Source: Podarcis tiliguerta | Taxonomy: Eukaryota | DNA: 64,000 nt | NCBI GenBank assembly: GCA_965153285.1 | Contig: OZ229115.1 | Reading direction: 5' to 3' (one strand) | Part shown: positions 1 through 64,000 of the stretch, one piece after another | Layout: every line of letters begins with the position of its first letter | Position numbering within the stretch: the stretch's first letter is position 1 | Made by a program: the position numbers and the translations under genes | Notes under the pieces: model-generated | What the model was told of the DNA's origin: nothing | What the model saw: only the letters and a program-made list of their open reading frames with translations | Database searches by the model: none

Positions 1-233
1 TTCCAAATAGAAAGAGTTAGAAAAAAAATATATTAGACCAGATCAATAATGAATGCTTTTGCTTAGTGTATTTTTTTTGCTATTTCATTTTTGTGGATTT
101 TTTGGGTATTTCTGTATTTTTTTAAAAAAAGTATTTAAATCCTTTTTTTAAAGTGGGGTGGAGAGCAAAGCTGCATGTTCCATTCAAATATTCATGCATG
201 AACACACACAAAATATTGCATTCTCATTCTTAC

Positions 234-275
234 CTCTAGTGAAGCCTGAGCCAGGTCCTGCAAGGTTGGCCATTT
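234..275 (-). CDS. MUTYH: MUTYH exon (42 nt)
   Basis: [14 protein letters not shown]; atacag acceptor, gtaaga donor. Confidence 0.96.
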
Positions 276-2801
276 CTGTATCAAAAAGGAAAACAGGGAC
301 TTGTTTACAAGGTCTCCAAAGCACAATGGATCCAAGATCCAGAATTCAGGAGCTAATGCACAACAGAGCATGCCACAGAGAGAAAAGGATCTCAGCATCA
401 CCTGCATCCAGCGATTGTAGTAGTTGATCACTGAAGCCACCTGGGTCTGCTGGAGCATTATCTCTGATACCCACACTGCAGGCACAAAGAGAAAGCAGGT
501 GCATCAGGCATTCTGATACCTTCCTTGTTCTGCGTGGCAGGGGATGTGCTGCTCAATATACCATATTTTTCGCCCCATAGGGCACACCGGCCCATAGGAC
601 GCACCTAGGGTTTTTTTGGGGGGGGGGGGGGATAAAGAGCTCTCCGCAAGCCTATCTGCCTGAAGCCCAAACCAGGTTGGGGAACAGCAGGATGGCACGC
701 TGCACCTCCCCGCTGTCCTCCCCGCCGCCAGCCTCCAAACCAGGTCGGGGGACAGCGGGATGGCGGGAACTCCCGCGGGCTCCCAAGGCTTGCGGAGAGC
801 TTCCTGAAGCCTGTGCACCGACCCCTCTCGCTCTCCAGGCTTCAGCGAAAGCCTCATTCGCCCCATAGGACACACACACATTTCCCCTTCATTTTTGGAG
901 GGGGAAAATTGCGTCCTATAGGGCGAAAAATACGGTACTTTAAAGGCAATTGTAAGAGGTTAAGCAACCTTTTTATACCCCAGGGGGACTGTTTAGCTGG
1001 AGATAACTAGTTCTGCATGCAGTTCTATCTTGCCCCTTAAATATTACACTGCCAAAAGTCAAGTGCCATGATCTGCCAAAAAGTCAAGTGCCATGATCTG
1101 GCTAGGGGATCTCTAGCAACGCAGAACACCAATGTCCTTAACTGGACTAAGGAGCCACAATTCAAAGTATTTTTCTCAGCAGTAAAACTGATACCACCAC
1201 ATTGCTGCTACCACTAGGACAGTGTTGTGTGCAGCCTGCGGCATTTATCTCTAGAGAACCCCTGAATGCAGATAGATGGCAGGAATCCCCAGCAGAATTC
1301 CTGAGGGTTCTTGCTCTCACCAGCATATGCTCGTCTGTCAGCATCCTCTTCACTTGCAGCCTGTAGAAAAGTGAACAGGGGACTTTAGGGAACAGGACAA
1401 AGCAAAGCAATTGTCTCTCTCTTCTGAGATATTTCTGTGCATCCCAGAAGCCCAGCACAAAATGCCATACCAATTTCCTCCAAGGAAGATCTCGTTTGCA
1501 TTTGTTGTACCAGGTGAGCAGCCTCTTCCGAAACTCTTTGATTTCAGCTGCATTGCTGAAGGTGTGGAATGGAGACTGTTGGCTGGGAACTCCTGCAACA
1601 AAGAGAGGCCAGTTACAATTTTTGCAGTGGCAATTTCTATCGGGTTGTACAAATATACACTGCAGTTGATAAACCTGTGCTGGGCCAGAGGGGGATACGT
1701 ATTTGATAGACAGCTGAAGAACAGCAGTCCTACTGGCATACCCCTCTATAAATATTTCCCAAAGATCTGCTCTTTCTGTTAACCTCAGAAACAGAAGTCC
1801 TCAGCAGATATCTCCTTTGTCCATGTCATTATTCCAGGGCGGGTAAACCTTTTTCAGCCCAAGGGCCACATTCCCTTCTGAGTGACCTTCTTGGGGCCAC
1901 ATGCCAATGCTGGGGAGGGCTGGAGACAAATGTGGGTAGAGAGCAATGAATGTGGATTTTTACTTTTGTGTAGTGGGCTACTTTTTTTACACACTCACAC
2001 ATTATTCTCTATGTTCCATCTAACTCAAGCAAGAAGCATTTTCAGAGTTCAAGGACACATTCTAGCCAGCAAAAACAGTTAAGGAGGATGCAAAGCAGGG
2101 CTAATGAGCAGCGGGGCTCTGGAGGTTGTGTGGCCTATGGGCTAGATATTCTTGGAGGATCATATTAGACCCCAGCCTGGATATACCACATCCCTGTATC
2201 ACACAAATTCAAAGCAGGAAGATGAGCCCCTATGATGGCAAACTAGACAACAAGCACCGTGTCTGCTTATGTCACACTATTCTAAAACAGAATACTTTTC
2301 TGACTCTACAAGTTTCAATTAAATTTCTTTTTTTTAAAAAAGTGACCAAATAAATTTGGGTCGAAGAATGTTACAAGAACGGAGTCAAGGAAGGTACAAA
2401 TTTTCAGGTTTTGTGTTGTTGGCCAAGCAACGCTAAACATTTTCTAATTCCTTCATAAGGAAAACTCCATCTATCCCAAAGCCAGTTTGTGGAATCAGTG
2501 ATGCATTAAATCTGAGATATTTGTAACTTCAGCTTCTGATTCAGTCTTTGAATGCATAGCCAGCTGAAAAGTTGAGGGGAGTTCAATAGCTGTTACCACA
2601 AAATAAGTGATCCTGAAAAGAGGTTCAAACAATTCTTTTCAATTTTCTTTCATCCTACACTGATGAAAAAAATATTTTTGTAACTCAAGCACCTTTGCAT
2701 AGTGTGGTATTTCCTTCACATTTTTTCAGCGATTTCTGTTGTTTCCCAGTGTTCCTTTGTATTCCTAGCTTGCTGCGTGTTGCCAACTGGAGTTTGCTCA
2801 T
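234..2801 (-). CDS. MUTYH: Adenine DNA glycosylase MUTYH, 5' part (gene continues off the left edge)
   Basis: Coding exons 2693-2801, 1471-1592, 1321-1360, 402-475 and 234-275 splice in phase via GT-AG introns to MSKLQLATR...[69 protein letters not shown], the MutY/HhH-GPD N-terminal signature. Confidence 0.97.
402..475 (-). CDS. MUTYH: MUTYH exon (74 nt)
   Basis: (V)[24 protein letters not shown] with the catalytic Glu motif SEIMLQQT. Confidence 0.97.
561..935. mobile_element. Tc1/mariner-superfamily (Tc2/pogo-like) MITE in a MUTYH intron
   Basis: Imperfect TIRs CCATATTTTTCGCCCCATAGG / CCTATAGGGCGAAAAATACGG, flanked by TA at 559-560 and 936-937; GC-rich interior explains several spurious ORFs. 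Confidence 0.85.
1321..1360 (-). CDS. MUTYH: MUTYH exon (40 nt)
   Basis: [13 protein letters not shown](V); ctacag acceptor, gtgaga donor. Confidence 0.95.
1471..1592 (-). CDS. MUTYH: MUTYH exon
   Basis: (G)[40 protein letters not shown]; ttgcag acceptor, gtatgg donor. Confidence 0.95.
1835..2196. mobile_element. Old hAT-like MITE
   Basis: CAGGG...CCCTG ends; internal sequence shared with 4080-4215 and 34863-35250. Confidence 0.6.
2693..2801 (-). CDS. MUTYH: MUTYH first coding exon (acceptor at 2808, ATG at 2801)
   Basis: ttttttttctag|GCTGGCA ATG; [36 protein letters not shown](G); donor gtgctt; phase 1 matches the next exon. Confidence 0.85.
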
Positions 2802-3106
2802 TGCCAGCCTAGAAAAAAAATGTACCACTGTCAAATTATATTTCTCTTCACCATCTCCAGATCCAAAATTAGCAATATGTGCAACACTCTATACTGTATA
2901 CAGTACCCTGTATTCCATCAAGGTGGCAAGATGTGAATAAGAACTATGAATATAAATGCTGACAATATGGATAGACAGAACTATAGGGCAACTGAAGAGT
3001 GAAATAAGAGGCCTGCCTTTATTACTCCTTAATAGATGTAGTCTACATATACAAGAATAGACAGATAATGAATCCTGAGTTTCTGTAATAGATTGCATCA
3101 CTTTAG

Positions 3107-3107
3107 A

Positions 3108-3147
<40 letters not shown>

Positions 3148-3163
3148 ATCTATCTATCTATAT
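3107..3163. repeat. (TATC)n / GATA microsatellite
   Basis: Direct reading. Confidence 0.95.
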
Positions 3164-3299
3164 CTCCTATGCAAAACTCTTTGAAAGTACAAAATTTAAC
3201 ACATCAGAGAGAAAAGTTCTACACGGGTCACTCCCTTGTTGTGCTAGTTTTCTATCTGCAGGGAGCTCCCAGCTCCCCAATAGGGGAGAAATGCGGATC

Positions 3300-4600
3300 C
3301 TTCATCCGTAGCCTGAACTGGTATGGTACATTCTACCACCTCAAGTTTCTGTAACCTCATCCGCTGCGTGTGTAGTAAAACCAAAGGGCTCGGCTCCTCA
3401 TATCACATGCACGAAGGAATATGCACACTAGGGAGTGTTCTATGCACTTTCACACTCAGAACGGTGTTATTAGAGAGACAGGCCACGAGGAACATCCCTA
3501 CCTTCGTCTCTTTGTTGATTTCTTTGCGCGCGTCCAACTCAGAACCTCCTTCCAACTAGCGTGGAGCCAATCAAACCGAAGCACAACTTCATCCCGGCAA
3601 GCGGAAGGCTCGCAAGGAAAGGGGCTGACAGCATCAAGCCAATCGGCGTCAAAGACGGAACAAAAACTGAGTCACGACGACCAACTTCCTGGTTTCTTTT
3701 GGCGCCATTTTCGCACAGAGCTGAAATGAAATGTATCCATAGGAGCAACGCAAAAAAGCTAGGATTTTAGCGTTAACTGCGATTGGGCAGTAAAAGCCCG
3801 CCCGTGCTGTTCCTAACATTTCGTGTAGAAAATGCGTAGTTTCAACAAGCATTCACAACATCCCTGCAATGTAGCGCACCGCGGATGCTGCAAGTTAAAG
3901 TGGGGCTGTGGTCAAAAGCGAATGAATACAGTAGGGAACAACAAGGGGGTAGTTTACAGCACATTGCAACTATGTCTACTCAGAAGTAAGTCTTGCATAA
4001 TTCAATGAGCCTCATTCAGATACGTAGGGTTATGATTCCAGCCCTTAGTATTGCTATCCTTCTACCTTCCGGACGCCACATGCAAATCGTGGGCAGAGAG
4101 CAATGAATGCCAGTTTTACTTTGGTGCAGTAGGCTAGTTTTTACACACTCACACATCCCACCCTATCCAAGCCCAGAAATCATTTTCAGAGCACATTTTC
4201 GCCACGCAAAGCTGGGCTGGTGAACAGCTGGGTGAGTTAAGGAGATGTGGGCCTGGGGAGAATGAGTGGGTTTGGATGCGGCGAAAGGCACTTGCAAAGA
4301 CAGCTAGGCCTACGCGCCACCCTTAGAGGAAGGACCCCAGAGAGCAGGACGCGCCGGAAGCTGGCGAGTTGAACGACAAGGGAGATGGCGGTTGTCTAAG
4401 TAACTCGCAGGTGTCACTTCTCGAAGGTAAGAGAAGGTCTTTCGAAAGCACCTTCTGGGAGGAGGCATTGTGCTCAGCGGTTTCTTGTGCAGACGATGTG
4501 CATTCTCCTAAACGAGTTAGTGGCCAGGGACCAGGAAATGGTGGTGGAGCGGAGGTTTAAACTTGATCTCACCTATAACGTGCATGTTATGGATCATGTA
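3300..4600. promoter_or_regulatory. CpG-rich bidirectional promoter of MUTYH and TOE1
   Basis: Local CpG enrichment between divergent genes; CCAAT boxes (about 3567 and 3639), ETS cores (ACTTCC about 3684, CCGGAAG about 4354), YY1-like CGCCATTTT (about 3703) and AGATGGCG (about 4383); candidate first-exon donors after 3502 (-) and 4426 (+). Confidence 0.8.
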
Positions 4601-4874
4601 CTGATGACTTTTTACTGTTCCCGTTCTAGTTCTGGTCTGAGCGTTAACGAGATGAGGCATTTACTATACCTGGGGCTCTTGGGTTTTTTCTCATATAAAG
4701 CAGCGGTTCCTGTTCTCTCTTTTTTTCTGAGGTGTTGTTATTTGATATATGCAGGGAGCAATCTGTGGGTTCGGGTTTTTTTAATTAGTCATTGGTACCC
4801 CCAAAGCAAAATTAACCATTGGATTGTAAAAATTATGCATGTCTAATCTCTTGTGTCCCAACAGCTGCATAAGG

Positions 4875-4985
4875 ATGACTTCCTTGAAAGTGCCAGTCAT
4901 CGATGTCCAGAATGATAATTTCAAGGAGCTCTGGCCATCCATGCTCTTGGCCATCAAAACATCTAGCTTTATAGCTATTGACACG
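4875..4985 (+). CDS. TOE1: TOE1 coding exon 1 (acceptor after 4864)
   Basis: [37 protein letters not shown]|gtgggt. Confidence 0.92.
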
Positions 4986-7900
4986 GTGGGTAGAGTTGCC
5001 CTTCTTTGTGATTTCTCAAAAAGGGTAGGGGCGGGGACTGTAACTTTGATGGTAATTGGGTTGCTGTCTTTGCTAGGGAAAGCTGACACCATTTTATTTA
5101 ATTTTTCCATTGGTCTATCTACCTATTCTTTATACTGCTTTCCAGTTTCAGACAGGAGTTTTCCAGCTCTGCATGGGAGACATCAGGGATTAAACCTTGA
5201 ACCTTGTACATGTAAAACTGTAACACTGAGCTACAACTTATTTTACATAACTTGTTCTACCATGGAGTGGAAATCTAATTGTTATCTTTGTCCATAGGAG
5301 CTTAGTGGGCTTGGAACAAGGAAGAGTTTGTTGAATCAGTAAGTAATGTGCTGCTTCTGTGTGAGTTCTGAAGCATGATGTTCTCATTCTTGTTGTTCTG
5401 AATTATTAGGTCCTTGAGTATGGACAGCATTGTGGAGTGTCTGCCGATACTTTCAGGAGTCTTTGTTTCCCCCAACTCCGTACCAGACACTAGTTGAGTG
5501 GACCTATTGGGATTCACAGTGGAAGCAGTTCTTTGACTGTGTGGGTGTGGATGGCTTAAGATGTGCTTGCCCATTTGGAGTCATCAGTTCTTTGAGGGCA
5601 GGAAATATGCAAGCTGTAGGGAACAGGCCCACATGCTATTAATATGCTTCGAAATTCAGGCTGGTCTCGATCTTGAATGGAAAGGTGAAATTTGTCATGT
5701 CAATAGGGAAGCTATGGTTCAGTGGTCTAAATTTCCTACTAAGCTACCTGAGGCTTCTCCCCACAGGTGTATTGAAGAACGATACAAATCTGTTTGCAGT
5801 GCTGCCAGAACACGCTCCATTTTGTCTCTAGGAATTGCTTGTTTCAAACATCTTCCTGATAAGGTATAGTGCTCATTGTCTGGCTTTCACCCTAATTCTA
5901 CTGCTGAGTTAAGAATGTGTTGCTTATAAGAGGATGGTATATTGAAGGTTCAGTCTTCAATGCATAAAGTGATGCATAAAGTGACCAGTATTGATTCTAG
6001 ACACTAAAGGAAGTAGTTGTTGATTTCTAGGATGTTACTGTTTGCACTTTTTCTGTGCTGCTCTCAATTTCTTTGAACTGGCCTGTATTTGCAGTCAGAG
6101 AACACGTACCTCTCCCAGATCTACAACCTGACCCTGCTCTGTATGGAGGATTATATCATTGAACCACAGTCAGTTCAGTTCCTGGTGCAACATGGCTTTG
6201 ACTTCAACAAGCAGTATTCTCAGGGCATTCCTTATCACAGAGGCAATGACAAGGTATGGGGACTCTTTACTGTAAGGTATAAGTGAGGTGAGACCACAAT
6301 GAGAAAGTAACTGGTTTCTTTCTTAATATCTGCTTGGCTTCGTTTGCATTTCACACTTCTTTTGCTAATCAAAATTATCCACGTGTATTTTTAAAAAAAC
6401 TTTATTAACATCAATTAACAACCCACAATGCATTTCACACTTCAGTGTCATGGGGCTGAATTGATGCTGCACCAACATAGCCACCACCTAGTCAAAGTAG
6501 TTCTGTGGAGCTTCTGTGGAGGAGTCAGTCTGCCAGCAGCTGGTTTCACCATTGAGCTGGAGGAGAACTGCCCTCACAGAAATAAGCTGCCTGAGCTGAA
6601 GGGGTCTGAGCTGAAGGGGTGCGAAATGTCCTGCACTTTCATCTGACAGTTCTGGTAGATGAATAAAGCACCATCTCTGCCTAGAGTACAGGAGAGAGTG
6701 GTGGTGGGCATCCTGCCTTTTCCAGGCTTTACCTCAGCGAAAACTAGGTGTGGTGGTTCTGCCCTAGAACCTGGGTCATGAATCCATAAGCAGTGGCAGA
6801 ATTTGGGCTGTAGACCTGTACCATCAAAACAGGTGAAGGGAACTCCAGGAGATCAATGCCACCCTCTTTTGCATTTACCTCTGCTGCCTTTGCCTGCATT
6901 GACCACCCAACACTTCAGAGGCTCATCTTCATCCAGGCTGTTCCCATATCAGAGAAACTAGTGCAGGCTTTGGAAATGAGGCCAGCTAACCTTATCCCCT
7001 CTTTGCTCTCTCACAGGGAAATGAAAACCACAGCCAGACTGTCCGTACTTTTTTCCTGGAACTGATCCGAGCCAAGAAGCCCCTCATTCTGCACAATGGC
7101 CTAATTGATTTGGTTTTCCTGTACCAGTGCTTTTATGCTCACCTTCCTGACAATTTGGGCACCTTCACTGCTGATCTTTCAGAGATGTTCCCAGCTGGAA
7201 TCTATGACACCAAGTATGCTTCTGAGTTTGAGGCACGTTTCGTGGCTTCTTACCTAGAGTATGCCTACAAGAAATGGTAGGTATCTCTTGCCAGGTCAAG
7301 CTGTAAGCACCCTGGCAAGGATTTTTGGGCCGAGATCCATCGTAGCACAAGTGGACATTTGCCTGATCACATAATAAGGCTTTTCCTTCCTCCCCTCCCC
7401 CCTTCACCTCCCCATGTACTCCCAAAATCTACTCTGGAGATTTGAGGGACCAGGTTTTTGGAGCACATGGGTGTGGGAGGTAGAATAGAAATTGGAAGTT
7501 CCATTGCACAGGCTGATTTCTGTTGGGTAAGCAGGCATACATCATTGAATGCTGCTCCTGGGCTTTAAGTAACGAGAACACAACTGCTGGGTCCAAGGCT
7601 GCTGCTCTTCTATTTTTACTGGAACAGGGTCTGATTTGGGTATGAATGAGTAGGGTGGAGGACAAGAAGTATGAATACCATATCTAGTTAGTGACTTTGT
7701 TACTTTCCATATAGGTTATTCTATTTATGTGCATTTTGGGCAAATACTGTAATTCAGTTAAATCTTAATTGTGATTCAATTAATCCCCAGGCTCCACTAC
7801 AAACTCATAACTCCACATGCATGTACTTGCCTGCCATTTGTCTCAGGTTGTTTCCTTGCTACAGCTTTCAGCTGAAATTCTTTATGAGTTTAAATTATTA

Positions 7901-10614
7901 TTATTACTAAATTTGTATTCTGCCCTATACCTGTAGATCTCAGGGTGGTTCACAACATAAAATTACAACATAAAAGACACAAAATACATGATAGAAATAT
8001 GAACAAAAACAAACCAATAATCGCCCCTTCCACAACCCATTTTAAAGGGCATCGGATGTCAAGCGGCCAAAGGCCTGGTTGAAGAGGAACGTTTTCACCT
8101 GGTGCCTAAGGAAGTATAATGAAAATGAGTTGCATTTCTTTTTACTGCTTAGGAGACTGAAATCTCCTATTTGATACTAGAGCCTGGATTCTAAGTAAAG
8201 TATTTTACTTAATTCCAGTCCACAAAATTTTGACTGGCCTTGGCAGTTAGCCATAATTTATGGTCTCCACAAACTCTGCTCTGTTGGCACATGCAGAGGA
8301 CCCAAGAGATGAAGGGTCAGTCACATTCCATGCTGTGCCTTTAAAACATTAAAATACAGCAAGAAGGATTCTCACTCAATTTTCAGTATCTTCAAAATGT
8401 GGCATGAAGAAAAAGTTATTTGCATATATCAGAAGACTTGAAAAAGAGACTGCAACAGTCTTGTCTGCCTAATGCGGTAGAAGATGGCTCCTGCCTTAAG
8501 TTCTCTGTGGCAGCAGAATGAAGGGGTAGGGTTTTTCATGTTGTCCTTGGCTACTAGCAGAAGAAACTAGTAGAAATGTGTGGAACTGACTAAACAACTC
8601 CTCAGGTTTTCTCTTCCCTTTTCTCTGTTTCCCCACTCCCTGATTCTAATAATCAAATGAGAGGTATGCCTTCTGCTTAGAGAAAAGTACTAGTTTGGGA
8701 AGATGCTCATACCCTGTTATGGTGTTCCAGGTATCTGGCAGTAAGGGGAACAAGCAGTTGTGCTGATAGAATTTTTATGTGTCTCTGCTTCTCTTCTAAA
8801 AGGCAATGCTATGTATCCTTTATATTCTTATTTCCGCTTTAGCTCATTTTTCAACATTCAGGGGGCTTGTCTATGAGTACATAGAGGAGCCTGTCCTGAA
8901 GGGCAGTTGATCTCCTTGCTCTGACACAGCCTCTGTTCCAGGTTCTAATGCTATTCTTGCCTTCCAGCAAGCGAGAAAACTACAGGTTGAAGAATTCAGA
9001 AAAGCAGCACCTCAGCATAGAGTTCTGCAACTACCCAGACAGCATAGCTTCCTACATAGATTATCGCTTCTGTTCCCTATCAGATGCCAACCAGTCTGGG
9101 CTTGACCCTGCAAACAAAGTCACCATCTGTCAGACATTTTCTGTAAGTATTACTTCTGTCTCCCTTCTATCTTGAAAGTTTGTCAAATAGTAAATTGTAA
9201 ATAGTTCATTCAGTGTGGTGGATATTCTCAGATAGGAACTATGAGGACAAACTGTCTAGGATGAGAGACAGGCTCTTGGGCTAGATGTGTGTTTGGCAGT
9301 GGGAGGCAAATGCTTATGCTGGTATTATGGTCAATTTTAAAGCATGGTACCTCTTTCGGCAGCTTTCTGATAAAAATGGAGAGGTGCTATCTTTTAATAA
9401 TGAGGGTATCTGGGAGCTTACTAGAGAACACAAGAGACCTGCTGGGTCAGGCTAAAGGTCCATTTAGTCCAGTATATTTTCCCAACAGTGGCCCAGCCCA
9501 GAAGCCTGCAAGTAATACATGAGGTTTGGATGATCCAAAATAGTCTTTTAATATTGCTATTTTCTGGTTAATTAGCATGGCACGATCTCACAAATGTGAT
9601 AAATATCCAGAAGTTAATGTTGAAAGTTGCTCTAGGGCAGCATTTCTCAAATTTGGGTCCCCAACTGTTGGACTACAACTCCCATCATCCCTGACCACTG
9701 GTTCTGCTAGCTAGGGATGATGGGAGCTGTAGTCCAACAGCAGCTGGAGACCCAAGTTTGAGAATCACTGCTGTAGGGTATCTAAGATCCAGTGATATTT
9801 TCTCAAGTGTGTTAATGATTCTCACTCTCCCCTGTAGGCCTATGGCTGGTGCCCAGATGGATTGAAGTGTTCACAGTCTCACAACATTGACCTAATAATT
9901 AATGAAGATGAGAACCACAAAGAGGACAAGCGGAAGAAAAGAAAGCAGAAGTGGAAGCATCGGAAGAATTTTGTAGAGCCCTCAAAGGAACCTGTGTTGA
10001 GAAGCCCTGAGAAGGAAGGAGAGGCGGCTTGCAATATGGAAGACGGTCCCCCATCCAAGCAGTCCTGTTTAAGCAACATGGTTGCTCCTACTGTAGATTC
10101 TGCAGGCACAGAAACTGTATCCAGTAATGAGGAGAGTTCTATGGATGTGGAACGAGAGCTAGGCTCTGACACGACAACTGATACCAAGATGGATGAGGAA
10201 CAAGCCAGTGCCACAGACAATGAGGGCATCACTTTATCACCATCCAAAGATGGGCCACAACAAAGGGCAGCAGGGACTGAAGGATCAGGGCCAGAAGTCC
10301 AGATAGAGTGTGCTTCTGTAGTGACGGCTTTGTCTGGCACCCAGAACCCAGTGGCACCAGTGCCTGGCTGTTCAGAGGGTGGTATTCACCGGGCTGGCTT
10401 TGATGCCTTCATGACAGGTTACATTATTGCCTACGTCCATATGCTCAAAAATGATGAACACAAAGACTCAAGTGAAGGGCCTTGGTTGCCGGACTGCCAT
10501 AACAAAGTGTACCTCAGTGGGAAGTCTGTCCCCCTTCAGATAGTGAAAAGTTTGTTTTCTAAATCCTCCAAAGCTCACAGCCAGAAGATGAAATTGGCTT
10601 GGGCTAGTAAGTAG
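4875..10614 (+). CDS. TOE1: Target of EGR1 protein 1 (CAF1-family DEDDh deadenylase for snRNA 3' trimming), about 539 aa
   Basis: Exons 4875-4985, 5298-5338, 5767-5863, 6095-6253, 7017-7276, 8968-9142 and 9838-10614 total 1620 nt in frame; motifs [22 protein letters not shown]; CCCH finger C-x8-C-x5-C-x3-H; basic [16 protein letters not shown]. Confidence 0.97.
5298..5338 (+). CDS. TOE1: TOE1 exon
   Basis: [13 protein letters not shown](Q); ccatag acceptor, gtaagt donor. Confidence 0.95.
5767..5863 (+). CDS. TOE1: TOE1 exon
   Basis: [32 protein letters not shown]. Confidence 0.95.
6095..6253 (+). CDS. TOE1: TOE1 exon
   Basis: [53 protein letters not shown]. Confidence 0.96.
7017..7276 (+). 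CDS. TOE1: TOE1 exon
   Basis: [44 protein letters not shown]...[10 protein letters not shown](C); absent from the ORF track. Confidence 0.96.
7896..8120 (-). mobile_element. L2-type LINE 3' end fragment
   Basis: Short (TTA)n tail and tgtgaaccaccctgag-type 3' terminus recalled from squamate L2. Confidence 0.55.
8968..9142 (+). CDS. TOE1: TOE1 exon
   Basis: [22 protein letters not shown]...KVTICQTFS|gtaagt. Confidence 0.95.
9638..9770. mobile_element. Palindromic hAT MITE
   Basis: Arms ggactacaactcccatcatccct / agggatgatgggagctgtagtcc; 8-bp TSD ctctaggg / ctgtaggg (7/8 match). Confidence 0.85.
9838..10614 (+). CDS. TOE1: TOE1 last coding exon
   Basis: [15 protein letters not shown]...[12 protein letters not shown]...[37 protein letters not shown]. 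Confidence 0.96.
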   Translation, partial: AYGWCPDGLKCSQSHNIDLIINEDENHKEDKRKKRKQKWKHRKNFVEPSKEPVLRSPEKEGEAACNMEDGPPSKQSCLSNMVAPTVDSAGTETVSSNEESSMDVERELGSDTTTDTKMDEEQASATDNEGITLSPSKDGPQQRAAGTEGSGPEVQIECASVVTALSGTQNPVAPVPGCSEGGIHRAGFDAFMTGYIIAYVHMLKNDEHKDSSEGPWLPDCHNKVYLSGKSVPLQIVKSLFSKSSKAHSQKMKLAWASK

Positions 10615-11057
10615 AGCTGGGAACCCTCCTACTTGGGACTTTACATAAGAGCTGTTGAAAATAGCAGCAGCTTCTACCCACAGTCATCAAACAAAAGCAG
10701 CAGACTGTGACTTTATTTTTAAACATCTGCACAATTAAATTACTCTGTACAGTACTAGAATTTCCGTTTTTGTTTGTTAAAGGTAGAGCCTTTATGTACA
10801 CCAGGCAACTGTCTTAAACATGGGAGAGCTATGAGGAGCCCTAATTTATAGCATATTAATTTAATCCACTCATTCAAACCAACAGCATGAGAACCGGAAG
10901 CTTATTTTTGTAACAACCATGGAGACCACTTCTTCTCTTGCATACAAAGACCAAACAGCTTCCATATATAAGTAACAATATTTATAGCAGTATAAAACCT
11001 TGTATCTATGCAGTATTTGTGCATTTTAAATTTCAGATCAGAGCCTGTTGGGGATTA

Positions 11058-11218
11058 CAGTCACACCTCGTGCTAGGTTTGCTTCACGTTGCGGCTTTTC
11101 AGGTTATGAACATGGCAAACCCAGAAGTGTTTACTTCCGGGTTCGCCACGCGCAGAAGCGCTTTGCACATGTGCAGTAGCGGTGCTCTACTTAGGGACTT
11201 TTCGGGGTGCGAACAGCT
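11058..11218. mobile_element. Truncated Tigger-like MITE (same family as 56205-56423)
   Basis: TA|CAGTCACACCTC terminus and shared aacccagaagt core. Confidence 0.6.
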
Positions 11219-12361
11219 AAATAATTGCACACTAAATAATTGTGTGCACTGAATGACTTCCACAAGTGCAACAGTGTTCCCTTTCTTCCCATTGCATGCC
11301 CCCCATGTGCTCTTGACATTTCTGCAACCTGGCAGTGTGTGCAATGATTTGGTTAGATACGGCCCATTCTTTTCTGTAACAATAATGGTGAAACTCTTGC
11401 CGCAGGAGCTAGAAAACTGCAGCCATGTGTGAGACAGAGGATGGCACAAGAGCTTGAAGATGCAAGAGAATTTCAGAAATAGGTTTCATGCTTTTCTTAT
11501 ACCCATACCACTTGCCTGTTTTTTGGTAAGTTTGCTGCAGAATAAATGAGTAAGAAGCTAGATGGGCTTCTGCAAACCTTAGTTTGCAAAGGGCAGAGGA
11601 AGGTATCTGCATCATACTCTGCATTCTGTTGTTCTCAAACTAAATCAAACTGCTCAAGCCTTGGAGTGTACTTTAGGTAAAACCTACTGGAAACAACAAA
11701 GGATAAAAAATCGATTCACAAATGCTACCTTTAAAGTCACATTTGGCATTAGTAGAGGGGAAATGTGCCCAACCAACTAATGCAGTTACAGCTGAGGTTT
11801 AATCTCTTGCTGGCTGCCTTTACTTATAAAAGGCTTTTAATCTTACTCAACTTTGTCACCACTAGTTTTAGCAGGGAAAGAAAACAGTCTGTTTTGTTAA
11901 TACTCTCTTTCTCAGGCCAAATGATCCTTCCACCAATTAGTTGCAAAGACAGTGGCCTCCCCATGCTGTGGTAGTTTGGCCCTCTGACCAATCTAATCTC
12001 AGTAGAAGTATAGTATGCCCAAGTATCAGCACAAACTTCCTTTTTGTGAACAAGCAGAAAGCCTTGGTTGATCATAGTGCTTGGTTATGCCCAAATGGCT
12101 TCCAAACAAGCCAAAATATGGAATTAAAGGTTTTAAGTTTGCTTATATATCTTAGCTTGTTTGGCAGCTATTAACCATTTGTTCATAGTGGGAACAGGAA
12201 ACCATGCTTAACTAGGATTTCCTGGCTTGTTTCACAGCTCACACAAAGGAAGGAGCAAAGCTTCCATGTGTGGGTGCCTGACACTCCTGCATATTGCAGC
12301 TTAGAATTTATTGTCATAGCACAATTATCAAGCAAACTTGGTATACAACTAAATCAGTACA

Positions 12362-12466
12362 GCAGGTGTGAGAAACCTGTCGCTCTCCAGATGTTACTGA
12401 ACTACAACTCCCATCAGCCCCCACAAGTGTGGCCAGTGATGAAGAGCCAAAGGCTCCCCACATCTG
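12362..12466. mobile_element. Deleted hAT MITE of the actacaactcccatc family
   Basis: Similarity to 9638-9770 and 62438-62573. Confidence 0.6.
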
Positions 12467-15400
12467 CAGTACAGATCAGCCATAAGTTCTAAATCTATCC
12501 AGTATTTCTTACTGTTCCCCCCACCCAAATATATTTATACATTAAGCTTCTCTATCTTTTTCTTCCGCTTGAATTTACTTGAATTTACTTTGCTTTTGCT
12601 TTTCTAACTTCTGTTTTCTGCTTCTAAAACTGATGGTACATTTTAATTCACTGGTTGCCACTTATTGCTAATATTCCTAATTGATGGTGATCTGTGGGTT
12701 TCAGCTACAAAGGAGTTGTACGGGGAAAAGAGCAGAACATATTAATCTACCACTTTTGCCTGAACTGGTGCCATAACGCCCACTGCCAACACTGGTGTAC
12801 TATAGCCTTTTGGGCTAGCCCTGCATGTGTTACAAGAGGTTGTTATAGCTGCTAGTCCTCAGAAGTCCTGTTCACATATGTAGCGGAGCCAAGCATTCAG
12901 GACAAGTTCATTCAGGACAATTATAAAAGTATTTAATATAACTTGATTTGTTGACATAAGATGTTGTGATGACTATTGGGTTAAATGACTAAAAAAAGAT
13001 TACGGTATACCAAATACATGAAATAGGCCAGAAGCAGTATGCGCCTGAATACCTGTTGTGTTGGGGAGGATACTGTTTATGCATTGCTTCTTGATTTTAT
13101 GGAAATGTGACTTGACCACTGTGGGAAACAGAATGATGACACTTTAGTTCAAAGCACAGCTTGGATGAAAGATCAGGACGAAAGTGGGGGGTGTATTTTC
13201 TAAGCCGCATATTGTTGGGTACTTGGAAATAGAAACAGCTTCTTGGGGGGGGGGGTCTGAATTCCACACAACAAATAAATAGTAACTGTGTCTTTGTAGC
13301 ATGAAATACTATAAAAGGAACCTCTGTGAAATCAGACATTTACCAAAGAAGCAGACTATCGCATCCTTTAAAAGTTGCACAAGAAATGCAACTGTTTCAC
13401 TGGATTTCATACTGCTCAAGCATTATTCTCGCCCTTATGCTAGCGCAGCAGCTCTTGCTTTGGCGGTCAGAGGATGCTGAATCCAGGCTAGAGCTTTCTT
13501 CCTTAGCTCTGTCTTTTCAATCACAAAAGTAGATTTATTTGTTTTTATTCTGAAAGCAAATTGGGAAACAGTTTACAAAAACTGACAAAGAAAACATTCA
13601 AATACTTTAAACTAGATTCATCTTTGGTTACTTATTTCAGTTCCAGTAAAACATACTGCTGCTGTAGTTCAGGAAAAAAGTCAGACCAAGTAAAACATAA
13701 AAACCAATATTTGCCTTCTTTACACATCCATAAATATCTGCAGTATTAGAAAAATGTTTCGTAAAGATTCTTTTCTGGCAGTGTTAAATTATACACAGGC
13801 TACAGACTTTTTTCCTAAGATTTAATGACAAAGTTTAGCTATTTACAGACTGCAAATATTAAGACATAAAATTCCTTCATAAATATGAAAATAGACCTTG
13901 CAAAGATCTTTAAACCTTAATCAAATATTTGGCTGCCCCCAAAGGTTATTTTTGCATAGAAATGTAGTGACATGCAGTATAAACAGCAGCATTAAGTGCA
14001 AAGAGGAATTATTCAAGTGTCTGTAGTTAAACTGGCAAGAAACACCAGTGTTCTTGGACAAGATACAGCAACCAAGAATAACCTATCATACTCCTGTCTT
14101 CTGCTGGGGTAGCAATTTGTTACATACAATTATACACAGTCATCTTTCACCAATCAGTCACAAGTATTGCTGCTATTACGTGTTTAATAAATGCAACATA
14201 GAAAGATTGAGTGAATTAAAAACAGATTGGGGATCTTAGATGGGTCTGCAGGTCGCTTGTAAGAAAGCAAGATGCATCTGTCAGCAAATCAAAAACATGA
14301 TAAAAGCAAAATTCACTATTGTATTTGTACAAAGCACTGCCACTGTCTTGCCACAATCTGTATTCATTACAGCTAATGGCCAACAGCTGCTCTGCAATAC
14401 TGGCTCTAGACTGCATACCCAGAAGGCCTTATGGCCAGGGGCTCTTACATGTTGTAAAAGTGGATAGCATACATTTAATTTTAGCCACACAATGACCAAG
14501 GAATTGCTTCCACCAAGCTCCTTCAAAAAGAACTCCATTACAGTGTGGGCTGGAGAAATGTCATGCTTTCTGTACCAGGATAAGAGACTAAAGCCTTGCA
14601 CTAGCATTCTGCTAAGAATGCAGAGCAGCCATATAAGCAGCGACCCTCTCCCCCAGCTCAAGAAAGAATACCACATCTGATAGGTTGTTTGCAGAAAAAC
14701 TGCATGAAAGCAGGAAAAACATAGATGAAGCAAAATTAGAGAGGCCACTTGTTTAAATCTTCACAAAACAGTAAGAGCACAAGTCAAACATCTAAAGGCT
14801 ACAGGGTTCTAGGAGCTCACACATCAACCACAGACCAGAGTAGGCAGAAGTGTGGACTCCTTTCATGGCCTCTAAAGCAGACTCCAGTGCTCAGTTCTTT
14901 CAGTATCCATGCACTGATCAAGAGTAAATGCTTCTTCCTTGGAGGAACAAAATGTTACTATATCCTAAGTGTGCAGTGAGATGGTAACACATTTATTTTT
15001 CACTGTCTTTAAAAAAATGCATGCAAAAAAATAGCTGTGGGGAGTTCTCTGGAAGGAACTTGACAAGGGCTCCTATATAAATAAGCATAGATTGCAAAAA
15101 GATGTTGCTGCTGTTAAGGTTGCAACAAGCAACTCTTGGGCAAAATATTGTTACCTGTTTTTCAAATATTTCCATATCTGTGATCCCCAAGTTATTGCTT
15201 GATACTTTTTGTGGACTTTCACCGTTTTTATGGTTCCTTTTTGAGGGGTTAATAAGAGAGGACATCTACACACATCAGGAAGCAGCACTGCTTTTTTATT
15301 TCTTCCCCACAGGGGAGTTCTCATTAGCCTATTATATTAAAATAAGGGACTAGAATCAAGACTTGGGACTCCAATCCCTCTTATTCAGCACATACTAACT

Positions 15401-16571
15401 TCTCTCTACTTTGAGCATTGTGCTGGACTTGATACTCAGAAAGAGAGACCAGTAAGGACTGGAAGTACTATTTCTGCAGCTACAGTCAGAGTCTAGTGAA
15501 CAAGCATCCCTCTTCCAATGGAGGAATCTCAGGTGAGGTACTTTTAAGTTATACAAAATGCAAATGCAGACCAAGTTTCCATATGTGCACACATCTGTTC
15601 AGAGTGTGAGACTGACCCATATGGAGAGGCTAATTGAAGAGTTGCACAAAGAGCTGAACAGAGCTGGATTTTAAGAGAATGCTGATGTGGAAGGGCTGGC
15701 TTATTTTTTAAGAGCTCTCATGTCAAACACTTGGATGGTTATATACTTAATTTCTTCTACAATATAGAATTGGAGATACTGAAGAGTTACAAACACACAG
15801 CTGTTCATCCTCTTTGTGCACTTCAAATTTACTGAATAGGCATTTGGTTGCACAGCACCTATTATTGCTTAAGGAAAATGGGATCGACCTCTTTCTTGGT
15901 CATGGTATTAAGGTGACCAAAGGAAGTAATAATTGGACAAGGAATGCTTGAAATAGGAATCTGAGCTGTTTGCTTCCAGTGTTTGAAACTGGATTGGAAG
16001 AGGTAGGAAATTTAACTCCAGCAGTCAAGTCTGACTTTCTTCAGTGGAAGTTTGGGTTTCAGGCCAGCACTATGAACCTGTCATTATAACAGAGGTACAG
16101 GATGCTACCACCTTATCTATCTATGTTGTCCCAGCATTGCCAGTTTCCATCTTGTTATACTCAATAAGAGGTCATTTATACCTGCTCAGCAGCTCTCAAG
16201 AAGGGACACAAAAAGAGTTTTATAGATTTTTTTAAAGGATGCTGCCAAGTTTGGAAGAATTTCTTCAATGGGATCTAAACTGTGTACACAGACAGAAAAT
16301 GGCTTCTAAGTAGAGGCAAGCCTAGGATCCCAAATTTATGGCCCTGCATTGATCCAGGCATTCCATGGAGATATTGTTCTCACCTTCTGCCTGCAGTAGC
16401 TGCCTCCTGAGGTACGGTAAGGGATTATGATCTCTCGCACACTGACATACATGCTGTCTCTCCAAATGGACTGGTCTGGTTGCTACACTTTGCTAGAGTA
16501 TTCTGAAATAAAAAAATTAAAAAAGCAAAGAAGTTGGGAGGAATATGCCACCATGGTATCATGGCTGAACT

Positions 16572-17578
16572 TTAAATGTCACATTTTGATTGCTCGCATA
16601 CTGATGCTGGTGCATCTGAAGATGGCAGAGAAACAAGATTTGAGATGTCACTATCCACTGCCTCAAAAAGAGAGGCTTCTCTGCCAGACTGTGGGGGAGG
16701 GTTAACACTGAACAATAGTTTGGAAGACTCCGACCTAGTGGAAGGCATGTTCCTTTGAGTTTCATCTTCAACTTCCATATCTTCAGAGGAGATGCAGCTC
16801 ATAAACATCTCTGAGGATCTACTATCTGAATGGTCTAAATTATGTGCCAAGATACCATCTACATTCTGGGCAACTTGCCCCCTGGGCTTTCCGAGTTCTA
16901 CTTCCTTAGCAAAATTTACAGGGCAGTACCCATTTTCATCTTGGGGCTCCAGTCCATCAGAATAGTCCATTTCTTCCTCCTGCAGAAGAGGAGAAGGCGA
17001 GTCCTGCCTATGATGTTTGGCCTGAAAAGGAGGAATCTCAGACACTCCATATTGACTGCTGCTCAGTAGCTTCTGCCGCACTTCAGCCCCCAGCTGGCTG
17101 GGATCGCACCTACTAATGGTTGAAGAGAGATCCCCAAATGTTCTATTATCTTTATGCACAAATTCAAGAGATCCTGGAAGTGATCTGCTCCGTCTTACAG
17201 GAAGGAAAGAGGAGTCCAGCCAGTCAGTGTTAGAAGTCTGCCGGAATGGGGTCTGGTTCATCTTTAGACATTCTTCTGCCTCCGGGGAGTGCAAGTCAAA
17301 TACAAGTGATATCACAGATTTGCTTGGCAAATCAAAAAATTTGACCTTTCCACCTTTCAAGTCTTCCCTAGAATTGAAAGGGTTGACTTTCCGGTTTGCC
17401 CCTTTGCTTGGTGTATAGTAGGGGTCCTGAACATTTATCTTGCGGCAAGGTTTGCGAGAGAATATGTCTGACTGACTGCGCGATAGCCAGATATTGCGCC
17501 GTGGACGGGGTGATTTAGGTGGAATCTTGTCATCCAGTGAACTTAGCCTTTTTACTCCTTGTCCCCTCTCCAGTAAAC
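16572..17578 (-). CDS. TESK2: TESK2 last coding exon
   Basis: (G)[42 protein letters not shown]...KCDI*; ttctag acceptor at 17579-17580. Confidence 0.95.
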
Positions 17579-20500
17579 CTAGAATGGAGAGAAAAAGAAA
17601 ACCAGACTTAAAGGATGTTGCTAGTGACAGGATTAGAATGATACAGAAAAAGATCACCAGTGTACATATGACATTCTGTTCAGTCTTCCACAAAACCCCA
17701 CACCTTGGAAATGTATGGACTCACATGGAATTCTGTATCAATTGAGATCCAAATAATTTTTTATTCAGCTAAGTAGGAAGTAAAGGTCTAGTATAGAATA
17801 TTAGTACTAATAAATAGTGTTTAAAGTAATCTAAGGATTGATATGATCCCTAACTCCTCATGTTCATCCAAAATCATTTCTCTAAGTCAACATTTTACTG
17901 CTTTGAGCTTCATTCTGCTTAGACCATTTTGAGGGGAATGAAGTACCAATTGTTAAAGACTGAAGACAGAATAACAAGTCTTATCTCTATTACATGTGGG
18001 CAAGTATTTTCAAAGGCCAACATAACAGGAGATATAGCCTTCCCATTCTATTATTGTGCTCTGTGCACTAGCAGATTGTTCCCAAGAACAAGAGTTGAGG
18101 ACAGCCACCATTTCATGAGACTATAAGACAAATTCATGCTACTAAAGGCTGATGTTTTCAACGTGAGGTTTCCTTAGAGCAAAGACACCCCTGTGCTTTG
18201 AAAGGTGAAGGCAAACAATAATACCTCCCTCTGGAAGTGAAGAGGTTATATTCCACATCAGCTTTGAAACAGCACATAGTCCAGTGCAGAAACTATGACA
18301 CACAGCAGTTGGGCTTGGGGGTAAAATCTGTTAAATACATGTAAATAAGGCATCACTAAATAGAGCAACTGCAAATATTAAGGTCAAGTGGAAAGTAGCT
18401 GTCCCAGCCATGTAACAGCTTCCTCTCAAAACTGAGAACAGGTACCCAAATTTTGGCTGCAATTTCTCTAAGCACACCAGGGGGCAGTGTGATGCTTTAC
18501 AAGAAGGTACAATCCAATCCTAACACCAACGCTTCCTATGTTTTATTATGTTAAACATACATATTTCTGGGTACATTAAAGGATTTGCAATTAACCAGCA
18601 CTGATACAGAAACCTTTTGAACACGTTTCAGGGTCCACATGTATCTCCCAGATATGAAAGCGCTTCCTCATTTGCACAATGCCAAGTACAGCTCTCCTCA
18701 CATGTCTCCAGTGCCCTTAATATTGCAAAGAATGAAGAACCCAATGTACTCTGGATCAAGCTGACAGCGGCTATCGCTGTTCAAATGAAGGCACTTTTCC
18801 GTACAGTCCTCAATCCTTATTGTGTGGGGTAATGACACCTATGGCCCAAAACAATGTATCCAGTCCCTAGATTCATTTCACTCGCAGTTTCCACAAACCA
18901 ACTTGCAGCAGTAGTCTTCAAAGCTGCAAGAATTCAAACTGATCTGATACAGTCTCTAGGAAATACTTTGCAATAAGTCAGCCTCTGGTTAAAGGTCAGA
19001 CATCCCAAGCCAACAAGGAAGAGCTTAATTTGGATGAAGTTCCTGGAATCTGTTTCACAAGGGCACAGCAGACACCAGGAGCCTTGTTTGCTTCTAAAAT
19101 TAGATATTTAAACTCCAAAAGTGCAAGCTACAGAAAAAGCTACTAACAGCTAGTAGTTACTTATGTAACAGTTTCCTTTTGAGGTCTATAGTTAGAATTT
19201 GGGTACCTACGGAGCAGGGCTTTAGAAAAAGTGGGAAATAAGAATAAAAAAGATGAATGATAAAAGTTTACATCATATTCAAATAAAATGTTCCCTTTGA
19301 AAAATAAAATAAGAGGACTAATGTCAAGCAACAAAGCATTTGTGAGAAATGGTCTTCATCTGCCATAGCCTATGATGCATAAAAAATGGGTGTCTCAGAA
19401 ATGATATTAGGGTATGGGGGAAAGTTTGTTCTCAAAGTGGCACCTCCTCTGATCCTGCAAGGATTAAGACACCAAACAAAGGATTATTTTACTCCACTAG
19501 TCAAGTTGACCCTTAATGACATTTAAGCAGAGCAATTCTAATTCACATTTACACATGGGGCGTGGCAGAGAGAAGACAAGACAACATCCTGGAGATCCAC
19601 TTGCAGAGTGTCCATCATACCAACTGTCCTGCTACTGCCACTGCAAACAGAGCAGCTTCCTTTTCTCTCCCCAACCTGAACTGACAGGGCTGGGAGAGAG
19701 TTGCACCTTTTCCATAGGCCTGTCTGGGGAAAAGGGGCTTTGGCACACACCTTATTTCCCCAACGCAACATCAATATTGAATTTTGTGATAATGCAGCTC
19801 AAGTCAAGTTTTCTAATTTAGAAATAAAAGTATTATTTCTGGTTTACATTCCCCATCAAAAATTCAAGAAAGGAACCCTCACTATAATACAATTTTTGTT
19901 ATTCTTGCTTAGTAAATCAGAGCAGCTTTGTGCTCATTCCCCTTGATTCCTACCTTTGGAAACTGAGATGGGCTTTCGATCTGTGCTGTCCAGATTTAGG
20001 AGCTTTCTTTCTCTTTCAGCCTCCTCACTTTTCAAATTCCCTAGAATTTCCTCCAGTGTCTTGCCAATGTCAGCAAATGAAGGACGTAATTTTGGGTCCA
20101 TCTATTAACAAAATAAGTGACAAGATACATCAGAGCTTAGTCATGAAGAAAAATCTGTACACATAGCACTATGTTACAAAAACATGATTTTATTGGTTTT
20201 TTATAAATTAATTCTCACAGGCACCATCTTTAACGCATGTATACCTACAGGCATATTGTTATGTTACATGGAAGTAAGATTAACTGATGTTTCATTTTGA
20301 CAAAGCCATACATCTAAAGCAATGTGGAGCAGAGGAACTATAACTTTTAAAATATCCTCTTTGCTTTAAAATATCCTATTTGCATTCCAGAAATCTAACA
20401 TTAGATTGTATAGATGCCCTCTCCTCCAAGTCCCTCATGAACCATTTATCCAAGTTACCAGAGGCCTCAGTGTACTGATGTTTTGTTTTAGGAAATATGC

Positions 20501-23500
20501 TCATTCCATTCTTTTCCTTTAAATATACTCACATTGCAGCAGTTGAAGGCCAACTGGAGGAAGTTAGGGGGGCAATCTCCCACCATGTGCTGGAAAGCAT
20601 CATAATCCAACCCAAAATTCTGCAAGTAGAGGTGGAAAAAGAAAAGGAAGGGAAAAGTTAACAATTGAGGCACAAGAGAGATACAGGGAGGAAACATGTG
20701 CTAGACGAGGAAATGAGGAAATCATGAAGACAGTGTTACATGGCAAAGCATGAAAGGAAATTACAGATAATAATTCTCTACTTAAGCAATACAATGAATT
20801 ACATATATAGGTTATTCCCCATACAAGCAGCACACCAAATCACATCTATTAGTGCTCTAACACAAATGCAAGGTTCCTATGTAGATATGAGCAATGGCAA
20901 GGGGAAAGGGTAATTTCTTCTTGTCTCAGTTTGTGCCTTGATCTTGTATGGACACTGAGGTACACCTACTGTCTCCTAAACATTCTGCCATATGAGCTGA
21001 ATTTATCAGCTCATATAACCTGACATTCCTAACTGTACAATGTCTAGCCATCTACAGCTTAAAATGCATAAATAAACTGCATAATGTATCTGTGATGAAG
21101 TAGGAAAACTTTCAACTTGCATCATAATCCATCTAGTTTTGCAATAACTTTGGCATGGACTACTTTAAGAGTTGGTAATTTCATAAATTCTCTCCAAGGC
21201 AAGATGACTGCCTCAAAAACCCCCCTTCTCTTGCAAAGAGAAGACATTTTCTACACTTTCAGTTTGAGAATATTTCATAGGAAGCTGCCTTAAGCCAGGT
21301 CAGGCTACTTGCAATTTGGCCAAGCATCATCTACTTCAGCTAGCAGCAATTCTCAAGTGTCACCTGCAGAGGTCTATCACATGAGTGCCTACTAAGTCTT
21401 TTTAACTGGAGATGCTTGGGGTTGAACCTGGAACTTTCTGCATAGGTAGGATAGGACATGACAACTTCTCTCTTATCCTGCTCACTGAGGTAGTGAGGCA
21501 ACTCGCCAATACCAAAATGTATTTCTAATTTAGAAGAGAAGGATTCCTATGCAGATAGTCCTCTTTCAGTGAATAAGGTACCATCAATAACCTGCTTTGG
21601 GTTATACCAGTCAGATATTATAGAAGCTCATGACTAATTCCTGATATAGCACTCACCTGCAAAGTATAATTATGTGCTTTAAATGGGGAAGGAGTGGAGA
21701 GAAGGGGTTAGTGCCAGTCTCTGCATGCTACTGTAGCAGAGGATGAATGCTTTCTTAGAAGACTTATACAGCGGTCATTCATCATGTGTTCAGCAACTCT
21801 GCAAACATTAATGACCCAGCGAAATTCTTGAGGATTCCTCCCCTTTCCAGTCCTTGTTAATGCACTCTGCTTACCTCTGTGCGAGGGAGATAGTCTGGAT
21901 CTGCCTGGATCCTTGCTATAATCTCACAAAGAATGATGCCATACGAGAATACATCCGCCTGAGGAGGGGTGGAGGGGGAGAAAGAAAACATGACCACAAC
22001 TTTATTACAAGCACTCCTATGCTGCCTGATCTGGTAGGGTCTCCCGTCCCTGTTCACATGACAAAAGTGTCCTCTATGGTGTTCACGTTTTTTTACTTTC
22101 CAACATTTGCCAAAGTTCTAGGTCAAGCAATTAAAACCTAGGCCTGCAGAGTGGCAGTCTCACTTCCTTCTCCTAAGGGATAATGCATAAAAGCGTGTTC
22201 ATTGAACAGGTATCTTAGGACCCAGAGATGTACCTGTAAACAGGGCTCAATGTGGACTTTTCAACTTTGAGGTGATCTCCGCTTCCCCATCTCTGCTGCT
22301 CAATGCATGTGTGCAAGCCCCAGATCAAGGTCCAATTGGCTGTTTCCCTTTCCCTTCCATGCTTCAGGTAGGCTGCCCAATTTGTTTTGTTATATGATCA
22401 AGTGTATATTTACTACACTTTATAAAAAAATGGCTAACCTTTATTGACTCTTAAAACTGCTCTGAGAAGATGTGACTATGGTTGAGGCCAGCTAATCAGT
22501 ACTGTGCAAAACTGGCTTTTGTTGCAAACCAGAATAACATATTTAAGCTCAGTCTGGGAGAGCCTGGACAAAAATGTGGTGTGCTAAAAAATAATGTACA
22601 TCTAATGTACATGTATCCCACTGCCCACTCCAAACAAGGAAAATCAGAAAATGTTGCAGTATTAATTGGGAGAGAGAGCTCATCCAAACAATTACCAAAT
22701 GTATTTAGAGCTACAGAAAATACTACTCACAGGAAAGAGAAAGTACATAACACATTGCTGTGCAATATTCAAAACAAAACAGCATGTGTATGACTAGAGA
22801 AAACAACCTCCCCTATAGCATAACATACCTATCATATGAGATAATTCAGCTAGGTACTTGCAGGCACAGGGTTTCATATGATTTATGCTGTGCTGCTTTT
22901 TACTTGCTTATCTAGAAGCATTTATTGCCATAATAAAACTGTAAAGGTTGAGAAACCCATTTTTTGCTACTCTGAAAATTAAGAAAAACAGAAACCTTGG
23001 ATATTTATTCTACTTAATGAAATAAAAAGTGCTGTTGTTTCATTCAAATGGGATCTATAGTAATCCACAGAACTCTGAAATCATGTTCAGGAAGGAGCAG
23101 ATTCCAATTGAATTTTCTACGTAGGACCCATTCAGCTAAACGCATTAATTACTATCATGTTAGAACAGCTTTAAAGCTACAGATGCTCACAAGTCCCCCA
23201 CCCCCAACTATGCCAGGCAACCAGCAACCCAGTATCTATTAACTAATGTATAATTAAAGAAGACCAACCTTTTCATTATATGGCTCATCTCTCAGCACTT
23301 CAGGTGCCATCCAGTAAGGAGAGCCCACCACTGGTAGTTTCTCACTTTAAACATTTGAAGAGAGAGGTGGTTAGAAGCTGGCAAATTAAGCATTTCTTTG
23401 CAACTCCTTTCACTTTCAGCATGGGAACAAGTACAAGCTGTTCTCTTGCCATTCATATTGATTCTATTTGTCTGGACAACAGAAGGTGATGGAGAGAGCA

Positions 23501-26500
23501 GAGGTGAAGTGTGAAGCGGCCAGAGTACCACTGCAAGCCAAAAGAGCTTCTGTCCTTTCTTCTGAAAGGCCTCTTCATATTCTAGGCTCTTTAGAGCAAG
23601 TCTTCAGATATCATTAACAGGCAGCAGTTGACACTTCAGAACACCATTCAGTAGCAGATAATCCTTATCTTGAACAAAATATCCCATGACAAATCAGACT
23701 GTTCAGAAGTTTCTCCCTAGACAATTCAGAAAAGTATTCTACTTAGGAAGCATGATGGGATGCTTCCTGGAAATTGAAATAATTCATTTCTATATTTATA
23801 GAGCAGCTGTGTTGAGTCAGTACATTTTTTAGTTTAATTTTGTTTCACCCAAACTGTTCTAGTTCAGTTCATTAATGGATCACTTATCCAATGGGAAGAA
23901 TATGACAATACTGATTTGCATAACTGCTTGAAGCATGTTCAGGGTCAAAATAGTCACTAAAATAGTAATTTTACAGAACCGCACTCATTAGTATTCATGG
24001 TACTTTACACAGCAGTTAAACCATTTTGATATCTTTTTTTAAAAAGAAAATGAAAAACAGGAAGGCAAGGAGAAAGGTTTCTAAGTGGCGTGATGATATC
24101 TGAAAGAACTGTATGGAACTTTCAGGAACTGATTTCGGTGTGAGAACTCAAATGCGGATTGTGTAAAGGAAGATATACCTGAGCATGTGCAAAGTACCTA
24201 TATTCATCACTGAGCAAACATATACTGCAGCAAACACTGAGGATCAAAAAGTGCATGTCAAGGTGAGCACCAACATCTATCTTTTTTAGGAGATGACCTC
24301 ATTTAGCCACTATGCAAACTCCTGGTAAAAACTCCCAGAGCAACTTCAGTCTTAGTCTATTGCAGCTAAAACAAAGAGGCTTATAGCACCTTAAAGTCTA
24401 ACCAATTTATTATGGCATAAGCTTTCATGGTCTGGAGTCCATTTCATAAGTTGCTGCTGGGACTGTTATCCTCACTTGACAGATACATATACACACTGGG
24501 GCATACAAGAGAGAAAATATAAATAGGTGGGCTAAAAAAAGCCAATAATTGCAAACAGGTGGAATACAGTCCTGTTCTTCTTCAGCTTTGGTTTTGCAGG
24601 TTGCTGCTGATCTGAAAGCTGCCACTCTCTATTAGAAGTAATTCAAAAAGAAATCTAGCATGAAATAGAAGAATTAGAACTAATAACTATATTTGATTTT
24701 GTTTGCCCTGTTTGGCAAGTTTAATTCTGTTGGTATATACAAAATGGTTCTCTCTCCCACTACAGGTATTAGCAACGAGAAGTTGATTCTGTTAAATAAC
24801 TTATAACCAATACCTGCTGCTGTGAATAGTCACTACTTGTTTGACAGATTAAAAGCTTTACTGAATTTTCAGACTGTACCTTTAAATTTCTTTGCCATTT
24901 TATTCCCACGGCTGAGGATTTTCCCCATATTTTATGTTTGCAGTAATATTCCTCATTTTGATTCATGCTGACAATGCTACTTACCTGAAGTCGGGGATTT
25001 TCTCTGCTAAGCCAAAGTCACCAACTATAGCAGAATATCCATTCTCATCATGCTTTATCAAACAGTTCTGAATGAAAAGAAGAGGGGAATTAGTGTGGTC
25101 CACATTTGAATCCCACCATTAAAAACTTAAAACTAGGAAGCAAGGCAAGTAAGAGTGTGTGTTATATGGTATCCCACCCTTCATCAGAAGCGATCTCGAG
25201 ACAGCTCACAAAATTAAATATACAATCAACTAACAAACCATTAATCATAGTAACTAATCCATCTGTCAGGTATTACAAGGAACACCTTTCATTGTAATGC
25301 AGGCACATGCACCACAAATTTAAGAGGCCTGGCTGAAGAGAAAAGTCATTAGCTGGTGCATAAATATAGACACGTATGCACCAGGTGAAGTTCTGAGGGG
25401 AGCGAATGTACCACAAATGGAGTGCTCTTGCCAAGACCCTCTGGTGCATCATCTTGTGACTTCAGTCAGCAATGGCACTGCCAGAGGAGCCTCCAACCAC
25501 AAAGTCTGGCCAGAACAATATGGGGTGTTTCTTCAGATAATCAGGCCCCTATTATGCCATTTAGGGGTTTGTGTGTCAGAAATAAAACTCTGAAATTGGC
25601 CTGGTGGCCAATAGGCAGCCAAGTGTATGTATTTGAGGACTAGTTATACAGTCCTAGGCAAATATACCTACTAAAACTCTGGCTTCTGCAATCTCCAGAT
25701 ATGACTGATCTGAAGATCAGCCAAAGCTACTGCTCATAATTTTTTTAGCAATCTGTTCTGGTTTACTATACAGTTTGACTGGGGAAAAGAATGTCCACCC
25801 CAATTCTAAATATGCAACAGTTACCTGAATAATTACCCAATAGCACAGGAACATTTGGGAGGCTAGAGAAACGAGGAGTGCGATTCTATGCTTGCTGAGT
25901 CAGACGTAAGCCGCATTACATTCAGGAGGCTTACTCCCAGGTAAGTATGTATTGGATTGCAGCCTAAGGCTCCACTCTTAAGCATGCTTATTAGGGAGCA
26001 ATCCCCCTTGAACACAGTAGGAATTCTCAACAAGTATACAACCGCACCATAAGGCTGGAAATTCTATTCACATTTGGGAACAAATCATACTGAACCCAGC
26101 AAGATTTCTGAGCAAACACATCTAGGAATGAGTTCCAAGCAGAACAAGGAACAAATATGATACATTCGGCTCTTGTGCTGTTTGATATCTTTAAGCGAAA
26201 TCATTGCTAGATTCAGTTCATGGATTATTACTACTATGAATTATAATTTCTAGGTTTACACTGCATTTAGGCTGTAGTTTAAGCACAGTGTTAATTCTTT
26301 CCCCCCCCCCCCTTTTACTGATTTTAAGATCTCAGGTAGAACATTAATTTGATATTTCAATTCAGAACATTTTTGGGATTTTGCTTTTTAAAATAGATCA
26401 CTACATACATTTAATCTATTTTAAAATTTAAAAATAACTTGCTTCCAATGTCTGCAAGCCACTGTCAAGTCTCACTTAGCCAAAATCTTGTAGGTTAACT

Positions 26501-29500
26501 AGGACTGTGAACTGTAGTCTTTAATGGATTTGGAGAGCAATGACCACATCATTACAATGATACTTAACTGTCAAAGACAAGGAGCAGATGGGGGAAATTA
26601 AGCATTCTGGTCTGTGTACTGTTCTCTCTAATGTACTGATGCCTCTGGCACTGGCCACTGTTAGCCTTTCATTATAAAATGGAAGTATAGTAAAGTTATG
26701 TTCTGTTTTAGTTTTGTCCAGTTTAATTTTTTGCACAACTGCATCGCCCACTGTGCATAACACACACATCCATGTTAACAGCAGGCAGCAGTGACTTTAT
26801 GGACGTCTCTTGAGTTGTAACCTGCAAAACCAGCAAATAAATTCAGGTACTTGCCTGCTCATAAAAAGAGCAGATAGGAAAGGGGAGGGGGAGGAAGGGA
26901 GAGGTCTCAGATCTTCATTGTACTTCTCTCATGGACACACAGAGATTCCTGTTTGATTCCTAGGTCCCAATTAATATTTATTTTATTTTAACCTGGATCA
27001 GTTATAGCACACACAGCTCACTTTGAGTTTTAAAAAATTGCACAAGGTCAACTGAATCAGGCCAACCCAACACACACTAAAGCTTCTCAATTATGGCCTT
27101 TGTTATCTCTCGTCAAAGAATGCATTCATTCAGCTTGCTTGTGGTAAACTATTTGTTCACTGCAAAATGCAGCTAAATCCTAGAGGGATAACATTAATCA
27201 TACAGCAATGTTAAAACCACGATGAAAATTCAGCAGTTGGTGTAGAAGTAACCATATGTTGGGCAGCAGCCATTTGATAATGCTAGGGTTCTTTTTTGGT
27301 GCTTCATATGGCAAGTAATTTTTCTACCTACTTAAGAAGCTTTTAGTATAATACAATGAAATCAAGCTTTCTCTGACAGTTTATGAACTTTCAAACTATA
27401 TGCCCTGAATACAGAGTTGTATTTCTCAAAAAAAAATATGTTGCTGCTCAGTGAGTGGTTGCTATTCATTTGCTTTCCTGCATTAGCCTTCAATATTTTG
27501 TTCCTTAAATGTAAACAATGCATGAGAGGCATATCTTATTGTCCAAACTTTTACAAGTATTCCAATAAGAATAACTGCTTTGAATTTGTTTGAAGATAAC
27601 TTCATGTCAAACTCTGCTTGAGATACCCTTTTCAATCATTATGGCACCTACCCACAGTTTGTCTCCTAACCTCATTCCTATTCATTATCTCGCTCAAAAA
27701 CTTCCCTTTTCCTGTTCTCTCTAAATTTGCTGCCCCTTCACCCCAATAAGTATACCTTACTGTAACTAAGTCAAAGTGTGTGTAACTGAAACCACCGTGT
27801 TCTTCTCTGCCTGCATTTCCCTCCCACTTCCTCTGTTTTTCCTGTGTTTATTTTAGAATGCTATTTGTAAAGCATCGTGTTTTACCTGAACCAGTGGGTT
27901 CAAATTACAAGAAAGGAGATTCCAACTAATCATTAGGAAGAACTTTCTGACAGTAAGAGCTGTTCAACAGTGGAAAGGCACTACATCAGAAGGGAAAGGG
28001 ACTCTCTTTCATTGGAAGTGTTTAAATCTACCTGTCAGCTATTTATTAGCTGCAATTCCTGCATTTGCAGGACTAGGTGATCCTTTGGGTCTCTTTCAAC
28101 TCTACAGATCTATGATCTATGTGTACATAGGTAAGTCCCATAGAGATTTTTTTTTAAAAAAACCCAATTTTAAGCCATATTAATTGTGCTTTATTTAGTT
28201 TCTTCTCTAATCAAATTTCAGCTCAAATACTAATATGTATTGAGACCCGAATTAACACGGGCAATCTGCTAAATCAGATAACACTACAAGGACATCGGAA
28301 AATTATTCCAGAAAACCCACATCACTGATTAGCCAAGCTGTGCTCTACAAGGCAACTGTGGGTAATTCTTATAGATATGTCCCTGGATTGAGCTTCACAG
28401 AAGGTCTCTGGGAAACTTTTTAATTATATTTATTTTGATAAAGAGAAGGCAATCAGACTGGGAACCAATGGTCACATTCACTCAGAATACTCACTGTCAA
28501 CTATAACATCCCTGAAAATAAGTATTTATTATGAATTTAATTCTTGGTTAGTAGTAAGGAGTGACAGTCTAGCAATAGGTTTTGGATGGAATTGTATTCC
28601 CCTTGAGGAAAAAACCAAACAGGTTTGCTACCATACTGTTTTCATGCAAAATTCAAAGTCATTGTCTTTAAAACCCTATATGTTTCAGTCCAGGATATTT
28701 AAAGGACTGCCACCTGCCCTACTTTAATCTTGCCTGTCCACTGAGGTCAATGAGGTGCTTTTTGTATGTCCAATCACCCATCACCATCTGAAACATGGTG
28801 GTTGGGACTAGCACTGCTCTATTTATCTAGCCCAGTACCCTCTACCCTGACTGGTCTTGCACAGAGGCTTTTCACAGGCTGGAGGTGCCAAGGATTGAAC
28901 ATGGAATATTCTGTATGCAAATATTGCACTCCACCACTGAGCTACGGCCCCTCATTATGCAGATTCAAATTCTGTGGAATGTATTGCTACATTGCATGTA
29001 TAAAAAAGTCCAATAATACATGATCAAATCTCTCTGTGGAGACTTCCCCAGAGATACAATTCTGGAAGTTTATACAACCTGAGTTATTCCTTAGGCTGAA
29101 ATCTTCACTTAAAGAAGCTGAAACTGAGCTCCAAAGAGTTAACAAATGTTTATACATAAACAGATGTGAGTGAACATAAAGCTCCTTTTGTGTGTTGAGA
29201 GAGCTTAACATCTGCTTTGCACAGTGTAATCCTGCTAAGGAAGTTCAACATTTATTTTCTTCTCGCATAAGAAAAGATATCCACTAGCAATAGCTTGTTC
29301 AGGCCCAATGCAGTTTCCATTACTTTTCTTTGTGCTGCTGAAAGCAAAGAAGGATTGCTTTATATTCAGACATGTTACCACAGTTTCCTTCACATTAGCT
29401 AAAACAGCCAAATGGGACAATATGATCCTGCTACTGTCTTAATGGTTACATACAACTTTTACAGTATTGCTAAAGAAATCCATGTCTGCTAAATGAAGTC

Positions 29501-32500
29501 ATTTAAGAGACTCAATTTATGCTGAAAAGTGTGATATAAACTCCCTCTCTCTCTATATATATTTATAAACAAGAGAGAGTTCAGACAATTTTGCACTGTA
29601 AAGGTTTGTCTCAGACAAACAGATTTATCTAAAAACATTAACAGGTAAGAAATGCATCCTCACAATAACTCATTGTCTCCTGCTTCTCATCCTTTTTCAT
29701 TATTCCTTTCTGCCAACTTGAAGGTTTTACAAGCAAACTATCTAAATCCAAATATAAAGTTCACTAGCTTAAATAGCAATTCCATAAATCAAAGGAAGGC
29801 AGTAAAAAGGCTAGCATAAAAAAAATATGATGAGTAGAATTGTTACCATTTAAGTAACATTGGTATTTCTATTTTAGGATTTTTAATTTTAGGATTATGG
29901 AGCTTTTGTACTACTCTGGCTTGTCAAACTTGAAAATCTTGAAAACTTTTCAAGAAGCATAATGGCAACATGGAAATCTACTCCTCATTCTCCACAGTGC
30001 TCTCAGTATATTTTGCATTTAGACCAGGGTGCAGGGAAGAACCTTTGGTCATTAGTCTGATAAGGATCCCAAAATGGTCCACAAGGATGTTTTCATAAAA
30101 AAAAACCCTGAGCTGTCTGTCTCTCCTTGTAAGCTTCATGCATGTGCATCTGGCTGGAAAGCATACAAGCAAAAATGCTACTATTTTTCAAATGAGGAAA
30201 AGAACTGGACCCTCAGCCAGAGCTTCTGTGCTTCACAGAATGCCTCTCAGGCTGTGTTTAAAAGCAAAGAAGAAATGGTGAGAAATGCAAATATTTTAGC
30301 TGTTCAACACAAGTCCTTTGTGATACTGATAAAGATGTTCAACCATTAGGGGCTTTGCTGGGCTTAAATATAAAACCTCTTAGGATCCTACCTAGAAAAC
30401 ACGAACAAGTCAGATAGATACTGGCAAAGGAGGTTTGCAGTGCAATCCTAACCACGCCTACCCAGAAGAAAATCCTATTGAATTAAATGGGGCTTTCTGC
30501 CAGGAAATAGAACTGCTAGTACATTTGCAAAGCTAAGCAGGTCTGCTTTGGTTTCAAAGTGGATGGGGGATTGCAAGGTGAGGTTCCTGCCTCTCAGAGG
30601 GTTGGAACAGATTGCCCGCGGGGTCCCTTCTAACTCTACAATTCTATACCCCATACCTGTGATGTCAAGTATGCAGCAGGTAGGCACACAGCAGCCAACA
30701 AATGATTTGGAGTGTGCTCCCAGTTGTTCCTTGGCAAGTGAGGATTGGTGCTGCTGAAAGAACCAATTACTTTGTATTCCCAGCTTGAATTCAAGCAGGT
30801 GATTCAAATGATTTTAATCTACTGGCATGGCTCAAGCCATGGTGGCAAAGGAAAATAATTACTCTGCGTCATCTGATGTCATGTTGAAGTCATGTAATTT
30901 GGTAATTTGAGGGGACAGCTCCACCCAGCTGTCAAATTGGTCTGCAGGGGATGGGGGGGGGCTGCCAAAATGGCCCACCAGCTGCTAAAGCTTCCCTGCC
31001 CCTGATTTAAAGGGTTCAAAAAGGTTGCACATATGAATACATTATAGTGTTGTAATTCTAACTATCTATAAAGGTAGATATCATCATAGTACAAATGGGG
31101 AGAGGGGTCAACATTGAGAGGATGTAGCTTTTTTAAGGCTACCTAGTGAGTTCAGGGCTGATTCAAACGGGAGAATTCATCGTTTGTATCTCAATCACTT
31201 AAATAGTAAGATAGAGTGAAACCACAGGCAACACTAACAGGAATTATGATTTGCTCACCAATATTGTAACACCAAACAATTTTACACTATTATGTGATAT
31301 CAATGCAGCCTAAGTGCTGTTGTACTAAAGCTTCTCATCTTAGTGTTTCAGGCATAACCTAATTACTTTCAAGGCTCACACAACTCTTCAGCCATAAGTA
31401 TACCACCTGTTAATATTTGCCCTCCATTTGAATTAGTTTAAAAAAGACCACAGTTCAGTTATAAAAATCAGTATACTGAAGTCTGGAAATACTCATATAA
31501 ACAGAAGATGTGGCATTTGGGATGCTTTGCTTTCCAAGAACAGAGACAGTAACTCTTTATTCCATTTTGTCCCATCTCCCCAGAGTTGGCAGACTATTAA
31601 AGTGCATCCCAGCTGGTCATTTGCAGTTTTGGCATGAGAACCTTCACCGTAACTCGGCATTTTACCTATGGCACACTTAAAAAACCACTATCACTATTTT
31701 TTAATCATTAGCTGTTTATAATAGTGTTGTTTATGAATTAGTGCCAAAACAACAGATAATCGTCAAGGTGATAAATTTCTGATTGCTTTCCTCACCAGTT
31801 TGCAATTACAATGGGACATTTATAAGGAAAGAAATGATTTTCATATTACTAGCTGCAATGTTAAATAGTCATAATGACACGGCATCCTGAAAAGCAAAGT
31901 TTATGCAATTATTTGTAGCCCTGTTTTATGCATCAGTTGAAGAGTTGCTGGAGTAAAACTACTACCAGCTTAGTGTTGCTCTGTAGCAGTTTAGGTCACC
32001 TGTAGAACAATGTTGAATGTATCTGAAGTTATGGGGAACATTTAAATATACAGCAATAAACCTTTAAGAAAGTAGGGTGGGACACAGAGACAAGTCTGTA
32101 TGTCTGCATCTTTTTGTAGTTTTATATTATAAAATGTGTAGCAGCTGGATCCCTAGGCTTTGGGAAGTAGAAGTTTGAATAACTTGCTGCGAACAAATTA
32201 AAGAAGTTGTGCAACCACCTTCCCAGGCACATAATCCTAACTCATTTATTTGTGACCTCTACTTCAGGTTAGTTTCTTCTCAGACATCTACACAACATGA
32301 GTTGTTCTGGGAAAGTTTAATCCACTAAACTATGTTTTCAGTGTTTTTTCACAATCTTTTAAAGTGACATTTTACGTAACAGTTTTACAGTTTGAGGCAC
32401 TGAGTGGGGCTGGAGAAAAGTAAAACTACGCAAGATTGTTTGTAGTTCGCTAAGTAATACACGTCTATTGCCAAATGGTTTCATTTGATAGGGACGCATG

Positions 32501-35008
32501 GTACCTTGGATGTCAGATCCCGATGGAAAATGCCTTTATAGTGAAGGTAAGTGAGTCCCAGAGCAATGTCCAGTGCCAGCTTCACCCTTACTGTCCAAGG
32601 CAGGTGTTGATTACCATCCAACAGCTGTTCTAGGTTACCACAGTTGATATACTGAAAATATATTTTAAAAAATTAAAAAGAAAAGAAAAGAACCACAGTT
32701 AAACTTCAAAGTACAGACAGGTGAGGAATTTCTTCTTGGATTTAGTGGGGCAAATGTAAGTTCCTCCAACTGTATTAATGATATACTAACTCAAACCAAA
32801 CAATCATAAAAGTAAATAATCTATTAACTTTAAGATTGGTAGGTGAATGCATCCCCAATAACTCCTGGACATCCTCCTTGTTGGCATCCATCTATCTTGA
32901 GAGACAATGGAGAGTGCGTCCAGGGGTGAAGACAAACTGCTGTGTTAGCAGTACAGAAGTAACTTTCCAGTGTGTATGGAGGTCCTGAGCTGCCCAGACA
33001 GACAAGACCCCCTCCCCTGGCCTCACTGACGTGGTCCAAAGGAAAGCAGAGCAATATGTTTGGCACAAGCTAGGCTGCCTCAGTTGCTGGTAGGAGGGCA
33101 TACAAGGTGCCATCCAACAGTCTTAGGGACCCCATTTGGGATATGTTTAGAAACCACCTTCTTGACCCGTTTTTCATGAATGCACAGGAAACTGTCAAGG
33201 CTGAGTCAGACCTTTGGTCCATCTAGCTCAGTATTGTTAACAGTGACTGTCAGTGACTCTCCAGGGTTTCAGCCAAGGGACATTCTCTCTTTTTCCAATT
33301 TTTTTTTATTAGTTTTCCACAAAATGTTTAAACACGCAAACAAATAAACAAACAATCATAAATCCTAACCTTATTAAAACTAATCTTATTAACATTGCCA
33401 AGCGACTTCCTCGTATCCCCTTGGTTGAGTTTCAGTGTATATCATTTTAAAGGTTTTCCAAAACCTATATTCTCATAAAATTAACTTAGTCACTTAACAT
33501 CTTTCTTTCTTTCCCAATCTAAATTTCAACATAGTAATTTATCACATTACATACTTAAGTCCTAAGCCTATCTGGTATTTGCAAGCCTTTCCAATTAATT
33601 TAACTTAACATATTTAACTAAATAGTCTTTAAATTTCGTCCATTCTTCCTGGTAATCCTCCTCCCTCTGGTCACGGACTCTTCCAGTCAGGTCGGTTAGC
33701 TTCGAAAAATCCATCATCTCAGCCAAGGGACATTCTCAGCCCTACCTAGACAAGCCAGGGATTGAACCTGGGCCCTTTAGCATGCAACACACGTGCTCTG
33801 CTACTGAGCTATGACCCTTCCCTAAAGCACAGTATACACCAAAAGAGGAGGAAATGACAACTGGAAAGAGGTAGTGCAGACAAAACAACTGATAACTGAG
33901 ACATCATCCTAGATTTCAATTAACATGGTGAGTTTTTGCCAGCAGGTGGTGGCATGAAGTAATTCAAGGTTCTCCTCTCTCCCTGTATTTCTACTATAAA
34001 AAGAGTTCTCATGTAGTAGATTTCTAACTGCTAAACACCACACACTGTAGTGCAATATTTCTGCAAGTCAGCCCAGACTTCAGGCTTGTAGAGAAGTACT
34101 ATCAAATAAGTCCCACTTGTTAAACTGCAAGAGCTGAAGAAATTCATGTGCACAAAGAATAAATATACAACATTCATTCTATATTTGCACCCCTTTTTAA
34201 ATACAATGAGACCAAAAATTTATATCCAAGTGGGATTACTTTAACACAAACCAGTGACCCAGCAACTGTATCATCCACTGAGCTACAAATCAAAGAACTG
34301 TTAATTTCTAGCTGTCCAGAATACTTGAGGATCTAAAGAGGATCAAAACGAAGTGTTCCTTGGCTAGATGCCAAACTACTTGGCCCAGATTTTAGGAGCC
34401 AGCTCAAGTTTCTCAACATATTATGCCAGGAGAGTTCAAGGCCACCCCACAAGAAAGTGCAGTTGTTTACCACTTGTGGACCAGGACTAGGTTATGTACC
34501 GATTTCCACTACAAGCAAATTAATTGTGCATATTAACACAGATTGCCCTTTGGAAGCAACAGTTATATGCCCCAGGCAAATGCAAGTTTCTGATGCAGCA
34601 AAAATTAGTCTTCCAGTATCCACTGTGCATGCGTCGTTACTGACATAATTAAAAGAGAGGTGCCCATGAACATACATGTAGGAAATATATTCCGATGGTA
34701 CATGATAACAGTCTTGCACGCACTCTGCTCTATTCTGTTTGTCAGGTCATTATTTGAATTCTATTAATTTTATTCAATTTATGAGTCATCCAGTAATGCA
34801 GCAACTTGCTTAGGAACAAAGGAAGCCGCCTTTTATTGAGGGAGACCCATCAGCCCATCTAGAACATTTGCCAGTCAGATACTCTCATGGACAACCTTCT
34901 GTGGGCCACATGATAGTGGTGCATAGGGCCAGTGGCAAGAACTGGGTGCAGCAACGGATGTGAATCTTTACCTTCGTTCAACCACACAAACATCAGAAGT
35001 CAGTCAGC

Positions 35009-35062
<54 letters not shown>

Positions 35063-38000
35063 GTCCATCTACCATTCAAGAAAACAAGAATCATTGTCAT
35101 AGTTCAAGCACAGATTCGTGCCAGGCAAGAGCACTTGAGGCGGCTGTGGAGCACTACAGTGAGGGGTGTGACCTTGGGAAAATCTCAATGGCTGACTAGA
35201 AAAGGCTTTGGAGGTTCAGATTCGGCCTCTGGGCCTGAGGTTCCCCACCGTGTTCTACTCTGACTGGCAGTAGCACTCCAGGATTTCAGACAGGGGCATT
35301 CCCAGTCCTACCCGGAAATGCCAGGGATTGAACTTGGGACCTTCTGCATGCAAAGCAGATGCTCTGTCACTGAGCTATGGCTCTCCTGCTTGCTTCATCC
35401 AGCACTCTATGAAACCATGCAAATGTTTTGGGATGAAAATAGTGGCATACTTTTTTGATAGTTAAAACAACTGAGCCACAGTATCTACTTTGCAAATCAC
35501 AGATTCCCTGGTGTGAGAATCTGCAGTTTTGGAGCAATACTGATGTCAGGTCTTCTTGAAATGCACCACACCTCCTTTACATGGTACTAAGCTGCAGGAG
35601 ATCACCGTCCTGCTACATAGTGTCCAACCATCATTCTCAAAGAGCCTCCTTTGCACAAGCAGTACTTCCTTCATATTTTTCTCAGAACATATTGTCCTTA
35701 ACAGTTCAGTATTGTTTTGTCTCCTGCATATCATTGTTTGAAGGACTGAGAGGTGTTGTGGCAGACGTGCTGAACCAGTGCCTGGCCTTGATAATGGAAT
35801 TGGTGAGCGACAAAAAACTGAAGCTCAACTCAGACAAGAGATATGCACAGTCAGTAGGTAGCCTTCCCCCGTCCAGATGGGTCAGAATCCCATTGAAGAA
35901 ACAGGTGTGCAAACCTGGGGGGTACTCCTGTATCCTCCATTGTCAATGAAGGAACAAGTGGGCTCCATGCCGCCAAGTGCCTTTTAACAGCTTTGGCTGG
36001 TGGTCCAGCAGCCTTCCTATCTGGATACAGATAGCCTGGCTTGAGTGATGTGGTAATAGGATAGATTACTGCATTGTGTTTTATGTTGAAATACCTTTGA
36101 AGACTATTCAGTAACTGCAGCTAGTGCAGAATGTGGTAGCCAGACTGACCAGGACTAGCTGGCCTGAACATATAACTTCAGTTCTGGCTAGCTTGTGCTG
36201 ACTGTCAATATTTTTCCCCTGACCCCAATTCAAAGTGCTAATCTTGACATATAAAGTGCTAATCTTGACATATAAAGTCTTGGGTGGCTATGAATGCCAG
36301 CACTTCAAGGACTGCTTTTCCTCACATGAAGATGAAATCAATATCTGATGTCCTTCTGTGTACCCCCTCCAACAGATATTCAGAGGGTGTCAACAAGAGA
36401 AGCTACCCACAAATAATGGATTGTCCTTCCCCAAGATGCTTCCTTGGCACTGACTTTGTCACCTTCATAGTGCCAGCCAAAAACATTTTTATTCTCACAA
36501 GCATTTGGAAAGAGTTCCAATAGTCTGACTTTTGGTTATTTATTTTTAGTGTTCATTCCTATGAATGTGGGCTGATTATTTTTATATTGCTGGGTGGTTT
36601 TTGTGAATTTACACTTTTCATATTTGTTTTGTTCCAATGGCTTTTTATTGTGTATAAACTGCATAGTGTTGTAAATCACTGTGGGACTTTTTCCTGCATG
36701 AAGCAATTCATAAATTGATTTGGAACAAACCACTGATTAGTTTGCGGTGTCTATACTGCAGACAATAATTAAACTGGGCTTACCAGGTATTTTAGTATTA
36801 CCCATTTTTGAATTCAGCTTACAAGTATATTAGCACATTGCATTTTTACCACAATCACTCTTTTTTCTTCTATGGGCAATAGTCAACGTCACAGAATTGG
36901 ACCTCCACTCATGCAACTGGACTTCCTCTTTCCAATCCCCTGCACCTGCTACAGCTCAGCCGCCATAACAGATTTGCAGCATGTACAGAGGGCTGCAATG
37001 GGAGCAGGAATCCATTCCACAAACTGTAACGTGCCACTGGTAGATCAGTGGACATCACCCTCTTGTTTATTGAATGCTATGTCACCACAGCAAAATGAGC
37101 TTGGCATGTAAAGCATGGAGTTGTCCTGTATGCAGATACTGGATTTGACTACAAATCTTTAATGAAGGTTTAATTAAGAAAAACCTTTAATAGTGAAAGG
37201 GTATGATAGTGCAAACGTGTCCAATTTCATGCTGATTGCCTGTTTGGCTTCAGAGTACTTTGTCTATTGTAACTGTAACTTAATCTCATTTGTTGATGCA
37301 GTTAGCACATAAAAAAGGTAAGATCCAGTCTCCTCAAACATTTGGTACCATAGATCTGAATAAATCTTCCCCAGGAGGAATTATAACACTTTGCTCATTT
37401 CTCTTTACATAGTAGGGCTATGGCTCATTTCACCAGCCCCACAGGCTCCCATAGTCAAGAATCTCAGGTGAAAGGATCTCTATTACCAAGCTATTCCACC
37501 CTCCTCCTCCCAACAAGTTATCAGTCCCAACGCGGGTACTGGAAGATGTGGTCTTTGCAATTTCAAATATGCATGCTCTGAATGTCTGCCATTTCAGTTA
37601 AATTAACTATCCTATGGGGCCTTGCTCCAGCTGATGCTACAAGATAAGCACTGCTTTAACAGTTGGGCCAAAAAGTTCATTGTGTGTACAAATGAAATTA
37701 CAATTCTACAATACTTAAAACCAAATTAATCCAACTCTTCAAAATAGGGATAAGGCTCCACCTAATTATATATTTGGAATAGCCTTCTAAGCAAGGGGAG
37801 GAGGGAAGTAAAGTAAAAAAGTGTAATGATGTGACAGCTTTTGCTCCCATCATGTACAAAACAAACTGTGGCTTTGCAAGTAACAGAGGACTTTTTCCAA
37901 CTGGAACAAGGGTTAAGTACATCAAGAGTGGCAGCTCGGGACTGAATACTTGTGCTCCAAGTATGCCAACAATTCAAATTCCATTAAAAATACAAGTCTG

Positions 38001-41000
38001 CCCTTGAAGAGCTAGATGGGAAGGAAAGGCCTACTGGGTGTGTTGTGGGAACTCAGCTGAATGTTGTTTCCTTTCTTCACAATCCTTGACAGAATATACT
38101 TTAAGCAGCAATACAAATTCATGTAGATCTAAATTCTTGATTCTGATGTTTTTACTTCTGAGTGTTTGCAAAGTTGTTGTATGGTCCTGTGAAACTGTGG
38201 GTTGTAGGAAAATATTAGAGAATTCAGGATTAGAGAAATTTGTAGGTAAAAGTAAAGGACCCCTGGGTCCAGTCAAAGGCGACTATGGGGTGCGGCGCTT
38301 ATCTCGTTTTCAGGCTGAGGGAGCCAGCGTTTGCCCACAGACAGCCTTCCGGGTCATATGGCCAGCATGACTAAATCGCTTCTGGTGAAACCAAACACCC
38401 GTGATGGAAGCCAGAGCCCACAGAAACGCCAGACTGGGACAAGAATAAGTGTTTGCACATATTCTGCAATTATTTTTGTCCTGAGCTTCACAAATTTCTT
38501 CCAACAATCTGATCTTAAGTTTGCAGGCAACTAACTATAGGCCTTTCCCCTATACTGCAGAGAAAAAGTACATGGAACTTATATTTAGTTGTAAAATAAA
38601 GCCTGTACAAACCTACTCATAGAAATGCTACAAAAGCTTGGCTGCATTCTTAAAAGTGAATTCTACCATAACATCTCTTAATATATATCTATTCAGGTAA
38701 GAGAAAGAAATAGAACAGATGATGAATTTATTAATCTGTATGCTGTATCCTTATGCAATAAGATGCAGCTCCAGTTGGAGAAACAGGTTTAGCACAGCAA
38801 GAAGTACAGCAACACTAAGGACTGTGAAGGACCTGGTCACTTAATTCTTTCCACATGATCCCTCCTATGTATGTGGAAAAGCCTATGTGTGGATCTGGCT
38901 GTAAGCTTACAGAAATCAGAAGACATTTCCACAGATGAAGGAACACTTTTACAACTACAAGAAATGGATGCTGAGCACCATGAGCTATATCCTCACACCA
39001 TCCAATTTATACTGAGGTTATTCTGTGTAATCTGATATTGGGGTACAGTGAGTTTAGTGACTAGTAATCAAGTCCGCAAAAGTGCAATAGAATTTAGTTT
39101 CCTAGGCTGAGCAGTAACAACTGGATCAGTGAACTGGGGCTTAAGATTAGCACCTGATGACCATAAACTAAGAATTTCAGAAAATTTAACTCAAAACACA
39201 TGCCACAGTGGGGAAGACAAGTCACCCAAATGTTTGTATCCACCCCTCCTTCTCACATGCAACTCCCCCCCGGCACTTCATATTTGATAGCCATAGTTAG
39301 TCATCATTTCTGTGACATAGGAATAGAAAGGGAAGCCTGCTGCATGACTGGGTACTCCCAGTTACCAAACCACAACTTGTCTCAACTGAACCACCAGTGG
39401 AAGTGAAATGAACCAGAGGCTTCCACACATAAATCCTGAGTGTAACCAGTTTCAGTTCTTCTACAAATTCTCATTATAAGGCTTAACAGCAGGAAAGTAC
39501 CATCATCCCAGCTTTGAAAAAGGAGGGTGGGGCAAACAGTAGCATGGCTATTTCTCACTGCAACAAAGTAATCACCCATCTTCATTAGCATGGGATAAAA
39601 TGAAGTATTCAACTGCCATGTGTGAAGGGAAGAAGGGGAAAGGAGAAAGCACACAAGCTCAAGGACTGTACTTAAAAACATTTAACTGGTTTGTCCTTGG
39701 CTTCCTGCACATGGTTTGTTTAAGGTAAACAAGTCATGAGCCCCTGACTCATGATAAGCCAGATTCTGCCTTGTTTCCTGATGGTGCAGTAGGAGCAGGG
39801 GAGGAGCAATAACTTTTAAACAGGATGCACTAGCACCCTGTACATTCACGTTAAACCACAGTTTCTTTTAAACCAGTTTAATGCAACATGTGAATTAAGC
39901 CATTTCAGTCTATTGTCTACCTGTGAAAATGCTGATGAAGCAGAGATGGCCTGAATTTTTAGAATTTCACTGAGAATTATGGTTCCTCAGCCAGATTAAG
40001 TTCCAAATATTTAATAAAATAATAATAATTTATTATTTATACTATATGAGAAAATAGTATTTTAACAATGCTTTTTAAAAATGAAAATAGCTCCAATTTA
40101 ATTTGTTATAATTAAAAATTAATGCATTTAAATTGGAGAGTATTATGAAATGTCAAGGCAAATTATTCTTTGTATACAATACAAGGAAAAGTTACGCTTA
40201 TAAAGTAACAAAATATCTTTTATTTGTGCAGACTAAGTGCCAAACTCAGTTCAAGTTTCTCAAAGGCCTTGGCAGTTACTAAAAATAACTACATGAAATA
40301 TGCATTAAGACCTCAAGAGAGTTTACAAGTGAATACTTGAATTGCTGAAGAACAGCTTCCAAGCCAAAGAGTGATTTCATGCCAAAGTACAGCCACATGG
40401 CTAACTGCAACATGACTTATTTGTATCAAAAAGTGCTTCCATACAGCAATAAGCTTTTTTTTTTTACTTTTGCAGATACTATGCAAGCTCTAGCTAATTA
40501 AGCAATATGCAGTGCTAATTAAGCAATATGCAGCTGTCACAGAATAGACTTTATACAGAAGGGATAACTATGCTTAGGATAAACTTCATCTACACCTTTA
40601 CTAAAGTAATTGCTGGTGAAATTTAAAGGAGCCAACCCTTTCCTTGTAATGGGCACCTCTTGTTCCCAACTACAGGCAGAGTCGCTCTCCCCTTAACAAG
40701 AGTACCTACCCCTGTCTACAAGAATGTGAACCTCTGATCTATGGACAAAATTAGGCCCTGCATGGGTCACATTTGGTCTGTGAGGCCGTTTCCCCTAAAT
40801 CACACCTATCTAATCCACATCTGATGTTACGTGTGGAGCAGGTAGAGTCACAGTTCAATTAGATGCACAACATAGTTCTCCTTGGGGAACTCAACTGTGC
40901 AGCTTATCCTTGCAAAATATAGCTCGAAATCACCACCCGTCAGTGGATCAAGTTCACCACCCATACCCTACTCCTACAGATATAACTTTTCCAGCTCAAC

Positions 41001-44000
41001 CCTTTCTTTACAAGAGCTCCTGAGCCACCGTTGTGGTGTTCTATGGAGAGCAAAAAAGTAAGAAATTTGACAAAATTATCAACTTTGACTTTCTCTTTAG
41101 CCTTCAAACTATAGGAAGACAATCTCTAGGTGAAAAGCGAAGAGTCTCCTCAATTTCACCATTCCCCACACCTAACAAAAGCAAACTACAGCTAAAGAAA
41201 TTCTATCAATTTTTCAAGCACATGAAAATGACAATATTCCCCACTGTAGAATCTACATTGCTCCTCCCTGGACTTTTTAGCTTGGTGAGGCAGCTAAGAC
41301 CTTAACCACAATCCTGGTTTGGATGCCAAGTAAAAGCTTGGCTTAGCTATTCCAGTGTGCTAAAAATCTCGGAAAAGCAAAGCAGGTGCAAACTTCTCTC
41401 CAGAAGCATGTACACTCTGTCCCAATAAGTTACACATTTGCTTCTAGTTTGTATATATGCATTAAGTGCCCTACCCTCCTTGCACAATGTTCTGCAAGGA
41501 CTTTAGACTGAAAACAACTGCTGGATTTGGAGGGCATAGGAAGCATTTCCTATTGAATATTCTCAAAGCGTAACATCTGTAAAGCATCATTAAGAACAAA
41601 AGATCAAATGGGAGAATGGTTAACCACAGGGGATGGAGTCCACTCAAAACAACGCCACAGAATTCATTGCAATCACACTTTGATGCCTCCAGGTGCAATA
41701 TAGTTTACAGAATCAGTGGGATGTGACTATCCTTACTGTCTTAGCACCCTTCTCTAATTTCTGATTTTGCAGAAGTTCTGTAACCACTGAGAGGGATTTT
41801 CAGCTCAATAGAGCATGCACTTAGGAAGTGGTATTGATGGTTCAATGGTTCAAACATAGCTTTTGTAGTTTTCTGTCTCTAGTGGTGCCAAACTAAGTGA
41901 CAAACTAGACATGGTAACAGTAGATCAGTGTTTAATCCAGATTTGTCCCAATCATTTAGGAAGAGGGAGTGAGGGGAGGTATATGATCCCATGAGCAGAT
42001 GGCATGTATGCAAAAGCTGTTTGACCCTTCTTGCAATCTGAACTCAGCTGTTGAAAAGGCTTGGGAAGGAGGACAATATGGAAGTAAGTGGGAAAGGGGG
42101 AAGGGAGAGATCTATATTCTTCACCCACATACCCCTCTTCTGTTAAAACCAGTCTCTATTCGCTTTCTAATAGTGTGGCTCCAGGTTTAAACAAGCAGCC
42201 TGGGAGGGTGGGTGTGTTAATATTGATCAGAAAATAACTGAAAGAAATAGCCTCTCCCTCACCTGTCCTTCATTTAGGCTTTCATTCAACTAATTCCACA
42301 TTAATGTTTTTGGAAACGTATTACTGCAGTTGCTCTACATCCAGCTGAGGATTTCTAGTGCAGGATGGCAACATATGTGATTGGTTTGCTAGAAAACTAA
42401 TTTCTAAAGCAAGCAATTCAAAATAAGACTGACTGGTATCAGTCCTCCCTCCCTTCCCTTAAAGAACCAGATGTGCTAACTTCCTTCAAACATAAGCACA
42501 TGACCTCAAAATCTTTAATGTGTACAGACTCTCAAGCAGACATGTGAGAAAGAAGCCTGTAATACTTGATGTATAGCCATTCTGCGCTTCTACAGAACAC
42601 AAATCTGCAACAGTGCAAAGATGCGTTATTCAGTTTCAGAATTCCTTTAGCAAGTTTGCTACACTTCCTTGATATCTTTGTTGCTTGAGTGAAGGGCATC
42701 AACAGAATCCACATATATTTTCCAGAAGACTCCAGCTCAAAGAACAGATGTGAAATCTTGGACACTTGAAACTATGTTCATGTGCTAATCTTATGCTAGA
42801 TGCTAGATCTAACCCTTTTAGATCTCTAGTTCTGCATTCAAAATTCATTCAGAATTAATCTGTGTCTCACCTAAACAGGAATTGAAAGGAAGAAAAGATA
42901 TAGCATTCCTTTAACTATCTTGGGTTGTATCCAACTAAATACTTGTGCACGTGGGACAGCTTCATAAGAACTTCCTCTCCCCTTCCTCCTGCCGCACATA
43001 CCCCATATCTGCTCCAAGGGTTTTCTCAACCCTCCAGTGCAAAACTGGAGGTGATATGAGGGGGCAGGCAGAGGAGAGGGAGAGGAAGCTCTGTTGCATG
43101 CACAGAACTTCTATGAGCACAATTTTTTTGTTGAACAAAACCTGTTTTGAATCCAAGATGTTTCTTAACTAGCAACATAAAAACAACCAGTGCTAATGCA
43201 ATAGAGTTTATATATGCTTTTAAATAATATTCCTGCTCTGAATTATTGAAGGCAAGTAGCTGAATTAATGACACTTGCTTTCATACGAATAACATTAGAT
43301 GTGGCACAAGATGAACAAACTACAAGTGTGTTCTGACTTCTGGAGAATGTCCTTTTAGATTAAAAGCTGCAGTTCGTGACCAAGCCTGCCTTTTAGAAAC
43401 CAATGTTGTTTTCCATCTCCCTATTAATGACATCCCACTCAAATTTATAAAGCAGCATAGGAATTAAATTACTTGAACACCAGAGATACTCTTAACACAT
43501 CCTTTCTTATATTCTACTTTGGCAAGGAAGGGCTGTGAAATTTAAATATAAACTACAATAATATTAAAATGTGAACTAGAGTATATTAGAAGTTCTATAG
43601 GTGTGGTAGTAGCATAGTATGCAATGACTTAAGCAATGACTTGGTCTCCTACTTGATTCTAATAAGGAATGTGTCAGTGAAAATTAAGAGGCCTGATTAT
43701 AGAACCCTTACAATTAAGACTTGCATTCAATTATACTGGAATGTTTGGCTAAACATAGAATCATAGATTTGGAAGGGACCCCGTATGTCATCTAGTCCAA
43801 CCCCCTGTAATACAGGATTCTCAACTAGATTATACATGACAGGTGGCCTCCCAGCCTCTGCTTAAAAACCTCCAAGGAAACAATGTTTCTAGGGACAATT
43901 ACAGATAACCCAACTAGTTCAAGGGAAATACATATGATAAATAGCTTGGTACTTTATACAGTCATACCTCAGTAAGGGCATGCAGTTGTCCTTGATGTAC

Positions 44001-47000
44001 ACAGACGCCCATAAACCTATAAAACAGGAGTAAACAGCTTCTTAAAATGGGAAACAGACAGTGCATTTTGTCAACTTTAAAACAAGTTACCAGTGAATCT
44101 GACTCATTATGTTAGTAGCTGCTGCTTTAAAAATACAAATCACTAAGTATATTAGTTTCTGTCTAGCACTAGTATACTGAACCAATGTAGTTGAAGACGG
44201 GGAGTAGATTTCTAAATTCTGCCTATTCCTAAACATTTGTAGGATTTGGGGTGAGGACAATACTAACAGACACAACGTTTTACATTCATACATACAGAAA
44301 AAGTTTGGTGTAGAGAAATCAATGCTGTGTCTTAAAGTAGAAATGGACATCTTAACAAAGTGTATGTTTGGCCTGGCCTTAGCAATTGTCTAGCTAGATT
44401 TTATATCTACCTGGACGTTAGTATTGGTATACAAAATCTGGATTATGAGAACAGCAATGAAGATACCACCAAATGTTATCACACTGCCAGAAAAGACCAA
44501 CAAATAAACTGATAAGTTTTCTATTCATTTAAAATATAGATTCCACATGCCATAAAGGCTTAGGAATCGAATTGTTTACAGTTCATCTCATAACTGCAAA
44601 ATGTTATCAGTTTTAAATATGACTTTTATGAAAGTACCTTTGAGTTCTGTCATGACATTGAGCTATGTCATAACTCAAAATGGAACAATAGTTTAATTTT
44701 TAGTGTGGGGCAACTCTGGGACTTTATTTAGCATAAGAAGAAGTGAAAATGCACAATTTCAAAAATAAAGACCACAAGATGCCTGACAAAAGGAATACTG
44801 TAAAACTGACTTATGGAAAGTGTTCATTTATATATATTTTTAAGTTCTGTATGTTGCAAGAAACATGCGGTAGAATGTAAGCTGCTTTTGAGTAAACTTT
44901 CAGTACTCTTACCTATTAAGTGGTGGGGGGGGGGGGTTACAGGGATAACTTCATAAAGAGTTGAAGGAAAACAAGCAAATAAGCCTTCAGCTATGAAAAT
45001 CTGTTTGTGTTAATAGAACAATAAATTAGGCTCATTTTTTTCTTATCCAATATACAACGTTCTGCCTTCAAATGAAATAAAGCATAAAGAATGAAGCTAC
45101 TTCGGACATTATAGCACATGGAATCACACATGATAACTAACCAGCAAACTGACTGTATGGCAACTATGCCGCTACCTGAAGGCATATCAGAGTATTTAAA
45201 AGGAAAGGAAGTTATAGAACACAAACCTCAGAACCACATAAAAAATATAAAAAAAGCTTGACAACACATTTTTCACCTTCAAAATGTAACTTGTGAAAAT
45301 AGCAAGTGCTGACCATGAGTGAAAGCTATGACATCTCATGCTTTACTTTTTCAGCATTCCTAAAGTAAAAAAGATCCAGGATCCATTAAAACCCACTTTA
45401 TTTCGCGTAGTGGAGCAGAAACAAAGTCTGAAAATAATCCAGTTCCTAGTTTAATGAAAACGTGTTAGCACCAGCACTCCTTGTTGCCCTTCACTGCTGT
45501 TGTCCCACTAATTTTTGTGCATTTCCTATGCATACATACTCCCTCTTCTTGGAAAAAAAAGTCTTGTGTCCCCCCGCACCTTAAAAAAAAGCACCACTCC
45601 CAACAGAGCACATACCTATTTATTTATTTTTTATTTTCTTGCATTTCTATCCTCCCTTCTTCATGGAACTCAAGGTAGCATACGTGTGGTTTCCAGGCAG
45701 TCACCTATCCAAGTATTTACACTCATACACATACCTATGCAACAACATGCCAAGTGGGGAGGAGGAGAATCTTGAGGCAGGACTATTCAAATATGTTTAT
45801 GTAAGATGGAAATTTATATTTACCCATTCCCCTCTGTAGATGCCTCTGTCCATTTGCATTAACAAACAAACATGGAACTGGAAACCCCATGTTGGCTTCG
45901 ATTCCACCCTAGCCTCACAATTTTTGAGAAGAGCTGTGGTTCAGTTAAAAGGAGCTGCATGCAGAAGGGCCCAGGCTGAAATCCTGAAGAGCTGCTATCA
46001 GGTCTGACTCAGCATTAAGGCAGTATCCTATGTTCCTAGTTCCCAAAAGTGCAGTGCTAAGCACTTGAGTAGCATTGCACAGAGTCAGCCGTTGGAAATC
46101 AGGAAATTAGACAAGTTGCACTTCATTCATATGAACAGTTCTAGTTAACAGAAGTCACAAAGCTCAAAGTATACAGGTGCAATTGTAATCCCATTTTATA
46201 AACTCATTTGTACGAATATATTTTCCCCGTTTTCTCATTTAAATACAGGTTTAAATGGAACTGCATAAAATATTTCCTATGGAAATGATATGCTATAAGA
46301 AAGATAGATGTTTAGAGACTTCAGGAGCTTGTCACTATCAAAGCAGTTGTTTAATCATGCTAGAAAAAGAATACTGATTTAAAAGATGACAGTGGAGTCC
46401 TAATCATTTGCATGAGTATTTCTGGTCAAAATGCCAGTCATCACCACAACACATGTAGTAATATTATGTTTTGCAATGCTCTATTTGTGCAAAATAATTG
46501 CACTGTACTGTAACAAATATTCCACAACAAGCACTACCTCAAATATCATTTCAGAGGGGTTTCATTTAAATTTACAACCACTTTGTAAAACTGCACACTG
46601 CTATGTCTCACCCACCTCAAAGTCTTTGAGCTCTGTTCAATGCTCGAATCACTACTTCACACAGGCACAATGCAAATTAAGATTTAAACAACTAATATTT
46701 GTAAAAATAAATTACATTCTTCGGTGGCATGCAATATAAATAAAAGTCTCCCTGCATAAGTTTAAACACCGTTACCCATTTTAACATAAAGAATATAAGC
46801 CAATCCTCTTGTGCTCCCCTATGCAAAAGTGATTTATACATTTATAGTACATAAACTTGCAGACACATCTGCTCAATTTGCATTTTATCAACTGCAGATG
46901 ACAGGGCAGCTGTATTCAGTTTTTACTCAGAGCAGTCCCACTGAAATTAATGGACCCATATTAGTTATGGTCATTAATTTCAAAAGGTTTATTCTGAGTA

Positions 47001-50000
47001 AAAGTTAGTGGAATACAATACATAATATTTAATTAAGAATGCAGAAGGCCAAAAGAAAGCTAGTCAAAATTATTGTATAAGCTAATAGAAATGTATTTGG
47101 AATCAGGATGAGTCTGGGAATAAAGGGATAAACAAGAGTCTAACCACTGATCCAAAACTTAGCTCCGAAGTTTTGAGAGACAGTACCTGAATATTCAACT
47201 TTACCTCCACAAACATGAAGGATCATAAGAGATGGTACATGAAACTTGATTTGCATTCCCACATACAAACATACACCCCACCTTTCTTACTTTAATATGT
47301 TTGGATGTGAAAGTCTATTCATGAGCTGGACTTCTTTCAGCATATTTGCTCTGTTGCTGCTTAGTGTGTTCATCTTCAAAGCCATAACCTGATCAGATAC
47401 TTTGTGCCGCACCTAAAAGACAACCCCCGAAAAAGAAGCTATGAGTCACACAGTGAAAATGAATGGAAACAGTAATGGGCCTAACACATCTCAATAAGTT
47501 AAAATTACATTCTCTAATATGAAATGTGCACAATAGTAGTTAATCACCTTCTACAGATATTTAAAAGCATTTCTAAAACTTCAGAGATGTGCTTATGTAA
47601 CAATGGATTCCTTGCTGGTTCTCTTCCACTTTCAAGTAGACTATGTTAATTTATAGTAAAGCTGAGTAAGGGGAGTCAGGGGCGGAGGAAGGGGAGCAGG
47701 CCGTCCCAGGTGTCACCACTGAGGGGGGGTGACAAAATGCCAGGCGGCACTCACCGTGGGGGCTGCAGTGCACCCGAGCCACATATCTCTCCTGGGAGAG
47801 ACGCAGTGGCTTGGGCGCATGCAGACTCCGCGCTGCCCAAACGGTCCACCCGCTGTCTGCCCCCCAGCTGCAGGGTGACTGAGTGGGAGGAGGCAGGCAG
47901 ACTCCAGAGGCCCTGTGGCACCCCAGGCGCCCGAGCGGCTTCCTCCGCAGTTGAGGGGAGTATTGCCAACACCCTAAGACTCCACACAAATTGCCCTTTA
48001 AGTTAAGTTACCCTTCTCTATTCCAATTTTGCAAGTGGTCACAAGTGTTTAAGGCAGGTCCAAAGTTGGGGTTGCATCCAAGTAACTTTCACACAATGAA
48101 ATTAGTGGACCTAAATTACCGGTAGTCATGCCCATTCATTTTGATGGTTCTAATTTGAGCTGCACTGACACTGGATAAAACCCTTAATCTTTAATTGCAT
48201 GGAGGATGCTAGAAATGGTCTCTACATAATGAAGTTTTCACATCAGCACCATAACATGTAGCAAAAGCCATTACTTCATTCTTTTGCAGTTCTACAAATG
48301 AGGTCAGAAAAATTAGGGAAGTCAGAAAAACTTGGGGAAAGTTGTGTCCCTCTTTTCAGTTTCCCCCCTATTTGTTTCTGCAAAATTGAGGGAGGGCAGA
48401 AAGCAATGGGGGGGGGGATCAGCCCCCACAGCTCTGAATCACAGGTTGGCCAGTGCCACAGCAAAGAAAATAATCCACATGTATAATACCTTGTCTGACC
48501 CAACTGCACTAACTTCCAAGCAGTTTCTGGGCTCAATTCAAGGTGCTAGTTTTATCCTATAAAGTCTTATACTGCTCAGGACTTCATGCCTTACAGAATG
48601 AATTTTTCCATATGAGCCCAACTATGCCCTGAGAAGAGCGTCAAAGGCGTTTCTATGAGTGCCCTCTCCAGCAGTTGTCTGAAGTGTGGAGATGAGAGAA
48701 TGTTTCTCATCTTCAAGATAATTTAGTGATGTTGTTTTTTTCATTTGCAGCAGTTCGTTGTGCCCTCTTCCCTCTTTGGGGGCTATTTGTGGTGGTTAGA
48801 CTTACGTTAGGGGATAGAAGGATAGCTTTTATGGTTTGATTGCCTTTTATTGTGCTTTATTTTTAATTATTTTGTTTTTTATCTGTAGTATAGAGTATTT
48901 CACTACTATTTTTAGTCACTTTCAGACTCTTGAGCATAGCAACCAATAATAGTAAGTGGAAGAATTTCCAGTTTCTGTGACACACTGTAAATAACCCACA
49001 GACCTGAATCAATCCTGCAAAGCCCAAAGTTCTCATATCTGAGTTACCAAATTAAGTCATTTATAGGACTGAACAACAAAAATTGTCTGAGCAATAAAAG
49101 TAAAAAGTGCAACAATAAGCATATAGTAATCTAAAACTGAGCATTAAGTCATAACCAAATAAGATAAAACCAAATCAAATCAAATTGGTTTTCAGCACTG
49201 CAATGCGGACCGTATAGAGTGAAAGGGAAAGCCTTCTCTGCATATTCTGTGTTATTGGCATTTACACTGAACAAGACCGTTCTAACCCACCCTGATTTAT
49301 GTAGAGCCTTGAAAAACCTGCCTGATACCTATTCTTCTCTTGTGTCACGGGTACTTTAGATCCATAGCTGGTTGTTTTTTTCACAAGCAAACTGATTATA
49401 AACCAACTTGGAAACAGTAATGTAATCAATTAACTAAACATTTGCTACTCTATTTCTGCAGTAAAATCCTTGATTGTTTCCATGGTGTGTACATACATTT
49501 ATTTTGTCCTACTTTCATATCCGGTCAAATATATTGTGCAGGTTTTTAAGTTCCTGTAGTTCCACACTATATTTCCCACTATACATAGCTTTGAGCCAGT
49601 GAAACGCAATTTGTATATTGTCCTATATTAAGATCCGCATACCCAAGAAAAAAGTTAGCCTGCCAAATATTTTAGAAGGTTAATTTTTTAAAAGTAGCCT
49701 GAAGACATGTTTAACAGAAGATCAATTTTATGTGCATTTTCTTCTGCTGGAACTGAAGCTGCATTTATGTCAAGCCTTCCCCCCCCCCCCCCAAAAAAAA
49801 AATCTGAAGAGAAGATGGAGTGCAAGTCATTCATCAGTAGGCTACTGGCAACTAGTGCTGGAGTAGACTAATGAAAAGCACATGCATAATAGCAAAAGCA
49901 TTATTTGTGAAATGACTTCTTGAAAAGAAATTACTACATTGCTACTGGGCTGCATGGAGAGTGGGGTGCTTTTAACTTTGTGATAAATGTAAATGCTTTC

Positions 50001-52754
50001 TACAGCATGTACAGAAAGGAGCATGCTTTTATATCAGAAATACATTTGTCAGTATTTGTTAAGACATATCACATATTAAATGCTGAATATAATCCCTATG
50101 TTCTGCAATCATGGGAAAAGGAATTTAAGTTATTGACTTCGGTTTAATCTGCACAGTGTTCACTTTCCCCTCAATGTTTCTGGGTTATTTCAACAAATAA
50201 CAGCACTGTCAAATGAAATGCTGAGGAGAAAAAACAGCACACAGACTACCCTCACTCCTTCAAAAGTTCATCGATATATAAAATAGCTCCTGCCAAACAT
50301 ATCTGCAGAAACTAGAAAAAACAAATAAGCATTATATCAACAACTTTGTTTTCTTTTTAGAAAACAGGAGAAAAATACTGGTCTCTAAAGCAGAAACCAT
50401 TTATATGTTGGTTATTTAAAATAGGAAATTCAATTTACAATCATTTTAGTATATCTCATAGTTAAGCAATTTGAGAATTCTTGTTTATACTAGGTAATCA
50501 GATGAGCAAGGGAAGAATATTCACCTCCAATTTAGAACCCTTTCTTCTTAGTTATATGCCAGACATACTGATAGGATAAATATAAAAAAGACACCCCATC
50601 AGACTGACAGGTAAAGAAAGGATGCCAAGGAAACCCAAAGAAAACTGTCTTTGAGCTACTTTACACCTCTCCAGCTTAAAGAATACAAAAACTTCACAAG
50701 AGTTTTTCTTCACAAGAATTAAAAAGAGAAAGTATTTGAGCTGTACAAACTAGTGGTAGGGGTAGCTGGTTACAAATGCCTATTGCTGTGCATTAAGTAT
50801 TACAAGCCAATTGCAACTTACATGAGGGTTATGTTACCGGGGGTTGGGCATAAAGGCAAAATCGCACAAAGTCAGAATGAGCCTTGGAACAGCCCATACT
50901 GTACAAGATATGGCAAGGGAAAACTCTTCACAGAAACAGTTTTTAAACCTGCTTCTGAAGGTTGTAGACCTCTCAGGAAAAGGTTGGGCAACTTTGTACT
51001 GTACTAGCTTAGCGAGCTTCTGCTCACAAAACTTCGAATGCAGCTAGATAGAAATTATGTTGGACAGTTTGTATACCAGGCTACTAAAATTTCTTCCTTT
51101 TTCACAGTATTAGCATACTGTATTTTGTTTCCACAAACTCTGCTGTGAAGCATGACACATAAATGAACTGATGCATTGAACTAGGAAACTTACAGGCTGC
51201 ATTATTAGATAAGGAATTTCAATTGGAAGCCTGCTAAATATTTAATTTCATTTTCCAGTGGATTTTAAGTGGTAAAATAAGACATTTAACTGTAATTGAT
51301 GGTACACAACATAAACATGCAATTATGGAGCCATTCCCCTCAGGGAATTCCCAAGATCAATGCTTATTAAAGTAATCTATCCTGGTGGCCACAGTAAAGC
51401 ATCTCTATTATGGTCACAAAAGCCACAATTAAGCACTTGCTCATATTTTTACACGAAACTAAGTTGATTTAGAAGATTTACACTTAGACAAGTCAATAAG
51501 GATAAAAAATATAAAATGTTCCTTGAGTTACCAGTCATTTAAAGGATTGCTTTATTTGCTCTTAAATGTTTTTATGTTGCTGGACCTGATGATTTATGAG
51601 AGGGAGGTATATAAATACTTTTATAACCAAAGATAAGCACATAACTTGCAAATCACACCAACAAAGGTTTCCACAGCAACAGAAGGGGAAATAACTTTCT
51701 TTTTAAAAATAAAAAATGCCTGAAAAGGAAAACAGAAAGCACACACCCACCCCAAATAGTCCTCAGAAGATTGTCCCTTTTAGTTAGATTTAAGAGGAAA
51801 ACTCTCCTCTTCAAATTCTGGAAACAATTCACATGAACTTGCACAAGCAAAAAGGAACAAACTGTGGCTGCAGGATGTTTACATCAGCAAACCTCATGTT
51901 CCAACTGTCAATGTAACCACCTCTTCTTCCCAATCTGTATTAGCAACTCTTATCCAAAACATAACATGCAAACAAATTACAGGACTACCCACTCTGCTTT
52001 TCAGAATGTAAGCAAAATGTGGAGTATAGCAAACACAACAGATTCCACAATTATTAGGCAGAGTTCAAATAATAATTTTACCCTATTAAACCTCACTGTA
52101 TTCCAAGTTTTCAAAATAGTGCCTTTTCTTCTTAAAATCACATTGTATAAGAAAATACTTGGCATTTTCACAGTCGTTTTAAATTTGTACCACATTTCCT
52201 AAATAATACATGTACAATGTTCTTCACTTTGATTACAGCAAGACGCTTTTCTTTAAAGCAGTTACTAAAAAATGATACTTCTTTAAAGCAGTTAACTAAA
52301 AAATGATGCTTCTGTCCTTGAGATGCATTTCCTGTAAATGGGAAACTGCAATGCAGCACCTTTCAACTACTGTATACCCAGGTGGGACAACCTCTATGGC
52401 CTTGGAAAGATGCCTAAGATTTTATTTGCTTTTATATCATATTTTAAAAGTAACTTCCCAAGAGTAAAGTTAGAGAATCTCAGTCTAGCGCATAATACAA
52501 ATCCTCAGTGTACTGATTCCCAAATGAAGTTGATTCATTATAATATGTAATGTGCATATTATGCTGTATGCCATGCAGTCATTCAGCAGTTGCGGCTTTG
52601 TCATTTATTTTAATTTGTTCTCATATTTCTTCCCCGCCTCGTCTTTAGCTATCTCAGTTATTAATTCAGTGTTCCCCCTCCCCCATTCTCATGCACAGAA
52701 GACCAAACTACGGTTCATGAAAATCTGAAAATCTGTGCTTCCCAAAGTTAATCT

Positions 52755-52790
<36 letters not shown>

Positions 52791-55700
52791 GCACATATAT
52801 GACTGGACAAGAAATGTATAAAGTCTACCATTTCAGAGTAGACTACACTAAAATCCAAAACTAGGCTGCTCAAACAATGATTCTTCTCCATGAGCTGTCA
52901 GGTCAGAATACAGAAGGAAAATACATAATTAAAATATAAAAGAAAAGACCCAGTAAAGAAGATTTTAAAAGGAGAGGAAACTGAACCACTATTCAAACCC
53001 TGCATAACATCTCCCACCACCCACAACAACTGGTTATGCCAGCTGCAGCTCTTGAGAGTTCAGGTCCGACAACACGTGGAGGGCCACAAGTTATCTACGC
53101 CTGTTCTAGTAACTTTCCTCAATTATTTTGAGCAAGTAGGCAATGTTCAAATATGTTGTTTTTGTTCTTCAGTGGATTGGAATAGGTCATAAGGGGAAGT
53201 TCCTATTCAAATAGATGGTTTGACAGTTTTCTAAAAAGAAAATAAATAGCTCCAAGATGTAGAAGCAGCTCGGACCTTCATTAAACAATGAAAACTCTGA
53301 AGATAACGTGGTTCTCTTCTCAGATATTGGTAGCAATTCCTTTGACCAATAAATGAAGTAAAACAAATGCAAAACGCAACAGCAGGGATCCAAAATGACA
53401 CATACAGTATTCTTGCACTCAGGTGATTTTTCTCTTCCCATCCCCACCACCCTCAAAACCTTTCAGGACTGAAGGACACTCTGGAACACCAACTCACGTA
53501 TAAGACATGAACAGCTGCTGCTGAAAAGTAGCATTTTCTTTCCCCAACATGCACAAGTGTGCTTTTCCAGACACACAGGGAGGTGGGAAGTTTAGTGCTT
53601 AGACCTGGAAAGTGTATGCAGTCATGTTTCTGTGTCATGAATTCCTACTATGGTTTGTTTTAACGGAAAAAGACATTGAAACAAAACCTGAAGGCAGAAG
53701 CAGCCTCCCATAGATGTATGTGTTGCTGGATAACATACTCAGCACAAACTGCACTTCCCAGATGGCCTACATTGTCATGGGTATGACCCAAAATATCCAG
53801 AATCAAAAACACATGGAAAAGCCTTGCTTGTTCTGAACATTTCTGTTTTTCTTTGAAAAAGGAACTGGGCATATGGCAGCTCTCTTTAAGCTCAAGCATT
53901 AAAGGCTTTTGTTGTGGAAGCTAAAAGCTCCACAGTAAGTTCTCCCCACATACCCATATTATCTACACCTCATCAACTGCAGTTTGCTTTAAATATTATT
54001 GCCATTACTAAATGCAACAAGATAACTGGAGTACACAATAAATTCTATATATGGGCAAAATCCAGTTGAGGATTATTCTGTTTTCTCTGGAAGAAGCATA
54101 GCATCACAATTTTGTATGACCAAGGACTGCATAGTACACAAGCCTAGGCCAGGGTTTTAGTTTTATGAAGTAATTTTCACAATAGGTACATACTATGTAA
54201 AGCTTCAACACAAACTGGAATGCAATTAGAACAATATATTCAGACATTAAATATAGAATGTCTGCTGTAAATCAAAATTTGAGTAGGTAAAATGGCCATG
54301 CAGAAAACTTGTTAAACTTCTTCACCTCATTTAACAGTGGACCATGTAGATAGAGAACTTAGCTTATGCCACTCCCACATCTGCTCTAAGTAATATGTAT
54401 TGCTATGCCATTGGACAAGATAAGAAAAAGAGTGAGAGTGAGAAAGTGAGAGTTCAATGACATTAATGGGTTACTCATACCATAGACCAGGGGTCTGCAA
54501 CCTTTAAGACAAAAAGAGCCACTTGGACCCGTTTCCGAAGAAAAAAACTGGGAGCCGCAAAACCATTGCATGCGCGCCGCTGCCCTCCGAGCTGACAGCG
54601 GGCGGGAAGGTGACGTCAGGACGGTGCGTGACTAACGCATACACCGCCCCCATGCGACGTCACAGCCAGTACAGTACCCGCCACAGTGGGGAGTGTCGGG
54701 GCACACAATGCGCCTCCTCCCCTCGCTAGTATCTGCCCCGGAGCCGCGGCAAAGGTGTAAAAGAGCCACATGCGGCTCCGGAGCCGCGGGTTGCCGACCC
54801 CTGCCATAGACCAAGGTCCTGCAGCCTCAATCCTTGTAATTAAAAAGTGGAACAGGGCACACTTCAAATAATTCTTCTTACTGACCAGAGGCTAAAGGTG
54901 CATAAGAAACTAATCCAGTCAGTAAAAAGGAAAGATTGCAAGATTGGCTTATTTCCTCAGGCAGTCTTATCATCTCCTCAGACTTGTAATGTTTTGTCTA
55001 TAAAATGTAATATGGTCAGAAAGTGCGGTTTTTGTCTTGCAACTTAAACGTGCAAAGGAAATTTGAATTGTCTGTCTCATGGAGTGGTCCAGTAATGAGA
55101 TATTCTTTGAGGTAGGAAAAAGACTTGAAGATCATAATTCATTGGGCAAGATCTTATTCTTAGCTGCCAATTCATTCTGATCCCAAGTAGTGAAGGAGAA
55201 TATATGTTGTTCTTTTGGATTGCCAACGGATGAGGTTTTAATTTTAACATCTTTTCTCCCTCCTGTTTTTACAGTTTCATGATGTTTTTAATTTTTGGCC
55301 TGCAAGTCACCTTGCTTCAGTCTGAAAAATAGAGCTAGATATTTAAATAAAACATACACATTTCTGCAAGCTTTCCAACTTAAAAAATCTAAATGTATTC
55401 ATGTATTTAGTATAGATATGTTACTCAGCTGCCAACCAGGTGTCTCATCTCACTGTACTTTAAGCTTTCCAGAAATACTCATAGATGTTAAAAATTCCAA
55501 GGCATTTAAAGTCCCTGTTACTCAGTGATCTTAGGCAAAGCACAGTCAAAAGACCAACAGCAAGAGAATATTTATTCATAATTTGTTTAATTACTATATG
55601 AAAAATAGGGAAAGAGGAAAATTAAGGTCAGTCTACTCACCTTGAACACCTCAGAGAAGAAACCAGATCCTATTTTCTCACAAGAAAAGTCATCAAGTCG

Positions 55701-55862
55701 TGTAAGTCTTGAAAAGGCACTAATCAAGGCCTTGTATGAAGAAGTCCAAACTCTGCCCATCTGGGACACGTTCCCATCGCCTCCGCCACCCCCATCAAAA
55801 TCTTCAACGCGCTCCAAGCGTGGTGGAAATCCTGCTATTGAATTTCGCTTACTCCGATCCAT
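16572..55862 (-). CDS. TESK2: Dual specificity testis-specific protein kinase 2 (LIMK/TESK family), about 674 aa
   Basis: Exons 55641-55862, 47291-47412, 43968-44016, 32505-32651, 24985-25067, 23269-23344, 21875-21958, 20533-20619, 19954-20101 and 16572-17578 total 2025 nt in frame; [15 protein letters not shown] start, [33 protein letters not shown] 14-3-3-type motif. Confidence 0.97.
19954..20101 (-). CDS. TESK2: TESK2 exon
   Basis: [49 protein letters not shown](G). Confidence 0.94.
20533..20619 (-). CDS. TESK2: TESK2 exon
   Basis: [29 protein letters not shown]. Confidence 0.97.
21279..21443 (-). mobile_element. tRNA(Ala)-derived squamate SINE, degenerate
   Basis: B-box-like ggggttgaacctgg and tail ataggaagctgcctta shared with other copies. 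Confidence 0.65.
21875..21958 (-). CDS. TESK2: TESK2 exon
   Basis: [28 protein letters not shown]. Confidence 0.97.
23269..23344 (-). CDS. TESK2: TESK2 exon
   Basis: [25 protein letters not shown]; AAG acceptor. Confidence 0.94.
24350..24454 (-). mobile_element. Old Penelope-like element terminal relic with a degenerate hammerhead motif
   Basis: Minus strand GCAA-CUUAUGA-A-AUGGAC-UCCA-GACCAU-GAAAGCUU-AUGC. Confidence 0.6.
24985..25067 (-). CDS. TESK2: TESK2 exon
   Basis: [27 protein letters not shown](S). Confidence 0.97.
25878..26136. mobile_element. Three tandem ~85-bp palindromic MITEs separated by TAA (PIF/Harbinger-like)
   Basis: Units 25878-25964, 25968-26049 and 26053-26136; relatives at 3955-4045 and 30437-30525. 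Confidence 0.55.
27889..28120 (+). mobile_element. CR1 LINE 3' fragment
   Basis: gggttcaaattacaagaaaggagattc...aggaagaactttctgacagtaagagctgtt, ending in a (ATCTATG)n-like tail. Confidence 0.8.
28815..28951 (-). mobile_element. tRNA(Ala)-derived SINE, degenerate
   Basis: ggattgaacatgg...ccactgagctacggcccc head. Confidence 0.6.
30134..30277 (+). pseudogene. C-type lectin-like domain exon (CLEC2/CD69/KLR-type), antisense in a TESK2 intron; gene or pseudogene status unresolved
   Basis: [48 protein letters not shown]; polypyrimidine tract + AG before 30134 and GTGAGA donor after 30277. Confidence 0.8.
30560..30647 (+). mobile_element. CR1 3' terminal fragment
   Basis: ttcctgc...gggttgga...ggtcccttctaactctacaattcta. 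Confidence 0.7.
32505..32651 (-). CDS. TESK2: TESK2 exon
   Basis: [49 protein letters not shown]. Confidence 0.97.
32872..33130. mobile_element. Interspersed repeat, probably an RTE-type LINE-related fragment (family uncertain)
   Basis: Recalled lizard repeat motif gacaagacccc...ggtccaaaggaaagcagagcaata...ttggcac; not verified by search. Confidence 0.4.
33185..33822 (-). mobile_element. tRNA(Ala)-derived SINE split by an L1 insertion
   Basis: SINE tail 33185-33287 and head 33719-33822 rejoin at the duplicated 19-mer. Confidence 0.8.
33288..33718 (-). mobile_element. 5'-truncated L1-clade LINE with a 19-bp TSD
   Basis: ORF2 C-terminus-like [40 protein letters not shown]; AATAAA plus A-rich tail; TSD tcagccaagggacattctc at 33269-33287 and 33719-33737. 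Confidence 0.85.
34811..35382 (-). mobile_element. SINE (34811-34862 + 35251-35382) interrupted by a hAT-like MITE containing (CT)n(CA)n
   Basis: SINE tail and tRNA-like head flank sequence related to 1835-2196. Confidence 0.6.
35735..36720 (+). mobile_element. Degraded L2 LINE (ORF2 3' region and tail)
   Basis: Relic peptides KKLKLNSDK and [28 protein letters not shown]. Confidence 0.8.
38244..38430 (-). mobile_element. Sauria SINE, 3' part
   Basis: Degenerate (ACCTTT)n tail; gggtcatatggccagcatgact core. Confidence 0.85.
42922..43142. mobile_element. Old palindromic MITE (gggttgtatccaa ends)
   Basis: Imperfect inverted arms; relative at 61768-62060. Confidence 0.5.
43753..43880 (-). mobile_element. 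CR1 3' terminal fragment
   Basis: catagaatcataga...ggaagggacc...tcatctagtccaacccc. Confidence 0.8.
43968..44016 (-). CDS. TESK2: TESK2 exon (49 nt)
   Basis: [16 protein letters not shown]. Confidence 0.96.
46907..47018. mobile_element. Short palindromic MITE-like element
   Basis: ttactcagag...gaaattaatg / cattaatttc...ctgagtaa inverted arms; relative at 48069-48183. Confidence 0.55.
47291..47412 (-). CDS. TESK2: TESK2 exon
   Basis: [40 protein letters not shown](K). Confidence 0.96.
47677..47953. mobile_element. GC-rich hAT MITE with a perfect 8-bp TSD
   Basis: TSD aggggagt at 47669-47676 and 47954-47961; termini caggggcggaggaag / cttcctccgcagttg. Confidence 0.85.
52757..52788. repeat. 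(AC)n microsatellite
   Basis: Direct reading. Confidence 0.95.
54488..54803. mobile_element. hAT-Charlie-like MITE with a perfect 8-bp TSD
   Basis: TIRs caggggtctgcaacc / ggttgccgacccctg; TSD ccatagac at 54480-54487 and 54804-54811. Confidence 0.9.
55641..55862 (-). CDS. TESK2: TESK2 first coding exon (probable acceptor at 55948, 86-nt 5'UTR part)
   Basis: [74 protein letters not shown]|gtgagt. Confidence 0.97.
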
Positions 55863-56204
55863 CTTGCAAACAATATGGTTCCTTTAGGAAGAAGAGGAGC
55901 TTTCACATCCTAGGTGCTCAATTTGTTTTTCTTCTCTCTGGCCGTATACTAAAAATGAAGGAAAAAGAATTGAACCATTTTCTTGTCCCAAATCTATTGA
56001 TAGAATGCTCAAGATGAAGCTATAAAAGTATAATTCTACTTGGGTGGATGTGAAGGGGAAAAGGTGCACAATGCTTGATCCCAGGTTTGCAATCAATCTG
56101 TAGTCAGAATTGACTCTAGGGGAGCAGAGAAGTTAGCTTCGCAAAACTTGGGGTACCTTTTCTTTTAGTCTCAAAAAAATCAATAACATTAATATCGTGA
56201 ACTA

Positions 56205-56423
56205 CAGTCATACCTCGGGTTAAAGATGCTTCAGGTTGCGTCCCGTGGCAACCCGGAAGTAACGGAACAGGTTTCGCCGCTCGCGCATGCACGATGCTCA
56301 AAATGACGTCACGCACATGCACAGAAGCGGTGAATCGCAACCCGTGCACACGTGGGTTGCGTTCTGCTCAGGTTGCGAATGGGGCTCCAGAACAGATCCC
56401 ATTCGCAACCAGAGGTACCACTG
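56205..56423. mobile_element. Tigger-like (TcMar) MITE
   Basis: TA|CAGTCATACCTC...GAGGTACCACTG|TA. Confidence 0.85.
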
Positions 56424-56880
56424 TAATGGGATACTAAAGTGTTGCATATTTGCTTGCAAGGTTGAACACAAATGACTGCTGCCTTCTCTTGTCTTTTTGG
56501 CATCTGTTAAGGATGTTCCTCTTTCAACAAACCTTCTAAAATCTTTATACTAACTGCTATCTGTTTCAGTTCAAATTGGTTTTATGTGTTGTTATAATAT
56601 ATGCAATTGTTTTAAATGTTTATATGTGCAACTGTTTTATTATTCTCTAAGTCACTTTGGGATTCCCTACAGGAAGAGATTCATAAATGAAAGAAAATAA
56701 TAATTTCTCCTTTCACACACAGTGTTTAACTGAATTTTAAAAATATAGTTTAACATTTTAAACTTCTAATTTCAGAATGTGCTAGATCCCTGTACCCCAT
56801 TCCAGCTAGAGCACGATGAATAGTGAAGCAATCCTCCACACACATATCTCAGCATGGTGAGGATGCAGTCAGTCCAACAT

Positions 56881-57262
56881 AAAAAAGGTAAAGGTAAAGG
56901 ACCCCTGATGGTTAAGTACAGTCAAAAGTGATTATGGGGTGCAGCACTCATCTTGCTTCAGGCTGAGGGAGCCAGCGTTTGTCCACAGACAGCTTTCTGG
57001 GTCATGTGGCCAACATGACTAAACCGCATCTGGCACAACGGAACGCTGTGATGGAAGCCAGAGTGCACGGAAATGCCATTTACCTTCCCATTGCAGTGGT
57101 ACCTATTTCTCTACTTGCACTGGTGTGTGTTTGAACTGCTAGGTTGGCAGAAGTTGGGACAGAGCAATGGGAGCTCACCCCATCGTGCAGATTCAAACTG
57201 CCGACCTTCTGATCAGCAAGCCCAAGAGGCTCAGTGGTTTAGACCACAGTGCCACCTGCTCT
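56881..57262 (-). mobile_element. Full-length Sauria SINE
   Basis: (AAAGGT)n tail on the plus strand, conserved core, tRNA-like head at about 57180-57260. Confidence 0.9.
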
Positions 57263-57399
57263 CTGCAGCTGTGCCTGTGCTGTGCTGAGATCCCTGCTTG
57301 CCCCAGAGATTCAAGGGAGAGCTCTTTCAAGAGCCAGCAGCAATGTGTTGCACTACTGATCCGTAGTTGATATTTTCACCTGAGGTTTACAGTTGGGAG

Positions 57400-58140
57400 T
57401 TTTTTAGTTTAGAGAAAAGACGGGGGGAATAACAGAGGGGTGTAAAATTATACATGGAGTGGAGAAAATGGATAAGGATAGTATTAGAATTTGGGGGCAT
57501 CCAATGATTCTGGTTATTAGAAGAGTCAGTACAGACAAACGGAGCTATGGAATCTGTGGTGGCCATGAATTTGGATGGCTTTGAAAAACGATAAGACAAA
57601 TTCATGGAAGATTGTTAGTATTTTTCAAGAGAGATTAAAGGGCACACTGGAACTTCAGGTTTGTGCAATTAAAATTAATTAAAGTCCTCTGACTAGCACT
57701 ACAGATCCACTTTAAAAACTCAGACTTTCTGCAGATTACTAAGTGATGAGGAAAACACATTGAAAAGTGTAAGATGAACAAATGATGACCAAGATATGTA
57801 AGCAGAATGAAATCTCATTGAGATAAAACTGCCCCATAAACAAATCAGAACAAGTGTTCAGTAAATACCAGGCATAGTCTATCTGCCACATAAGCTTTGT
57901 GCAAGCAAATTAGGGGGAATGCCAAACAAGCAGGTGGACTATAGGAGCCTTAAGGCCATTAATGGCTACTAGCCATGACTGCTATGTTCTATCCCCACTG
58001 TCATAGGCAGTACGCCTCTGAATAGCAGTTCCTGGGAATCACAAGCGGCAAGAATGCTGTGGCCCTCATGTTCTGCTTGTAGGCTTTTCTTAGGCATCTG
58101 GTAGGCCACTTTGGCCTGACCCAGTAGGACTTTTATTATG
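57400..58140 (+). mobile_element. Degraded CR1-like fragments
   Basis: tttttagtttagagaaaaga...gtggccatgaatttggatggctttgaaaaacgataagacaaattcatgga; tail-like segment about 57950-58140. Confidence 0.55.
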
Positions 58141-61100
58141 TTGTTACCTAGAAGAATTGTAGCAATTGACTCACAAGGCCACTCAACCACTAACCTATCG
58201 GTCACTGCCATGATGCCCATGAAGGCCTTATCTGGTGCCCCAGAATTAAGAATGATCCTCAGATTCCCAGTTTTCATTTTAAATAAGATTTTATAGCATT
58301 TTCAGAATAAGAGATATGAGGTAAATGCCCAGACACCATTATTTGCTTTTGTACCAAATCAGCCTGTTCAACCCTTTCCATGCTTTACCCACCATATTTT
58401 TTGGTCACCTTGTACATTTCGCTGGTACTGGGGAATGCTCCCTGTTGTCAATAGAAAGCAGCAGCAGCATTGTATTTGAGGGGGGAAATCAGTATTGTTT
58501 AATCTCCACAATCAGAATTTCTGGGGGTAAGGAGCAGCAATGACTATACCTGCCCTATTTTTGGGTTTTGCCATGCTCACCTGCCCCCATGGCAGCCAAG
58601 CAGTATAGAAATGAAAATGATGATGGTGATGGTGATGGTGTGTTATGCCTCTCTTCCTTATGGTAGCCAGAGGTATCACAACAATCAATCAACATAAATA
58701 TTGTTAAATCTTGTGATTGATGCCCACGAGACTTTCTCAAAATTTAAGATGTGAATGCTGGTCTAAAAAAGTTAGTGCCCACTGTATTAATCTATTGGAT
58801 TGCCTTGGTATGACATTTATAGGTAGTTTATCTTGCTTCCACCTTTCTCTGTAAGGCAAGGGAAATTTTTCACCCACAAATTATCACTTTTTACAATGCT
58901 TTGAAGATGCGGTATCAGCATCTTCTACATCTTACCTTTTGTGAAGTATTTTAAATGCATAGCCTCTGTCAGTGATTAACTGCTTCTCCAAAAAGAAAAC
59001 TCCTAGTTTTAGCTAGCGCTATCATATTTCTCACGTCCCACAGATGGAATCAGTCCCAAGAGGTGACCTTCTTTACCCTGTACTATTCTGGTTCAGGCAG
59101 AGCCTGTCACTACATAGTGTACTAGTTTGGTGGAAATTAATTCACATTATAAAAGGACGTCTCACATTAGCAAAGCAAAGTCTAAACCCAATAAAGTGAC
59201 CAGGCATCAACTTTCTGAATGGAGCCAGGGAGTCTCAAATTTATACTTCACACCAGACAGACTGGTATTTTTAATCTTGGAACGTAGTTGTGGTGCAAAA
59301 ACAAACAAACAAAAAACCTCACACAGATTTCATTCCTTCAGTGCTTGTGCCAGTTAACATGTAGGGAACTTTCAACTACTATAACCAAATTAAAGAACAC
59401 AGTTACAATTGCCCATTCTAATTCTCTAATCTGGACCTAGCTTGCCTCCACAAGAAGATGCCCCCCAAAAAACTGAATTTCACATCTCTCTAGTGCAACT
59501 GAGGAAGGTGGAAGATGGATTAGTGTGTATACCATGAATTGCAGCTTGTGTCTTCCAAAAAGTGAGAGCATTACATGTTTCTCCCCAAACTACATGCACT
59601 ATCCCCTTATTCACTTCTACCTACCCAAAAGTTTTCATACTTGCTCAGGCCCTGCACCCATGACACCTAAATGTATCTTTCGTGTTCAGAGGCAGTATAT
59701 ACCAAATGCTACAGAAGAACAGGGCTAACTGTGATACAGTACTCTCATGACCTACTTGAATTCCCAGAGACGTTTTATTGGTCACTGCTGGAAACAGGAT
59801 GCTAAACTATATGGAATACAAAGCAGTGGTGGGGCCTGAACCCCAAATTTGCTCTTGCAACATTTTACGTAAGACAAGCGAATGTGTTTGACACAAGTGA
59901 ATTGCCCATGGCTATGAACAAAGTACTGCTCAAGGCAAATGTGAGGTCTATGCTACAAACATTAAATTCCTCAAATCAATTTCCCTTTTAATTTACTCTT
60001 GAACACTTATTTCCTTCTGCTTTCTTTCAACCCATTTTTCTGTTACCACCTGCCTAACTCTCCTTATATGCAACCACTCTTCTCTTCCTACAACTTAAGA
60101 AAACAGGACAGCATAAAAGTCAAAGGGCATCAGTTGTCCAATCAACAGCTGTGCACCAGCATCCAGATCACCCTCCTGCCTCTACAATCACTACCTTCCA
60201 CTGTATTTTAGTGGAGGCACTACTCAGTGCAAGACAATAGGGGCCTGTAAATCCTTTTAGCATTCCTGTACATGCCCTGATAACTCAGAGACTGTAATTA
60301 TTTTAAAATATTTTTTCCCTTCAATTTGACAGATTTTAAAGTGAACATGTTTTCAGAAAGCTCCTCGCTAAATTTTATTTCAATTACGTGACTGCATATC
60401 AATTTCCAATAATTTTTAAAAATAATATTTTTGAATGGCAAACCTGCCAGCATATTGGATATACTGTAAAGTTGTAATTACCCAAATGTGAAACTCAATA
60501 GATGACTTACAGTCAGTTACAATTACAATCTCCCACTCTGCTTTGTAAGGTTATGGGATGAATGAAATAAAATAGTCCACATAAGCCACCCTGAGCACCC
60601 TTGAAGGAAGATAATGTACCAGGATAAAACAAATAAAACCAGGTGTGTTTATTCCCCCCCCTTCAATCTTGTGTTCCTGTTCAGATATGCCTACAGTTAC
60701 AGCATATACTAATAGAAGCTAGCCATGTGGTTTACTCCAGAAGGGAGAGAGCAGAAGTTCTCCAGAAACAGTTGTAGAGCACAGAAATACTTGGGAATGC
60801 CAGTTCTTAAATGGGAGGTGTATTTGTGTGTAACTTTCCTACCAAGATGCATGAAAAGAGCTGACATTTACAAAAGAGCATTCTAGGCTTCAAAAAATAT
60901 TTGATTGTGATCAAAGGACAAAGTAAGCCAGCTTCTTATTTTCAGACCCCTGCAATAATCTGCCTTTGTTTTGTCTGGAGCTAATGGGAGGTGTAACCCC
61001 AAACACTTGGATGGCAATAGCCAACACGGTAAACTATTGAACAGCTCAGTGGCCCATCTATCTCATTATCCTGACCTACACAAGATGCTTCAGGTAATTC

Positions 61101-61827
61101 CCATTCTGCCTGCCCAAAGTGCAGGCCAGCAGATATAATACCCCATGGATTTCCACCAGCTGTAACCTGTAGAAAACCCCATACTGGGTATTCCAGACAG
61201 GGAGAGATTGAACATGTCCAGATTTTTCTAGTTCCCAATCTAGGCCTGACAGCCACACCAGAGCAGGTTTTACCTGGTCCCCACCTTCCATTGCAGACAG
61301 CAGGGGCAGCAGGGCTATGGATGCAACAGTGGTCCATTCCTCAATCACACCCTGCTGCTGCTCAGCCAGGGTTAGAATAGCTCTGTCAATTTTAAAAGGA
61401 ATCCATGTCTGTAGGAGTATTACCAGCATAAGCAAATCTAAGGCAACCAAAGGATTCATTGCAGAACCAGAGGAAAGACAGACTTTCTGGAAAAATGAAA
61501 GTATGAGCAGAAGCCTAGCCCTGTGGGTAAGGAAATTGGACAGATAGTGCTTTGTTATTCATCCACACAAGGAACAGTCATTGTCAGCTTTTATTTTTCA
61601 ATTTACAGGATATCAGAACCTAACAAAAGCCACAATGGAAGCATGACAAAGTCAGTGGACATAGCTTATTCAAAATATTTTTGTTCTCTTGAATTATGGC
61701 TTACAACAATGCAGACTTGGGCACCTACAGAACACTTACAGAAGTGCAAACATAGCAATTTAAACACAGGGTTGTATCCAATGTTGTCTGTGAATAAGCA
61801 AAGCAGACTTCTGCTCACACAACAATG

Positions 61828-62217
61828 ACACTTCAGTCATTTGAAAAAAGTATAATAATAAAAAAGTGAACAGGCAACTTGTTTGATTATTGGTGAGCAA
61901 TCTTATCTAGGTCATGATTTATAGAGGAAAGGTACAATCTATATGCATTTACTTCACCACCATCTGTCTCCCCTGCACCTCCAAAGCTGCTCTGGAGGGT
62001 TGGGAAAGAAGAGGACATTGCGCAAGCCAAAGTCCACTTGCACAACATTGCATTCCATCCATGTGCTACAGCTAAAGACATTATTAATAAGAGTTCTACA
62101 CTTCAGTCATTTGAAAAAATAATAATAAAAGTGAACAGGCAACTTGTTTGATCATTGGTGAGCAATCTTATCTAGGTCATAATTTATAGAGGAAAGGTGC
62201 AATCTATATGCATTTAC
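61828..62217 (+). repeat. ~120-bp direct repeat (61828-61952 and 62098-62217)
   Basis: Two near-identical copies read directly. Confidence 0.9.
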
Positions 62218-62437
62218 GTCAGCATGTGTTCTGCTATCAAGATGCAAGTCCGCAAGAGATATCTTTCCCACAGCTAGCACTTCAACTGCAGGAAAGTCAT
62301 ATTCACACAGGAGAGATCCATAACTTTATTACTCCAGCAGTCCACCTAATGGTTAGTGCCCACAACAACTCTCATGATGGAAATGCTCTACATACACCGT
62401 ACCATTTTTAAAAATTAGACTGATTAAGTGGCTGAAC

Positions 62438-62573
62438 CAGGCATAGGCAAACTTGGCCCTCCAGATGTTTTGGGACTACAACTCCCATCACCCCTAGCTA
62501 ACAGAGCCAGTGGTCAGGGATGATGGGAGTTGTAGTCCCAAAACATCTGGAGGGCCAAGTTTGCCTATGCCTG
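62438..62573. mobile_element. Near-perfect palindromic hAT MITE
   Basis: About 50-bp inverted arms caggcataggcaaacttggccctccagatgttttgggactacaactcccatca. Confidence 0.9.
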
Positions 62574-63811
62574 GAACAATACTTACTGCAGTGATCATTT
62601 AACTTGTTTAATATTACAAACTTGGAAACACAAGCCAGCTACCTCCCTACATATTTTTTGTATTATGTATAATTTCCCCTACCTAGTATGCACTCTTTTT
62701 TAAAGGCAAAAGCAGTGAACAGGCAATCCCGCCAGATCACAGCTTCCCTTATGTATTCTATGAGACATGAGATTGCATTGCTGGTGCTGGACTGGGACTG
62801 GAATATAACATCAAAACTGTTTTCCTTTTTTTAAATCACTGGGAAATGCCCTAAGTTACACAAAGCAAGGCTTGGCTACAAATAAGGACCTCACAAGTGA
62901 CCAGTCACAAGATACAGTTAGAGACCACATATCTCACCAATTACAAGAAACTGGTGACAGATAAGACAATATGGCTGTTACCGTTATGTCCTATGACTGT
63001 GTTAGACTAGATGTACTGAATCAGATCCAGGGTCCAGGCCTTATGCTCTTAAATACGAGTGCATAGTCAGGATTGTTTAACACACATTAGTTATGCTTTA
63101 ACTGTGAAGAGGTCCCAAGTATATAGTCTTCAGTAGAAGACTGAACATTTCAGTAGAACATAGATGCCTGAGAACAGTCGACTGCTGATTTACATTATCA
63201 ATCCTCTACACAAAGCTGTTTCTTTTCTAAAGCATCAATTTGCAAAACAGTATATAAAATGCAAAGTTCCTGTGCGCATATGCAAGTAGTAATTCCAGAC
63301 AGAAACCAAAATGCCAACAGAGAATGGCCCATTGTCCCCTGCCTATTCTATTGTTATTGCAAATGTTTCCTTGGTGGGATTTTTTTATTTTACTCTTGCC
63401 ACAACCTATCATATATATTAGGAAACAAACTCAAATAGCCAAGTTTTCATAGAAAACCAGAGAACAGATTCTTAGATTAGGAAAAATATTTATACAGTAT
63501 CTACACTTTTGCAACCAATATTGTCCTTTAGAACGCCCGTCTACTATCATATTCCCTATAACTATTCTATTCATTTTCTCCACATCATACTTATTTTACA
63601 TCACTATCATGCCATCATTTACTTGCCATTTTCTAAACTAAAAAAGTCCCAAATAGTGTCATCTTTCATCATAAGGGAGTTGCTCTATCCCCTTTTCATG
63701 TAGTAGTTTGCTTCTAAATGGAAGTGAAGCAAACCACTATTATAAAAGAATGCTTAGATGAACAGTATACTCGCTCAGAAAAGTAATACATCTTACACTA
63801 AATATTGTAGA

Positions 63812-63812
<1 letters not shown>

Positions 63813-63876
<64 letters not shown>
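63813..63876. repeat. (TA)n microsatellite
   Basis: Direct reading. Confidence 0.95.
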
Positions 63877-63877
<1 letters not shown>

Positions 63878-63879
<2 letters not shown>

Positions 63880-64000
63880 GTTTTCGTAGATTTTCACGGG
63901 TACAGGAATGCAGGTTTTGGTGTCCTCGGGTGTCTTCCCGTGTAAAAGTTGGGGTGTCTAGGCGACGTTTCGACGAGGTCTCACTCGTCATCTTCAGGCT
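63878..64000 (-). mobile_element. Penelope-like retroelement terminus (continues off the right edge)
   Basis: Abrupt CpG-rich sequence abutting (TA)n and carrying a minimal hammerhead motif. Confidence 0.7.
63961..64000 (-). ncRNA. Minimal type I hammerhead ribozyme motif
   Basis: AGC-CUGAAGA-U-GACGAG-UGAGAC-CUCGUC-GAAA-CGUC-GCC: complete catalytic core and a perfect 6-bp stem II. Confidence 0.75.

What the first reader, a model, noticed from the sequence alone, without database searches (positions are those of the whole stretch)
30110..30283. C-type lectin immune-receptor exon hidden antisense inside a TESK2 intron
Seen: an open 144-nt plus-strand exon with splice signals encodes C-x3-W-x2-Y-x3-CYYFS-x5-W-x2-S-x3-C-x4-A...EEM, ending at the phase-0 intron position typical of the first CTLD exon. 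Known: this is the signature of group V NK-receptor-type lectins (CLEC2/CD69/KLR), which normally sit in dedicated clusters and not in the MUTYH-TOE1-TESK2 block. The splice sites point to a DNA-level origin, not retrocopying. CA in place of the usual CP, ASQA in place of ASLA, and a phase-0 acceptor hint at decay. Inference: an unannotated nested lectin gene or pseudogene.
Basis: partly seen in the sequence, partly recalled or inferred. Interest (0 to 1): 0.8.

Follow-up and report, generated by a model that had tools for sequence, protein, structure and literature searches.

The report
Orphan lectin exon in TESK2 intron
An intron of a lizard's TESK2 gene holds one stray, apparently dead copy of the first lectin-domain exon of a lacertid CLEC2D-like immune-receptor gene, with no other exon of that gene in 64 kb, so it is a gene fragment and not a hidden gene.

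Summary
The + strand at 30098-30277 encodes 60 residues that match the first third of NK-receptor-type (group V) C-type lectin-like domains: CLEC2D 2e-10 in PDB, and E 1e-26 against a family HMM built here. The closest proteins are one lacertid CLEC2D-like gene (Zootoca vivipara, 76% identity; Podarcis muralis LOC114592787, 72%).

The reading as a nested gene does not hold.
- **No partner exons.** tblastn and the family HMM over all six frames of the 64 kb find nothing else: no membrane exon and no second or third lectin-domain exon.
The AG at 30132-33 is the conserved Lys codon of a P-C-K motif inside the ancestral exon, which starts about 30098.
- **Signs of decay.** At the ancestral start the site reads TA, not AG. 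The first codons are an A9 run that is 2 nt shorter in two sister species. A core Leu (L in 90% of relatives) is Gln.
- **A second copy exists.** Sister species carry this copy and also a roughly 87%-identical paralogous exon elsewhere.
- **Different chromosome, by indirect evidence.** The parent gene seems to lie on another chromosome.

No RNA run was available, so expression is untested. Verdict: an orphan pseudo-exon, ordinary, of low interest.

The parts
30098..30277 (+). Orphan copy of the first CTLD exon (60 codons, open) of a lacertid CLEC2D-like gene. It keeps C0, G-W, C0', Y, W and C1 of the lectin fold.
   Evidence: tblastn with P0012 residues 27-85 covers 30101-30277 at 76% identity, E 3e-28. 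The family HMM hits with E 1e-26 over HMM positions 58-116. PDB phmmer gives CLEC2D 2e-10.
30094..30106 (+). Position of the ancestral acceptor and the first codons. It reads c-a-t-a followed by an A9 run. There is no AG at 30096-97, and the A-run length differs among sister species.
   Evidence: Sequence. The parental exon start is placed at G-K-A-P-E by comparing Zootoca isoforms with and without the TM exon (P0280 vs P0012). A 2-nt deletion at 30098 is seen in organisms C and D (table 4).
30132..30133 (+). It is the last two bases of the Lys codon in the conserved P-C-K stalk motif, so it is coding by descent. It follows an A (AAG), which is a weak acceptor context.
   Evidence: alignments (PCKLHAC vs PCKVHAC).
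30248..30250 (+). CAG (Gln) at a core position that is Leu in about 90% of relatives.
   Evidence: Column counts over 327 aligned segments: L 293, Q about 1%.
30278..30283 (+). Retained donor-like GTGAGA right after the last codon of the exon. The sequence after it is not homologous to the next lectin exon.
   Evidence: tblastn and HMM alignments stop at 30277-30280.
24987..25076 (-). TESK2 exon flanking the host intron on the low side.
   Evidence: tblastn of Podarcis muralis TESK2 (P0160), residues 129-158.
43950..44018 (-). TESK2 exon flanking the host intron on the high side.
   Evidence: tblastn of P0160, residues 115-137.

Best explanation
This is a stand-alone, non-functional copy of a single exon: the first lectin-domain exon, with its donor site, of a lacertid-specific CLEC2D-like type II receptor gene (the lineage of Podarcis muralis LOC114592787 and Zootoca XP_034963088). 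It lies antisense in TESK2 intron 3.

Shown here:
- The homology itself.
- It is the only piece of such a gene in 64 kb.
- The same copy sits at the same place in at least three related species.
- A second, roughly 87%-identical exon exists elsewhere in their genomes.

Inferred:
- It split from the parent lineage before Zootoca and Podarcis diverged. It keeps an ancestral Glu where both parent orthologues share a derived Val.
- It arrived as a short DNA-level fragment rather than as a whole gene.
- It has drifted since. The acceptor is lost, the 5' codons have become a length-variable A-run, and a core Leu is now Gln.
- It does nothing beyond being intron DNA.

The broader claim, 'dead orphan exon, not a gene', I hold at about 0.85. 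The narrower claim, that it came as a fragment and was never a whole gene here, I hold at the confidence given below.
For: - **Identity:**
- **Lone exon:** tblastn with 11 full-length relatives finds nothing else below E about 0.2. An HMM built from 45 family proteins was run against 3423 stop-free pieces in all six frames. It gives one hit at 1e-26 and everything else at E>1.
- **Decay marks:** there is no AG at the parental exon start. There is a 2-nt indel in the A-run between sister species. Leu is replaced by Gln at a position that is 90% Leu.
- **Long own branch:** the window differs from Zootoca at 15 of 60 residues and from Podarcis at 17 of 60. The two functional orthologues differ from each other at only 6 of 60.
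- **Local assembly is real:** orthologous contigs of two other species are collinear over 27090-31163 (records 9-11, 13, 17-24).
- **Paralogue:** the contigs of organisms C and D break at 30196-30225. Extra contigs fit only 30107/30119-30225 with 15 mismatches (records 12, 21).
- **Parent elsewhere (indirect):** the parent gene is on a 124-127-Mb chromosome in Zootoca and Podarcis. Lacerta agilis TESK2 is on a 95.5-Mb chromosome. The P. muralis accessions of the two genes are about 12,600 apart.
- **No gene model:** no protein of 92-292 aa in the 5.8-billion set carries this version of the exon.
Against: - The 60 codons are still open and all fold-defining residues of this third of the domain are kept.
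- A good donor follows the exon.
- The relative-rate test against outgroup lectins shows no significant speed-up (few sites).
- The similarity to the paralogue seems to stop near the exon's 5' end. That could mean past selection on the exon, but 13% divergence lies at the aligner's 85% cut-off.
- Expression could not be tested, because no RNA run was on record.
Fragment versus whole-gene origin therefore rests on parsimony.
Confidence: 0.55

Rival explanations
1. It is the last remnant of a once complete duplicate lectin gene nested in the TESK2 intron. The membrane, stalk and second and third lectin-domain exons were later removed by deletions.
For: - Group V lectin genes duplicate often.
- The copy is old: it predates the Zootoca-Podarcis split and is shared by organisms A-D.
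- The donor site and a little flanking DNA came along with it, as in a DNA-level duplication.
Against: - The surviving exon is about 87% identical at the DNA level to its paralogue. Sister exons of the same age should still be easy to detect, yet none is found in 30 kb on either side.
- Losing every other exon while this one stays whole needs several separate deletions.
Confidence: 0.28
2. It is a live exon. On this reading it belongs to an unannotated gene or antisense transcript inside TESK2. Its other exons would be too divergent to recognise or would lie outside the window.
For: - The reading frame is open over 60 codons and the Cys/Trp framework is intact.
- A strong donor follows the exon, and an in-frame AG with a pyrimidine-rich run lies at 30132-33.
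- The contig piece covering 30196-30535 is, if anything, slightly less diverged between species than its neighbours: 2-3 changes in 340 nt against about 2%. This is not significant.
Against: - No further lectin-domain, stalk or membrane exon is found in 64 kb. Without them no lectin fold can form.
- The AG is a conserved Lys codon, not an inherited acceptor, and sits in a weak AAG context.
- A core Leu is replaced by Gln.
- A frame-breaking length difference lies in the first codons between sister species.
- No protein model or transcript-derived protein of 92-292 aa contains it.
- The one contig of organism A over it runs straight from exon into intron (record 6).
Confidence: 0.07
3. It is a fragment retroposed from RNA or carried in by a transposon, for example by transduction or capture.
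For: - The copy is exon-sized and lies on a different chromosome from the parent (inferred).
- High-copy repeats lie 300 nt downstream and 2 kb upstream.
Against: - The next exon's sequence does not follow 30277; a GT donor does, so the source was not spliced mRNA.
- The A-run lies at the 5' end of the sense strand and aligns with parental codons. It is not a poly(A) tail in either orientation.
- The DNA directly around the exon is single-copy in the relatives (table 2).
- The apparent 27975-to-30622 'joint' is an artefact of two separate copies of one repeat family.
Confidence: 0.08

Closest known systems
Lacertid CLEC2D-like gene (Podarcis muralis LOC114592787 / XP_077781326; P. raffonei XP_053234605; Zootoca vivipara XP_034963088/89)
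   Same: 72-76% amino-acid identity over the whole first CTLD exon, including the stalk motif P-C-K-x-H-A-C and the run [14 protein letters not shown]. The exon ends at the same place, after E-(D/E)-M.
   Different: Those genes have a cytoplasmic part, a membrane exon and a full lectin domain with Pfam PF00059. The window has only this one exon, without an acceptor, and by indirect evidence lies on another chromosome.
Mammalian group V C-type lectin-like receptors (CLEC2D/LLT1, NKG2D, CD69, KLRD1; solved structures 4QKG, 1HQ8, 1E87 and others)
   Same: The same N-terminal third of the long-form lectin-like domain: the first disulfide pair C0-C0', G-W, C-Y-Y-F-S, W and C1.
   Different: About 40-50% identity only. 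The rest of the fold is missing: the WIGL strand, the long loop region and C2-C4.
Duplicated gene fragments and pseudo-exons, as are common around NK-receptor lectin clusters
   Same: A partial copy of a parent gene, no partner exons, lost splice signal and drift-like changes.
   Different: It sits alone inside an unrelated housekeeping-type gene block (MUTYH-TOE1-TESK2), not beside its family. In the green anole the KLRG1, KLRB1 and CLEC2 genes lie together with NKC/MHC-type genes on chromosome 2 (PMC5002281).

Membership tests
C-type lectin-like domain, group V (NK-receptor type: CLEC2/CD69/KLR) | Significant sequence match to the domain | tested here: met
   PDB phmmer gives CLEC2D 2e-10, NKG2D and CD69. 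The family HMM gives 1e-26. The match covers only the first third of the domain.
C-type lectin-like domain, group V (NK-receptor type: CLEC2/CD69/KLR) | Complete domain: WIGL-type strand and cysteines C2, C3 and C4, encoded by a second and a third CTLD exon | tested here: not met
   There is no WIGL or WxWxDG motif in any frame. No tblastn or HMM hit to HMM positions 117-215 appears anywhere in 64 kb.
C-type lectin-like domain, group V (NK-receptor type: CLEC2/CD69/KLR) | Type II membrane protein: cytoplasmic and transmembrane exons upstream | tested here: not met
   The N-terminal and TM parts of P0019, P0280 and others give only noise in tblastn. Short TM exons are hard to detect, so this test is the weaker one.
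C-type lectin-like domain, group V (NK-receptor type: CLEC2/CD69/KLR) | Pfam Lectin_C (PF00059) above threshold | tested here: inconclusive
   No hit on the 48-aa or 97-aa pieces even at E 10. The fragment covers too little of the model. The full-length relatives do carry PF00059.
C-type lectin-like domain, group V (NK-receptor type: CLEC2/CD69/KLR) | Transcribed and spliced | not testable with these tools
   No run on record as RNA holds the stretch. The contigs laid look genomic.
Processed retropseudogene | Neighbouring exons joined without introns, and a 3' poly(A) | tested here: not met
   A GTGAGA donor and unrelated sequence follow the exon. The upstream sequence is unrelated to the TM exon. 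The A-run is at the 5' end and aligns to parental codons.
Duplicated gene fragment (orphan pseudo-exon) | Homology to a parent gene limited to part of it, with the parent intact elsewhere | tested here: met
   One exon only is found. Intact parent genes are annotated in three lacertids. A paralogous exon is seen in sister species' contigs.
Duplicated gene fragment (orphan pseudo-exon) | Signs of relaxed constraint | tested here: inconclusive
   For:
- lost acceptor;
- frame-breaking A-run indel between species;
- Leu replaced by Gln at a 90%-Leu site;
- 15-17 of 60 changes against 6 of 60 between the functional orthologues.

Against:
- the frame is open;
- the relative-rate test is not significant;
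- no nucleotide sequence of the parent was available for dN/dS.

The most novel reading that the evidence does not exclude
The orphan exon is not dead. On this reading it is used by a lacertid-specific + strand transcript antisense to TESK2. That transcript could be a truncated lectin-stalk peptide or a non-coding RNA that borrows the inherited donor site. It could also be a first step in an NK-type lectin gene settling outside its home cluster.
Probability: 0.05. Interest if true: 0.5.

Novelty: new member of a known kind. Interest (0 to 1): 0.15.

Why it matters
As it stands it matters little. It is one more stray gene fragment, useful mainly as a warning for annotation: a clean open exon with a textbook motif and splice-like signals is not a gene. 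It has small value as a dated marker, because it is present in several related lacertids. It also shows that pieces of fast-duplicating immune-receptor genes get scattered to unrelated chromosomes. Only if it proved to be transcribed and spliced would it bear on how NK-type lectin genes found new loci.

Tried and rejected
1. **Pfam scan of the exon:** no hit. Uninformative for a 48-97-aa fragment.
2. **Motif scan for WIGL, WxWxDG and C-terminal Cys motifs in six frames:** nothing lectin-like beyond the exon.
3. **Direct repeat 28389-28409 / 30227-30247:** I read the sequence and it is a chance 21-mer, not a second exon.
4. **Idea that a 2.6-kb block carrying the exon had been inserted into a repeat.** This came from the 'joints' 27975 to 30622. 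It is rejected. 27888-28125 is one complete diverged copy of a common squamate repeat, and 30590-30650 is the tail of another copy.
5. **Relative-rate test of the orphan exon against the functional orthologues, with seven outgroup lectins:** not significant, too few sites.
6. **Exon versus flank divergence between species, from contig mismatch counts:** no clear difference.
7. **The look-up of encoding contigs for the Zootoca and Podarcis genes:** The parent locus DNA, its intron-exon map and its neighbours could not be read.
8. **RNA evidence:** no RNA run was on record. The 'RNA?' runs of organism A behave like low-coverage genomic DNA.
9. **Earlier scan notes by sequence and by words:** nothing on a parent lectin locus in this genome.

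Full report
**What is there**

On the + strand the stop-free stretch 30056-30346 contains, from 30098 to 30277, sixty codons. They read a stalk motif (P-C-K-x-H-A-C) followed by SGW, KCYYFS, W and a further Cys, and they end in E-E-M. GTGAGA follows directly at 30278.

Each match falls at the start of the domain. A search of 1.84 billion representative proteins gives 930 hits. The two closest single-domain hits are 79% identical over that core. They are named CLEC2D-like in Zootoca vivipara and LOC114592787 in Podarcis muralis. Pfam's Lectin_C model does not fire on so short a piece. That says nothing either way.

**Where it is**

The window is lacertid. The last TESK2 exon is 98% identical to Podarcis muralis and 94% to Lacerta agilis. 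TESK2 runs on the minus strand from about 55.9 kb to 16.6 kb. The lectin piece lies antisense in the 18.9-kb intron between the exons at 43950-44018 and 24987-25076.

**Boundaries**

It begins 33-36 nt further upstream: [11 protein letters not shown] in the window against K-A-P-E-Q-P-V-P-P-C-K in Zootoca.

Zootoca isoforms with and without the 32-residue membrane exon place the parental exon start at G-K-A-P-E, which corresponds to window 30098.

At the ancestral acceptor position the window reads TA, and the first three codons have become an A9 run. In two sister species that run is 2 nt shorter (table 4). If those codons were translated, such a difference would break the frame.

**Is there a gene?**

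No. Eleven full-length relatives were searched against the window with tblastn at a very loose threshold. Only the one exon is found (E down to 3e-28). The next best alignments have E of about 0.2 or worse and are scattered on both strands.

I built an HMM from 45 family members of 150-290 aa and ran it with all filters off against all 3423 stop-free pieces of at least 12 residues in six frames. One piece scores 1e-26, over HMM positions 58-116. Everything else has E>1. At the preservation level of the surviving exon, sister exons would be unmistakable. There is no WIGL-type strand and no C2-C4 region, so no lectin fold can be encoded here.

The local assembly is not at fault. Contigs from two other species are collinear with the window from 27090 to 31163 (table 8).

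**Relation to the parent**

A word search restricted to this exon finds only five proteins of 92-292 aa in 5.8 billion. All are one gene lineage in Zootoca, P. muralis and P. raffonei, and none carries the window's version.

| Comparison over the exon | Residues differing |
|---|---|
| Zootoca vs Podarcis orthologues | 6 of 60 |
| Window vs Zootoca | 15 of 60 |
| Window vs Podarcis | 17 of 60 |

The window keeps a Glu, shared with outgroup lectins, where both orthologues have a derived Val. The copy therefore split off before Zootoca and Podarcis diverged, and it is a paralogue, not the local orthologue.

In sister species C and D the orthologous contigs break at 30196-30225. Extra contigs fit only 30107/30119-30225 with 15 mismatches (records 12 and 21). 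This is a second exon, about 87% identical, elsewhere in those genomes. It is probably the functional gene.

About thirteen per cent nucleotide divergence alongside 24-28% amino-acid divergence is what drift without selection gives. This is a rough estimate, because I could not see the paralogue's letters.

The parent gene sits on a 124-127-Mb chromosome in Zootoca and Podarcis, while L. agilis TESK2 is on a 95.5-Mb chromosome. The P. muralis accession numbers of the two genes are about 12,600 apart. This is indirect evidence that the copy moved between chromosomes.

**Decay or function**

For decay:
- No partner exons.
- Lost acceptor.
- Length-variable A-run in the first codons.
- Gln at a position that is Leu in 293 of 327 aligned relatives.

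The annotated Zootoca gene has the same Ala.

For function there is only the open frame and the intact framework residues. Drift would often leave both intact in 180 nt at this divergence.

A relative-rate test is not significant. Contig mismatch counts show no clear extra conservation of the exon over its flanks.

Expression could not be tested. No run on record as RNA holds the stretch. The low-coverage contigs of organism A scatter over the whole 6 kb, and one of them runs unspliced from the exon into the intron (record 6).

**How it got there**

It is not a processed retrocopy. A donor and unrelated sequence follow the exon, and the A-run aligns with parental codons at the 5' end.

It did not ride in on the repeats nearby. 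The 'joints' between 27975 and 30622 come from two separate copies of one repeat family.

I favour a short DNA-level fragment copied from the parent locus, for example as filler at a repaired break. A complete nested duplicate that later lost every other exon is the main alternative. Telling them apart needs the parent locus DNA and an empty site.

**Comparison with what is known**

Group V lectin-like receptor genes are type II membrane proteins, and their domain is split over three exons (established knowledge). In the green anole, KLRG1, KLRB1 and CLEC2 genes lie together with NKC/MHC-type genes on chromosome 2 (PMC5002281).

The window's piece is homologous to the first of those three exons. 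It fails every other membership feature of the family as a gene. It fits the ordinary category of duplicated gene fragments.

**Verdict**

This is a real, correctly recognised lectin exon, but an orphan and most likely dead. It is an unannotated pseudo-exon of a known kind, of low interest unless transcription and splicing are shown.

Noticed in passing
window 27888-28125, 30590-30650 and 32878-33089: Very high-copy squamate repeat fragments, with summed contig depth hundreds to more than ten thousand times that of the single-copy flanks in related species. The first two belong to one family, and its conserved tail ends in ...ccttccaactctacaattctat-like sequence. They cause false 'joints' when contigs are laid.
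   Followed up: partly
window 31290-32690: Almost no contig of sister species C or D lies here (depth 0 in most bins, traces up to about 12), yet contigs of the more distant organism A do (31890-32356). This could be a deletion in C/D or an effect of the read filter.
   Followed up: no
window 30196-30225: An exact 30-nt stretch (codons [10 protein letters not shown]) is shared between the orphan exon and its paralogue in species C and D. This breaks their assembly graphs at this point.
   Followed up: partly
protein P0016 (204 aa, species not looked up): A predicted lectin protein carries two first-CTLD-exon segments in tandem before one WIGL segment. Duplication of just this exon therefore happens elsewhere in the family.
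   Followed up: no
window 63878-64000: An earlier first-stage note (s1-827663) reports a minimal hammerhead ribozyme core in a Penelope-like element here. I did not examine it.
   Followed up: no
window 29539: An (AC)n microsatellite whose length differs between species (ACACAC inserted in species C).
   Followed up: no

What the first reader, a model, noticed from the sequence alone, without database searches (positions are those of the whole stretch)
63878..64000. Intact minimal hammerhead ribozyme core in a Penelope-like element, sense to TESK2
Seen on the minus strand: CUGAAGA (63997-63991), one extra U, a perfect stem II GACGAG/CUCGUC with a 6-nt loop, GAAA (63971-63968), then CGUC, with predicted cleavage after 63964. 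Stem III is reduced to the palindrome ACGU. Known: Penelope-like retroelements carry such minimal type I hammerheads in their terminal repeats, thought to cleave as dimers. The element abuts a (TA)n tract and retains CpGs, so it looks young. Inference: if the TESK2 first exon lies further right, the pre-mRNA carries a potentially self-cleaving motif, and a second copy beyond the window could supply the dimer partner. Only 3 nt of the 5' stem I strand are visible and two of them pair.
Basis: partly seen in the sequence, partly recalled or inferred. Interest (0 to 1): 0.8.

Follow-up and report, generated by a model that had tools for sequence, protein, structure and literature searches.

The report
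Penelope retrotransposon end carrying hammerhead motif
The hammerhead ribozyme motif is real, but it is the ordinary 3' end of a young Penelope-like (Poseidon-type) retrotransposon copy that landed in a (TA)n microsatellite of a lacertid lizard genome, and nothing shows that it cuts the TESK2 transcript.

Summary
Observation confirmed. A specific pattern gave 0 matches in 100 shuffles; a generic descriptor gives 0.09 per window.

It is a known kind of thing. The motif has every published hallmark of Penelope-like-element (PLE) mini-hammerheads. It also matches the Anolis Poseidon element PAc in architecture:
- A9, the extra U and G10.1 spell an AUG that opens a 38-codon frame.
- That peptide is 68% identical to the N-terminus of a PLE-type ORF fragment.
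- The element stops 114-115 nt after the AUG, where PAc starts reverse transcription.
- It abuts AT-rich target DNA, here (TA)n.

So this is the 3' terminus of a PLE copy whose body lies beyond the window. It looks young: CpG o/e is 1.2 against 0.14 in the flank.

Untested: helix I (only 3 nt are visible), any partner copy, and cleavage.

The TESK2 link is unresolved. Strand and sense are right. The ATG exon (55862-55638) has an acceptor-like site upstream, and the window shows no promoter. PLE hammerheads are weak in vitro, and the Anolis one needs its protein.

The parts
63964..63997 (-). Minimal type I hammerhead core: C3-A9 (63997-63991), extra U (63990), helix II 6 bp with a 6-nt loop (63989-63972), G12-A14 and A15.1 (63971-63968), C15.2-G16.2-U16.1 (63967-63965), C17 (63964). 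Cleavage is predicted between 63964 and 63963.
   Evidence: Sequence read. Pattern uniqueness. Helix II is the only stable element in the local fold. Features match Cervera & de la Pena 2014.
63998..64000 (-). The only visible 3 nt of the 5' strand of helix I (AGC). Two of them pair with 63963-63962; the rest lies beyond the window.
   Evidence: Helix I cannot be judged.
63955..63963 (-). 3' strand of helix I (GCCUAGACA), directly after the predicted cleavage site.
   Evidence: Assigned by position in the type I topology (inference).
63878..63991 (-). Start of the element's ORF. The AUG is formed by A9, the extra U and G10.1, and 38 codons stay open up to the (TA)n junction.
   Evidence: Translation. 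68% identity over 37 aa to the N-terminus of P0122, and 69% to P0123 from a coral snake. The AUG-in-hammerhead layout is the same as Anolis PAc.
63877..63912 (-). AC-rich terminal stretch, equivalent by position to the PAc 'tail' (nt 85-119 of PAc). The element ends at ...ACAUU, 114-115 nt after the A of the AUG.
   Evidence: One search compared by eye with the PAc consensus. PAc reverse-transcription start sites lie at nt 111-118 and its tail at 85-119. The extent of the tail here is inferred.
63813..63877 (.). (TA)n microsatellite, the AT-rich insertion target. Pure runs at 63814-63835 and 63844-63877.
   Evidence: AT-rich cleavage preference of the PLE endonuclease. (TA)n targets were noted for other copies in this genome.
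55638..55862 (-). Context: first coding exon of TESK2 (ATG at 55862-55860), 8.1 kb to the left of the hammerhead and on the same strand. An acceptor-like site lies about 87 nt upstream of the ATG (~55950).
   Evidence: tblastn with Podarcis muralis and Lacerta agilis TESK2.

Best explanation
The stretch 63877/8-64000 (minus strand) is the 3'-terminal piece of a copy of a Penelope-like retrotransposon of the Penelope/Poseidon type. The rest of the copy lies to the right of the window.

The copy was made by target-primed reverse transcription:
- The element's GIY-YIG endonuclease cut AT-rich DNA, here a (TA)n microsatellite.
- Reverse transcription began inside the element RNA, in the AC-rich stretch about 111-119 nt downstream of the ORF's AUG.
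- It then ran back through the hammerhead that overlaps that AUG.

The hammerhead is therefore carried along as part of the element's pseudo-LTR. As RNA it could cleave between C63964 and G63963. That would need helix III to be supplied in trans by the ACGU palindrome of a second copy, or help from the element's protein.

At this locus it is most likely an inert passenger.
- Shown: the core, the architecture, the ORF start, the end point, the target and CpG retention.
- Inferred: the insertion mechanism (from Anolis PAc biochemistry) and the inertness.
For: 1. All conserved core positions are present at the stated coordinates. Chance expectation is 0 to 0.09 per window.
2. The four hallmarks that Cervera & de la Pena list for PLE mini-hammerheads are met: an unpaired nucleotide between 9 and 10.1, a G10.1-C11.1 pair, a long helix II, and palindromic 15.2-16.2.
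3. The layout is the same as Anolis Poseidon PAc. [quoted passage not shown]
4. The frame from that AUG stays open for 38 codons. The peptide matches the first 37 residues of P0122 at 68% identity (library-wide E 2.8e-4; pairwise 1e-13).
5. P0122 continues into a sequence that aligns by eye at about 45% identity with the PAc N-terminal region.
6. P0123, from a Micrurus transcriptome, carries the same 37 residues and then runs into a microsatellite at the same boundary.
7. The element ends at +114/115. PAc starts reverse transcription at 111-118, and its genomic tails end near 119.
8. The junction is with (TA)n, and the PAc endonuclease prefers AT-rich DNA.
9. CpG o/e is 1.2 against 0.14 in the flank.
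10. The host is a lacertid lizard: TESK2 is 98% identical to Podarcis muralis. PLE hammerheads are already reported in reptiles.
Against: - No RT or GIY-YIG sequence can be seen, because the body lies outside the window and could not be fetched.
- Rfam reports no hammerhead.
- The comparison with the PAc nucleotide and protein sequences was made by eye from a supplement, not with an aligner.
- An open 38-codon frame alone has a 16% chance probability.
- P0122 has no Pfam domain of its own, and the protein atlas gave no usable hit.
Confidence: 0.9

Rival explanations
1. The motif is a working self-cleaving element inside TESK2 intron 1. The pre-mRNA would be cut at 63964/63963, either with a partner copy just beyond the window or with PLE protein in trans, and this would affect TESK2 expression.
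For: - It lies on the same strand as TESK2.
- An acceptor-like site sits 87 nt upstream of the ATG.
- No promoter-like CpG island lies between 56.4 and 63.8 kb.
- The two CpG-rich patches beside the ATG exon are transposons, so a non-coding exon 1 to the right of the window is possible.
- The core is intact and the copy is young.
Against: - No RNA evidence could be obtained, so the TSS is unknown.
- Helix I shows only 2 pairs and a mismatch.
- The intermolecular helix III is marginal: the designed dimer folds at -20.3 kcal/mol against -22.6 for two monomers.
- PLE mini-hammerheads cleave poorly in vitro even as dimers.
- The PAc ribozyme cleaved only with its protein, and no RNA-seq reads start or end at its cut site.
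- Scan notes describe other such copies in introns of this genome.
Confidence: 0.04
2. The piece belongs to a non-autonomous, pLTR-derived tandem array (an animal 'non-LTR retrozyme') rather than to an ORF-bearing PLE copy. Tandem units would then supply dimer partners on the same strand.
For: Animal retrozymes are reported to derive from PLE pLTRs and to occur in the same lineages. Only the pLTR end is visible here.
Against: - No second copy exists anywhere in the 64-kb window.
- The visible piece keeps the ORF start in frame and ends at the PLE reverse-transcription start site.
- Two other copies in this genome were read by follow-up agents as inverted 5'-truncated PLE pairs.
Confidence: 0.06
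3. A chance match to the short hammerhead consensus in unrelated DNA.
For: The core boxes are short. A generic descriptor hits 8.5% of shuffled windows. Rfam is silent.
Against: - The specific pattern never appears in 100 shuffles.
- The peptide encoded from the embedded AUG matches PLE-type ORF N-termini.
- The end point and the target match the PAc biochemistry.
- CpG content sets the 123 bp apart from its flank.
Confidence: 0.01

Closest known systems
Poseidon_Ac (PAc), the Penelope/Poseidon-clade PLE of Anolis carolinensis (Frangieh et al. 2024, PMC11167929)
   Same: - The hammerhead core is immediately followed by an extra U and by a helix II whose first G completes the ORF's AUG.
- Both share GAAACGUC with the ACGU palindrome.
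- The cut site lies 25-26 nt after the start codon.
- Helix II has 6 bp.
- The 3' end of insertions lies about 111-119 nt into the ORF, in an AC-rich stretch.
- The target is AT-rich.
- The N-terminal ORF motif reads E-x-L-R-x-H at the boundary.
   Different: - It is a different subfamily. Only the core and the last ~25 nt align well by eye (about 75% identity).
- Loop II has 6 nt rather than 7.
- N7 is A rather than G.
- The helix I sequence differs and is mostly unseen.
- The host is a lacertid, not an iguanian.
Minimal hammerheads of metazoan PLE pseudo-LTRs (Cervera & de la Pena 2014, PMC4209133; Lunse, Weinberg & Breaker, cited in PMC6765202)
   Same: - No hairpin helix III.
- Palindromic 15.2-16.2.
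- An unpaired base between 9 and 10.1.
- A G10.1-C11.1 pair.
- A long helix II.
- Mostly found as single motifs from truncated copies.
   Different: Nothing that could be tested. Helix I length (4-5 bp in the family) is not visible.
Animal non-LTR retrozymes (Cervera & de la Pena 2020, PMC7229834; Li, Clavereau & Pollet 2026 preprint)
   Same: A type I hammerhead with weak helix III. These elements are thought to derive from PLE pLTRs.
   Different: Retrozymes are short head-to-tail tandem units without an ORF. Here there is no tandem copy in the window, and the ORF start is retained.

Membership tests
Hammerhead ribozyme, PLE-type minimal type I | Conserved core: C3 U4 G5 A6 N7 G8 A9, G12 A13 A14, A15.1-U16.1, H17 | tested here: met
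   All are present at 63997-63964 on the minus strand.
Hammerhead ribozyme, PLE-type minimal type I | Helix II closed by G10.1-C11.1, longer than the canonical 4 bp | tested here: met
   Six Watson-Crick pairs, GACGAG/CUCGUC. This is the one stable hairpin in the local fold.
Hammerhead ribozyme, PLE-type minimal type I | Unpaired nucleotide between A9 and 10.1 | tested here: met
   U at 63990. The feature is listed.
Hammerhead ribozyme, PLE-type minimal type I | No hairpin helix III; palindromic 15.2-16.2 that allows a dimeric helix III | tested here: met
   A-CG-U at 63968-63965. The dimer helix is only marginally stable by cofold.
Hammerhead ribozyme, PLE-type minimal type I | Helix I of about 4-5 bp | tested here: inconclusive
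   Only 3 nt of the 5' strand are in the window: 2 pairs and 1 mismatch. Extension failed.
Hammerhead ribozyme, PLE-type minimal type I | Match to a curated covariance model (Rfam hammerhead families) | tested here: not met
   No hammerhead match at gathering score or at E up to 10. The motif lacks a hairpin helix III and is cut at the window end, which may explain the miss. This counts as weak evidence against membership.
Hammerhead ribozyme, PLE-type minimal type I | Site-specific self-cleavage | not testable with these tools
Penelope-like element, Penelope/Poseidon clade | [quoted passage not shown] | not testable with these tools
   The body lies to the right of the window. No ORF of 90 aa or more stands out as a PLE ORF; only ten were scanned with Pfam, and none hit RT or GIY-YIG.
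Penelope-like element, Penelope/Poseidon clade | ORF N-terminus homologous to PLE ORFs and starting inside the hammerhead | tested here: met
   The 38-aa peptide matches P0122 at 68% identity. P0122 aligns by eye with the PAc N-terminal region. The AUG is A9-U-G10.1, as in PAc.
Penelope-like element, Penelope/Poseidon clade | 3' boundary at the internal reverse-transcription start (with 'tail'), joined to AT-rich target DNA | tested here: met
   The end is at +114/115 against 111-119 in PAc. The junction is with (TA)n.
Penelope-like element, Penelope/Poseidon clade | Pseudo-LTR arrangement (partial tandem or inverted copies) | not testable with these tools
   The window ends 3 nt upstream of the core. 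Other copies in this genome are noted as inverted pairs, which is a lead only.

The most novel reading that the evidence does not exclude
TESK2 exon 1 lies to the right of the window, so this intact, sense-oriented hammerhead sits in intron 1. In testis, where both TESK2 and PLEs are likely transcribed, PLE protein or a neighbouring copy would then assist cleavage of the nascent TESK2 pre-mRNA. That would make a young transposon-borne ribozyme a modifier of a host gene.
Probability: 0.03. Interest if true: 0.55.

Novelty: already known. Interest (0 to 1): 0.12.

Why it matters
As it stands, this is one more copy of a well-described element class, so it matters little. It does show that a sequence-only reader can place a mini-hammerhead correctly. 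It also adds a lacertid example in which the AUG-inside-the-hammerhead layout and the +111-119 end point found in Anolis PAc recur. That supports the view that internal initiation of reverse transcription is general in squamate Poseidon-type elements. It would be of wider interest only if host pre-mRNA cleavage were shown.

Tried and rejected
- Rfam at gathering score on the whole window and at E up to 10 on 63700-64000: no hammerhead, only (TA)n-driven noise.
- A second copy in the window: none.
Local scripts only read the window file already held.
- Metagenome scan for the 34-mer with a free loop: 0 hits.
- TSS by CpG islands: I first took 56.0-56.6 kb for a promoter island and then rejected this. 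The patch 56205-56427 has imperfect terminal inverted repeats and internal hairpins. The patch 54450-54810 has terminal inverted repeats (TIRs) and a duplicated flank. The GC-rich stretch at 56.9-57.3 kb is a tRNA-derived SINE by eye.
- Pfam on the 38-aa peptide and on P0122/P0123: nothing.
- P0121 from the big search is a low-complexity false positive.
- The protein atlas on P0122 gave no usable hit.
- Scan notes for the neighbouring genes MMACHC and PRDX1: none.
The word search used the last-exon ORF alone, by reference.
- The PAc consensus from the paper's supplement was compared by eye only, because it has no reference that could be passed to an aligner.

Full report
**1. The observation**

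- AGC at 64000-63998
- CUGAAGA at 63997-63991
- an extra U at 63990
- GACGAG at 63989-63984
- loop UGAGAC
- CUCGUC at 63977-63972
- GAAA at 63971-63968
- CGU, then C at 63964, followed by GCCUAGACA.

All conserved hammerhead positions are present, and helix II has six Watson-Crick pairs. Cleavage would fall between 63964 and 63963.

The pattern CTGANGA-N(4-30)-GAAACGTC occurs once in the window and in none of 100 shuffles. A looser descriptor finds only this site, against 0.09 expected per window.

Rfam reports no hammerhead. I give this little weight: the motif has no hairpin helix III, and the window end cuts it 3 nt upstream of the core.

**2. What it is**

[quoted passage not shown]
- a long helix II
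- palindromic 15.2-16.2
- a short helix I.

All but helix I can be checked here, and all are met.

Frangieh et al. (PMC11167929) characterised the Anolis Poseidon element PAc. In PAc:
- The cut site is 26 nt after the start codon.
- The endonuclease prefers AT-rich DNA.
- Reverse transcription starts inside the RNA, 111-118 nt into the ORF, in an AC-rich stretch.
- Genomic copies carry a 'tail' spanning nt 85-119.

The present motif has the same layout:
- A9, the extra U and G10.1 spell AUG (63991-63989).
- The cut site is 25 nt after that codon.
- The frame stays open for 38 codons.
- The element stops at ...ACAUU, 114-115 nt after the A of the AUG.
- It then meets (TA)n.

By eye, the PAc consensus in the paper's supplement shares the core, GAAACGUC and the last ~25 nt (about 75% identity). 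This includes the codons for E-x-L-R-x-H at the boundary.

**3. Protein-level test**

Pfam finds nothing in the 38-aa peptide. The word search cannot see longer relatives of so short a query. I therefore used the full-library HMMER search.

Two real hits start at their own residue 1 or 2:
- P0122 is 189 aa and comes from a Logan contig. It is 68% identical over 37 residues (pairwise E 1e-13).
- P0123 is 169 aa and comes from a Micrurus surinamensis transcriptome. It is 69% identical.

P0122 continues into sequence that aligns by eye at about 45% identity with residues ~35-115 of the PAc protein. P0123 runs from the same E-N-L-R-x-H boundary straight into a microsatellite-encoded repeat. That is an independent copy, in a snake, that ends at the same point.

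The third hit, P0121, is a low-complexity repeat protein and is discarded.

**4. Reading**

The 123 bp are the 3' end of a Poseidon-type PLE copy in minus orientation, inserted by target-primed reverse transcription into a (TA)n tract. The body of the copy, which may be full-length or 5'-truncated, lies to the right of the window.

Scan notes show 34 notes on PLE hammerheads in this same genome. Two follow-up reports read other copies as dead, head-to-head, 5'-truncated Poseidon-type pairs in (TA)n. I treat these as leads that agree with my own evidence. If this copy has that form, the second hammerhead is on the other strand and cannot act as a same-strand dimer partner.

**5. Age**

The fragment has 9 CpG in 123 bp (o/e 1.2). 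The 7.4 kb to its left has o/e 0.14. This fits a very recent insertion. Whether related species share the insertion could not be tested.

**6. Host and gene context**

The last-exon ORF of the kinase gene (16575-17693, minus strand) was searched alone, by reference. It finds TESK2 of Podarcis muralis at 98% identity and of Lacerta agilis at 94%. The genome is therefore a lacertid lizard, probably a Podarcis species.

tblastn with those proteins, together with the frame scan for the exon that isoform X2 lacks, maps ten coding exons on the minus strand from 55862 to 16575. A CAF1-family (TOE1-like) gene lies on the plus strand at 4.8-10.6 kb. The hammerhead is therefore sense to TESK2 and 8.1 kb upstream of its ATG.

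**7. Is it in the pre-mRNA?**

I first took the CpG-rich patches beside the ATG exon for a promoter island. Both are compact transposons with terminal inverted repeats. The GC-rich stretch at 56.9-57.3 kb is a SINE.

A strong acceptor-like site, a pyrimidine tract followed by AG, lies about 87 nt upstream of the ATG. No island-like stretch exists between 56.4 and 63.8 kb. A non-coding exon 1 to the right of the window is thus possible, and so is a CpG-poor promoter next to the ATG exon.

My verdict on this point is that it cannot be told; I put inclusion at roughly 40%.

**8. Would it matter?**

Several results argue that it would not:
- PLE mini-hammerheads show no monomer activity and low dimer activity in vitro.
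- The PAc ribozyme cleaved only when its protein was added, and it was dispensable for insertion in vitro.
- No Anolis RNA-seq reads start or end at the PAc cut site.
- Here the intermolecular ACGU helix is marginal: the designed dimer folds at -20.3 kcal/mol against -22.6 for two monomers.
- The visible part of helix I has two pairs and a mismatch.

A host effect is therefore unlikely.

**9. Verdict**

The link to the pre-mRNA and the dimer partner are unproven. The feature belongs to an already known kind and is ordinary for this genome.

Noticed in passing
window 56205-56427: Compact CpG-rich element (about 220 bp, CpG o/e about 1.1) with imperfect terminal inverted repeats (15 of 18 nt by eye) and three internal hairpins built on GGTTGCGA/TCGCAACC. 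It looks like a MITE, not a promoter island. It contains a perfect TGACGTCA site.
   Followed up: partly
window 54450-54810: A second CpG-rich, MITE-like element in TESK2 intron 1. It has terminal inverted repeats (CAGGGGTCGGCAACC type) and a duplicated TGGTCTATGG flank.
   Followed up: partly
window 56900-57300: tRNA-derived SINE on the minus strand, judged by eye. It accounts for the GC-rich stretch upstream of TESK2.
   Followed up: no
window 35321-35377 (minus): Rfam tRNA match (38.4 bits, model positions 8-63 only) inside a TESK2 intron. It is probably the head of a tRNA-derived SINE rather than a tRNA gene.
   Followed up: no
window 4839-10611 (plus): ORFs with the first and last parts of the CAF1 ribonuclease domain, read as a TOE1-like gene lying tail-to-tail with TESK2.
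   Followed up: partly
window 32484-32672 (minus): The TESK2 exon that encodes the HRDLTSK catalytic-loop segment is absent from the 'isoform X2' models of Podarcis muralis and Lacerta agilis. Those predicted isoforms would lack part of the kinase core.
   Followed up: no
P0123 (UniRef A0A2D4NR46, Micrurus surinamensis): A transcriptome-derived 'uncharacterized protein' that is the same PLE ORF start (37 aa) running into a microsatellite-encoded THTH repeat. It represents a transcribed truncated PLE end in a snake, with the same boundary as here.
   Followed up: partly
window 58001-64000: Two small runs guessed to be RNA, from a further coded organism, hold 6-7% of the sampled words of this stretch.
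   Followed up: no
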